NCBI GenBank assembly: GCA_965285935.1
Contig: OZ260662.1
Coordinates: forward strand, 36,456,001 to 36,520,000
Reading direction: 5' to 3'
Length of the DNA: 64,000 nt
Origin: Ophelia neglecta
Lineage: Eukaryota
Made by a program: the position numbers and the translations under genes. Below, piece by piece: positions 1-64,000 of the stretch. Positions within the stretch are counted from its first letter, which is position 1. Each line of letters starts with the position of its first letter. Below the pieces are notes generated by a model. It worked only from the letters and a program-made list of their open reading frames with translations, searched no databases and was not told where the DNA came from.

Positions 1-2819
1 TTGAAGTTATTTCATTGCATGATTTTCAGTGGCTGTAGCCATTACTTCCCTCTAAAGCTGTCTTTCATCACATGATTCAATACCAGTAGCCATCACTGCC
101 CTCGTTCCCTATACAATATTTTTTTTCTGTGTTGAACGAGGGTTGAGATTGACACATTACCACCATCTGACATTTGAAGTTAGGAACTCGGGAGTTTGTG
201 GTGCTGGTCCCTGTTCAGGCCTGTATGTGATACCCCAAGCTGACCTGCCCAAGGTCTAAGGTACTTGTCTGCTGAAGAAACTGGGTTAAAATTGTGCAAT
301 CAGAAGGCCAAGGGGGATAACATATATATACTCGCCCAGGTCTCCTTGGTTGTCTAGCCTGCTATACAGAGCCCAGGGCCAGAAACAGGGGGGGCTCTGT
401 TTGAGAACCATGGATATATATATATATATATACTACATTTAAATGCACATTCCCTGAATAATAAAACAAGTCCATTCCTCCTACCAAATCAAACTTTGAA
501 ATGTTTGAGGATCTTCCTTGCTGTCAATGGGCCCAGGGGGTTGGTGGGTTTTATGTAGGACCCTCAACTCTGAACTTCTACTCCTTGCCAGTGGTGATCC
601 ACTATAGTTATGTCCCATAGTTATGTCTTTGACCTGCTGAACTTGAATACTAAAAACCAATACTTGGTCAAATTCCACAAATATCTTAACAGGTTTCCAC
701 ATGGAGAAGATATTGGATAGGGTAGAACCTTAAATTCTTGTTAAATGATATTGATACTGATACAAATACATGTTGGCACTGCAATTCAACTCATTTTAAG
801 ATACAGCTATTTTGATTATTAATACTGATTTCATGTGTTTTTTTAATGTTTTAAATGAAACTGTGTGTTATTGGGTTGAAATAACATTTGTTAAAATCTA
901 TTATTTTATTTAGGCTATAGTGGGTAGATGCAATAGGGTTTGGGAAATTGTAAACTTGTGATCAGACCAATTAATTGTTTAGCAAGTGGTTAGCCTTTTG
1001 ATGTATACACACCCAAAGTAGTTTGGTGAGCACTTGCGTAGAATTGTCACACACCATGTGTTCCCTATACAGCTGATAGGGAAATAAACGAGCGCTTGAA
1101 CTGAGCATTATTATAGGTCAGACGTTACTATTGAACATTGATGTGCCCTGTCTGATGTCTGGTCCAAGAGAGAAGAGAAAGCAGAGTAGTTGTACAGCCT
1201 GCCCACTCCCTATTTCTAGGATCAATGTCAGTTCCCACTAGCTTACTGGCCATACATTAGAATGGCCAAAGTTTTCTGCCGGCTTTCCCTTTGTATGGTC
1301 GTAATAACAATGGACAAGAGCCCGAGGGCTGTCGACCATGCCCTGCTCCTTATGGACATTGTATATTGATTGCAACAAATTACGCCATTCGGAATAATAT
1401 TGAGTGGTAGGCCCTGTCCTCCAAAAACCTCCCCTATACAGTGTGGTGGCTTCAATGCACTGTTCATATTGGCATTTCATTGACCCTTCACCTCACCTTT
1501 TTAATATGTATCAGACTCTACCATGACCGGCCAGGGTCGAGGATAGAAAAAAAACGCATCAGGGCTAACTCAATAGGTATGACATCACAGCGTATACCAA
1601 TGGCAGTTGGGCCTGGCGTTTGTGTAGTATTGAGTCTGGTCCGTGCTGGGCAGATTTTTTTTGTTGCTCTCAGAGTGTCTAGGATTGGCCATGGTTATAT
1701 CGGTGCGGCCACGGTTTGTTTACCCTTTGCGACACCAGTCGAGATAAGCAACACTCAGTACACCACACAGGCAGGCTGTGTAATGCATGCTTTATGCTGG
1801 CCAGTTAAACGTGGTTGGGTAATACAGAGAAAAGAGCTGCTATTTGTGGGCTGCTGTCAGATTGCACAAAACAGCCCACTGTACTATAGGTGACTGTAAA
1901 ATGGCAAAAAAAATGAGGCCAGCGATATTCATTAAAGATAAGGCCCACCGACCTGACTGAATTAGGCTAAGTGTGCCTGCCGCTGGTCTTGGCTGCGTTT
2001 TTTTCATCGATGCGTATTGTGAATTTTTTTTAACTGATGAAGTTCAGAGGAGAAAAAACATCAGGAACAGGAAAGATACATTGCAGGTTTCACACGGCAG
2101 AGAATTCACTAGTGCTGGACAAGTGAATGTTTTATGTGTAGGTCATCAATGGTAGTGCCAAGGCTGGCTCTCAACTTACATAATGCTGGAAGGACAGCAG
2201 GCTAAAGCTAGTGGACTGCATAAATGTAATATTAATCGATTGACTGCTCACTTTACGGGCTTTATCAATTGATGACCAGATTGATACACCTGTCTTCAAG
2301 ATCAAACTAATTTGTGTGTAATTAGTGTGCTCAGTAAGTTGGAGGCAAAGTTGGTTGGTTGGCTGAAGTTTTCGGGTAGTTAGACAAGTGGCCTTGTGTC
2401 GTGCCTGATTACTCTGGGACTGGCCGGCAGGTTAGGGAGGTGGCAGCCGCCTTACCGCAATGCGATTATTACCTGGAACTAATCACCATTGTGCCACAAG
2501 TTTAACAGTGCATGCTCAACATGGGATCCATTCAGCCATCAACCCTTCTTATGGAATTAGCACTTAATGATCACTATTTAATTAATTATCAATCTAATAA
2601 GTCCAAAGGATCTGATTGAGCCACTGGATATATGGATTGAATCCTGGATTGGGCATTGTAGTTTTTGGATGCTGTAGGTCTCATTTGTGACAGAAGATAT
2701 CACACAGTTAAGCCTATTATTTTAGCTCTGTTCTAACAATGAGAACCAAACATAAGAATCTCCTCACTGTATACACCAGACAAAAGGCTGCTGTGAAATT
2801 CTGTTCAATCTCCTCCCCA

Positions 2820-3330
2820 ACTATTGTTTTGTGATTGGTTGCTGGGAAGAAGTTGTGTAGGAAGACTTATGACCACAGTACTTAATTACAATCTCCAATT
2901 CATTCTGGACTTGCATCATCAGTTTGCGATTGGCAGGCTACAAGTGCTCATCTAAAAAAATAACTAAACTATTCAGTTCAGGAGATTGAATTGAATTGCA
3001 TTAGCCGACCAAGTTGGAATGGTGGATTAACATTCTTTTTCACTAGGTCAGAAACTGTCAATTTCAGTTTGACATTTTTTACCTCATTCCCTCTTTGATT
3101 GACAAGTTGAAGGGGGCAGAGAACTAAAGAAGGACCCCGAAGAGCATCGAAAATTGGCTTCTATTGGACTTTTTTTTCTGTATTGGAACCATATCAATCA
3201 GCTGGGCTGCCTGGAAACTGACATTGGAGAACTGAGCTGAGCCAGAGAGGTGGAGTGGTGAATGTGAAAAAATTGGATATCTTGAGTACTGGTCTGTCTC
3301 CCTTAGGAAGGGAACATTTTAGCCCAAAAT
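2820..3330 (+). promoter_or_regulatory. Candidate proximal promoter/5' UTR with a cluster of reverse CCAAT (ATTGG) boxes
   Basis: ATTGG at 2834, 2929, 3153, 3163, 3182, 3223 and 3272, all on one strand just upstream of the ATG. The TSS is unknown, and an acceptor-like site at 3306 is an alternative reading. Confidence 0.4.
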
Positions 3331-3673
3331 ATGGAGAGTTTCCTCCACTGTTTAGACATGGAGAGCAGTGTGCCGCCGGTGAGCACCCCTACCCCCATCT
3401 CGGTCACCGCCTCCTGTAGTGATTCAAGTTCAATGGATGGAGGAGACATCCGTGAGATAGGCTCCACGGAGCCTAACGCCTCCAATTCCAACCACTCTAA
3501 TTCCAGCAACAATAACTCGTCCCACTCGGCCAACAACACTGTCCCGGCCCTTGTAGACGAGGAGTTTCTAAATCACTACAAAGTCCATGAAATCACCCAG
3601 AACCTGGCCTACCACGGTTATAATCATGGCTACAACCCCCATCATGATTTCTACGGCTATCACCACAACATGG
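3331..3673 (+). CDS. ftz-f1: NR5A/FTZ-F1 nuclear receptor, first identified coding exon (N-terminal A/B domain; S/T/P-, N/S- and H/Y-rich)
   Basis: ATG at 3331 opens a GC-richer, coding-like ORF (MESFLHCLDMESSVPPVSTPTP...YGYHHNM). It ends at a consensus donor ATG G|gtaagt (intron starts 3674, phase 1). This phase matches the acceptor at 26767/26768 (G+CC = Ala). Linkage to the DBD exons is inferred from phase and position, not from homology. Confidence 0.72.
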
Positions 3674-6600
3674 GTAAGTCAGCCGACCTTCTCAGCACTT
3701 GTTTTATCATGCTTTTTTATGACATCAAGATTCCGTGCAACTACTTTGGTTTCATTTATGTGTGAAAAAAAGTAGTCATGCAAAAACTCTCTATTTTGAC
3801 GGGGAATTGACTGCACTTGCAGTCAGGGAATGCAATTACTAAAGCAGGCCTTGTTTTTTATGACTTGATGTCAGAGAGAAAATAAATTGTTGTGGCGCCT
3901 AGTTTTTGACTGTTGACAAAGCTTTATTTGACATGCGGTATAGCAGCTCCTGCTGTATTGAGCTGCCATCTGTAGTCCAAGTTTTATATAGTTTTCATGT
4001 CATCTCTATGAGCTATACATGATCATAGCTGTACCTATAGTGATCAGTCATAAAACAGATTTATCAATGTAATATTCTGTTCTTCAGGCCCTAGTGCATA
4101 TAAAAAAATGACTTTAAGATGGCCTGAGTGACATTTGAAGCACTAAGTAGGATTTAGTTAAATTTCATTTGTTTTATTTTGGTGAAAGGTTTGCGGTAAA
4201 CTCTGCCTTCCAGTAGCATATTAAAATTGAGTGTCATATGTGCAATTCAATGTAAACTGTATATTTTTGCAGAGGTTCAAGAGTATTTGTAAGTATTAAT
4301 AGTCCTGAGGCAACAGTTTGTTCCAAGTATGGAGTAAAATGTATTTATTCTTGTGCATTTAAGTAAACTGTATGCAGACTTTACCAAACAGTATTAGTAA
4401 TAAAACCATATAATAACATGTATAGGCCTACATATATGTACATGTACATATGTTTTTTGAACAGTTGATTTTTCTTTAAAAAGGCTACATTCAATGCCTG
4501 ATTCATGTGCAGTTAAAAGTGTCAAAAGCATATGACTAGTGTGCTTTAGCAAGATTAAAGTCTTAATATTAACCTTATTGACCAAGTTGTATTTGGTAAA
4601 ATAGCTCATTATCTAGGCTCATTATCTAGGCTAAAATTACCTTACTATCTGGGATATATGTACGTATAGTCCAAGGTGGACTTTAATCATTGTGTGTTAT
4701 GAAACATGTGAAGAAAAGCTTTAGTTTTACATTTAAAATGGTTTGAAACGAAATACAATAGAGTGACAACGAAAAAATCAGTTCTAAACACAGTTCATTT
4801 TAAGACTGATGAATGACTTTGCCTGTAGATAAAATAAGATGTAAGTTACAGAAGTCATGGATTTCCCAGACAAATTGGAAAATAAGGAGACTAAGTAGGG
4901 CTAACGGGGAACTGATCAAAATAGGGAAATGATCAAACTGCTTTCCTTCCAGAGATGACATGATTCCCAAGTAGCAAACTTCTCCCGGGCTGCCCTCACT
5001 TTGATTAGGGAGCCAAATAGAGGGTGAAATTGAGTCTTTTGCCATGTGCACAGGGTTCTTATCATGACTAGAACCCTGTAAGGACAGATTTTCATTTGCT
5101 GCCAACCTAAATGTCTTTGTTATAGCCATAATGATGATCTGCCCAAGGAATAAATCGTATTGGGTAGTCAAAATCTTCCGCCGGCTCTGTCTATCAATAC
5201 TCTCCAAAAATTCCAGACATGTTATGACCGTTTCTTAACCAGGCAGGTCAGAAGTGTAGTATGATAGGTCTTCTATAGGCCTTCTGCTTCCTGCATACTA
5301 AGTGAGTTAAGGTCGGCTTGGCAGCAAAGGCACTTCCAATTGAAGAACCAGTTAACCAGCAGACAGATTAGCCTACTCCCTGATTTGATTGCAGGGCCAC
5401 CATCCCTACAACAATAGTTTTTAAGCAAAGCCTTTAATTAAAGTGAGTGAGAAAATATGCTATGCAAAGGCTGTATTCAGAGCTAACTAAATTAAAGAAG
5501 TTGGAGAGGTTGGTAGAATACCTGATTAAAGTTGTTTTTGTTCAAATCTCATGCACTTGTCCCTCTCTCATTAGGAAGCCACTTGGTAGATTGCATCTCG
5601 CCGGTTAAAAACATGCCGTTTTTGAGAGTACTTAGCCTGCCAATCGATACTGTACCTTAAAGGGGAAGGAACTTAAAAAATACCTTTATGAGCAGCTTGC
5701 CCATCCAGATATCACACTATGAAGGAACTTTTTCAGGTTGAAAATCTTCAATTGGGCTTATTTGATTTGATACTAATTCAATAAGTGCAGAACAGCATTT
5801 TCCAAACTCCTTCTGCTTCTGCGGTTTGGTGTCTTACAATAATAAAAAGGTGCATCATCTGAGTTTTTTTCTTAGCTTTCAACATCTTGTGTATCGCTAC
5901 CTGGTATCGTGTAAAAGAACATGTCGTGTTTGCAAGGCTAGTTGGTACAAAAGTTGTCCATTCAGCATTATGACATCATGCATGGATGGGAAGAGGGTAT
6001 TAAGAACAGCAGGACAGGTGGAACACTTCTGTACACGAGTTTGTCTGCTGCCGTCTGCATGAACAGTCTGCCTGAACGGACACCTCCCCTCAGCCCCCAG
6101 CGTCAGGGGACAACTTGTTATTATGACATAGCTTGTAACGCTAATTGGCCTACACAGACTAACTTGTAAACATACATGTGCATGCATACTGAAGAATTAG
6201 GGTTGTAATGAAAAGCCCAATTGCTGGAGTCAATCAACAGAGATTTTTTTAAGAAACTTTGTTAAAGAGCACCTCACAGTCACATCACCTATTTCATACA
6301 AGCTCCTGTAATTATGTCCCTGGTATGCTTTGCAAAAGTGTTCATGCATATATATCAAATAGACAATTTATGACTGGAGCTCATTGTTGAACTATGTTGT
6401 TTCTCAACAGCTTCAATTTTTGAAGCTTACCTAGACAACCAAATGTAATTGACCATAAGTATGTATCTAGCATTCACATGCTGAATTTGTATACTACTTG
6501 CACCGTAGGATTTAGGTGCTAAAATATTTGAGGTATTATTTTCCTTAAACTCAAGACCAATTAAATGTACTAGTGAATATTATTATGATATTTTATATTA

Positions 6601-9600
6601 GTTAAACATGTTAAATAGATGTAGATGTACATCAGTAACAATATGGTATTTTTCATAGCCTTATATGGGGTATGGGGTAAGTGGAAATTATTAATATTCC
6701 CTTTCTGCATTAGGGGACTAGGAGGTATTCACTGGTGCAAAGTACGACCGGCTTCATCAATATCTAACATTAAGTTTTGGAAGCAGTATTGTAATTGGCC
6801 TTCATTCAATAGAAATTATTCTGTGCACTTGGGACTAAATTTACTTGTAGATGTAAATGCAAACAAAGGCATGGAGTCCACCACCTGTTTCAACTTTGAA
6901 TTTGCTATAGCTGTAACACTATACCAGATGGGTATTGCTCACTTTAGTTTGAAAAAACATACTTTTTTCTTGGTTTTCTGTCAATTTATTTAGAGTGTGG
7001 TCATTATTCCATTGTTTTGTGGATTAGAGAAATCATACATTATGTTGGTTTTTATCAAATATTGGGTCAGTGTATCAACAGTATATATCCTCATCATTTC
7101 TTAGTATATACACCCTTATAATATCATGTAAAAAGTAAATTTGAACATGCTTCAATATTTTTTTTTTAAATTTAGTTATTTCTTATAAGTTTATTTATTT
7201 TTATAGTATTTTTGGGCACTTATTCACTGGTCTGAACCTAAAATCTATAATTCCACAAGAGCCTTAAATGTTCCCATGTATTAGCAATCATATTATCTAA
7301 GTTACTTGAATGTGGATCTTTCCTCGAGCTTCTGAAACATTCATGGTATTAAGACTATCTGAAGTTGTTTTCCAGGAGGTTTCTTATTGATGAGATTGCT
7401 GATAAGGATTGTTACTCATGTTTAAGCATCAAGAAACTCTGAGATCATGACCAACAAGATACCTGATGTGCTGAACACAGACAAAAGCTGGCCCTAAATC
7501 CCTGATATAGTGTTTCCACACTCCTGCCTAGTCAGCCGGGGTGTGGGGAAACATGCCATGTTACATAGAAAAATGGATTAGGACTGGCAACCAGCTCGCA
7601 TTGAACCCATGGCCAGCTGCCTCTTAGAAGTCTTCTGACCAAAAAGGGCATAAGTTTTCCAGTCTGGGAGTTTGACACCAAGGGGCTGAGCCCTATTCAT
7701 CTCTGTCTGCCAGACTTCTTTGACAGGCGGCCCAAGTCCTCTCACATGGCTCCCTCTACAATGGCAGGGGTAATCAGATGGTCAAAGATTCCTCCGACGT
7801 ACCCACAATTCACCTCCCTCCTGCCCTGTCAGTCTGTCATATTCGTATGGATGTCTTACCCAGATGTATTTCCTGCGGCCACTGGACCACAAAACATGAA
7901 CTGCCATCAGAAGGCAAAGCTGACGTAAAGAAAGTTCGGATTTGTTAGCGCTGACTGACGACTGAATTCAGGCAGGATATGAGCAGTCCCGGGCAGATCC
8001 AATCGCTGCTATGGATATCAGAATAGGTTACACCAAATCTCACAGTTATTTTCCTCAGTAATTCGGTAATGTGAAAGATTGTTCACACCAGGCGATCCAT
8101 CTTTGTCCTGCTCGCCCAATTTCCTTGTATAAAAGTGTGGCCATGGCATGTCTGTATTACTGCTTTTGTGCACATATCCCTATTTGTAAGTGCTTTTTAC
8201 AGCGTATTCATATTGGTGATCCTTCTTAATTTAACAATATGTCATGATAATAAGCTCTATGAATTGGGGTTTGATGTATAAGGAAATATAGAATATAGTA
8301 TGGAAAAAAGGCAAAATGAAAAAAAAAACCTGTTTTTAGTACACTCTGTGTTCTCTTTAGAATATGGGGTACATGTACCTTTCTTTGTTTTATTTGCTTC
8401 ATTAGCAAATATTGAGATTTGGACTAAGTAAACATTATAGAAAGTAACCATTGTTTCAGGATAGTCAATAATTACTTACCCATTGAACCATATTAAGTTA
8501 TAATTATAAAATATTTTGTTAAGGTTGAGTAAACTGAATGAGATCTTTCAACTTGGAATTCTATACTGGTAACATATTATTGAAGCAGATGACCATTGTG
8601 TATATATCAGTCTAATCTGACTGACTGGCTTCTAGTTATGCTGATACTTATAGCAGACACCAGATTCTATTTTGACCACTGTGATAAGCTATATATATGG
8701 TGTAATATTGATCATGTCACTGTTAATTAATTGGTTTCATCCAGGGATTGTTCCAAATGATTTTACAGCAATAAATAGCAGTGGTCAAGCCATAACTTAT
8801 TCCTGAAGTTTGTAGAGACAAGGTCACTTGAACCCTGAATGATTCCTTTTTACATGTAACGGTAAACTGGTGAAGGATACTCTGTGGCAACAACCTGTGC
8901 CTCCTGCTTACAGATGACCATGTCTTAGCCTCTGTGTGGGAGGCACAAGGCTGTTGAGAGGCCAGACGTAGCCGTGGTCACTGAGGAAGACCGTGGCAGG
9001 TTTCCAACAGGCGTGTAAACTTGATGCAATTGGTGTACATTTTCCACATATTTTGGTGGTTGTGCCAGACACTGAAGGCCGCCTGTGTTTACTGTGTATG
9101 ACAATGCTGCTGTTGCTCGACTGCCAGTGGCCCTGATTCCCTCACAGAATTACTAAATAAACATTGCCGATTGATCTTGAATCGAAAATAAGGTCATTTT
9201 TTTTACACCCACTATTTTTTTTTCACCAAGCACACACATTGTGTTGTGCCGTTTCTTTGTATGGGCAATGCTAAGGTTTGTCAAATGATCTCATGGGTTG
9301 ATGAGTTGGGTATTTTAATGCAAATTTAATTTGCGTGTATGTCACTCAGCAGTCTGGCTTGGCCAGCAGCAGATAGAACTGTGTTAATTATGCAACAAGC
9401 TCAAACTTAGAATGTCCCTGTCTGTCCCCTAGGCAGTCTCTGTCACATCTGATGCTCCGGCCTTGCAAATGTTTCCTCCAGATTGTCGTTTTGGAAATCA
9501 CGCTTAAATTGTTTCAACGATTGTTGAAATTATTCCTGGAAATCTTATTATCAATCAACCTGACAGATCTGTACTAAATGCAATTATGGTGATCATTCCC

Positions 9601-11127
9601 ATGTGATATTGTTACTCAGTGAAGGTTTTTTTTTCTTAATTTCATAGTTCCCTGTTTTATCATTCATGAGACAGCCAAATTTCCTGCCATATTCATCAGG
9701 GGTATGATTACAAGTTAAGACGGAATCTATAGGGGGATGTCTCTCGTTCCGCAAGTCATGTCTGCCTTTTGATCTCAATGCATCCATTTTCATCAGTGTC
9801 GGGCTGGCAGAAAAATCAATTGCTTATTATATATAGCATATGCAAGTGTGGGCAATGTTGAACTCTAAAAGCTGGCTATTGTGCTTTAACCTAATTTTTT
9901 TCCTGGCTGGGCCCATGATAAAGGCTACGTGTTTTCTTTTCACAATACGTCAAATCACTTACATTAGCGTTCAATCTACACTTGTAATCCTGTAAGGGGA
10001 TGACATACTTTTTTAATACACCAGGTTTTTGTGAAGAAATGGAATATCTTGTTTGTACCCACTTAACTTATAATTAACCCAGTTTATTGTGAATATCATT
10101 TGACAGGTATGTTTCTTGGAGACCTCTGTTTTTCAGGAACTAGCTATGCCCTTGTAGGCTGAAATATAATGCCTAAGCTTCTTCTGTGTAGATAATTAGA
10201 AGCCTTTTAGAGCATCATTGGAACTCTTCAGTCTGCTTTACCTGGAAGTAAGAAGAGTATTTCCTTTGGTCAGCATGTGAAAAATGCAGCTCAATAAGTG
10301 TCTAATCATGTGCCGTGAACTGGGGTTTATAGGAAGAGGTTTTCATACTGATGGAATCTTTAAAAATTGTTGAAAATATGTGGAGAAATTAGTTTCTATG
10401 CATAGAGTATCTTGTCCTCCTCCATGAAGCACTACTCAATTTCCCTTTCAAGGTTATCTAATTACCCAGCAGGCCTTTTAGCTGATAATACCTTACCAAC
10501 ACTCTCACTATTTCTGGGAACTGAGGAGGGTGAATATATGGCACTCTTGCTGTCCATATTTATCACATTTGCCACTCGTGATGCTTACCGTTTATTATGC
10601 CTCCACACGTACAACATGACAATGCTCTATGCTGGACCTGCGTAGTGAAATCATTGCCCGGCTTATAAGGCAGGAGGGCCATTATTCTTCATTTGGGTGC
10701 AATCGTGGGGTGACGTGACTTCGAATTTTCACTTTTGGAGCCCAGCATTGTCCCTGCGTTTCATGGTTAGCTTTGTCCTGTGGCCCATTAAGATGATGCA
10801 TGTCTATTTAGTGCTAACTATCATATTTGGACAACGGACTGAGCAGGAGTGCAGCTCTAATAAAGAAACAAGCACATTTTTTTACCTCCTATTGTATTGT
10901 AATGGGCAAGTCCCATGTATGTGGCAGTCACAAACTGCTAAAGTCAATTACCTTGAAACAACCTGTATGCCATGATGTAGAATGCTCAAGTGTAACTGGT
11001 TGTTTTTCATGAAATGGGTATAATAGAGTAAAAATAATGCTCTACCAGATAGCTATGCATTATGGACCATATGGTTGATTGTCTGAAAACAGCCTTAATG
11101 TCCATTTACTGACTGTGGTCTCCAAAC

Positions 11128-12164
11128 TAGAGATGCAGGTCAGGGATAAGATATAGCATGGCAGCTTGGTATTGATTTCGGTCCGGTTGTAATTTTACTA
11201 AAACGTTCCCTTTACAATTTTACCTCCTTTTAGTACTTCATTTAATAATGAAAATGTTTTTTTAATTCTGAAATGGCTGTGAGCAAGATATTTGGTCAGT
11301 GTGTGTACCTAAATCTGGAAATGTTCTATCATTTTAAGGGCATATATAGTCTCCCATGTATTCAAGACATGGAAGCATAAGTTTAAAATTAAAAAAAGAC
11401 TCTGACAAAGACTCATTTTTAAGTGAAAAGGCCTCAGTCACTGGTGACATCCTCCTACCAGATGTTAGCCGTAGTGCCCATATTTTTATCATAGTTTATT
11501 ATCTTTTATATTAAGTTGGTAAATTCCAGTATACCATTTGATTTGAAATGATCCCATACTGATACTGATACTTATGAAATGAAAATGTTACCAAAATGAC
11601 ACCGATACCGTTAGTTTTTAGACTCTGACATTTTTATTAAACCAAAGCCAAAAACTTTAATTACTGAATAGCAAATATTTTTTAACAAAACATAACAAAC
11701 ATACTCACAATAAACCATCAATTGAGAAGAAACAAAATATGCACTACAATATTAATTATAACAAAAATAGTACCACCTATGATGCTAATGGTTGAAGAGA
11801 CCTCTCTAGATCTTCAAGATAGCTATCAAGTGGCCACTTCTTAACAAATATGATTAAGAAAAATTGAAATCATAGGAAACAATCTTAAAGGCTTATGGTT
11901 TAAGTAAACATTGTTCCAAGTGAATAGAGCTGTATGTTTACACATATTTTTAAACCATTCCAAAATACCACACATGAGCTAAATAAAACAAAAGATACTT
12001 AATCCATATCTTGTAAATCAACAAAACTTTCTATGCTCTAGATTAAAATTTCAACCCCTATCATCAAAAAAGGGTCGTATTGGAATATCAAAATGGTCAG
12101 CTCAAAATGATACTGATACTGCAAAATTGATAGGATGCCCATATTATGCTCTTTTGCAGCCCTA
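11128..12164. mobile_element. Possible decayed non-autonomous hAT-like element
   Basis: The left end TAGAGATGCA and the reverse complement of the right end TAGGGCTGCA match at 8/10. Internal GATACT/GATACC repeats occur at about 11557-11610 and 12110-12121. No clean TSD. Confidence 0.3.
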
Positions 12165-12552
12165 TAGAGATGAAATGAAAACTTATTAAAGACTTTCATT
12201 AGGAATAATTTATGAAATGAACCCAATCACCTAATGGGCATTTCTCAGGGGCCATAACCCCTAATTTGACATCTAAGTCCCTTAATGTAAAGTTTTTTAA
12301 AATTATAATATTCGGAGCAACTGCTTTCATAATTGACATGAAACAATGAGATGAAGCCACAATTCAATATCTGCAAGAATAACACTTGGCTAACCAGACT
12401 ATTGTTCAAAAAACTGATTTAGAATTGTCAAGGTTAAGTCAAAAGTACCCAAATTTGCTGATTTTGTGGCTCATTTGATCTCAATTCTACGACATTTGGT
12501 ATTAGTTATTGCAAAAAAAGACCTATTTTTACTTCCTCAAGATATTGAATTG

Positions 12553-13870
12553 GGCTGTTCTGAATCGGCAGACGCGCGAACGGCGAACGCGGACCTCCAA
12601 AATTTGTAGCATTATGGTAACGGCCTATGGTAACTGCTACAGCGATTCGCTCACATCCTGCACAGCTGGATTAGTCTGGAAGTTGAAATAATCACACCTT
12701 GAATGTCAACTAATTGCAGGCCACGAAATAATTTGTTAAAAGCTTGGCAGCATTATTTCCGTAATCGATAACCACCGGCACAACCAAAGCGGGATTACCC
12801 AAATCGGTCACGGACAAAATCGGCCATGCCGACACTATATATATATGTTTCTATTTCCTAGGCCTGAGTCGGTAGCGTTTAAGGGATTAAAATTTCTATC
12901 CAAAGGCGACCCACAAAAGTTAAATGATTAAGGGTTTATAATAATTATGGGTGGCAAATCATCGGAGGTGAGGGGGTCCATCCAATACTTGGTGGCACCA
13001 CCTGTTCTGATTGGGGTTACGAAATTATTAACATTAATTAACTGTATTTGGGGAAGGAGAAATGTGGCAACATCAGGTATATATGAAATATGCAATCCCA
13101 TAGTGGTCCAATTATTTTTAGTGGGAATCGCATGCCTAATAATGCAACTTCATCAATCATCATTTAGGGGTTAATTAGTGATTTGATACAAGAAGGATTT
13201 TAGACAAGAAGGATTTTAGGGGGAAGGTCTTCTTGACCCCCCCCCCCCCCATCCATCAAATCACTAGCCCATCCCTGCTGGTATTTGCGACTAGCCCCCC
13301 CCCCCCCTCCTTCATTAATGTGATTAATTGCCAGTCAGTGATTGCTTGATAATTTCGTGACAGTCCCCACTGTCATTACATGATAGGCCTCCTATATTAT
13401 TTGTCAATGCCAGAGATTACAAGTCCCCCATCTTCGAGTGCCATACGTAGTCGCCCTACATATTTTATTTCTATTATCTGAGTTTAGAAAGCACTGTGAC
13501 ATTGGAATGAGCAGTAATATATATATATATATATATATTAATTCTCGCGATCTATCTGGCGGTAAAATGACCCCAAGTTAGTTTTTACGCCCTCCAAGAC
13601 CAAAACAACGTGTCCCGCCATGTTTGGTGTTGCACACGTAGTGTAACACTCCACGGCAATGTAGTAAACCATCCAAACACAATAACTGTGAAAATAACCT
13701 CGAGCGACTTGGCACCCGCGCGAGTTGTGGCCCGCGCGAGTTAGCACCCGCGCGAGTTGACTGGACACCAGTCGGGTCAGTCTCCTGACAGCGCCAGAGT
13801 TCATACCGTAATGCTACAAATTTTGGAGGTCCGCGTTCGCCGTTCGCGCGTCTGCCGATTCAGAACAGCC
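12553..13870. mobile_element. Non-autonomous DNA transposon (MITE-like, 1318 bp) with 67-bp TIRs and 8-bp TSD
   Basis: Left TIR 12553-12619 (GGCTGTTCTGAATCGGCAGACGCGCGAACGGCGAACGCGGACCTCCAAAATTTGTAGCATTATGGTA) is the reverse complement of 13804-13870 with one mismatch. TTGAATTG is duplicated at 12545-12552 and 13871-13878. No transposase ORF inside. Confidence 0.93.
13712..13758 (+). repeat. Three subterminal tandem copies of CCCGCGCGAGTT inside the MITE
   Basis: gcacccgcgcgagtt-gtggcccgcgcgagtt-agcacccgcgcgagtt read directly from the sequence. Confidence 0.85.
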
Positions 13871-16800
13871 TTGAATTGTGGTTAAAATAAGTAAAAATTG
13901 GTTAGGTGTACAACAGTTGACATAGCGCCACCTAGCGATAATATTGTGCAAATATGTATGACTCACCTAGAGCAGTTTAGGGTAGAAACTAGGTTAGCCA
14001 AAATTGTGTCCCTTAGCAAAATGTCCAAATTATGGAACTGTCACAGTTAATAAGGGAAACTCCCATGGCATTGTCGCATAGTGGTCATACCATGAAATGT
14101 GTGCAGAATCGTAATAATGTTAGATTTGTTGCAAGTTTAAAATTTAATTATCTTATACCGTAGTTAGAAAATTGAAGGATGAAAATTGTTGTGGAGTACA
14201 GAATCTTTTGCAGTTTAAATTCAATGATTTTTCTTTCAACAATTTTCAATACATTGACAGCATGCTTTAATTACACATGGGTGCTCATGCACTAATGGAG
14301 TAGTATAAGTATGAGGCTTCCTGCTATTGTTGATATATTGCAGGGCTCGTGGTTTAGATCACCGAAAACACAGAGCCTCCTACTTTAACTGACTTGTAAG
14401 CTGGGTGTGTATTTGTGGATATAATCCATGATCACAACAATAGAGTTATGCAATCAAAAGTTTTTAAATAGAGGGTCTGTATAGTCTGGTGTTATTGCTC
14501 ATAATTATGCAGTCATGCATATTAACTGGTGAAAGGGTAGGGTTCTGTGACAGCCATTGGCACTCTCACTGAACTACTTGCGGGCAGTGCTGTCACATGC
14601 AGGGGTTTGGGATCTTTTGGTTGACCGCTTGGTTGATGCAGCTTGCAAAGCTATGCATGTAAACTGTATGCTTTCATTTTAACTTACACTGGTTGAGAAA
14701 AATACCGTCAGACACATCAAATAAACAGTTTATAAGAGAGTTGCCAAAAATAGTAGGGATTCTTTAGCTTTTACTAGATAAAGTTGTTCTTGCTGTGTGA
14801 ATGTTAGGTTTTTGCACATTATGTACAATTATACATGCTAGTTTGACCAGACCAGGAGGAGGCAGAGGTAGGGCTTAATATCCTTTTTTTGACTCAATTT
14901 GTACCCCTTTCAAAATAAGATAAAAGAGGTGATTGTTCAAGGTAGAAACAAAGTTCATGTTTTACAAAAGTTGATACAATATGTTGTGGCCTGATCATCC
15001 TGGTAAGAGGTTGTAAAGTATGTGACAAGGACCCTGAAAAGAAATAATTACATCCATTTCACAATCCTTCATTTATTATAAAAGAACTTTATAGCAGATT
15101 GGTTACTTAAAATGTGTCCTAAGTATGGGGAAGACATGTGAATTTGTCATCTCACTGTCTTTTGTCTTCATTGTACTGCATTGCCACCCAGAGCAAATAT
15201 AAAGGAGAAACAGCATAAGGTTCTAATGTGTTTCTCTCTTCCACTTTTATTAGAGTTACAGCAATATTCCTCGAAATTTGACACCAGCGGAGAGTGAAAT
15301 TGGCTCCGGATTCTATAAAACCTGGACTGATAGCACCCTTGCAACCTATTGCCTATTGTACATGTTATGCTTGCAAATGGCAATGTAAGCCAGCTGCTGT
15401 GGCAGAAAAGACTGACTAAAGGGTGGGCTCTGGGTGAGCTATTTGATTGACCAGAGGTCCCTGTTCAATGACATGTCATTCAGTAAGACCAGAGCAATAG
15501 GGGAATTGCCTGCTCATCATTTTAAAAGTATACACTGTATATAGGCTGGGTGCAAAAGCATTGCATTGGAAACCAAACTAAATCATCTTAATGTCTGGTG
15601 CCTTACACATGGACCTACATAGATAAATCAATTCTATTGAATATTCATTTTCATCTTTCCCCAGCACTGCTTCCCAAAGTTTTTATTTCCAGATTGAAAC
15701 TTTCCATGACAACTTGCATCACAAGGGTCAGGTAAATGCATTGTGCTCAATTTGGTCCAGGCTCTTGTTCTCCCTTTGTGGTTTTATTGCTTGAAAATAG
15801 AATCTCTTTTTTTGTTCTCAACATGGAGTTTGTTGACATATGGCCTTTGAAGAATTGCCTTTCACTTGTAACTTCAGTGTCCACGTGTATTGAGCCATTT
15901 TCTGTCGCAATAAATCTAGTTGGCATTGTTAAATATTGTTATACTTCTTGACACTTGATAAAAGATCAAATAAATCAGGAGGCCTGAGTGTGCAGTGCCA
16001 TGTGATTTTGAATTCTGGTGGTTGTGCGGGGGACTAGGGGCAGAACCATTTTAAGGCTGAGTCATTGACCCTGTATACTCCTAAACAAGTAGGTTAATGT
16101 TGGCTAAAACCTCCTTTAGAGTGATGTCCTTCTCATTGGTAGTGGTTAACACTCCACTACCTGAAACAGGAGACCTGGTTTTCATCAGTTAGATTATAGG
16201 TTTGGAGACATACAATGTACCTGCTCCTAGCCGTCTGCCTTCTAATATTGCATGACAGCTATTGTAATATCAGATAACAGACATCTTGCCGAAGCTTAAT
16301 CCATTCTTACAAATATCTACAAGGTCTTTTCCGATCTTCAATGGGCAGAGTATTAATGTGAGAACTGAAAAATATTAAAGTCTGAGAGCAATTTCCATGC
16401 TTATTGGAATGGACTAGAAAGTTCTAGAGCTGTACAGGGATGTGAAGTACTAATCAGAATTTTGTTAAATAGTGATATACTAAGTAAATTTGTTTAGTGT
16501 CCCATTTGCATTAACAAATCAGAAGCAGTTAATAAGGTGCTTGGCTCAATTTCCAGCATAATTATGGAGATGCTTTTTTCACACCCTCATTCCTTAACAA
16601 CTGAACCACACAGATGTGCATGCAACTGCTTTCATTCTTTTTCTCTTGGCACATTCCTGCAAGGAACAAGGAATGAAAATAAACCACGCCTGAATGAATT
16701 CTTTAAGGAATAGCTTTACAATATATGTGATATCGATAAACTTAATACTCAACATTGGTTTTTGAGTAATTGGACTGAGTTTAATTGATATTTCAGGCTA

Positions 16801-17004
16801 ATTTCGTGCAATGAATAGGAAATGAATACCAGTAGCAGATTCAACAAACAAACAGAACATGTATTCATTTTTTGTGATAAAAAGTGCATGTAGCATGAAA
16901 GAAAGAAACAGTTTTTAACTCAGGGTGTGAGAAGCACACTTTTTTTGGCAAACAGATATGTAATAGTACGAGTTCTGGCAGTACATGCACATGTGTGATG
17001 AGTG

Positions 17005-17222
17005 TTTACCATTTAATTTTACAGGTACATGCGAGATGCACCATGGACATGTACCATGTAATTCTACATGAACATGTGTCACCACCATGAATTGTTTAAT
17101 TTTACACGTACATGTGTCACGCAGCACATATCATAAAATTATACATGTACTTGCATGACGCAGTATGTACCATGTAAATTTAACATGTACAGGTGTGACG
17201 CAGCATGCACCATGTAATTTTT
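17005..17222. repeat. Degenerate ~38-45-bp minisatellite, about 5-6 copies
   Basis: Recurring unit similar to TACCATGTAATTTTACATGTACATGTGTGACGCAGCATG at about 17007, 17052, 17090, 17128, 17167 and 17207. Confidence 0.7.
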
Positions 17223-18748
17223 TTGCGTGGTATTCACATGAGATGTCTTGTGAGTACCACACTGGCTGATTGGTTATGTAATCTCTACATGTATGTCAGT
17301 CCCACTGCAGTCAATTGGCTGAGGGACATGAATGGCTGTTTTTAGTCTGTTGGATTGCGTAGGTCTACTTGCCGCTGACATGCATCATGTTTGAAGGTGA
17401 CATGCATGTACTGTGTAACCCAGGGAATGTTTATAAGAACAAAAGTCCGCATTTTCAGTTTAAACATAATTTGCGTCGGAAATGTTTGCAGATACTACTT
17501 TTAAGTGACTTCAAATGGAAAACTGTCTATAATGATTATCATTCACATGGGAGATGTTTACAAATTTTCTGGCAGTACTGAAAATTGCGAAACTATCCTG
17601 TTTGTAAACAGTTTCCTGGGTGACATTACACTGTATTTGTTCTGAATGAAGTCAGTGAATTCTGCAACGCAAAAACAATATGCATGACATAGAATTCATT
17701 GGTTTTAATGTATCGGATGCAGTAACAAATAAAGGACCCAGCCCCACCCTTGGGGCATTCCGGCTCTGAATGTGAGACACTTGGGACATTTCTTTCACCT
17801 TTGTTTTCTTTGTATTACCAAACCGCATAGCAAACTTGGTGAATTATAGGTACAGTATATGTATATATCAACAGATGGCTATTTGGCCTGTTAGCTTTTC
17901 CACATAATTATCGTATTTACTAGGAACAAAATAACAGGTCTGTCAAACTAAATTTTCCCTAGGTTTAATAATTCCTGGTATTTAAAGTGACAAGCTGGTC
18001 TAAATCACTGCTATATCATAGTAGACTGCTTTAAACTCAATATGTGAAAATAACAATTTAATTTTCTGGGAAAATGTGGAATATTTGTCAGCATTTGGGC
18101 GTTAGTTGCATGTTGAGACAGAAAATGATACATATTATGATGGTCTGGTATCCAAGATATCACATTGCCCAAAATGACCACTGTTTAAAGAAAGGTCAGA
18201 AATATATTGGGGATTGTGTGATGGGGTTACATTAAATCAGGAGCAATGTACATTGTACATGGGTACCATGTAACAGTGGAAGAGATAAATAGTAGCTCAA
18301 TTGGTAAGTAGAGTATGATGGGTCCCAACATTGCAAGCATTTTGGACCAAATTAGTCCATGTAAGTACAGTAAGATGGATCCCAACTTGACAGGTATTTT
18401 GGACCAGAATAACCTAAGGGAACCACATTTTTCCTTTTTGAAAGTTTGGGGGTATTAAATGCAGTCCCTCAAATACATTAAAAGCCTACCAGTTTCCCAT
18501 TGGGGCTCATAAATAACACAAAATGAAAATTCTTTCTCTGTGTTTTCTCTGTGTTTCTTCTCCATGTTAAGTCTATAGTTAAATGATTTCATGATATCAC
18601 TGTTGTCGCCACCTCTCGTGCACTAGCTAGGGAGGTCACCTGCTTATAAACATGATACATTAGGAAATGTCAAAATGCACAAGATTTGGGCTAGCATTTC
18701 TTGCTAAGGTTTAAGAAAAAAAGAAACTATTTGAGGGGGGTGCGTCCA

Positions 18749-18950
18749 TAGGGTTTAGGGGGTGGGTTGGAATTTATAGCTGGTTTGGGTTAGGAATAGG
18801 GGTTGGGTTAGGTTTGGTTTAGGGTTGTCCTTAAAGGAAGGGATTTTGGGCCAAATTTTCCATGGTTAGGGCCAAGGCTTAACAATTAGGTTTGGTCCTT
18901 GGTTAGGTTTAGCTTGTGTTTTAGGGTTAGGGTAAGGGGTCAGGGTATGG
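18749..18950 (+). repeat. Degenerate telomere-like (TTAGGG/TTAGG/TTTGGG) interstitial tract
   Basis: Repeated GGGTTAGG, GGTTTAGGG and GGTTAGG units, and TTAGGGTTAGGG at 18921-18932. Confidence 0.65.
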
Positions 18951-21900
18951 TAGTTTTCAGGTTTTTTTGCGAATCCTGGCCTAGTGGTGTCCCCTGCTCA
19001 TCCTGCACATGCCATATGACATTATCATACTTCAAGACCAATGACAGGCAGGCATATTTTTGCAATTTGACACCACATTCACAGCTTATTTGGTTGAAAT
19101 AAACAGTTGGTTTATATGGTTTTTCTGTCTATATCTCTGTCCCAAGGGGATAACATTTTTGGGGCCATTATTGGCTTCTTAGGTAACTATTTGTTTTTTT
19201 TTCGTGGGTCTGTCCTCCTTAACCTCTTCCATTAATGTGACTCAGGGCTATTTTAAAGAAGTATTGTTGAATGAGTAGCTTTCAATGCACTTGTACTTGT
19301 ACATGTACATGCAGTACATATTGTCTGATGCATTTATGTTTATACAACGAAAGTTAATAGTAAATGTTATTTACTGAATCCCATTACCTAGTTCCTACAA
19401 GTTCCTCTACAGATATGAATCAAGTTTATTCTAAATTTAAATACAATAATGTTACCCAGGTAACATGTGGGTTATCATGCAGTGAAACATGTGGTTTGCT
19501 TAATACTGTTTCCCACAAACAGAAAGCTGTTTCCAAGTTAATCACATTAATGTTGTTTATTTGGTTTAAGGGACCTATCAGCCATCGTGGTCTTGTCTTC
19601 ATTAATTTATATTTTGTTTATTTGCATTTCATGTTTGTTATTTGCCTTCCTTTTTTCTTATTTCGTTGCTCATTTTAATAAGTACCCTTTGTAAATAAGC
19701 ATATACACATAAGTTTATTAATCTGAATTGATTTAAATTTAATTGCAAATTCAGGCTGCTAAAGCAATTTACTGACATAGTAGGGCTAAACATTGTTTTC
19801 CTGGAACCTGGAATATGGACAGTCATTACATCTTTCTGTTCTGGTGCCCAAGTTCTGTGAGTTAGTATTTTTCATTGCATGGAACTACCAAGATCACCCA
19901 CCATATGAACTAAACATGATAGTCAGGACCGCGCCATGATGTGAACATGGGGTGCCTTGAAGATAACGGTGACCTGAGTTACCTGTGGTGTTTAACAGGG
20001 TTTTGCCTGAAGTAGCATAGCTGGAAGGATGATCATTTAAATGCTAAAGCATCTATCCCTTTGTTGTTGGCTTGCCTGTTACTGCTGTACTTTAACAACT
20101 AAACTTTCAAAATGATCTGCAAATTTATAGGGAACAAGCCATTGCTGGTCCTTCATTTTTGGAAGAAAACCTTCGGTGTAAAAATGGATGTAGTTATTTT
20201 TGTTTTTCCTAAAACTTCATAAACTCCCAGTGTTTTTTGGAAAACATGGTTTTAGCCTATTTTCTGTGCTAAAAATGTGTTTTACTCATAACAACCTCTA
20301 ACATTTTTTCCTTGAACAGTTTAAGTTTTAAAAAAATAGTATAGGACACTATACATGCAGTTTTAGTTCTTAAATTTGATATTTATCTAATTTTTCAAGG
20401 ATAATGTGGCAGATTGACAAAAATGTTTACTATCCCTCACATGGATTGGATGCATATTATTCAAACCAATTTGTTCGCAATATAATTGGGGTCCACTAAA
20501 CCTCTATCAGGAGTATATATATATCAATACCAGTATTAAGCCCATATTATACACAGCAAGGGAGGGTCAAGGGGGTGTAAACTATAGATTAAAGGCGTAA
20601 TTATAATAAAAGGAAGAACAAAATTTCAAGTTTTTTCTCGGATCCACTTTTCTGTGCTTTCTTTCTTGTGCCTTTTTAATGGGCAGTGGATTTTGCCTTT
20701 TTAACATCACATTTTTATAAAGGGTATAGAGCATTGAAAGCATCACACTTGGGCTACAGATTTTGTTCATATGCCAATGAATATTTAAATTCCATGCTGT
20801 AAATTTATATTCAGCACAGCGGCAAAGGTAAACATTCATTTTCACGTACTTGTATACACGATCGGAGCCAGCACTCATGCTATGGATTATTAGACCATGC
20901 TGCACGATTTATAATGTCACATGGTATGGCTGTTTTTTCCAGCAATTTATGTGATAGCAACAGATACATGAATGTTTTGTCAGAGACACCAACCTTGGTT
21001 AGGCATGGAACTGTGTCCATGTCATATCCTACACACTCTTGCCCTGGCTGAACTCCCGAGTGCCAGCAGAATACTTTCTCTAACCCTTTGTGTATTTGGA
21101 TGTCGATTTTTTCCAACCTTGAAAAAAAATCAGCAAACACATGGAAGTGAATTCAGTCCAACCAGCTGATAAAAAGTGTAATATAAACATTGCTTGTGTG
21201 TTGCTGACTGTGCTTGGTGTATGCCTGCCTTAAGGGGGAAGGTTGGTGGTTTGCACAGCACATTTGATGGTGAAGTGCAGCGTTTTGGTGTGTGATGGAG
21301 AATGGATGGCCATGCCCATGTGATTATACAGCTTTCACGTAATATGTGAGGGGTACAGTAAGGTGAGGTATCCACCATTACCCAGCCAATCTCAATGATG
21401 GGCTCTGCCAGCAGGCTGGCCCAAAATCTCGCCTTCTCTAGCACTGCCTCTTCTGGTTGGCTACAGAACACTCTAGCTCTTAGTGATTTATGAACGCTCA
21501 TCATGAATTCTAGTGCACTGCAAAAACTAGTGGGGTATGGGCAGAGCTTTTTAATGTAAGATATGTGGGTGGACTAGTATCAGGGTATATTTTTTGTGTA
21601 TTGGCTACCAATGTCTGTATTATCATTTCCTGTGGACAGGGTAACCGTGTGGATTGACTGATTACCTCAGCTGTTTGAGGTACAGGCATTTGTGGTAGTG
21701 TTTTGATGAAGGACATTTGGCCTTCTGTGTGGACGAGACTCATGGCCATGCTTTGAGGGAGCTGCGGCTGTACTTATTGATGTGCACAGTGTGTGCAAGC
21801 CGGGCCAAGGTCAAATAACCAACGTGTTAGTTCAAAGTTCTCCGTACACTGACTCTGTCATATAGCCAGCTACACAACAATTGTACACTGTGTACGGTAA

Positions 21901-24309
21901 AATGGCTACAACGTAACATGGAGTAATTGTGTTAGAATGCAGGCCCTTCTTCACAATGATGCTGTGGACTTGGAAATGGAGGAATGGATTGCTGACCAGC
22001 AGGAGGACTGGCCAAGTGATCACTGTACGTATTTTCAAAATCTCTTGTCTTAAGATTTAAAACAAGCCGAAATATCTGGCAATAACATCGCCACGTGTTT
22101 GTTACAACGCACGCTGCATTTTTTATGCACAATCAGAAAAGGGGAGGTCTAGGTAAGAATGATGAAAGAGTGTTTACCTTTTTTCATATCCTAGGTGCAT
22201 TTTAATAATTCATGTCAAGTTTGCTTGCACTTGAGATCAAGTAATACTTCTTTATGTAGTTATTAAATGGTGTACAGTATGACACTAGTACAATCCGGAG
22301 TAGGGTGTATTTGGAAAATATTCTTATCTGCGTATGAATATTTGCCAAGCTGGTAAAAACAGAACTCTCTAAGATGACAGTAAGGATTTCTTACACTCCT
22401 TGAAATATTCTAAATGGGTGAAATGAAAAAATATGATTTAATTGTCCAAACTATTGCATGGTTTTTAAAATTATCACTGTCAGTCTGTTCATACATATAT
22501 ATTTATAAGTCATGAAAGCATAAAGCTATGGAGCTTCAGCAAGAAAAGGTCACTTTGAAAAATCGATGTGGATTTGATTGCAGATACCCACATGAAATCT
22601 GAGGCAAAAAATCATCTTTCAAATCTTGATGGTTGAGTTTGTGTATACATGTATAAAACTAATAACTGTCTGTGATAGGAGTGATTATGGTCTCTAAACT
22701 ACTGTTTATGATTGAAATGAAGCTGGAAGCCATAGCCTTACTCACATGAGGCTCAGGTTTCTGCCAGCACCAATGCATTTAAAGGCAGATGCATGGTGCC
22801 ATATGACTGCACAAGGATTTTATCCCTGAAATCATGTAGATTGAATTGTAATAAACAAAGTTACAAGTAAGGACATGGTAAAGAACAATGAGAAAGTTTA
22901 TTAAGTGGATTGCAAACCAGCATAATTAATACATGAAGGTCATTTTTATTTGGTTGTTACAGTGATAGTTGAAAAATTCATTGGAAGGAAAAAAATTGTA
23001 TTTTTAAACTCAAAGACATATGGGCAGGAATTATTTTATTTTGCTATTAAGTTTATCATGTGAAGAATCAAAGTTTAATTTATAGGTAACAATTTAAATC
23101 CTACAGTATGTAGACAATGGAGGATACTTTTCAGTGGACCAAAACCAGTTATATGGTAAACTCATCACAGGAATTGCCTTATCACCATAAAGGGCCCCAC
23201 CGTAAAACTACTAAATAGTCCTGGGTTCATAAATATGTCTAATTATTATTAATGTTACAACATATTGCTGCCCCATTTTGCTACTGTTTATTCTGATCAT
23301 GTTTTAGTCATTTATGTATTACTTATTGCAATTTACGACTTCATATGCATTTGCCCATCCGAGAGGCTGATGGCCTGAATGTCCTTAGGGGCAGTTCAAG
23401 GCCGCCTAGCTAGCCTGTGGACAAGATGCTATGCATGAATAAGTCTGAGGCAGAGCGTTGCTGAAAGAGTACCAGATACTCGTAAAAATGCAGGAAGGTG
23501 GCAGATTAAGTGTTGTATGGTTTGGAAGAGATTCTTCCAGTTTATCAGATAATGATACATGGATTAGGCATTGAAGGATGAACAATAGAAACCATGCATA
23601 TTAAAACCTGGCTGGGAAATAAAGGTTCTCATTCCAACTGGGGTCCAGCTGGGGCTCGTAGCAAGCAGTTGGGATGAGATCAATATAATAATAACATATT
23701 GGTAAAACATGCTGTTGTCATTTTATGTTTGATCCAGGGACACCTTCATTCAGTGTCATATCAGTATTTTTCTTTGTGACATTTGTGCACTAAGTAACAA
23801 TGCAGAAGATACAATTTGTCATCAGTTTTCTGTCTTGATAATTGCATACTTCAAAACAGTGATTTTTTATAAGAGCCAGTTGCTTAAAATGTTTTTTTTA
23901 CTAAGTAGCTGCCCATATCATACATTGAGCAGTTAACCCCATTGACCTGGGAAGAGGGGGTTGGATAGGAACAGCAGGATGGGGGAGGGGGGGGGGGGAA
24001 GCAGGGAGATGCATTGGGGGATGTGGTTGAATGGGAGAAAGCAGGGGTTAGATGTGTATGTAAATAGATTGTAAACTTCAATAAGACTGTTCAGGGAAGT
24101 GGTCGTTTAATTGACACAGCAGGGCATGTTCACAATTCTATAGCCTTTCTAATTTCATTTTTTCATGTAAATGTAGAACAATATGTATGTGCCAGCAGCA
24201 CAACAGAGGTATCTGTTGGCTAATTTCCTACAGCTGATGTTCTAGTGTAATGTCACCTCATTTTGTAATGATTTATTTAAGTTTTTTTTAGACTTCATAA
24301 ATATCAAGA

Positions 24310-24700
24310 TTGTAGGTCAAGGCATTGTTTATGTCTTGCAAAACCTATTTCTGGCCAATGTCTGTTAACTTAGTACAATAAAACCGGTTATATGAGAGTT
24401 GTTTAGGCAATTCATGGTTTCAGGGCTGTGAATTCAGTATGGAAACCGTGTACAAACACTAGTTTAAAATTCAGTGAATGTACTAGCTACCAGATACTGA
24501 ACTTAGCTGGGTGGTCAAGGCCGCCAGCGAGCCAGCCAGTGAGTATCGATTTCACAAAATGGCTGCTATTATTGCTACTAGCCTTGGTGGCTATCTGCTG
24601 GCTGATAAGGTGTCCTCGAGAGGCCATGTTAAGGTCAGTCAGGGCAGCAGACGGCTAGCCTCTCACTGGACACAATCATGATGGTCCAAGGTTAGTGGCC
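24310..24700. promoter_or_regulatory. Candidate intronic enhancer with clustered NR5A-type sites
   Basis: TCAAGGCCG (24515), TAGCCTTGG (24579), TTAAGGTCA (24629), CCAAGGTTA (24686), AGGTCAAGGCAT (24314) and a TGATAAG GATA motif (24603) in non-repetitive, GC-richer sequence. Confidence 0.4.
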
Positions 24701-26767
24701 TGCTGTGTATTGATGGACATCTGTGCAGTTAATGGTCCACCCCTGGCAAAATGTATACCGTATTTTCTGTATAGAGCACCCAGGGCTTTAGAACCAGAGA
24801 TGTGCTGCTATTGATTAGGCAGTTTTTTTGATACCTTGGTTTTAAAAACTGCCAATATGTTGTATATTTGGTCTGATTAAAAAATAACAATACAATTTTT
24901 TTTTGGAAAATGTTCACAGTCCAGGGAATTATAAAATAATCATACATGTACTGGTACTGATAATAATTAAAACTATGTTGATGTTACAAGATAATACTTA
25001 CTTGGAGTACACAATGACATCACATGATTGTCAGATTTGGTATGTAGGCCCAAAGATGAATGTAATGCTTGAATACTCTTATTATATGTCATTCATAGAG
25101 TCTGAAATCCATATTATAATTGAGAAGGGTAAATTTGCTGATGAAATAAGAAAATGTGGAAGGAGTGAATTGTAAAGATGGTAAAACACCCTTGGGCCAA
25201 AGGAATAAAAATGTGTTGTCAGCTTTGTGGAGGTAGAAAAAACATTGTACTACTTCCACAGCCATTCACTGCAAGAAAATGAGCATGACATGACAATGAC
25301 ATCTTAACTCCCTTAATAGTTGCCTACCTATTTTGGTTCCTTGAGCCCCAGCATAAATACATGTATGATTGATCTGTTTATAATATATTGGCTTCTGACA
25401 TATAGTGTATACTGTCAATTCATAGAATTACAAAAACATGTACAATCATTTACTGTATTCCTTTTTGGCTATGTATTCAAGTATAGTCACCCATAACTTG
25501 TGAACATGTTTAATAAAATGTACTTGCACTCATACACTCACTCATGGTATTACATGTCTATATAAAATAAAGCTTGGTGATGTAAACCATTATTCACTAT
25601 GCAGGCGTATGTGGGGGCGTGCATGCTGAAGGGACAGATTGCACTGGCAGCTCTAACCCGTATCAGCTGCATCAAAGAAGAATTACAATTTTTATCATTT
25701 TGCCAAAACATTGTTTTTAACTCATTAAGATAGTGCACAATTAATTTCGAAGCTTTAGGTTGATTAATGGCATATCTTAAGAAAGCTGATTACATTCCGA
25801 TTAGGATGGTGATCAATGATTTATTTTTTTCTGACCAAATGTAAACAGGAAGTGGGGATAAAGCCACTATTTGGTTTGTTTGCCCTTTTTATCATTTAGT
25901 CACAAGTTTGACCTATATCTGCCATTATTATATTGTGTGATGCCTGAACAACGGTTGCTGTAGTGACCATGATTGATCATTTAATGCAATATGATACCTA
26001 AAAAAATATTTCTTTGCATAAAAGTACATGAATCCATTGCCATGGGGACAGGTGACTCATCCTCAATTGCATATTATGACTACATATTATGATCACCTAA
26101 AACCGTCTTTGTGATTTTATACTGATAATTCTGTGCCGCCAGAAAAACACAATTGGACCCTTTTAGCATTCACCCCCTCATGTTATTGAATTATAAGAGA
26201 ATTGCTAATAGGAGAAATTGGAAATTTATGAATTAAAGTACACAAACAAGCACATACCCTCAACCATATGTCTTTAACACACTTTTTGTCCGACACCTTT
26301 CGTTTAAAGAGAAAAACTGCTGGGAAATGCATTGGGCCTGGCTGCTCTCATGTAGGGCTGACACCCCCGCTGCCACCAGATTCTTATGTTTTGCGGTAAC
26401 TCAGCAATGCCTCAATGCACAGAAACCATTATTTGTGTGCTTGGAGCAGTTTAATTTTTCAGGAAACGTTCTAGGATCTTACTATTACTACTACTACTTA
26501 AGTTAAAAGATGTTTTTACCATGCAAGGCACCCCAGTGTTCAACAGCACCTATTAAATTTTTTGAGAAACAATTTTTGGGATGGGGGGGGGGGGAGGAGG
26601 GATAGTAATCATGGTAAATTGATTTCTTTCAAAATCAAAGGGTGTGAATTACATATTGACTATCCCTACAAATAGGTGGGGGCATGTTTTCTCAATGTTT
26701 TGTTCACTGGTAAGATGTAAACAGAGGCATATTATCAGGACCAGTAAATATGTTGATTTCCTTGCAG

Positions 26768-26896
26768 CCTCCACCTCCATGTCTGACTACCCTGGGTCCT
26801 CAGATGTAAAGATCGGTATAGACGAGCTGTGTCCTGTGTGTGGTGACAAGGTGTCCGGTTACCACTACGGCTTACAGACCTGTGAGAGCTGTAAAG
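26768..26896 (+). CDS. ftz-f1: NR5A/FTZ-F1 nuclear receptor exon encoding zinc finger 1 of the DNA-binding domain
   Basis: Acceptor ttccttgcag|CC. Translation (A)[42 protein letters not shown](G) matches the NR5A signature [26 protein letters not shown] with P-box ESCKG. Donor AAA G|gtaggc. Length 129 nt, phase 1-1. Confidence 0.97.
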
Positions 26897-29800
26897 GTAG
26901 GCAACCCATTTCTCCCCTCATTCTATATAATATGAAATGTCTTTTTACTCATTTTCAGAAGCAATTCTGAACACAACCATCTCCCTTGGAAGATAAATCT
27001 CTAGGTTTTTTTGTTGTTGTTAATAGATATTCTATGGGACCAGGGTTCCATGTGCTAGGAGGCCTCATTGGTTCGCAGAGCTAATTTAAACCAATTAGAT
27101 TTCAGAGAAGTTTGAGTTTGCAAGCTGGGAGAAAAGATTCAAACCAATCATTATTATCAGTCTGACATAACTTAAAATGAACTTCTTTGAAGTTAAGGCA
27201 TGAAAACATATTCTGTTTTCTATAAATGACAGAGTTCCAGATAAGTCTAGTTAGATATAAAAGTTATTTCATATAATTAAATTATTTTCACAAGAAGAAA
27301 AAATGGAATTGTAGATCAAAAAATGACTTCCATTTTATTAATAATTAGTTGTCAAATTCTAAATCAATTATGTTTTAATTGAATGTCTCACTGCAACATC
27401 CAGTAACTACCTAGAACAAAGCCCAGCCGGGAATGACAAACCAGAGCTGGTCTCTGCCATTATGTTTGTTTCATGCCAGTGCCATCTAGTATGTTAGTTC
27501 TATACACCCCTTGCCTGGTGCATTTAGAACCAGAATAGTCATCAACACAGCCTTGTGGTAATTAACAACCAGAAATAAACTACTGCCTGAATCATAGATT
27601 ATATCATCCCTCCAGGCCTGCCCTTGTCAGTCTTTATATCAATGGCCGATGTTTTGTATTGAAAAAAGACAGTACGACAATCGCTCAACCTCTGTCACCC
27701 AAGTCAGTCATGTTGTAATGATTTGAAAGGTAATGATATAAAAATGATTTTAACAATAGGAATTAAAAGTTGATGATCAGTGACCTTTCATATGATTATG
27801 AAAGTGCACTTTATTCTTCCTTTTTGTGTTTTGTTGCCTGTAAGGCCATTTTAGCTGTTTCCTATAAATAAATAAAGATGACACTAATCATTTTAATAGT
27901 GAATAAATATTATTCTTGTCCAATATTTTATGTTTCATAGCAAATAAAAGAACCATGCAAGGCAGTTTTGTGTCATTTATGTAGCTGGGGCAATAAATCA
28001 TGATATATTCTTTGACTGATTGTGTCTCTGGGAGTTGATGACATGAGGTATTTTAAACTACAATCAAGTGTCCCCCACAAAGTGTCAGTAAATCCTTGAG
28101 GCTCAAGCTTGGCTGCACAAGATGTACTAGTGAATAATTGTATGATGTGGTGATAGTCGGTTAGTCACCCATTCTTAATTCTCTCTCCTCCCCATTTTAA
28201 AGTGCTATGAGACATGGCGGTCTGCTCCCCACGCAGGGGTCCACTGACTGCAGGGTGCTCAGGGTTGAAGGTAACACCTTTATTTGACCTCCCAGGTCAT
28301 ACGTGGTTGACTGGCACAGATCCATGCGATCACACCCAAATACTAATACTCAACATCATTTATTTTTTTATTCTTGATGTACTGAGTAAGGTGAGGTTAA
28401 ATGAATCCTCCTCCTACTTTATGCTATAGGTACTGTCGGTTGCAATTTATGCTACACTGTCAAGTAAATATGGTACATGAGATATATGTATACAGTTTTA
28501 TGCCTGTGTGACTTGATCTTTTTATCCTGCTCTGCAGAGTAGTGCAAGGATTTACAAAATGTTCAGCAGGGCCAAATAGCTAGAAAACAGAAGCAGAAGT
28601 GGCAGAGGACTTTATGCTACAGCGGAGTACATGCTTTGAAAGCAAACACTGACCATCAGACGTACCGAAGTCTTGAAAATTATTATTTTCCCAAAAGTTT
28701 ATCATGTGCATATAGCTGGTTCCACTATTTAGCTAATGCCACGTAAAGAATAATGGCGAAGAAGTCATTTTGGCCAGACAGCCTGCGCTTTTGCATACTA
28801 TCTTCATTTTCTTGGCCGCACATCGCACGATGACCCTGGAACACATGGGCGAAATTGCACTAGGAATATGCCATAAACAATCGCCTATGAGTGCATGGGA
28901 GGCATACTTTTTGATCAACTCAGACGCATGTCAAGATAACCAGCTGCCATTGGTTATAACCTGAAAGTAATATTAAATAAAGCAACAAGTGTAGTAAAAA
29001 CAATATTTTTGTTGCTATTATCTCTGATCGGTCCCTGTAATGAACAAAAAATGATTGCATTGGAATCCACCGGCTGGTCCTGCTGGATTGAGTTTATCAG
29101 TTTATCGCCCATCTGCACATTTTGTTAACATAGCATTGGCATAGGATTTTCAGCATTTTTTGGCAATGAATATGATTGTGGAGATGATTTTTGGTAGTTT
29201 GAAGTTGTAAAGCCACTTGGACAAGTACCTAGGATCAAACAATTGTATGTTAGACCATACTGGAATTTGCACAAAAGCAGACGGGCCCTACCAGTGCTGT
29301 CAGTACTAAACTGCTTGCTCTGTGAAAAGCAGCTGTGTGATGAAAAAATGAATTCTAAACCTTTTGACCCATGCCCATGACTAGTTTTCCAGCGGGGCTT
29401 TGCACCTATGTGTCTTGTTTATGATGTCGCATTATGTTGCATGGGTTCTTCATGTACTTGTACTTGTACTTTGACATTGTCAGTATCAGTATTAAACCCT
29501 TTTGGTGACAAATATTGTCCGTTTTGAGTTGGCTAAAAGCCAATCAGTTGTATTAAGCAATGTTTCTTGTCACATTCATGTACATGTACTGAAAGGTACA
29601 TGTTATCTTCTTTGGTACATTTTTGGTACAAGTTAAAACCCTCTTTATATTAATAAGACTGTTGTTATCTAGATACCTTGGCAAAGAAGAGTTCTAGTGT
29701 CTGTAGTTTACTGTAGAGGACATTTTGTACCTATACATGTACATGTATTTACTGACGAATGGTAGCATTACAAAGTGGGCCTCTTGTACATGTATATAGA

Positions 29801-32800
29801 TGTACTTATAAAAGTGTAGACTAAAGGCTATAGCCCTGCAGCATCTTGTGGCCTAACAGGGCCTAGGGTGCTGAAAGGGCAGAGCAATAGTGACTGTGCT
29901 AAGTGTCACTATTCCAGCAAGTGGCTGCGTCTCAAGCATTGTGTTGCATGTCAATATGTGATAGGTCTTCTTAAATTAAAGGCCAGATAGTTAAAGTGTC
30001 GTAGGTCAGTGTGAAAGAGGTTTCAAGCCACTGTTTAAATGGCGTTCATCTTTAAGAGGGATGTGGCAATAGAGGATATTTTTATCAAGTATTCCCATTG
30101 TCATAAAACACTATTTTTACTGACATTTTTCTATAGATTGCATATTTAGTCACTTTAACTGCCTAAAGCTAGATGTGTACATGTTTATGAACTGACAAAA
30201 ACACAGCTGTACTGCATAATAATAGCAACAGCTGTGGTGTAGGTTGGTTCATTTTTTTCTGCATACAATGTTATTCAACCTGTGACTACCAAAAAAAGGG
30301 CGATGGAAGATGGAAGTTAATTATAACAATTGAAAAAAGAGAGCTGGGTGCAATAGATGGAAACATGATCAGCCCCCCATCTGGTGCTGTACTAAAATCC
30401 AACCTACAATGCATGCCTCTAATACACTTGCACAGAGCCCTGTTTTTTGCGCTCTTGAGCTTAATAGTATGATTACAGCTGAATTCATGAAACAAATCTT
30501 TGAATGAAAGTTGTCTGTATAGCAAATCTATATAGGAGTGTACACAAATACATGTGTGCATAATTGTAAAAATTCTTATGCAAAATACATGGAAAAGATA
30601 CATAGATGTACTTATGATATAATGTGCAACACCATTGGAAACCAAAATTGCATTTCTTTATATTGTGAGTAAGCACACTCAAGTCCAAAGAATGTCAAGA
30701 GATATATACACTTGTCATCTACATATACGTAATAAGAAACCCAGTCATGTATGAAATGTATAAGAGAGTTATATTTACCAACTTCAAAAGATAGGCAAAG
30801 GTAAGAAAAATAATGTCTCCAATAGATACATGTAAATTTATCTCTGCACTGTTTACCTTTTTATAGGGACATAGTATAAATTTAGGAACCAGTCATTTTG
30901 GGATCAGGAGAAGAGAGGGGGATTTTTGAGATAATATTTTTGTCTGGAACCAAGAGGCAGGGGGGCCTTATTCTGGTCAAACTTTAAGGTGGGGGAGATT
31001 TTTTTGAACTGTACATACATGTACTGGTACATAGATATATGTCACTTATACTCTTGAGTTGCATGTTGCATCAATGTTGAAGGCTTATGGACATTACTAA
31101 AATTTTATACTCTTGGAGATGCACGTCTTTCACAGCATGCTCTTAACAGAACACACTTAATTCAGAGTAAATGACTTTTGGGCATGATTCCCTGTGTTTC
31201 TGCTTCCTTCATATAGCTCCCCTTTAGGCTTTAACTAAAGCCCATTAGTTCTCATCTATGCATGTGTCATTTTGAGGTACATGTCAACCTTTTCCTTTTC
31301 AAAATTAAAAAATGCTGCCCTCATCACTGAAGAGTGAATCCATAAAGATCATTTTTATTTTTCATAGTTTTTAACACAAATTTTCCTCAGAAAAGGAAAT
31401 TTAAAATGGTTATTTCATTTCATATTATTTCTTATTATCCCTTTGATGTGGCACATGCATTTCACACAACCCGAAAAATGATAGAATTTCCTGTAGTGCT
31501 GCTCTCAGCAAATCTCTGATTGGTCAAAAATAAAGGAATGTTTTGAATTCTCAGTATCCAAGATATCTTAAACTTGTCATATGTGGCTATGATACTTGAT
31601 TTTTCGAACTTCCTAGTGAACCACTCTTTCTGCCATTGCTGCGTAGCCCGGGTGCAAAGCTTTACCGAAGTCACTTGTTTGAAAAATTTCTATGCCCTAT
31701 TAATAAGAAATATGAACTGTAGACTAAGAGAAAGCCATTGAAATATAGGAGTTCACCCCATCCGATCACAAAGTTTCTGAGCTAAACCTGGGACTTGTTT
31801 TTTAGCATAACATCCATTTAAAAGGCAAAAATCAACTAACCGAGCTTTTGGCTTTACATAGACATATATGTCTTGCGTGATGCTCCCGGAAATAATTGTA
31901 AATTCTGCTAAAATCTCAACCATGAACCGGGTGAAATGAAATGGATATTTTTGGGCCTTACAGAGATAACTATAGGTGGCCTTCTTATAACTTGATACAT
32001 GTTTATTACTAGACAGGGCTTTCACACTTTCAACCGTAGTTTAATACAATCTAGCAGTGTTAAACCCCATCTTTGATAAGCACGATGTGTGTTTCACAGG
32101 TAAAGTGGCAAAACCCTTCCATATCAAAGTGCCTTGAAAAAGGGGCAGGCTCTTTCGATATGTTGTCCTTTTATCAATCGCTAAGGGGCTCAAAAATTTT
32201 ACACCATTCTGAGTGTCACACAATCCATTGATAACTTAAGCCACATAAATTGACCTTCTCGATTTGACATATCTATATGTCTACTGGAATATTAGCATAT
32301 TACAGTGAAATTATGGCTTTTTGGCTATTTGTCTGCTATCTTTATGGAAAACATTGCCCCAAATCATTAATAAGCCATGGCTAAATGGTATGTAAATTTT
32401 TTAACACTATTTATGTGTTTGCATATAGGCAGGAGACATTTTTCTATTGGATGCTTATGCATAGGCCTACTACAAACAGGCCAGCACAGTGCCTCATAGT
32501 GCTCAACTCTGGTACCATCAGTGCCGCCGTCAGACTCTCTTAGCTCATGGGAGATTGGTTGTACTTTGTTGTATTATATGCTGTTTCAAGATAGTGTGTT
32601 GGTCATGATTTACACATAAAGGATCTGTGGAAATATGTTTAAAATTTGTTCAAATTATTGTTCTTAGTTTGCCTTTTTTTTATTAAACAAGTGAACCTGG
32701 CACACAGATAAGACAAAATAACTAAATCATTGCCTATGATAATTTAGCATGTCGGCGGCAATCACCTGTATGTGCCTAAAAGGGGTTCAGATAGTTTTAA

Positions 32801-35800
32801 GATTTTAAACAAACATTGTTTTTTTATCCAAAGTAGTATAACATCACTCTTAAATATTTTGCTTGAATCCCAAACTGCATCCAATATCCAAGCATATAAA
32901 TATTTGTAGAATAATCAATATATAGATTTTTGTGTGGAACTAATGGACATTTTACATGCCTTTATGCAAAATTCATGATCTGACATTCAAATGTAGTTCA
33001 ATGTGATGCTTGTATGTACCATTTAAAGCTGGTCATGGGATGAAAAGCCTTCGGAACTTGATATATTCGTAATCAACGAATATGTTTTGGCAGGAAAAAT
33101 AATTCACCAAGACATAAATTACACTTTCATCTTATTTTCCTCCTATTATGTAGCATTCTTTGTTTCTTCCACGACAGTTCTGTTCATGTTACTCGTGTTG
33201 AAAACTGCTCTCCGCTTTGTTCAGACTTGCTGTTTAATGCAGTGTCGGCAATTTTGAAATGAGAGCATTTGTACAAACATTGGTGATGTCAGGTCGAGTG
33301 ACGGAGGCTATTTGTGCCACACTCTGATTGGACAATTGCATCTGGCTTGGCCTCTCTACATGTTTTTGATGAAATTGTTATTGATTGGATATTGGGCACT
33401 CTGGCCCTTCATAAAGATTCTTATCAGATTTAGTAAACAATGCCCCGGCCGGAGACCTTGGGTTATGTCTGCCCTTACCTCTTCTAGCTGATAAAAAACT
33501 TTTGCCATGGCTAAGCCTCATGCGGTTTGTTTGCACTTCATACTTTGGTCAATATTGCATTCAATACAGCAGGTCTCCATATCGTTTTGCCAGCCATGAA
33601 AGGCTCATGACTATGTATAGAAGATTTATTTACTAACGTCTTGTGGATGAGATAATATTTGTTAAGCACATGAGAATAATTCGGTCAATCGACTGTGTTT
33701 TCTCTCCACTTGATGGTGGCCTTGGATGTCCCCGAACTGTCCGTATCGATGTGTATACCTTTGTCCAAGGCAGGCTGTGTCAGAACTAGGCTGGCCTCAC
33801 ACCATTGACCAAATACAGAAGACCTTGGAAGGTCTCCTTGATTTCCCACCAGATATTGCACAAAGGCTATACAAGACATATTCAAACATACCTTCAAAGG
33901 GGAAGCCTGAAAAAGCTTTGACAATATGATCAATAAATCTATGAGTGGTTCTTTAGAGTTTTTTTTCTTCTTTTCTTACCACTCAAGGTGTATGTGATTT
34001 ACAATTTTAAAAGCCAAAATGTTTAACCCAAATCATTATTCAATTCATAACATACATTTTAATGCTTAATTTATTTTTACCTCCCAAGTTATGAACAACT
34101 TTATTCAGCTGCCAAAAGTAATTACAAGAACCAAATATTTTTTGATTTTTCAATCACCATAATAATATAAAATGGTCATGAATACTACATGGCAGAATAT
34201 CGTTCTCATATGTGTATTGACATTGCAATTAAGCCTTATGACTTAATATGGGCATTCAAACCTTCTGTTAATGTAATTTGTGAATAGCCAAGTTTTTTAC
34301 GTGTTGGGATTTAAATGCACATTCCTTCTCATTTAAATTCTGCCAAACTTGGAAATTTCAGCACATGTGATTAACTGTGCTACACCCTCATCATTATATG
34401 ACCTTTAGAGAAAACATCTTTCTCTAATTAATATTAATCATAGAAAGATAGAAAATGTACCTGTCATGCAATGCTGTTGTTATTCATTGTCACACTGTAT
34501 TTTCTTGCCGGATTACTGTTGGATGCGAGTTCAAATTCTTAATTAGTTCTGATAAACACTTGTAATCATCTTTCTTTAGTTGCATGCAAAGGATTAAAGG
34601 ATGATAGGTAGCCTAGAAATGTAATGATGTGGAATTAAAGCCACAAAACCTGCTGTTGATAGAGCCAGGTAGCATTGGGTTTTCCTAATTACAAGCGACC
34701 AGGTGATAGGCTGAGCTGCTAGATTAGTGCTACCAGTAATTATCAACAATATGAAAAATGTGTCAAGTCATGAAATGAGCTTTCATAATTATCTGCTTTA
34801 TTTTGAAAACCTACATACTTAATTGTACTCTCAGAATAATCTGTGCTTCTAAGCAGATTTGCAGTTTATGGTGCTCTCATAGCAAGCTTAGCAAGAATTA
34901 TTATTCCAGGGCATCCATTCAATGGCTTAATATTTGCCTTTAAAAAATAGTTACACATGTACATGTACATGTGTTGACTTCATTCATGACCAAGTTTCTA
35001 GATCACTAGATATAGTCAAAGTCTTTTTGAAGGGATCAAAACTTGACCAGTCTAGCTTGGGGGCATGATAGAAAAGCAGCCTGCGCAAGTATGGGCCATA
35101 TTGCGATCTGTTGTTCTTTAAATTTTGCCCCATAATCTGGCAATAATTATCACAAGAAAGACATATAGCATCACTACCAGGTGCAGGCGCAGCACCCAGA
35201 AAAATGTCAGAAATTTCATCAGGACAGTTATAAACCGCCCCTTCTTTTGAAATATGTTTATTGGCAAAGCCTACAACTCGTTAATTAAGTTATGAACATA
35301 ACTAAAATATAGCATGTTTGAAGACCTTAAAAGATCCAATATGTCTGGGACCTCTTCTTGTAGGTCATGTTGAAAAACTGAATATTCTGGGGCTTGCTGT
35401 GGCTTAATGGGGTCAGATAGGCTGAGGTAGGCACATTAAATACATTGAATACTAATCAGAGTTCAAACGCAACGAATCTAGTAGTGACCTTGAATATGTC
35501 TTTGACATCAGGGTTAAATCATACATGAAAACTTTGTTCACGTCATATGCATTGAATTTACAGATGAACTTGGATTTGACCTTAACCTAATTCAAGAAAA
35601 ATCCAGTTTGATACTGGGATTATGATATAATTTAAACAGAAAATTCAAAAAAGCTTGATTGGACAAATTTAATTGTATATTATAAAGTCACGTTGAAGGA
35701 TCGTCCAATTAAAAAACGGCTTTTCACAGATTCCACAATTCACAGGCCAGTGTGCATTTATTGGTTGTAACATGAAATAAGTGTCTCCCTCAAAATGGAT

Positions 35801-38800
35801 GGTGAACACTTAATTCAATTTCACTCTTTTTCTTTCTTTCATAAATATGTTATAAAAGCACTCAGGCTATTATGGCACAGTTTGAAGAAGGACCTGGGTG
35901 TGCTAAAAAGATGGAACCTTCTCTTTTTTGGTATGAATCTCTGTGAATACCACATAAGCACATTCCTTTATTGAAACTCTAAACCTGACATGCTCTGTAG
36001 ATTTAAGTGTTAAAATTCACGTCTACATGGCGGAGGGTGTAGTGGAAACCGACCCTCGCAAATCTTGACAAATAGTAGTTGCCAAGTGACACTGGCACTC
36101 TATCAGAGCTGAGTTGGGGCTGCGTTAGCAGGGTGACTTGGTGATCAAGGTGATCAGGGCTTTGATTGATCAGGGCTAATCCACAATGACCATTGTGATT
36201 AGAGCTCTGTGGGAGTAACTGCTGCCCAGGATTCAGTGCTATTGCCATAGGGACCACATGGGTTAGCTGTTGTGCACGTCTGCTTGCTGGTAAACAGTTT
36301 CCCAAAATGAATGGATGGCAACCAAAATGAGCCAATTCTCTACTCTGCTTAAACTGAAAATGTTCTATATGTGTAAAACTCAGCTAATCAACTGGTTAAG
36401 TGACATCTTTTTAGTAATGGTGACCTTTACTTAGTGCGGATTGTCTGAGTAGACTACTACCAGATAATGAACCCTTGCATCCAGTTAGGTGATGTGTCAT
36501 GGAATGTCAAATAATTGGTGTTATTTCTTTTCGGAGATTAATGAAATTGTCTGTAATATATGTAATTTAAGACTGACAAGTTCATGGATGGGTGTGGGAC
36601 CTCCTTTATGGCAGTCCTCTTCAACAGTCTAATGCAAAATGTACATGGTAGTATGATACAGTATAGTATGGTAGCTACATTTTATGTAGGGATGTTGTTA
36701 TTGCATGTAGAATCATGAATAATTATTAAATATATAATGGAGTAAGCTGTTACATACAGCCTTTCCTTCGGATTATATGTTTCCTTGTGTACAAAATATT
36801 TTGTGAGGGTTAATTCAACCCAATAGCTGACAACAGGCAATTATAACATGAATTTCAACTAAGACAGATTGGGGTAAACATTTAGAATATTGCTGAATGA
36901 AATAGAGGCTAATTTTGCAAAAAAAAATGAATTGACAATGTGCTAGAATATGTTGTTGAAGCTGTGGTGGTGTTGCCTTTAGGTTAAGAAGTGTCCTTGC
37001 TGCCCTGTCTCCTTCCATACTATGTGATGACCGCCAACATGAATTCCATGAATATTTCTGGATGTTTGATTGCTCCTCGTGGCCCATTTATAATTGAGTG
37101 CAGCTTGACCACACATAAAATTTAGTGTCTTAAGGTTTTTACAGCGCATCTGTTATTACATCTTAGGTCATTAACCAAGTTTATTTCTTGCAATATTTAT
37201 AGATTTCCTAGTTTCTCTTGGCAAATCAAAGAGAATAACAAAGTTATGGCTTTTGGCTGCTATAAAGCTAGAATTACAGTGAGTCGTATAAAATATGTTC
37301 CAACTTCTGTTTCCCTGAGTATAACGCAATAACACTCAGGTTATTGTCATTTCTTCACAAGGCATGCCTTTTTGTATACAATGGCTTATCAGGAGGAAGA
37401 CAAAAAGAAAATGAAATCAGATCGCTGTTCCCTGGTGTTCACCAGGAACCAGTGGGGCCTACTTGGATAAAGCCATCAAAGCGTTCTCTGTGATGTCCAA
37501 TTTGCTGTGGAGAACATTAAAACCTTACATCTACCCACGGAAATTAATGAAACCGCAGCCCAGACAATTTAGCGTGTAGTGTTAGTCAGGCCGGGATATT
37601 ATGTCAATAAAATAGATGATGTTGTGTGAGCGGAGTCTCGGAATGACCACTCGTAGCCACAAATACTGCCACCCTCCATGACAGATTATGCTCCCGGGCC
37701 TTCAAGATAGGGGGTATTTGCTCCCCAGTTCTGGGTTTGAAGAGAAATTGTCTACTGAACTCATGGTCAAGAATATGAATTGGCTTTCCAAAGCCCTTGC
37801 CTGGCATTCACTTTCGGCAGGCGAGCCCTTTAAAATATCTTTTGGGGATGGCTTCATTTTTCTTGCATGCATGACTTAATGCCAGTCTTTCCTAGCATGC
37901 AACCCAGGCATATAGTAGTAAGGGTCTCTGTTTTATCTGTGCTTTGAAATTAGTTGCACAATTGGGTAAATACATCTGTTCATATGTTACCTGAAAGCGA
38001 CAAGACAGAATCAACCTACACTAAATATATTATGTTTTAGTTTTGGCATCAGTGTGTGGACAGGGAGTTAAACTGGACATCCGCCAACAGCAAAAACTGC
38101 TGTAAACAACTTCATTGGATTAAATGTTGTCTTAGCACTTCAGCTGTCAGAGAGAAGACAATGAATGGTCCCTTTGGCCGCTCCCAATGTTTGTTGAGCA
38201 CTTTTTGTTGGGCAAGAGAGGAGATAACGTGCATGATATTGTGTAATAAATGTGTCCCTTGTATTGAGTTTGCTGGCCATGAGAGCTGGGTTGGACAGAG
38301 GTGATGATTTTGGTCCTAGGTTGTAATAAACCACACAGCTATGGCCTTTTGATTGCCTAGAGACGGTAAAGCTGTCCTCATGACAAACCACCTCTTTATC
38401 ATTGCATGACACAATTTCTTTGTAGCAAATTTACCTGGTCATTTTAAAAATGAGTCCTGCAAATTTTATAGTGAAGAAGGCTGTAAATTTGCTGTTTTAT
38501 CTGCTTCTAGTCACCTCGAAATAGATGGTCCCTCACATTAACTTTCCATTTGGGTCTTTCTGTGAAATAAAAGATTGGCACAGTATAGAATCAGGAGTGT
38601 ATCATGACAGGTTTTCTAAGTCTGACTTACATGTATATGTATGAGTTACTGCTGTGGGAGAGAGGAAAGCAAAACCTGCATTTCAAGCTACGTACAAGGC
38701 AGCTTGCCTCTTATATAATATTAACCTCACTTTTTAAAACTTAATGTATTAACAAAATATTATGTTTTCACCTAAAACATGACTACAGAACTTTGAATAA

Positions 38801-39386
38801 AGGAGGTTTATTAACACTTATTCCATTTACTTCCTTTCCTAAGATCTTTGTCTATCAAACTGCTGAAATTTATTAATTTTATACATGTCAGGAAAATCTA
38901 CTGTTGGTATAGTTCAAATAAAAGGTAAATGATGTAGCAGCAGGAGTAGGTATAGGAGTAAATCATTTCTGTTATTTATGATTGAACTAGGGCAGTTAAC
39001 CAGTATAGCATGGTTGAACAGATATATAAAATAATATATTATTCATACTTCTTACATTCTGCTATGTGGTTTACAAATGGCATAAAAAGACATATTGTAT
39101 GTGTCAAAATTGAAGTCGTACGTTCTAGCAAGTTTACCTTTAGAGAATAAGAAATGCCATTCATCCCCTGTGCAAAAAATTCTGCAATTGTCCTAGCCTT
39201 TGTTAATGAATATTAAATTGATATCACTTTTGTTGCTAGAAATTATTTGCCATTGATAATAATAAAAAATGCTTCAAGAGATGCATGGACAGCACTTAGA
39301 TTGTAGGACACAAATTTCATATTCTGCGTGACTTGAAAGGATAATATATAGTTTTACATATCACGCTCCTTTTATATATTTTGCAG

Positions 39387-39527
39387 GCTTCTTCAAAAGA
39401 ACAGTCCAAAACAAGAAAGTCTATTCATGTGTTGATAACAGAAATTGCCTCATTGACAAAACACAACGGAAAAGATGTCCATACTGCCGGTTTCAAAAAT
39501 GTTTAAGTGTAGGAATGAAACTGGAAG
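39387..39527 (+). CDS. ftz-f1: NR5A/FTZ-F1 nuclear receptor exon encoding zinc finger 2 of the DNA-binding domain (absent from the ORF track)
   Basis: Acceptor atattttgcag|GC. Manual translation gives (G)[46 protein letters not shown], a typical NR5A second finger. Donor GAA G|gtagga. Length 141 nt, phase 1-1, in frame with the previous exon. Confidence 0.97.
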
Positions 39528-39811
39528 GTAGGATTCTTCATTTATCAATTCAAATAACACAGTAACTCCCATTTTATCTATGAATTAAAACACACCAATA
39601 GAATGAGTGCCAAATACATGTACATGTATATGCAGAAGTGCATCAAAACACATTAAAAGATACAAGAATATGTGGAACAGTGAAATAGATTTTGATATGC
39701 CCTTCATAACTTGGTACATACATGTTCAAGTCGTGTGTGGAGATTTGCCAGTTATGAGTTCAGTCAGTTAGTTTTCCTGATGCCTTGCCCATTGGTTGTG
39801 AGTGTACATGT

Positions 39812-40487
39812 TGTGTCAGTCTCCTGGCATGGCCTTGTTTGCATGTGAGATGTATGCTAGTGTATGTGTCAGTCTCCTGCCATGGCCTTGTTTGTATGAG
39901 AGATGTATGCTAGTGGTTGTGTCAGTCCCTTGCCATGGCCTTGTTTGTATGAGAGATGTATGCTAGTGTAAATGTCAGTCTCCTGCCATGGCCTTGTTTG
40001 TATGAGAGATGTATGCTAGTGGTTGTGTCAGTCCCTTGCCATGGCCTTGCTTGTATGAGAGATGTATGCTAGTGTTAATGTCAGTCTCCTGCCATGGCCT
40101 TGTTTGTATGAGAGATATATGCTAGTGTAAATGTCAGCCTCCTGCCATGGCCTTGTTTGTATGAGAGATGTATGTAAGTATGTGTCAGTCTCCTGCCATG
40201 GCCTTGTTTGTATGAGAGATGTATGCTAGTGTAAATGTCAGTCTCCTGCCATGGCCTTGTTTGTATGAGAGATGTATGTAAGTATGTGTCAGTCTCCTGC
40301 CATGGCCTTGTTTGTATGAGAGATGTATGTAAGTATATGTCAGTCTCCTGCCATGGCCTTGTTTGTGTGAGAGATTATCTTAGTGTGTAGGTTAGTCTTT
40401 TGGCAAGGCCTTGTTTGTATGAAATGTGTATCTTAGTGTGTGTTAGTCTTCTGGTAAGGCCTTGTGTGTATGAAACATGTATGTTAG
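39812..40487. repeat. 51/53-bp minisatellite, about 13 copies, each with a GGCCTTG core
   Basis: Unit similar to TGTCAGTCTCCTGCCATGGCCTTGTTTGTATGAGAGATGTATGCTAGTGTAAA. TGGCCTTG starts at 39830, 39883, 39936, 39989, 40042, 40095, 40148, 40199, 40252, 40303 and 40354, followed by two diverged copies. Confidence 0.97.
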
Positions 40488-43400
40488 GATATGCAAGAGG
40501 TTGAGTGGTTTGAGCTATGTGGTAAGTTGATTGGAAGAACACAAAATTGAGTTAAGCAAGATAGCTTGACACTGTGCTAGCAGTATATTAACCCGAGTTC
40601 AGACAATTTCTTCACTGTCGGGCTAAATGCCACGTTGTTTGTCTAGAGCCAGCAAAATTCATATGACTAACTATAAGTAATTTTACCAGTGCTTATCTGA
40701 TAGAACTGCAAATATATTGTCCATTACTACCCCTATGCTTAACAAAGACTCGACACCCATTTTCCATCTATTCTTGCGTGATATTTCAGAGACTGGTGAA
40801 TGGTGTCCATTTAGAATTTATCGATGTATAAACACTATTACTTTCTCTATTGTGCTGGGCCACCGACGATTGAACTAGACAAAAATTTATTCGCCTGTCT
40901 AAAATTGTGTCTGGCACCAGTAAAAGCCTACACAACCATTTAGGATATGGCATCTTCTATGAGCCATTTCTATTTGCACCAAATTCTTTTAAATCTACAA
41001 TGAGCAAGGAGGATAGATATAGATTATTGATGAAGCTTGCGGATGCTGGTATAGAGCATTTTCGGCCACCATTTGGGTTGTCCTTGACCCCTACCGAGGA
41101 CTAGGGGCACGCAAATTCTCCTTGATGGAGGTACTGTTTATACAGACCTAGTTCCTACATTGGAAATCCATGGCAACGGCTTGCATAGCTTTCATTTTAA
41201 CAAAAAAGTTGGTTGGTCGGCACAGAGGCAAGCTCACGTAACTACAGCGGGCTTGTTTAACTTACATAATGGCCACTCTCGGTAGTCGGCAGCTGTTAGC
41301 GTTTACACAGGCCGAACCCTAGCGAAAATCAATCTCTCTGTCTCCCTGTGCAGATAAGCTGCAAGCCAGCCGGAATAAAGTTCTAAAAATGCCTCCGCCC
41401 AGATCCCACACTCCCTTGCTAAGTTGGAGCAGCCTGGCCACACTCTGGATAGCCTCGGGCTTTGGGTGTGCGCCTTTTCGGGCCCAAGGACTCATCAGTT
41501 TAGTAGATACGAGATGTGAAAAGGCCAAGCACAGGCAATTATTTTTTCTCTCTCATCGCCTCCTAGCCAAACTTTCATGGATCAATAGCTTTTCTGCTTG
41601 GGATTGGCATAAGAGTTCAGCCGCTGATATCTTCTTGCTTCTTAAGTAGCAACCCTCTGCTTTCTCAAGTCCATCTTGGGTTACTGCAGTTGAAGTAAAG
41701 AGTTTTTAAATGTGTCTGGATGATGAGAGTGTGTCTCATGAATTTGTCAATCAATTTTAGGCTCTCAGTCTGAATGTTAGGGCTACAGTTGTGCTTTATA
41801 TATTTAAAATGTGCAAAGAAATGATGAAAGTGAAATATATATGTTTAGTGCAATAAAAACTCGAATATTGTTTGCCCCATAAGCATTTCAATCATTGCTA
41901 TCCTATTGATTTCCTTTGCATTTTTTATGAAGCATTGCAGACTTTGGTCTGTGTTTTTGTTCTTCAAACAGTGCATCCAACTGTAGTCTGTTTACAAGAC
42001 CAGCTATTGATTTAGTTGCAGCATGTTTTTGTTGTTTTATATCTAGGCTATATATTTGCCAATACTTCAATACCTTTTAACTACTGGATTGAAACAAGGC
42101 TTTATATTTGCTGCAATTGTGTTTGTGTGTCAATAATGTATATGAATATTAAAAGCATGCCATTTATTACAATTTCAATGCTAACAGCACATATAAAAAT
42201 GTGATACAAATCTACCCATCTCCACTTGTGTACTGATCGTAACCAACTTCACCAGCTGTAGCCATTTTTTTAGCACACCAGTTACATGAATGCAGTCCAG
42301 GGTTTAATATGCTGGCATGGTGAATATTTGGGTGTTGTACTGTAGAGCGGCCCTCGGCAGCCATGAAACTTCCTCCAGTCAAGATAAGGCAGGTCTGTGA
42401 AATGTCCCACCTGGCCTCCTCCTCAGGTGAAAACACATTGCTATGGAAACTTTTGAGGAATCACTCTGTTTGAATTTAGATAACAAACTCCATGTAAAAT
42501 AGTAATGGAGGCTAAAGTTTATATTGCTTTGTTGGCATTAGACTGTCCAGGGGAGTTGTAGAGAACAGACATAATACACAGAACAGTGAAGTTATCAAAT
42601 CTAGCTCTGCATTTATAAAAACAAGTATATTATCAATATCAATGGACTGTGTAATATTTTACAAAATAAATTAACAGAGGCTTGAATCACTCTGCTGGTA
42701 TATCCTAGCTTTTGTGGTAAATGGTGCATTTTTTAGGCGCTTATATCTATTTATTTATTTATTATCTGCCTTCTTTACAAAAGAATTAAAACAGTGCAAC
42801 ATATGTACACATTAGAAAGCTGTAGACAAAATCATACATACATACTCATACATACATAAGTACACTGCTCATACAATAAGAGGCCCACACTATAACATCC
42901 AGCCATATACACAGCCGCCAAAGAGGTAATTAATATTTTATCAGTACCGATGCCTGCCTACTATAAATTATCCTGCCACCCCATGTAACTCTTGTTCTGA
43001 AAAACTATATTGAATATTTATATCATTCATACAACCATACACTGGTATACCATCCATACAAACTCTTCAGGCCTATAGGCCTATATAATGGTGCCAGCTT
43101 CCAGCCATTTACATACTCTAAGACAGCATTTCATTAATTTTATTACAAGTGCGTGCGTGACTGTACGTTATCCAACTGACCATAATTTATGCCACCTGGT
43201 ATACATACAAGCAACTTCTCTTGCTTCCCAAGAAATATATTGTCTTCATATAGTGAAAAAAAATACATGCATCAACTGTGATTCTCTGTTAATGTTTCTC
43301 CATGACATTGTTGCCATCATATATTGCTATTTGAAAGCAACATGTTTACAGTTGTTCAGTTCATGAGTTGATCACTTCAAGCAGCTTAGTGTATTCAAAG

Positions 43401-43982
43401 GCAAGGTTCTAGGCAAAAGTGCAAAAAAAATTACATTGATACTAATAGGCCTATCTGCTGTAGCTTCAATTCAGACCGAGAGTTCATTGGTACCTGACAT
43501 AGTTTGCATGTATTATATCACTGCAGCTATAATGTAGTCTCTATGAATTGTATAGGTTGATGTCACTGACAGGGCCACTCTATATGAGCCTTGTATACCC
43601 AGGGGCAAAATTGGAATGATGAAACTAACACAACCGAAGAGTCACAGACCTGATTAAGGCCCCCAAAACAGGATTATATTAGAAAAATACCCCCAAACGA
43701 GGGGTCCAGAGTCAGTGGTCTGGTGATTTATGGCTCCCATTCTATATTTGGCAAGGAATCTGGAGATGAAAGCCAAGATGAAAACAATTTGTGAATCAGG
43801 CCAGGGGTTGGGGATTGCCCTGCGAGATTCATTGAGACCTTAAAATCCTGCTGCCATTCAATGGCGAAAGGCAGTATCATGCAAAAATAGGATTATATTT
43901 TTCACATTTGTCATCTATCTGGTCCAAACTATTCAAAAGCATTTCTTTTTAGTGTTTCAAATAAGTTTAAGGCTGTTTTTCA

Positions 43983-44195
43983 TGAATGGTAAAAGGCAGT
44001 AACTCCCCAAAAACATGAGGGTGTACACAGGTAAAATGCAGTGTTAGAGTTACTGCCTTATTCATGTGTACAAATGAATGGTAAACAGCAGTAACCTGAA
44101 TTGGTACAGTTGTAGACAGAAGTGTCATATTTTGGTACATTGGTATATAGGTCTAATTGGTAAACAGCAATATCTTCACATGTAAAAGGCAGTTC
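43983..44195. repeat. Cluster of GGTAAAAGGCAGTAAC-like motifs, probably a decayed transposon subterminal region
   Basis: ggtaaaaggcagtaac, ggtaaaatgcagtg, ggtaaacagcagtaac, ggtaaacagcaat and tgtaaaaggcagt, plus an inverted gttactgcctta. Confidence 0.55.
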
Positions 44196-47100
44196 ATGTA
44201 TGGCATAAAGACTTATTTTTATTAAACAAAATCCAGAGACACTTATCTATGCAATATCCTCTCTACAGATATATTTTCATTGTTTTATTTCAATGGTCAC
44301 TGGGAACACCATTGCCTGAGGTTTTTACCAAAGTTACCTAAGCCCAGACCCTTAAAGATGCATCCTAGCTTAGGCATTTTCATGTACATTTTAACCAGTT
44401 CAACCAATTTTATTTTGGTTGCAGTAACATGTTCCAAAATAGAGACACCAATATCATGAAATATACTTCTTGTGTGAACTTAAGCTGCCTTGGTAGCTCC
44501 AAACTGTTAGATTATATTGACAACCACCTGCCAGTCTATTGCCTTAGTGCCTGTCTTTAATACTGTTTGATTATATTACTTACCTTTAAACTGGCCACAC
44601 TGTGAGTTGGTTGTTTTGTTCTTCTTCCTCTTTGTAATGTAACACATTTCAATACAGTTTGATAAAATGGAACAATATAAATCAACCAGGCGCTTTGAAG
44701 AGAAAAAAGAAAACACAGTACTTTGTGTAAGAGACTTACTCATTCAGCCCACTTGAGTTCAATCCATAATAGTGTCCTGCTCAAGGTCTTGACTGTTAGC
44801 CAGAATTCATCCCTATCTAACTGTTTCCTTTCTGTCCTGAATCGCCTGTCCCCCTACCCCCAACCCCTCCTACAGTCAAGCCCCAGTCAATAGGGCGGGT
44901 CAGTCGGTTGGAACACAAGTTAAAACATATTTTTAAAATGCCTTCTAGATGTATGACATTTGTAGGCTTGGGAAATCACATTAACATCAATTTTGTAAAA
45001 GGAATGGTTGGCCATGCAGTTTGCTGATATAGTCCTCATGTACTTGTTGTATCCCAAATGTATGATAATTTTGTGTTTCGACTACATATTAAAGATGCAG
45101 TGTCAGAACTTATTTGGGCCAAGGGTAAAATGTCTGGGTCTGGGTCCATCTTCTACTCAGAAGACAGTATGTAATAAATAGATTTTCCATATGTGTTACA
45201 ACTGATTTAACGCTTTATTGTGAAACAAGTCTTTTTCAAAGATAGTATCTTTGACTGACCATAACCACCTTTTTTGACCTAATATGTTTCAGTGTGCTGC
45301 ATGCATGCATGATGCAGACAACGCTGCCTTGCACCCTAAATGTTACGACGTGTAGTCACTCTTCCAAATGACATCACTGACAAAACAAAGTCATGACTTT
45401 ATCATTTGAGAGCAACATTTGGTGAGAGACAGAATTGTTTGTTAATGGAGACCAACTGAGCAACTCTCAATTCCTGAATTTTTACACTAAGTGACTGAAT
45501 ACGGTATTTCAGTACAAACTGTGCTGTCAGTGAGCTGGGTAATTTTGTATAACACCATTGGGCCATATAAGTGTAGAGTAGTGATGGGTAATTTTTTCTT
45601 TGATATGCTGCAGGATTTATGATTCAAAGCCGTAAGGTACCTGTCGGACTGCTGAGTAAACATGTTATAATGTCACCTTAAGATTAATACCACTCGGGGA
45701 GTGCTACTGTATAGGGCTAGGTTCATGAAAAGATCTTACCTGTGTAGTTATTACCTGCCAATGTTATACCAACCTTTAGATTAACAGGCAGGGTGCAGTG
45801 ACTTTACAAAACAATACATTGTCCCTTTCTAGGGCATATAAAGTATTTGGATGGTAGTATTTTGATTTATTTCAACACAATCAATATCAAGTCAACATTG
45901 CTCTTGACTTGCATGGCTTTTGTGAGCCAGAGTGATAGTACTTTTATGTGTTTTTTTGCATTCTTCAGCACAGAGTATAAAAACTTTATTTACATAAAAA
46001 CTCTATTTACATAACCAATGACTCAATTAGAAGATGATTGGATGACTAGTCTGACAAGTGTAACCTACTTTTTTTTTATAATATCAAAGCTGTATTCATC
46101 TATGACAGCCTCATTGCTTGAGGGCAAACCAGTTTAATTAGCAATGCCACTATTGCCAGTTTCTTGTGGGGTGGAGTTTGGGGGGGGGGGGGGGTAGTCA
46201 GAATATTGCTTGCTAAGTTTTGAATTTAGAAGAATATTAAGCCCCCTTGATAGTTCTCAGTAGCTGATTCCCAACTTGATATTCTCAACTTATGATGTGC
46301 ATTGGTACCTCAATGCACAATTCAAACTAGAATACACGAATCATAACGTTTTCTGTAAACTATTACACTGAATTTATATTAGATTATCTGTGTCAGTTGC
46401 CTCAGGTGGGTCTTGGAGATATATATGTAGTGAGTTTATTAATTCTGAAGTTACATGCATCCCTGGGTAAGACTTGGTGGCTCCAGTGGGAGTATAAAGT
46501 GGGAGTGTTCTGGTTGGGGCAGGTATGGCAATCTCACTTAGACTCTGAGCTGTGGGACCCTGGTGAATTTTGTGGGTTAGGTCAGAGATGATTTAAGGGC
46601 TAATCAATCAGATAATAACAGCTTGTTATTGACCACCACTGGAGGTCTGTATAAGCATCACCTCTGCCATTGGGTTGGCTCTTCTGGCATATAAGTCATT
46701 GTCTGCACCATTCTGGCTGTAAATTTTAAAGAACCCCCTTTGGATTTTTCATTTATGTTGGGCAGCTAGATCATGTAAATCCTGATGTGTCTTATTACAT
46801 TGATTCTGCCTACCAAAACGGTTAAAAATGCCATTTGGTTTATATAGTCCATAAAAAGTCGCTTTGCTGCTACCCCCCACCCCATTTTAGCGATGCCCTC
46901 CCTGTCTTTGACACGTCACTATATAATCCCTGCCTGCCCTCCCTACCTCCTCCCACACACGAAAGGGATGCCTCTTCTTAATCAATTTTCTTCCAGTGCA
47001 TCTCAGTGCTGTGAAGTCATGACCAATGCTTCGTCATAAGTGTGTTCCTCATCAACGTGTGGGTACTATTAATACATAACTTTTATGATTGCCTTATTGT

Positions 47101-50100
47101 TGTTCAACCTGAAGAAATACAATGTACCAATCATTGAGATAGAAAATTTCACAAAGTGAAGTTGTGTGTTGTTATGTTGCACTGCTAGGTGTGTTTGTCA
47201 GCCTTCTGACACTTGTCTGACTAACTTGAGCTGGTTTCATCTCACTTTTCTGCTCTTCAAAAAGAGGACTTGTCTCCCTTGCCACCACATCCAATTCAAT
47301 AAACTCTCCCTCTCAGATGGGTTACAGAAAAGAGGCTTCCAACAAAATTGCTATTTAAACACGTTCCTTAAGACCTCTGCACCGTTTTTCATTCAGTGTC
47401 TCAATGTTTTTTACGCACTGCCGATGTGGCTTTATGGGTTTGTTCCGTTGAGACAGGAAAAGCCATTTAGATAAGGCTGGTTAGGGTTGGAAAAGATGGA
47501 AATATTGCTACTTAAATGCAAGTCTGCAGGGAACATGCATTGCATCTAAACACAAGAGAGCCACTGAAATAGACTAGGAACCTACCAACTTCCTGGACTC
47601 CTTAAGCTTTCATTTTCTTAAGCAGTATACCCTGCTTGTGCCTATTTCCCCCGCTTCGTCTTGTCCCCTCACTGGAGTTGGTTGTTTTCTTTATTCATGG
47701 TTGGTTCTTCATTGTTCTGCCTTAGTTCTCCTCATCTTTTTTTTGCCAAGATCCATTATAGATAGTAAGATGAGGCCATTGATTGGAATTCTGTTCAGAG
47801 CGTCTGTCTAGGATTCAGTCCTGCCATTCCTGCTGAAGCTGGTCACACGTATTGTGTCATTTAAAAGCAGCTTTCAGTCCCCCAGTCTCTTTGGTAAATC
47901 TGTTGATTGAAGTGTTCCACCTTTGGCAGCTTATTGTTTGAAATTCATGTCTCTCACAAGATGTTTCTGAATCCCCTCTTTTTATCAAGTCACTCGGGCT
48001 GGCAGCATGTCGTCACAAACAATTTACAAAAATGACTGTGCTTTAAAATGTGTCAGTTTTCAATTGGGCTTTAGGTTTCTTTTTCACAAGGGTATTGTTT
48101 AATGGGATATTTTAGTATGTTCATATCTGACATGTTTACCCACAGGTAGTTTGCCAAACATGTGTGTGGTGAACTAATGTAGGTTTGAGTCAGTGAGAGG
48201 GCAGACTTAAAACATAACATGTACAAGCATCCATGTGCCTGGGTCCAAGAATTAGCCAGAAATTGTATCCTGAACATGCTTGTAATAATGATTTTAAACT
48301 GACTTCTTTTTAATAATTATTCTAAGATGATTACATATATTATTTAATCAACTTCTTGGAGAGTGTCCTACCAGAACCAAACCTCAGTGGCTCAACTTCT
48401 CATAATTTTTGTTTTCCTGTCTTGAACATGTACCTCTTCTGTTTTTCTTGGCTCAAAAAGTAATTTAGAAAAGTGCTCTGCTATGAATTATGTAGTCACC
48501 ATGCCCAAGGACTGATCAACATTCACATCCTATAAGTTCAAGTCCAAGACCAGTGGATTATGGGGGCCCTAAATTTCAAAGACGAAAAGGGCCCGGAAAC
48601 AAAAACATGAACCCTGGGGTATATGACTGCACATGTATACATGTAGGACCCACGTAACTGAGGTTGGATGACACAGTGTCAGTCAGTCAGTCCCCAAGCT
48701 CAAGCCTACCATATAAACCTGAAAACCTGACAACAAAGCTAGCAGAGTCTTATCTTGATTAGAGCAAGTTCACAAATCTGTGATATCTGACTGTTTGGGA
48801 AGATACCACGTTCCTTTATCTCTTCCAAATGTATCAGACTGGCAAGAAAACCTGCCCTTATTTCTCTTGCCAATGGTTTAATGAAGACTCCTATCAATGG
48901 GTTGATAAATTGGTATGATTGTAAGAAAACAAAAATAAAATACCTTACTAATGACCATGGCCAAAATGTTTTGAATTGTGCAAAACCTTTAAAGATGAAA
49001 AACAAAAAGAATTAAATTTTTTTAAGTGTTTTAAAAAATTGTTATTTTGTGTTTGGATTCATTTCTTTGGGGTTTTCCAGAAGCAAGATGCAGGTTTTAA
49101 CAGATTGGTGCTCCAAATGTATTGGTTATGTGATGGATATGATTCAGGTGACATTTGTCAGTGACCTAATTTATCAAGGTCAAAGGGAAAAAGGTGGGAA
49201 AATTGGCTGAAAGTCAACAAGTCAGGTAAACAGATTGAATATATCCCTATAAATAGATGTTGGGGGGGGGGGGGAGGGGGGGGGGGAGGGGTGCACAGCA
49301 TGCATATTTAACTGTATTTTTATAAACAGGCAACACCAAAGTCACTTTTTGCAGTTATAACACACCTGTAGGTTAACAATTAATTAAGCGTTTGTAAAGT
49401 TTTTTGAATAGTTATTTTTCAGAACTATTCAAAACTCATTGCATAGCACAGGTGTCCTCTTTAACACTGGAGGTAAATAAAGAATATATATATATATTGT
49501 TATTTCAACATGTATTTTGTGAGTGGGACCCTTAAGAGATACTAGAATTGAACCCTTTATATAATTAGGATTGTTAAGCTACACATATATTCTGAATCAG
49601 TTCTCATGTCTTAGAAAATAAAACATGTATCATAAGTCAAACCCAGGTCCATTTACAATTTAGAGGTGCTCTGTGGCATTCAATACGACCATATTGTGCT
49701 TCTCAGGTCAAGTGTTCAAAATGACCTGGGCTGTAAAACATTATATATGTCAAGATTACTTGAATAAACATGGCACACAGTGACATTTAAAATGGTAGCA
49801 TTGGATATCATTACCATCCATTCCATCAGAATTCAATAGTTCCCTATGAAGTGGTGTACAGTAAGTGTTTATAAATTAGGTGCAGATCTATCACAAGCCT
49901 TGAAGAGGTCAGAAATGTTTGTTGATGATTACTGCTACATAGTAGATTCAAAACTCGTCAAGAGCGCCTCTCACACATGAGCTAATACAAAGTTTGATAA
50001 ATCATGCTGACTTATCTGGTATAGGCACCATTTTCTCCTTGGATTATTTTTGACCTGAATAATTCCAAAGTACCTGTTAAGGCAGCATTAAGCTGAGATT

Positions 50101-50879
50101 TATTGTTACATCATCAGTTATCCCGGCAATATTGGTTAATGGATTCCCTGTGTAAACCGTCTTCCAAACAATTATAAAGCTTAGCCAAGTATTAATAAAA
50201 TGATACTTTCTGAATAATAATGCAATAATATTCTGTTTCTCTGTGTTGTGGTTGCTGAAAAAATGACCCAGGGCTTGTGTTGGGGTGGTAAAACCACATT
50301 TCTCCATGAATTCCTACTTATTTATTCTACATGACTTGCTTGATGACTATTGATGTAAAAGATTGGGTGCCAGAGCCTGTTATCAACAGAAATCACTCAT
50401 TGATAACTGTCAGAATGGCAGGAATCAAATTAGAGTTAATGGTCTGCTTTGTCACACAAGACAATAGGAAACGATTCAATTAGAAGCCATTTTCATTAAT
50501 TTGGGTGTAAAAGATGCCATATTTCTATTGGTACATGTACATGTATTGTCTGACATGTCTCTCTTGTTTCTTTTTCTCTGACTCTATTACTGCAAATAAC
50601 ACATTATCTTTGTTGTGAATTCCTACATCGAAAGATAAAAAACAACTCTTACTTGGGTGATAAATGTGTATATTCCATGCAATATATATAAATATTTGGT
50701 AATAGTTTAATTCAGCTCACACTGAGGTATTGAATGTATGTTCTGTTTGTTCAAAAGAAGACAGATTTAGCTGTCCTTACATAGCCATTTTAAATGTGTA
50801 TGTAAATAGTTGTAATAATTGTATGGTTGAGTGTTTTATTTACACTAAAACACATTACTATTACCGAATAAATTTCCTT

Positions 50880-51910
50880 ATTATATACCCCCCCCCCCCC
50901 CCACATTGTTTTCATTGAACCACAGCGTCAGGCGTCTGATGTCTGGCATCCAGCATTCAGCATCCATATTCCTTGATGTAATAAAAAGAAAACCCCTGCG
51001 GTTTTAATTCTGTTTTATTTTGGGCAGCTAGTATACTCGTACATGTATGCCAAAATCTGGGCTAGGATGAATTTGAGTAGCCTTCAGAGAAAAATTTGGC
51101 TGCCAAGGGTGCAAGGCAATTTTTCCTTTGTCTTGCGATAAAGAGGAAAACCCTTGCTGACTAATATATTGTTTGTTTGGCAGCTAAAATATGCAAACAT
51201 CTGACCTAACATTGTTTTTGAGCTATCTCCAGACATATTTATTTGATTTGACCATGGAAATAAAAAGATTGCTGAATTTACACCTTCTTTTATTTGACAC
51301 TTAAATCTTAAATACTATTGAGATGCTCAGAAGCAAATTCAGTGCTGTTTTCAGATATGACATTGACCTACATGTTGAAGGTCAAATCAGTTTAATTTCA
51401 TTGATATGACACTTAAACCTTAAATACTATTGAGAGGCTGTAGAAAGGTATGTGCTGCAAATTCATTTGAGCTTTCAGATTGGACCTTGACTTACAATGA
51501 CTTGTTCCAGGTCAAATCACTAAAATCATGAGGTCAGCCTTAATTGTTAGAAATGGAAGCAAGAACAACATGGGAAGCTCAAATTTTGCAGATTCATTAA
51601 CTTTTCAAATTTGACCTTTGGGTGCATTTTCAAGGTCAAATGATTAAAATCATGATTTCTAATTTTTGCCTAGAGATAGAGCCTAGAACTGAATTGGAAG
51701 TCTTTAGGAAGCCACTTTTTGCTTCTTATTTTACTCCCAGATTTGACTTTAGTGTATGATTTCAAGGTCAAATCACTATATTAATAATGCCAACTATTAT
51801 TTAAACAGCTAAAGCCTAGAACTGCATTAGGAATATTTGTATTTTCGGATTACTCACCCATAAGACCCTTGCTTATAGTAAGAAGTAGCCTGTGAGCAGC
51901 ATTTCAGAAT
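50880..51910. mobile_element. Decayed interspersed repeat with internal ~130-bp tandem units (DINE-1/HINE-like architecture)
   Basis: Starts with a TTATATACCCCC-like terminus and a decayed (GCGTC/GCATCC)n microsatellite at about 50924-50965. Four units follow with TTGACC...AGGTCAAAT at 51378, 51508, 51632 and 51764 (spacing 130, 124, 132). The family assignment is inference from architecture only. Confidence 0.5.
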
Positions 51911-54900
51911 ATCAGAATGTGTCAAGAGGCTGCTGTCTAGTATGCCAGAGTTGGATTAAAGTGCAATTTACCCTTAATGAGGCAAAATGGCCTATCTTGT
52001 AGTCTTTATTGGAGAACAGTATATGTCTGAATTCATCAGTGCAACTGAAATATGTAAATGTATGTATGCTAAGTACATGTGAAGTGACTGAAATACTCAA
52101 GTAATTTTTACAAGATTTTTTTTTGTGTCTAACAAGTGCTTATAAAAACATCTAAGAGAAAATATTATTGATTTTTTTTCTCTCCAATTGTAAGAATATA
52201 AAACATTCCCCTACTAGCATTTAATTTTTCAATTAGACACTGAACAGTTCCTTTTACAGGTGTTGTGAAGGCAAAAGTATTCCACCAATGTGACAATTTG
52301 TTTTCAATGATATTGTGAACTCTTGCAGTTATGAGCCTTTCAAGCCAAGAACTAAGATAAAAAAGAATGCTGTAGTTTTCACTTGAAATTGGCCAGCCAC
52401 TTTCTCCAATCATAGTGCCTTGTCTTGGTGATTGTATGGGTCAGACTGGGCAAATTGCACGATGAGAAGGAACCCCAGTGGACACGCCAATGGGAAAAAT
52501 GTGGTTAGGGCCCTTAATAAATCTGTATGGTTATTATTAAGGACTGTACCATATATCTCTGTTATTTGATAGTCCCATTTTAAATTTAATATCAAGATTC
52601 AAGTGGTCTAATGTCAGTTGTGCCTCAAAAGATTCCAAAAATAATTGTTTGATGTTTGGCGCGGCAAAAATATTGATCTGAGTGGAAATAGCACAATGTG
52701 TACACTTGCTTTCAATGTGTGAGCAGCCTGAACACTGCTGTCAAACTGGCCAACCACCATCAGTTACTAGGGGATTTTTATTGGTACTGGAATTGGGAAC
52801 CTGACCTGATTTTTTCTTTGCTTGGCTCTATATTTAATCCATGTCAAAAACTTATTTTGAGTCATTAATAAAGTAAAGTTGAAGGAACAGTCTTTTGTAT
52901 TTATGATATAATACATATAGAATGAATATTTTTTTATTTTATACATGATTCTTTCTATAAAACATTAGGTCTGTATCCTGTGTGCAGGCTATGTACACTG
53001 TACTGTACATCAAACCAGTACTCTATGTATTTCACATTGTATAACAGTCACCTGACTTGTTTGACTCTGTTTCAGTTTGTTTTATGCCACGTTGTATGCT
53101 GGCCAGTTTTATTGCATACTGTTATTACTATATGTATGTTCAGGACAAGTCACAAGGTTGTAGTGGCAGGTTGATTTATTCTTTAATACTGCATTCAACT
53201 GCTAGCTTCAGATACATATTATATTACCATTGCCTCAGGTTAATGTGCTTGCCTTTCACCCAACGCTGAATAGAATCCAGGTAAATTTATGATAGAATAT
53301 CACTGGTTAGGCGTCAGCTAGGGACAGTTTATTACGAATTTATGGCCCTAGGTTAGAGGGATGTTGGTTCAGACTAAGGCCAGCCACAAGGCTGGCTGGC
53401 TTGGCTAACTTTCTGAGCCTGGTATGTCTATAGAGACCTGGCCAAAACTCCCTCACTTCCCTGGTGAAAAATTGATATTTTGATATTTGGAATCCCAGTT
53501 CTCATAAATTCTCCAGCATCTTAATTTGGTTCAAAGTTTGCGTGCCTTATTTTTGGTTGGTGAGATAAAAAAAACTTAGGGAGTTGCCTCACTCTGTGGC
53601 AGTCTAATCGGTCATTTTAGTTTCGTGTTCTGGTAGCATTTTGCGGGCTGGTGTTAAATGAGGCAAGATAACAATTGTTGTAAGGGTGCAGCACAGTCCA
53701 TTAAGAAAATAAATCGGGGAGTTGAGCCTGCTGATGCCCTCTCTGGAGATAGGAGAGTTTCCGAGCCTGTTTGCTGCAATTTTTCCTGGAAGCTTATCAA
53801 ATAGGTCGACGGCCATATTAGGCTAGGGTCAAACATGGAGCCCTGTGTCAGTGGCAGAATGATGTTCATGTCATAGAGGGTAATTGGCTAATAAGCTTGC
53901 TTATCAACCTTATAATGTGCAGATTAACAGTGCTCTTCCTGGGTTCCTGTCAGGAACTATGGAGAAGAGAAATTCCTCAGCTTTAATTGGTCTGCCTTGC
54001 TACCCAGTGTGGTAAAAGGATTTTGTCTAAAAATTCCTGATTATCTATCTGAATCTTAATAAGAAAAAAACGACCTGACAACAGACAAAATTTGAGATTT
54101 GCTAGTTGGATGTGGATATCTCGATAGATTAGATGGTTTAGGGCCGCTGACTAACATCAGAAGAGCCCCAGACCGGAAAACACAGCTCGCATTGAGTGAC
54201 AGAAATGGCCACCATTTTTTTTCCGCCCTCCAGTTAGTTCATTTTAAGTCTGACAGAGTTATCCTCTAAATCGTTACTGGCTTATCAGGGTAGACAAGCG
54301 GACCAGTCAAATTTAGCATCAATTTACCTTCTGGCCTGAAGCTGTCTGCATTATGTAAGGCTGGTCCTTTCCCGTCAAATTTGGGCTTCAGCAGTCGGCC
54401 TAACGATACCCTTGGCTACACACTTAGAGGAACCCAATGAAATTATTTTGTGTTCTTTAGGCATGAAATAAGTTTACATCTTCTCCTTGCTGGTGATGGG
54501 CAGACAAACCCTCTGTGATGGCATTTTGTTCTGACCGTGAAATCATCAGAATTCTTGTTCTCTGAAAATATTTCTTCATATCTTGATAATTGTAGATTTT
54601 TTAACAGGAAGATAGCTGCTCTTCATATTGTAACTCTATTGAAATGCTTCTCATCTTTCCATTTTATTCCATTTCATGAATTAAAATACCAGTAAGCTGT
54701 TTCGTGTGTTTTCTATGTTCAGAAAGCAAGCAAGGGTAACTGAACAAAGATGCATATCACTCAATTTGTAATAAAAAAAGTGGGTGACTGATAAGAGGAT
54801 AGCAATAATACTTTAATGATAACATCAATTATATAGAGTAGGTATTGAAGGAATGCTAACTCAAATTTTAACAACTCTTGAATTTTCAAATAGTCACTTT

Positions 54901-57900
54901 GATTACTAGGAGTTATTGTTGTATCATTCTAATAGGTTAGAAAAGCCCTCTTGTCATATCCTAGAATACTTTTGAAATAATCAAGTTGGCATGGTTACTG
55001 ACTGGTTAATGACTGTCAGAGTAAGATGGGAGTTTTGGCCTCAGTGGTGTCAAGTACAGGGTCATCTTATCATGTAGTCCAAACATATGATATACATGCA
55101 GGTACAAGTACACCTAGCACCCCTTGTTGACTGCAGTCATTTGCAGGTGCACCTGTGTATACAGTGGTATACAGTGTGTGGTCCTAAATATTTTTTAAAA
55201 AATCACTTGATATTGTATTGGAAATATATGCAAGCACAGCTCACATCTAGATAATTGTTTCAGTAGAATATTTTGTTTTTGCAAAATCACATGTGTTTGA
55301 ATTTGAAAACATCATCTACAGCCAGCTGCTCATATGTTTAACTTCATAGGCTTCTATTTCTGTCATTGATTAGTTTCATGAAAACAATTCATTTAATTCT
55401 ATTGCCATGGATCTGCAGCCACTCTAGGACTGGTCAACCTCCTCCCCCCTCTCCACAGAAGCTGCGTCATGCACATATAAATGTTTGCAATATTTGTCCT
55501 TTTGAATTTTCCTGATTGTAATGGTTATTAGATGAGTTTACATTTTGCCTGGTTTATAGCATTTAGGGCCATTGTCTTCTAGCATAAAATATACATTCAT
55601 AATAGGTAGACAGGTCAATGTTTTTGTTCTAGAAATATAGTAAATGGGTTCAAACATTCCTCTTAACATTCTCGTAATATCGAGCAACATATGAACCAAG
55701 GCATATGGCTGACATAGATAGATGTAGTTGATTTGCATTATATTTGTCAGAACAATGGCTGGAAAACATCATCTACAGCCAGCTGGGAAATATAAAATTA
55801 ATCGAATTGTGTCTCCTAACCCAAAGTTGTTTCCGATGGTTTTTCGAAGGCAGCAACTATAATGCTCATGCTGAGTTCCGCATTCCCTCTCCAGAAGGTT
55901 GTCGGTCTAATTCAAGGCTCACCCCCGTGCACTAAAGATGTTTTATTGAGCATAATATTTGTTGCAGTCAATTATCGCAGTCAAGTACTCAGTTAAATTA
56001 GGGTTGAGTGGAGAAAATACTGCAGAGTGCAGAATGAATGGGCATGAACCCAAATTTTTTTTCAAATCCAGGCATGGTGGTATATCATGCAATCAAAAAG
56101 GCTTGTATTACATGGGTTTCTAGAAAAAAGCTTTAGTAGTAAATAGAATGATATCAGGTTTTATAGACTTGTCATTTGATATAGAAATATGTTAATAGTT
56201 TTCTCATTTATGGGTTCAGAATTTGTATAGCATATATTTATTGTTTTTTTTTCATTTATTTTAATATTTACATAAGTCTTTATTTCATTGATTGGCCTGA
56301 GCAATGGAATACCTAAAGACCCTGTTCGGTTCTATTCTGGCTTGAGTATTATTATATGGTTTATAAAAACCACACTTGTTTTATATTTATTTTGTTTTTA
56401 ATTATATGTTTGAATGCTATTGTTTACATATTGAAATTTAGAACTGGTAGATGTCACAAGAGGTTTAAATCTGGGTGGACTGCTTGCATGTACAAGTGCC
56501 CCCCCCCCCCCATGGAGTCAGTTTGATCAGATGCTATCATATTTTATGGCTTAAAGTCTCTTTTGATTATAAAACTATCAAAAGAATAGTAATGATAATG
56601 AGGGCAAATTTATGAGATTTTGGCATGGGGATGTTTGAAATGTGGGAAGAGGTCTGTGGGTGAGTCCTTGGCTTGTAGTCTTTGGGTGGGCCCCTGAGTT
56701 AGGATCTCAGGCTGGTTTGTTCACAATTATCCAAACATATTCTTATGGTATATTGTTTACAGAAAATATCATCAATTCTCTACGGAATTGTAACTTTTGA
56801 ATCTAATTGATATTTAAATGATAGCAATCATTGTGTAGGTCAAACATAAAACTCTTTTTCAACAACATGTTTTCGGGGTCTAACTTAATCAATGGCACTT
56901 TGACAGAATTTTGTGGTTTTAGAGTCTGCCAAATTTGGCCATACAATTAGTTTTGTAATAGTATATATTTTTTGAAACTCTGCCAAGGTGGCCTAGATCT
57001 AACTGAGAGACATTCTGTGGTTAACGTTAGGATTATAGTTGTAGATGATAATGGCAATGTCCTTAATACATGTGCATGTATGTGACCCGAGACAGACAAG
57101 ATTAATGTTATATCCTAGATGTGGCATATAAATAGGTGCCTCTATTCCAGTGTCCAGTCATATTCAATGGCAGAATTGAGGTGGCAACATTCCTGGACAG
57201 AGTAAGAAAGGAGAGGGGAGCATAAACATACACTATAATATTTGTTTAGAAAATACTTGTTACTGAAAGTCAAAAGTACAAATGTAATTCTATGTATGCG
57301 GGTAGTGCATAAAATGGCAAATAAATGTGCGTATACAAACTGTAAACAGGCATACACGGGCAAAGACAGCATAGACAGCGTAGATACCCGCTGGTCCTTT
57401 TCTTCCCTTATATTCCAGTTTATTTCAAATATCCTTGAATAAACGCAGTAGTAAATTGCAGTGGGTATAACAACATTTGGTTAAGGGGTTTACATCATCG
57501 TACACCCTGGTGATGCTTAGTGGATACACACTTTAAACTTTATATCATATATATTGCGTTCATTGCATAATGATCTTGATGAATTGACACAAACTGTTTG
57601 GTTTTTTCAAACCCTTATTCTCTTATGCATGAAAGTAATCAACCTTGTAGAAAATGGCCAAAATAAGCAGCCTTAGATATAAACCTGAAACAAAACATTC
57701 TTTTTGTATAGTTTTAAATTTCATAATGGGTGACCTGGTGCAACTGATTTGCGTCGTTTAATCAATGCTGAATTAAGTTCTGTATGTCAACAAATCTGAA
57801 ACAGTTTTCTGAAACCATACAAAGGATGTCATGTGGGATGTTTGATAGATAAAAGAAGCCATGAAGTGAGCAGTTGTCTGGAAAATTGAGGTAATAGCAA

Positions 57901-58489
57901 GGCTTTATTAAACAATTGACCAAGATTTCATGATATGACAGGCAAGGGATAAGGACAGGTGTGAGATCTTGCCGTTATACTTCCCCCCTTTTGTCTGTGT
58001 GAGGGTCTCCACAAGTTTTTAAAGCTTCATGCCTACTTTTATCAGATTCAATTATAGAAAATGATGGGTGATTCAAAGTAACCCAGCATTTTGCTTGACT
58101 CCCATAATTATTTCAGAATTAATCATTTCTTTTTTTGTTGGTGCAAAAATGTCATTGCTTTGTTATCAGATTCATTTTGAATATCTGTGTGCACCTCACC
58201 ATGTACAGTTTAGTAAAGTTTTAGTAAAGCCGATGAAACCTTCACCTATTTAGCTGAAAAATAAATGTGCCAGACAAAAACTTCATGTGGTAACAATACA
58301 TGTCCTGGTTTAATCAGGTAAGCTGAAAAAATAACCAGAAAGACTAGCGCTTAAATTCTGATTGTGGATTTTTAAAGATTTCAGTTACTTTTTTTGTCCT
58401 CTCCTCTGGGAGGTGATGGCATGTAAAATTTGCTTGTGGTCAGAATTGACACAGTTTCCTTTTTACCTGATTTGTATAAACCTTGTATC

Positions 58490-58995
58490 AGGTGGCGGCA
58501 AATTCAAAAGTTTGACTGTCTGTATAGTAATTCCACATTGCCAGGCAGCTTAACCATGACATATGAATAGGAAAAGTGAACAATAGGAAAGAATGTGCAA
58601 AGAATGTTCATGTGACCTTGAAATTGACCTTTGCCTCTTTTCAAAGTCATATTGTGAAAATTGCATTTTTAATGCTTCTGATTGCCTGACAGAGAAGAAA
58701 ATAATGTTTAATGCATTGACCACTTATGCCACTTATGCCACATGCAAAAGTGTAGTGGTGACCTTGAATTAAACTCAAGGTCATTGAAAAGTCCATGCCT
58801 TCATGTTTTGATCGTCAAATTCAGTAGTTTTGACAATGCTACCTTATACTACTTGTAACAAAGCTTTCCAGCTTTTAATATATCATTTGGCATGTTTGAT
58901 GGACCATGTTTTTCCAGTGTCCACCTAAAACAAATCTACTTACTGTATGATCAAGTTAGTGAGGAGACTGCTCGCATGCTAAGCTGCCGATCTAT
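58490..58995. repeat. Probable decayed interspersed repeat rich in TGACCTT/AAGGTCA motifs
   Basis: TGACCTTGA at 58613 and 58759, TGACCTTTG at 58625 and TCAAGGTCA at 58775, the same motif vocabulary as 51360-51770. Boundaries are approximate. Confidence 0.4.
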
Positions 58996-60540
58996 ATTTA
59001 TCAATAGTAACCATGAAAGAAATTCTGCAAATCATGCTGAATTAACTAATAAGAAATAGATGGAGAAAAATGACCAGAGGGGTAGTGACATTATTACATT
59101 GTTTTATTGAGCATGCCCTGGAGACAGTGGTCTAGACAAAGCTGTAATTGTTACTGGCTCGCTCAGGGAGAGGGAGGGTGGGGAGGGGAACGGGGGAGGG
59201 GGCCAGTTATTGTCTTTATTGTGCCCATGATTATTTTGATATTGTAGTTGCACAGCATTGCCAATGGCTAGGGAGTTACCAAATCACATACTAACCAGAG
59301 CTACCCTGCTCAGGTAACAAGTCAGAGCCACTGGGCATTGGAGCATGGGATTTCATCCGAGAGCCACATAACTATAAATTATTCAGTGTCACTTTACATT
59401 TTTCGTTGTCCAGTCTGTCTGCGTCTACTCATACATGTATATGATGTCCAGATACAAACTTGCATTGCTTAGATGCTCTCCATTGCAACTGTAGTATAAT
59501 ACCTCAAGCTCATCAGCCCACATGTAGTGTTTTAATGGTAGATTTGCAAATGCTGGCCCAGTTAGACACTTTATATATGTAATTCTTTGACCATCTTGAA
59601 TGATGTAGTTTTTTCACTCTGTCCATATCATCTCCTTCTAGATCACCATTGCTGGTACATGTACGTGTGTTATTTTATGTGCTGTTCATGTGTCCTTTCT
59701 TCTTGTTTATTCCTGCTATAAATTGGTATTTTGCTATGTTACTAGTGAAAAAAGAAAGTCTGCAGTAATATAAGGAAGGAGATTGTTACAAGTATTTAGC
59801 AGGGAAGAGACAGCTTGCGCCATGCTTTGATGATACCAGAAAGAAAATCTATAAACCAAATTTCTGCTTCAGTTGCAAGCAATGGCTGTAATTGAATATG
59901 CCTTGCATTGCCATCAAGACAAATTTTGTCATGTATCTGTGATTATCAAACAGCTATTTGCATGTGCATGACAAAGGCAATACCAGAGGATGTTATCAGG
60001 GAATTTAAGTTGAAAAAATATCGAAACCAGATGAGTATCATGATTTCAGTTCAACATGAATCAGATTGCCTTATTTGTCACAGCCAACATCACAGAAGAT
60101 GCAGAAATGGACCAGCCCAAGTCCGCTTTTATCTGTAAAAAACCTCTTGCGTATTCCTATAATCCTTGCATGGCTTCTCGGAGAAAAACTCTTTGTACTT
60201 GAGTCCCTCTCGCCACCATTTTTATGCTATATTTTCTTTGTTTGCCGCTGCCTCAGTGCCTCGCTGCCGATGCATACGAGGGGGGGGGGGGGACAAAGAG
60301 AATACCAGAAACTCTGAGCTAAATTCTGTTAGCATTTCGCTGACTATTTGCCTGTATTGCTTCAGGGCCCTGGCTATAACAGAATTGGAATCAGTGTGGT
60401 GTCAATCAAAAAACTGATTAAATTGTAGTGCTCTGGTTTTAGGTGGCAGACGATGAATATTATATTTTTGAGCGTTTATCAGAATAGGAACATAAAGATT
60501 CACTGATCAATGTAACTGATTTCTTGGAGCCAGCTGATTG

Positions 60541-60612
60541 TATATATGTATATATATATATATATATGTATATATATGTATATATATGTATATATATGTA
60601 TATCTATGTATG
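60541..60612. repeat. (TA)n/(TATATATG)n microsatellite
   Basis: Read directly from the sequence. Confidence 0.95.
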
Positions 60613-61179
60613 TTATACATGTTAATGTATTAATATTTTATGTGTTTCTCTATCAATCCCTATTTGTGACCAAGTTCCTTTGTACTTTGCATAATTCTAT
60701 TGATTTCTCTACTTTTTCCAGACCTAAAAGCATGTTCTTTATAAGACTAAAGAAATAGATATTGGATGAGGCTTCGAATTAGAAAAAATCAACTCTGATA
60801 AAAAACTATTTTTGGTTTAGATCAGTGATGGATCTTCTAGGGTGTGCTCAATATCCAGCTGATTGTAATAGTCGAAACAAAAGTTTACTAGGCAAAAAGA
60901 TCGATAGGCACACCGGGTGCCAGGATGTGGGGTGCTGAGTACCCAGGTACAATGCTATACTGTTAGGCATCAGGCACAACTGCTTTCAACTCACTCAGAT
61001 TATGATGAATATCATGTCCGCAAAGCTAGTGACGGGACTTAGCATTCTGAGCCAGCATTGATCTCCAGTTCTTAGGTGGAGGATCAGAAACAAAGAGGAT
61101 TTGGGAGATGTCACCTGGCTCTGTGTCACTGCTCCTCACTGGGTGTCACTGGGCGTCACTGGGTGTCATCATGGAGTAG

Positions 61180-61985
61180 CTGCTGGCCCAGTGAACAGGG
61201 CTGGTGGAGTGGTTGATGGCAAACTGGGGGCTGGTAGTGTGGCCAAGTATACAGGGGGCTGGGGGCTTGGTGGATTGCAAAGTGGTGGATGGTAGTCTGG
61301 CCCAGTATGAGGGGGGGGGGAGGCTGGTGGCTGGTACTCTGGCCCAGTATACAGGGGGCTGGCGGCATGGGGTATGTCTAAGTGGTGGCTGGGTGGCGGG
61401 CCCAGGGTACAGGGGGCTAGTGGCATGGTGGAAGGCAAAGTGGTGGCTGGGGGGGGGGCAGGCCCAGGGTATAGGGGGCTGGTGGCATGGTGGGTGGATG
61501 GTCAAGTGGTTGCCCGGTGTCAGGTCCGGTACTAGGGAGGAAGGGGGGGGGGCTGGTCAAGTGGTTTCCCTGGGGTCAGGTCTGGTATTAGGGAGGAAGG
61601 GGGGCTGGTGGCATGGTGGGTGGATGGTCAAGTGGTTGCCCGGGGTTAGGTCTGGTATTAGGGAGGAAGGGGGGCTGGTAGCATGGTGGGTGGATGGTCA
61701 AGTGGTTTCCTGGGGTCAGGCACAGTATTAGGGAGGATGGGAAGCTAGTGGCATGGTGGCCCTGTAAATTGGGTTGGTGGCATGGTGTATGTCTAAGTGG
61801 TGACTGGGTGGCTGGACCAGGTTACATAAGGCTGGTAACCTGGCGGGTGGCCCAGCATAAAGGGCCGGTGACTTTGTGGCTGACCAAGTTGTGGCTGGGT
61901 GGCTGGCCAAATATACTGGCGGGCTGGTGGCATGTTGCCTGTTCATACAGGGGCTGGCTGCTGCCTGTGTATGTGGCCTAGGTAG
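61180..61985 (+). repeat. G-rich complex tandem repeat (~70-bp core unit)
   Basis: Recurring GGGGGCTGGTGGCATGGTGGGTGGATGGTCAAGTGGTT(G/T)CC(C/T)GGGGTCAGGTCTGGTATTAGGGAGGAAG and GGCCCAGTATACAGGGGGCTGG modules, with strong G skew on the + strand. Confidence 0.9.
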
Positions 61986-64000
61986 GGGACACACTCTCGA
62001 AAATAGGGTCAACTTGATCTTTTATACTTGCAGTTAGTAATGCTTGACAAATTGACCTCTCATACCCTTAGTTGCCAATCTTGAGACAAATTTACCCCAA
62101 CCTTGATAATAAACATCGTAATTTACCTGATTTGGAGACAGCATTGAGTTGATCATGTGATTCAATGTGAGCAATGACACACCGCATGTGTACATCGGGC
62201 CTTTTATTCAAGACCTCTGTAGAAATGTATAGACATCTAGTCTTTCAAGTGGCCAGACACCTACCGATTAAGCTATAAACTTGGAAAATATTGCTGCTTT
62301 ATATGTGTTTTTTTTCAGCAAGGTAATCTTTCAGAACTAAAATGACAATAAGTGGAATGGAAGTGTCATATAAATATAAAAAATCAATTTAGACTAGCAG
62401 GGTGTATTGAGACGTCATTTTACGCCCAGTTCCCCTGGTCTTTCATGTGTAAGGGATACTGACTTTTATTGGATGCCCTGTTGAAAGGTTTATTGCTGGG
62501 GGAGGCCATATTCCAGTCTGTAATCTGCTCTTTGTACATGTTTAAAAGAAATTGTGTGAAATCACAGTTTTTAGCAAGGCTGTGGCATATTAGCTGGGCA
62601 TTGAAAACAGCTACAAGAGTTAGCTATGTATTATGTAATGTGACAAGCGTACATTTTTCATTTTCCTTCAACTTTTTTCCAGTGAACTTGATGGAGCGTG
62701 TTGTACTAGTTCTGACTGTGTTTCATTCAAATTTTTAAATGTGCCTCGTTATTGAATGATACATCTATAGCGATAGCTAAACATTCTATTCTGGGCCTCT
62801 GATACTGCTCTACTTCCATGGTTCTGAATGATGGTGATGAATTGTGGTAAACATTATAAAAAGTCTGGGTGCAGAACGTGCTATAATCAGTGATTAGCAC
62901 TCGTCCCTCACTTGGCAGCTCGGCAGTAAAAAAACACAAACCACATTCTAGGCTGGCAAAAAACCATGGCATTGTGTGAAAAAAAATGCTTCTATTTTCT
63001 GTGTTTTCTGTCTACGGCAATCATACGACCGCAATGAGATAAATCAGAGAGGGGAACAAGGTAAAACAGGAAGAATTTAATGTACTCCCTCACCACTCAT
63101 TGAATTACTGACAGACAAGTCAGTTAGTGCAGCTCACTTCAGGGAGGTAAAGTTCTGTTCAGTCAGTCAGGGGGGGAGATCAAATGACTAATCTTTATTA
63201 AAGGTAAACATGGAGAATGCTCAGTGGTCATGGTGGATTTTAGAAGTGTTTGAATTGTGAAATTTATTGTTGACTTGTATTTGATTGTACTTAGTTTGCT
63301 AATCTGTCTCGTTCTGTGGTATGTTTGAGTCATGCTGAGAGTCAGTATTTCTCAATGGGCCCCTTTAGTACAATGCCCTTGATGCATTCTTCGTGTGTTT
63401 TTTTTTTCACACTTTCAGTACATGGCACTCGAGAGATGATTATCGGCTTTAACAGGATGCAATTCAAAGATGTGCGGTTGGTTGTGTCAGTAATTGAGTA
63501 TTGTTGAGGTTCAAGCCTTCAAATTTTGTAATTATTTACATCCTAGTCACTATTGCACAACAAGAAGAGTACGGTTTGCGTGCAAATTATGTAATGTTAC
63601 TTTGTTTGCCTTAAAATGACAAGTTATTGTCAAAAGTAAGGTATGTTTTGCTGTAAGACTGCATACCCTTGTGTACATACTCATAGATGTACAGCGCTTG
63701 TAAGTCTGGATTATAAATGTCTTATCTTTGATGCACATTCAGCAAGAAATCAATAACTGGTTAATTTTCTGCTTTTTCTTATATTGTTGAAGTCCAGATG
63801 TGAGAAATCCACCCTGAATCTTTCTTCATTCGGATTGAATTTATAGTGATAATATGCATCACTGTGTTTGCCATTCACTTGAACAATTACTTGCCAATCA
63901 CTTGAAAAAACTAGTTTTCACTGCAATAACTTTAAGTGTCAATGGACTTGAGTATTATTATTTTGTCATTGATGCCTGTACCTTACTTTTGTCATACAAC

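What the first reader, a model, noticed from the sequence alone, without database searches (positions are those of the whole stretch)
39812..40487. Tandem array of NR5A-type binding sites inside the NR5A gene itself: candidate minisatellite-built autoregulatory element
Seen: about 285 bp downstream of the zinc-finger-2 exon is a minisatellite in which 11 consecutive units carry TGGCCTTG (CAAGGCCA on the - strand), all in one orientation. Spacing is 53 bp, occasionally 51 bp. Each of these units also has a TGTCA (TALE/Meis-type core) about 15 bp upstream. Established: NR5A proteins bind as monomers to YCAAGGYCR. The array sites match 8 of 9 positions (ACAAGGCCA, once GCAAGGCCA; the first pyrimidine is missing). 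53 bp is about 5 helical turns, so the sites would lie on the same DNA face. Inference: the array could be a homotypic, copy-number-tunable feedback enhancer or a sink for the encoded receptor. It could equally be a neutral minisatellite that happens to contain the motif.
Basis: partly seen in the sequence, partly recalled or inferred. Interest (0 to 1): 0.8.

Follow-up and report, generated by a model that had tools for sequence, protein, structure and literature searches.

The report
Intronic minisatellite with NR5A-like motifs
A 13-unit, 53-bp tandem repeat lies in an intron of an invertebrate NR5A (FTZ-F1/SF-1-type) receptor gene, and 11 units carry a near-consensus site for that receptor; but such arrays are common in this genome and this one is absent from the same intron in three other species, so it is most likely an ordinary young minisatellite.

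Summary
Window 39809-40488 is a tandem array of 13 units of 51-53 bp. Eleven consecutive units carry TGGCCTTG (CAAGGCCA on the minus strand), and TGTCA lies 16 bp upstream of each. The array starts 285 bp after the second zinc-finger exon of a genuine NR5A gene, inside a ~25.8 kb intron whose next exon (with the FTZ-F1 box) lies just past the window end. The unit and both flanks are unique to this locus in the 762 Mb genome.

The functional reading is untested and is the less likely one:
- Tandem triples of CAAGGYCR give about 2,000 matches genome-wide, roughly 300 loci by extrapolation.
- The genome holds about 65,000 perfect YCAAGGYCR sites, so 11 imperfect sites cannot act as a global sink.
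- The TALE hexamer is absent.
- The same intron in three other species has no such array. The nearest relative's contig does not reach the spot.
- The unit pattern (identical non-adjacent units, decayed edges) is that of ordinary minisatellite turnover.

Verdict: a locus-specific, probably neutral intronic minisatellite, with roughly a 12-15% chance of being a lineage-specific NR5A-responsive element.

The parts
26818..26896 (+). Conserved part of the first zinc-finger exon of the NR5A gene ([14 protein letters not shown]...CESCKG, with the ESCKG P-box). The donor GT follows at 26897.
   Evidence: Regex hit on the six-frame translation. Aligns at 85% to the annelid locus L031:3626-3706.
39387..39527 (+). 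Second zinc-finger exon ([15 protein letters not shown]...[14 protein letters not shown]). The donor GT is at 39528-39529.
   Evidence: Translation. Best PDB matches are the NR5A2 DBDs 8pki and 2a66 at E about 2e-23, against RXR at 5e-16. Aligns to the ZF2 exons of L033 and L031.
39528..64000 (+). Intron about 25.8 kb long. It runs past the window end to window-equivalent 65311, where the FTZ-F1-box/hinge exon begins (L015:1312-2238).
   Evidence: [23 protein letters not shown] found at L015:1312 onward, preceded by an AG acceptor. No FTZ-F1 box was found anywhere in window 40500-64000.
39733..39808 (.). Decayed repeat unit(s) at the left edge of the array, without the NR5A-like motif.
   Evidence: Local alignment of the unit to the left flank scores 22 against a null of 14.2 +/- 2.4 (fraction of shuffles at or above the observed score: 0.01). 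The right flank and the exon-donor junction show no similarity.
39809..40384 (.). Eleven core units (53, 51 or 52 bp). Each has TGGCCTTG on the plus strand (ACAAGGCCA or GCAAGGCCA on the minus strand) and TGTCA 16 bp upstream. Three units also contain GTAAGT.
   Evidence: Unit identities: u2 = u8 at 100%, u3 and u5 at 98%, u7 and u9 at 98%.
40385..40488 (.). Two degenerate terminal units, 66-81% identical to the others. They carry the palindrome AAGGCCTT (CAAGGCC kept, final position T) and have no TGTCA.

Best explanation
The feature is a locus-specific intronic minisatellite. It arose in place from single-copy intron sequence by slippage or unequal exchange, and it is still turning over. Its unit happens to contain a near-consensus NR5A half-site (ACAAGGCCA), and duplication copied that site 11 times. 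The array probably has little or no regulatory role. If the receptor touches it at all, that is incidental.

Shown here: the array, its anatomy, its uniqueness in the genome, the gene context and the base rates. Inferred: neutrality.
For: 1. The anatomy is typical of a minisatellite.
- It has 13 head-to-tail units. The non-adjacent units u2 and u8 are identical; u3/u5 and u7/u9 are 98% identical, which indicates recent block duplication.
- The edge units are progressively decayed (66-81% identity), and a further decayed copy sits in the left flank.
- The plus strand is 66% G+T and the array has no CpG.

2. Chance is not small.
- 5.1% of random 53-bp units built from the local composition match at least 8 of 9 positions of YCAAGGYCR, and 0.49% contain CAAGGYCR.
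- The gene holds two or three minisatellites.

3. Motif-bearing arrays are common in this genome.
- Three CAAGGYCR sites at 30-60 bp spacing give 2,006 matches, against 193 for the reversed control.
- The first 100 matches fall in 15 separate loci, so there are roughly 300 loci genome-wide. That gives about 0.02 expected in a 53 kb gene.
- Unrelated 54-bp and 65-bp satellites carry the same core.

4. The invariant stretch in the core units runs about 30 bp, well beyond the motif, so conservation is not specific to the motif.

5. The orthologous intron between the ZF2 exon and the FTZ-F1-box exon has no such array in three species.
- L033: 4.3 kb intron; its ZF2 exon differs from ours by one residue.
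- L031: 2.1 kb intron, from an annelid-like species.
- L027: 0.25 kb intron.

6. Conserved non-coding blocks shared with the nearest relative (L023) exist in the 3' half of the intron. None of them holds CAAGGYCR.
Against: - The CAAGGCCA core is the core of the TCAAGGCCA motif used in NR5A2 binding and nucleosome experiments (PMC11102866), so binding in vitro is plausible.
- GGCCTTG is the longest run invariant across all 13 units, including the two old edge units. The rough probability for a pre-specified block is 0.002-0.02, but this was noticed after the fact.
- The array is unique to this locus and lies in the gene of the very factor that reads the motif.
- Mouse Nr5a1 does have an intronic autoregulatory enhancer (PMC9884658).
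- The nearest relative could not be checked at this position.
Confidence: 0.72

Rival explanations
1. The array is a lineage-specific, homotypic NR5A-responsive intronic enhancer. The receptor binds as a monomer to up to 11 ACAAGGCCA sites and feeds back on its own transcription, and repeat copy number sets the gain.
For: - The host gene is a bona fide NR5A, with the ESCKG P-box, a perfect FTZ-F1 box and AF-2.
- The sites match 8 of 9 positions, with the CA of the 5' extension and the whole AAGGCCA half-site intact.
- NR5A2 binds TCAAGG(C/T)CA as a monomer (PMC11102866).
- There is a precedent for SF-1 autoregulation through an intronic enhancer (FAdE, PMC9884658).
- The unit is unique to the locus.
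- The motif core is invariant in all 13 units.
Against: - No binding, chromatin or expression data exist. No RNA run was found for this species.
- The first pyrimidine of the TCA extension is missing. That extension matters for binding on closed chromatin.
- The base rates make coincidence ordinary.
- The same intron in three other species has no such array.
- No partner TALE hexamer or Pbx-Hox site is present.
- Conserved non-coding blocks elsewhere in the intron lack the motif.
Confidence: 0.14
2. The array is a decoy or sink that titrates the encoded receptor away from its targets.
For: It holds eleven clustered near-consensus sites in one orientation.
Against: The genome holds 64,884 perfect YCAAGGYCR sites and about 2,000 tandem triples of CAAGGYCR. 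These include satellites with the perfect TCAAGGCCA in arrays of 26 or more copies. Eleven imperfect sites are about 0.02% of the perfect ones and cannot titrate the protein globally.
Confidence: 0.02
3. The array acts at the RNA level. It lies 285 nt past a 5' splice site in the sense strand, and its GU-rich units and three GTAAGT decoy donors could influence splicing of the 25.8 kb intron.
For: - GTAAGT occurs at 40174, 40278 and 40329 on the sense strand, and the plus strand is 66% G+T.
- Earlier notes of this scan report many splice-junction minisatellites in this genome.
Against: - The unit has no similarity to the exon end plus donor of this gene: score 12 against a null of 14.1. It is therefore not a junction-derived 'mirage' array.
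- No RNA data are available.
- There is no Rfam match.
- Only 3 of 13 units have a good donor.
Confidence: 0.05
4. The array is an assembly artefact, with an inflated or collapsed copy number.
For: The short-read contigs of the only three public runs break inside the array, and none spans it.
Against: - Contigs from all three runs enter the array from both unique flanks with 0-1 differences.
- The internal k-mer contigs have several-fold higher depth than the flanks, as expected for a real multi-copy array.
- Unit variants are ordered and not random.
Confidence: 0.02

Closest known systems
Locus-specific intronic minisatellites (VNTR-type tandem repeats)
   Same: - The unit of about 53 bp lies in the 10-100 bp range, and the copies are head to tail.
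- Unit variants are interspersed, the edges are decayed and one strand is GT-rich.
- The locus is single-copy and intronic.
   Different: Copy-number polymorphism, the usual hallmark, could not be tested. The only public runs are short-read contigs from one sample.
[quoted passage not shown] 2006, as summarised in PMC9884658)
   Same: It is an intronic element of an NR5A gene that carries sites for the gene's own product.
   Different: - FAdE is a unique, conserved enhancer and not a tandem repeat.
- Here the TALE hexamer TGACAG and Pbx-Hox sites are absent.
- The element is not conserved in the orthologous intron of other species.
- Activity is untested.
Repeat-borne NR5A2 sites: SINE B1 elements bound by Nr5a2 at zygotic genome activation (PMC11102866)
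   Same: Repetitive DNA multiplies a CAAGGCCA-type NR5A site. This genome also has dispersed satellites with perfect TCAAGGCCA or TCAAGGTCA.
   Different: The B1 sites are dispersed retroelement copies with the full TCA extension and measured binding. This array is a single-locus tandem repeat with ACA in place of TCA, and no binding data exist.
Tandem repeats as transcription-factor binding platforms (e.g. bioRxiv 10.1101/2022.05.24.493321, short tandem repeats bind TFs)
   Same: The concept is the same: repeat copy number tunes local factor occupancy.
   Different: That work concerns 1-6 bp repeats beside consensus sites. Here each 53-bp unit holds one near-consensus site, and no occupancy has been measured.
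Splice-junction minisatellites ('mirages'), reported repeatedly in this genome by earlier notes of this scan
   Same: It is an intronic minisatellite near a 5' splice site in the same genome.
   Different: The unit is not derived from the exon end plus donor, and the array begins 285 bp into the intron rather than at the junction.

Membership tests
Minisatellite (locus-specific tandem repeat) | Head-to-tail copies of a 10-100 bp unit, several copies long | tested here: met
   Period 53, 12.9 copies, 88% matches. Thirteen units were resolved.
Minisatellite (locus-specific tandem repeat) | Single locus, not a dispersed satellite or part of a transposon | tested here: met
   The 266-bp query, the 42-nt and 24-nt patterns (up to 3 mismatches) and both flanks hit only this locus in the 762 Mb genome. 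The tool warns that very common words are skipped.
Minisatellite (locus-specific tandem repeat) | Copy-number polymorphism among individuals | not testable with these tools
   Only three short-read contig runs from one sample exist, and their contigs break inside the array.
NR5A (FTZ-F1/SF-1/LRH-1) response element | Half-site AAGG(T/C)CA preceded by CA | tested here: met
   CAAGGCCA is present in 11 units on the minus strand.
NR5A (FTZ-F1/SF-1/LRH-1) response element | Full 9-mer YCAAGGYCR (consensus as cited in PMC3861103) | tested here: not met
   The first position is A (10 units) or G (1 unit), so the match is 8 of 9. The two edge units match 7 of 9.
NR5A (FTZ-F1/SF-1/LRH-1) response element | Bound by the receptor | not testable with these tools
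   Needs EMSA, DAP-seq or ChIP.
FAdE-like autoregulatory intronic enhancer | TALE/Hox partner sites (Prep/Meis TGACAG, Pbx-Hox TGATNNAT) | tested here: not met
   None is present in the array. Only the pentamer TGTCA occurs.
FAdE-like autoregulatory intronic enhancer | Conservation in orthologous introns | tested here: inconclusive
   The array is absent from the orthologous intron in L033, L031 and L027, but those species share no alignable intron sequence with this one. The nearest relative (L023) covers only the 3' part of the intron.
NR5A nuclear receptor (host gene) | ESCKG P-box, FTZ-F1 box after the DBD, and a ligand-binding domain with AF-2 | tested here: met
   - CESCKG is present.
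- The ZF2 exon's best match is the NR5A2 DBD.
- [23 protein letters not shown] is present.
- The last exon ends with ...LLMEMLHSKRK.
Splice-junction ('mirage') minisatellite | Unit derived from the exon end plus splice donor | tested here: not met
   The unit scores 12 against 39470-39570, below the shuffle mean of 14.1.

The most novel reading that the evidence does not exclude
A young, lineage-specific minisatellite has built an 11-site homotypic NR5A enhancer inside the NR5A gene itself. This would give the receptor a positive feedback whose gain changes with repeat copy number, so that regulatory strength evolves by unequal exchange rather than by point mutation.
Probability: 0.12. Interest if true: 0.6.

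Novelty: new member of a known kind. Interest (0 to 1): 0.2.

Why it matters
If the array were functional, it would be a clean natural example of a transcription-factor gene acquiring copy-number-tunable autoregulation through minisatellite expansion, and it could be tested with simple reporter and binding assays.

As the evidence stands, its main value is as a caution. This genome holds about 65,000 perfect NR5A sites and hundreds of tandem arrays that carry the core. A factor's own motif inside a repeat in its own gene is therefore expected now and then by chance. Such a case needs binding, chromatin or conservation evidence before it is called regulatory.

Tried and rejected
- **Dispersed repeat or transposon origin: rejected.** The unit and both flanks are single-locus.
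- **Relation to the 54-bp, 65-bp and 28-bp motif-bearing satellites: rejected.** Similarity does not go beyond the motif itself (shuffle fractions 0.08-0.85).
- **Splice-junction ('mirage') origin: rejected**.
- **TALE partner sites: rejected.** The hexamers are absent.
- **Copy-number variation and expression from public reads: not obtainable.** There are three short-read contig runs from one sample and no RNA run. Contigs break in the array.
- **Nearest relative's copy of the array region: not found.**
  - Its only contig on record (L023, 34 kb) stops about 10 kb short of the position.
  - The word search with the ZF2 exon found no ORF from that species.
- **JGI metagenome scan with the unit core:** 0 hits.
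- **Rfam scan over 38500-41500:** nothing.
- **Loci set aside.** L024-L026, returned, carry a vertebrate-type NR5A2 exon and could be human-like. I did not align, compare or search them further.
- **No joined model.** Exons were searched one at a time by reference.

Full report
**Observation.** The stretch is a real tandem array.
- Tandem Repeats Finder gives one array at 39812-40487, with period 53, 12.9 copies and 88% matches.
- Anchoring on GGCCTTG resolves 13 units between 39809 and 40488, with lengths of 53, 51 or 52 bp.
- CAAGGCCA occurs 13 times in the 64 kb window, 11 of them on the minus strand inside the array. Shuffles give 2.8 +/- 1.8.
- The 9-mers are ACAAGGCCA ten times and GCAAGGCCA once, which is 8 of 9 against YCAAGGYCR.
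- TGTCA lies exactly 16 bp upstream of the motif in all 11 units.
- The last two units are degenerate (66-81% identity). They read ..AAGGCCTT.., keeping CAAGGCC.

**Gene context.** The host gene is a genuine NR5A, and the array lies in one of its introns.
- The first zinc-finger exon ends at 26896 and carries the ESCKG P-box.
- The second zinc-finger exon is 39387-39527. Its best solved relatives are NR5A2 DBDs at E about 2e-23, against 5e-16 for RXR.
- No FTZ-F1 box exists in the rest of the window.
- I fetched 80 kb downstream. The next exon begins at window-equivalent 65312 (L015:1312) and opens with a perfect FTZ-F1 box. The hinge and the start of the ligand-binding domain follow. Three more LBD exons end in an AF-2 helix at about 80,066.
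- The array therefore lies 285 bp into a ~25.8 kb intron.
- Exons were examined separately. I built no joined protein model.

**Is the unit dispersed?** No. Each of the following hits only this locus in the 762 Mb assembly:
- a 266-bp piece of the array;
- a 42-nt core and a 24-nt core, each with up to 3 mismatches;
- both flanks.

The caveat is that the tool skips very common words.

**Anatomy.** The unit pattern is that of ordinary minisatellite turnover.
- Units u2 and u8 are identical. The pairs u3/u5 and u7/u9 are 98% identical although they are not adjacent.
- The outer units are the most diverged.
- A further decayed copy lies in the left flank at about 39733-39808 (unit-versus-flank score 22, null 14.2 +/- 2.4).
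- This pattern indicates block duplication and homogenisation in the centre and decay at the edges. It points to an origin in place from local sequence.
- The sense strand is 66% G+T and the array has no CpG.
- GGCCTTG is the longest run invariant in all 13 units. Among the 11 core units, however, the invariant stretch runs about 30 bp, well beyond the motif.

**How surprising is the motif?**
- The 11 sites are one duplication series, so the question applies per unit.
- Random 53-bp units were drawn from a second-order model of the locus.
- The gene holds two or three minisatellites.
- Genome-wide, three CAAGGYCR sites spaced 30-60 bp apart give 2,006 matches, against 193 for the reversed control.
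- The first 100 matches fall in 15 separate loci. Extrapolated, that is roughly 300 loci, or about 0.02 expected in a 53 kb gene.
- These loci include dispersed 54-bp and 65-bp satellites that carry TCAAGGCCA and GCAAGGCCA. They are unrelated to this unit beyond the motif.
- Perfect YCAAGGYCR sites number 64,884 in the genome, against 22,473 for the control.
- The coincidence is thus of order 1-5%, and it was noticed after the fact in a scan of very many windows. That is not compelling.
- The same count disposes of the sink idea. Eleven imperfect sites are about 0.02% of the perfect ones.

**Partner motif.** TGTCA is only a pentamer. The Prep/Meis hexamer TGACAG and the Pbx-Hox and Pbx-Meis composites are absent from the array.

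**Comparison with other species.**
- A full HMMER search with the hinge exon found one close relative. This is P0001, 80% identical, from ENA assembly ERZ25069296.
- Its contig (L023) aligns collinearly with this locus. It reveals conserved non-coding blocks at 53789-53926, 54166-54283, 59825-60133, 60982-61129 and 62439-62493. None contains CAAGGYCR.
- That contig ends about 10 kb short of the array position. A word search with the ZF2 exon found no ORF from that species.
- Three more distant species do cover the whole orthologous intron:
  - L033 has a 4.3 kb intron, and its ZF2 exon differs from ours by one residue.
  - L031 has a 2.1 kb intron. Its protein falls in the same 90% cluster as a Lamellibrachia satsuma protein.
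  - L027 has a 0.25 kb intron and is AT-rich.
- None of the three has a tandem array with NR5A motifs. L033 has a single TCAAGGTCA about 1 kb into the intron.
- None of the three shares alignable intron sequence with this genome. Their lack of an array shows that it is lineage-specific, not that it is useless.

**Reads.**
- Only three runs hold the stretch. All are short-read contigs from one sample, and none is RNA.
- The contigs enter the array from both flanks and break inside it. Internal k-mer contigs have several-fold higher depth. This fits a real multi-copy array, but it gives no copy number and no polymorphism.

**Known biology.**
- NR5A proteins bind as monomers to TCAAGG(C/T)CA. TCAAGGCCA is the motif used in NR5A2 nucleosome work (PMC11102866).
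- YCAAGGYCR is the cited SF-1 consensus (PMC3861103).
- Mouse Nr5a1 has an intronic enhancer that is started by Hox-Pbx1-Prep1 and maintained by SF-1 itself (PMC9884658).
- Binding of the receptor to the units is therefore plausible, and intronic autoregulation has a precedent.
- The missing first pyrimidine of the TCA extension is the weakest position of the consensus. It is still reported to matter on closed chromatin.

**Verdict.**
- The array is a locus-specific intronic minisatellite that is most likely neutral (about 0.72).
- A lineage-specific NR5A-responsive enhancer remains possible (about 0.14).
- Minor alternatives are an RNA-level effect (0.05), a sink (0.02) and an assembly artefact (0.02).
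- It is a new member of a known kind and of low interest unless binding and chromatin data say otherwise.

**Handling notes.** Loci L024-L026 are vertebrate-type NR5A2 contigs that could be human-like, and I left them unused.

Noticed in passing
window 51560-51840: Two perfect TCAAGGTCA sites (51630, 51762) lie in a dispersed repeat with a period of about 135 bp. It has at least 410 first-look candidates across the genome, often in tandem. Perfect NR5A consensus sites in this intron are therefore partly repeat-borne.
   Followed up: partly
whole genome G000; examples L028 (C1:5075800-5079100) and L029 (C1:3195300-3198500): Perfect YCAAGGYCR is 2.9 times more frequent than its reversed control (64,884 against 22,473). 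Tandem triples of CAAGGYCR are 10 times more frequent than the control. Part of the excess comes from dispersed 54-bp (TCAAGGCCA) and 65-bp (GCAAGGCCA) satellites. This recalls the SINE B1 and Nr5a2 case in mouse, but I did not analyse it further.
   Followed up: partly
window 53789-53926, 54166-54283, 59825-60133, 60982-61129, 62439-62493; downstream window-equivalent 70079-70818 and 78418-78697: These non-coding blocks are conserved at 73-88% with the nearest relative's contig L023, while the surrounding intron does not align. They are better enhancer candidates for this NR5A gene than the array. None contains CAAGGYCR.
   Followed up: partly
window 61123-61759: G-rich, strongly GC-skewed nested tandem repeats (periods 56-100 bp) lie in the same intron, next to one of the conserved blocks.
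   Followed up: no
window 39531: All three public runs read A where the assembly has G, at position +4 of the ZF2-exon splice donor (GTAGG against GTAAG). Other nearby differences separate X1 and X3 from X2, so more than one haplotype is present in the sample.
   Followed up: no
window 58613, 58759, 58775: Three perfect TGACCTTGA/TCAAGGTCA sites fall within 170 bp, two of them as an inverted pair 16 bp apart. Only weak partial matches exist elsewhere in the genome. The stretch does not align with the relative L023.
   Followed up: partly
L033:6729: The relative with a ZF2 exon differing from ours by a single residue has one perfect TCAAGGTCA about 1 kb into the orthologous 4.3 kb intron. About 0.26 are expected by chance, so this is not significant alone.
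   Followed up: no
L031:3725-5674 and L031:11943-14420: The annelid-like NR5A locus also has long intronic minisatellites (46-bp period with about 40 copies; 31/60-bp period with about 70 copies) in other introns, none with NR5A motifs. Large intronic minisatellites in NR5A genes are not peculiar to this species.
   Followed up: no
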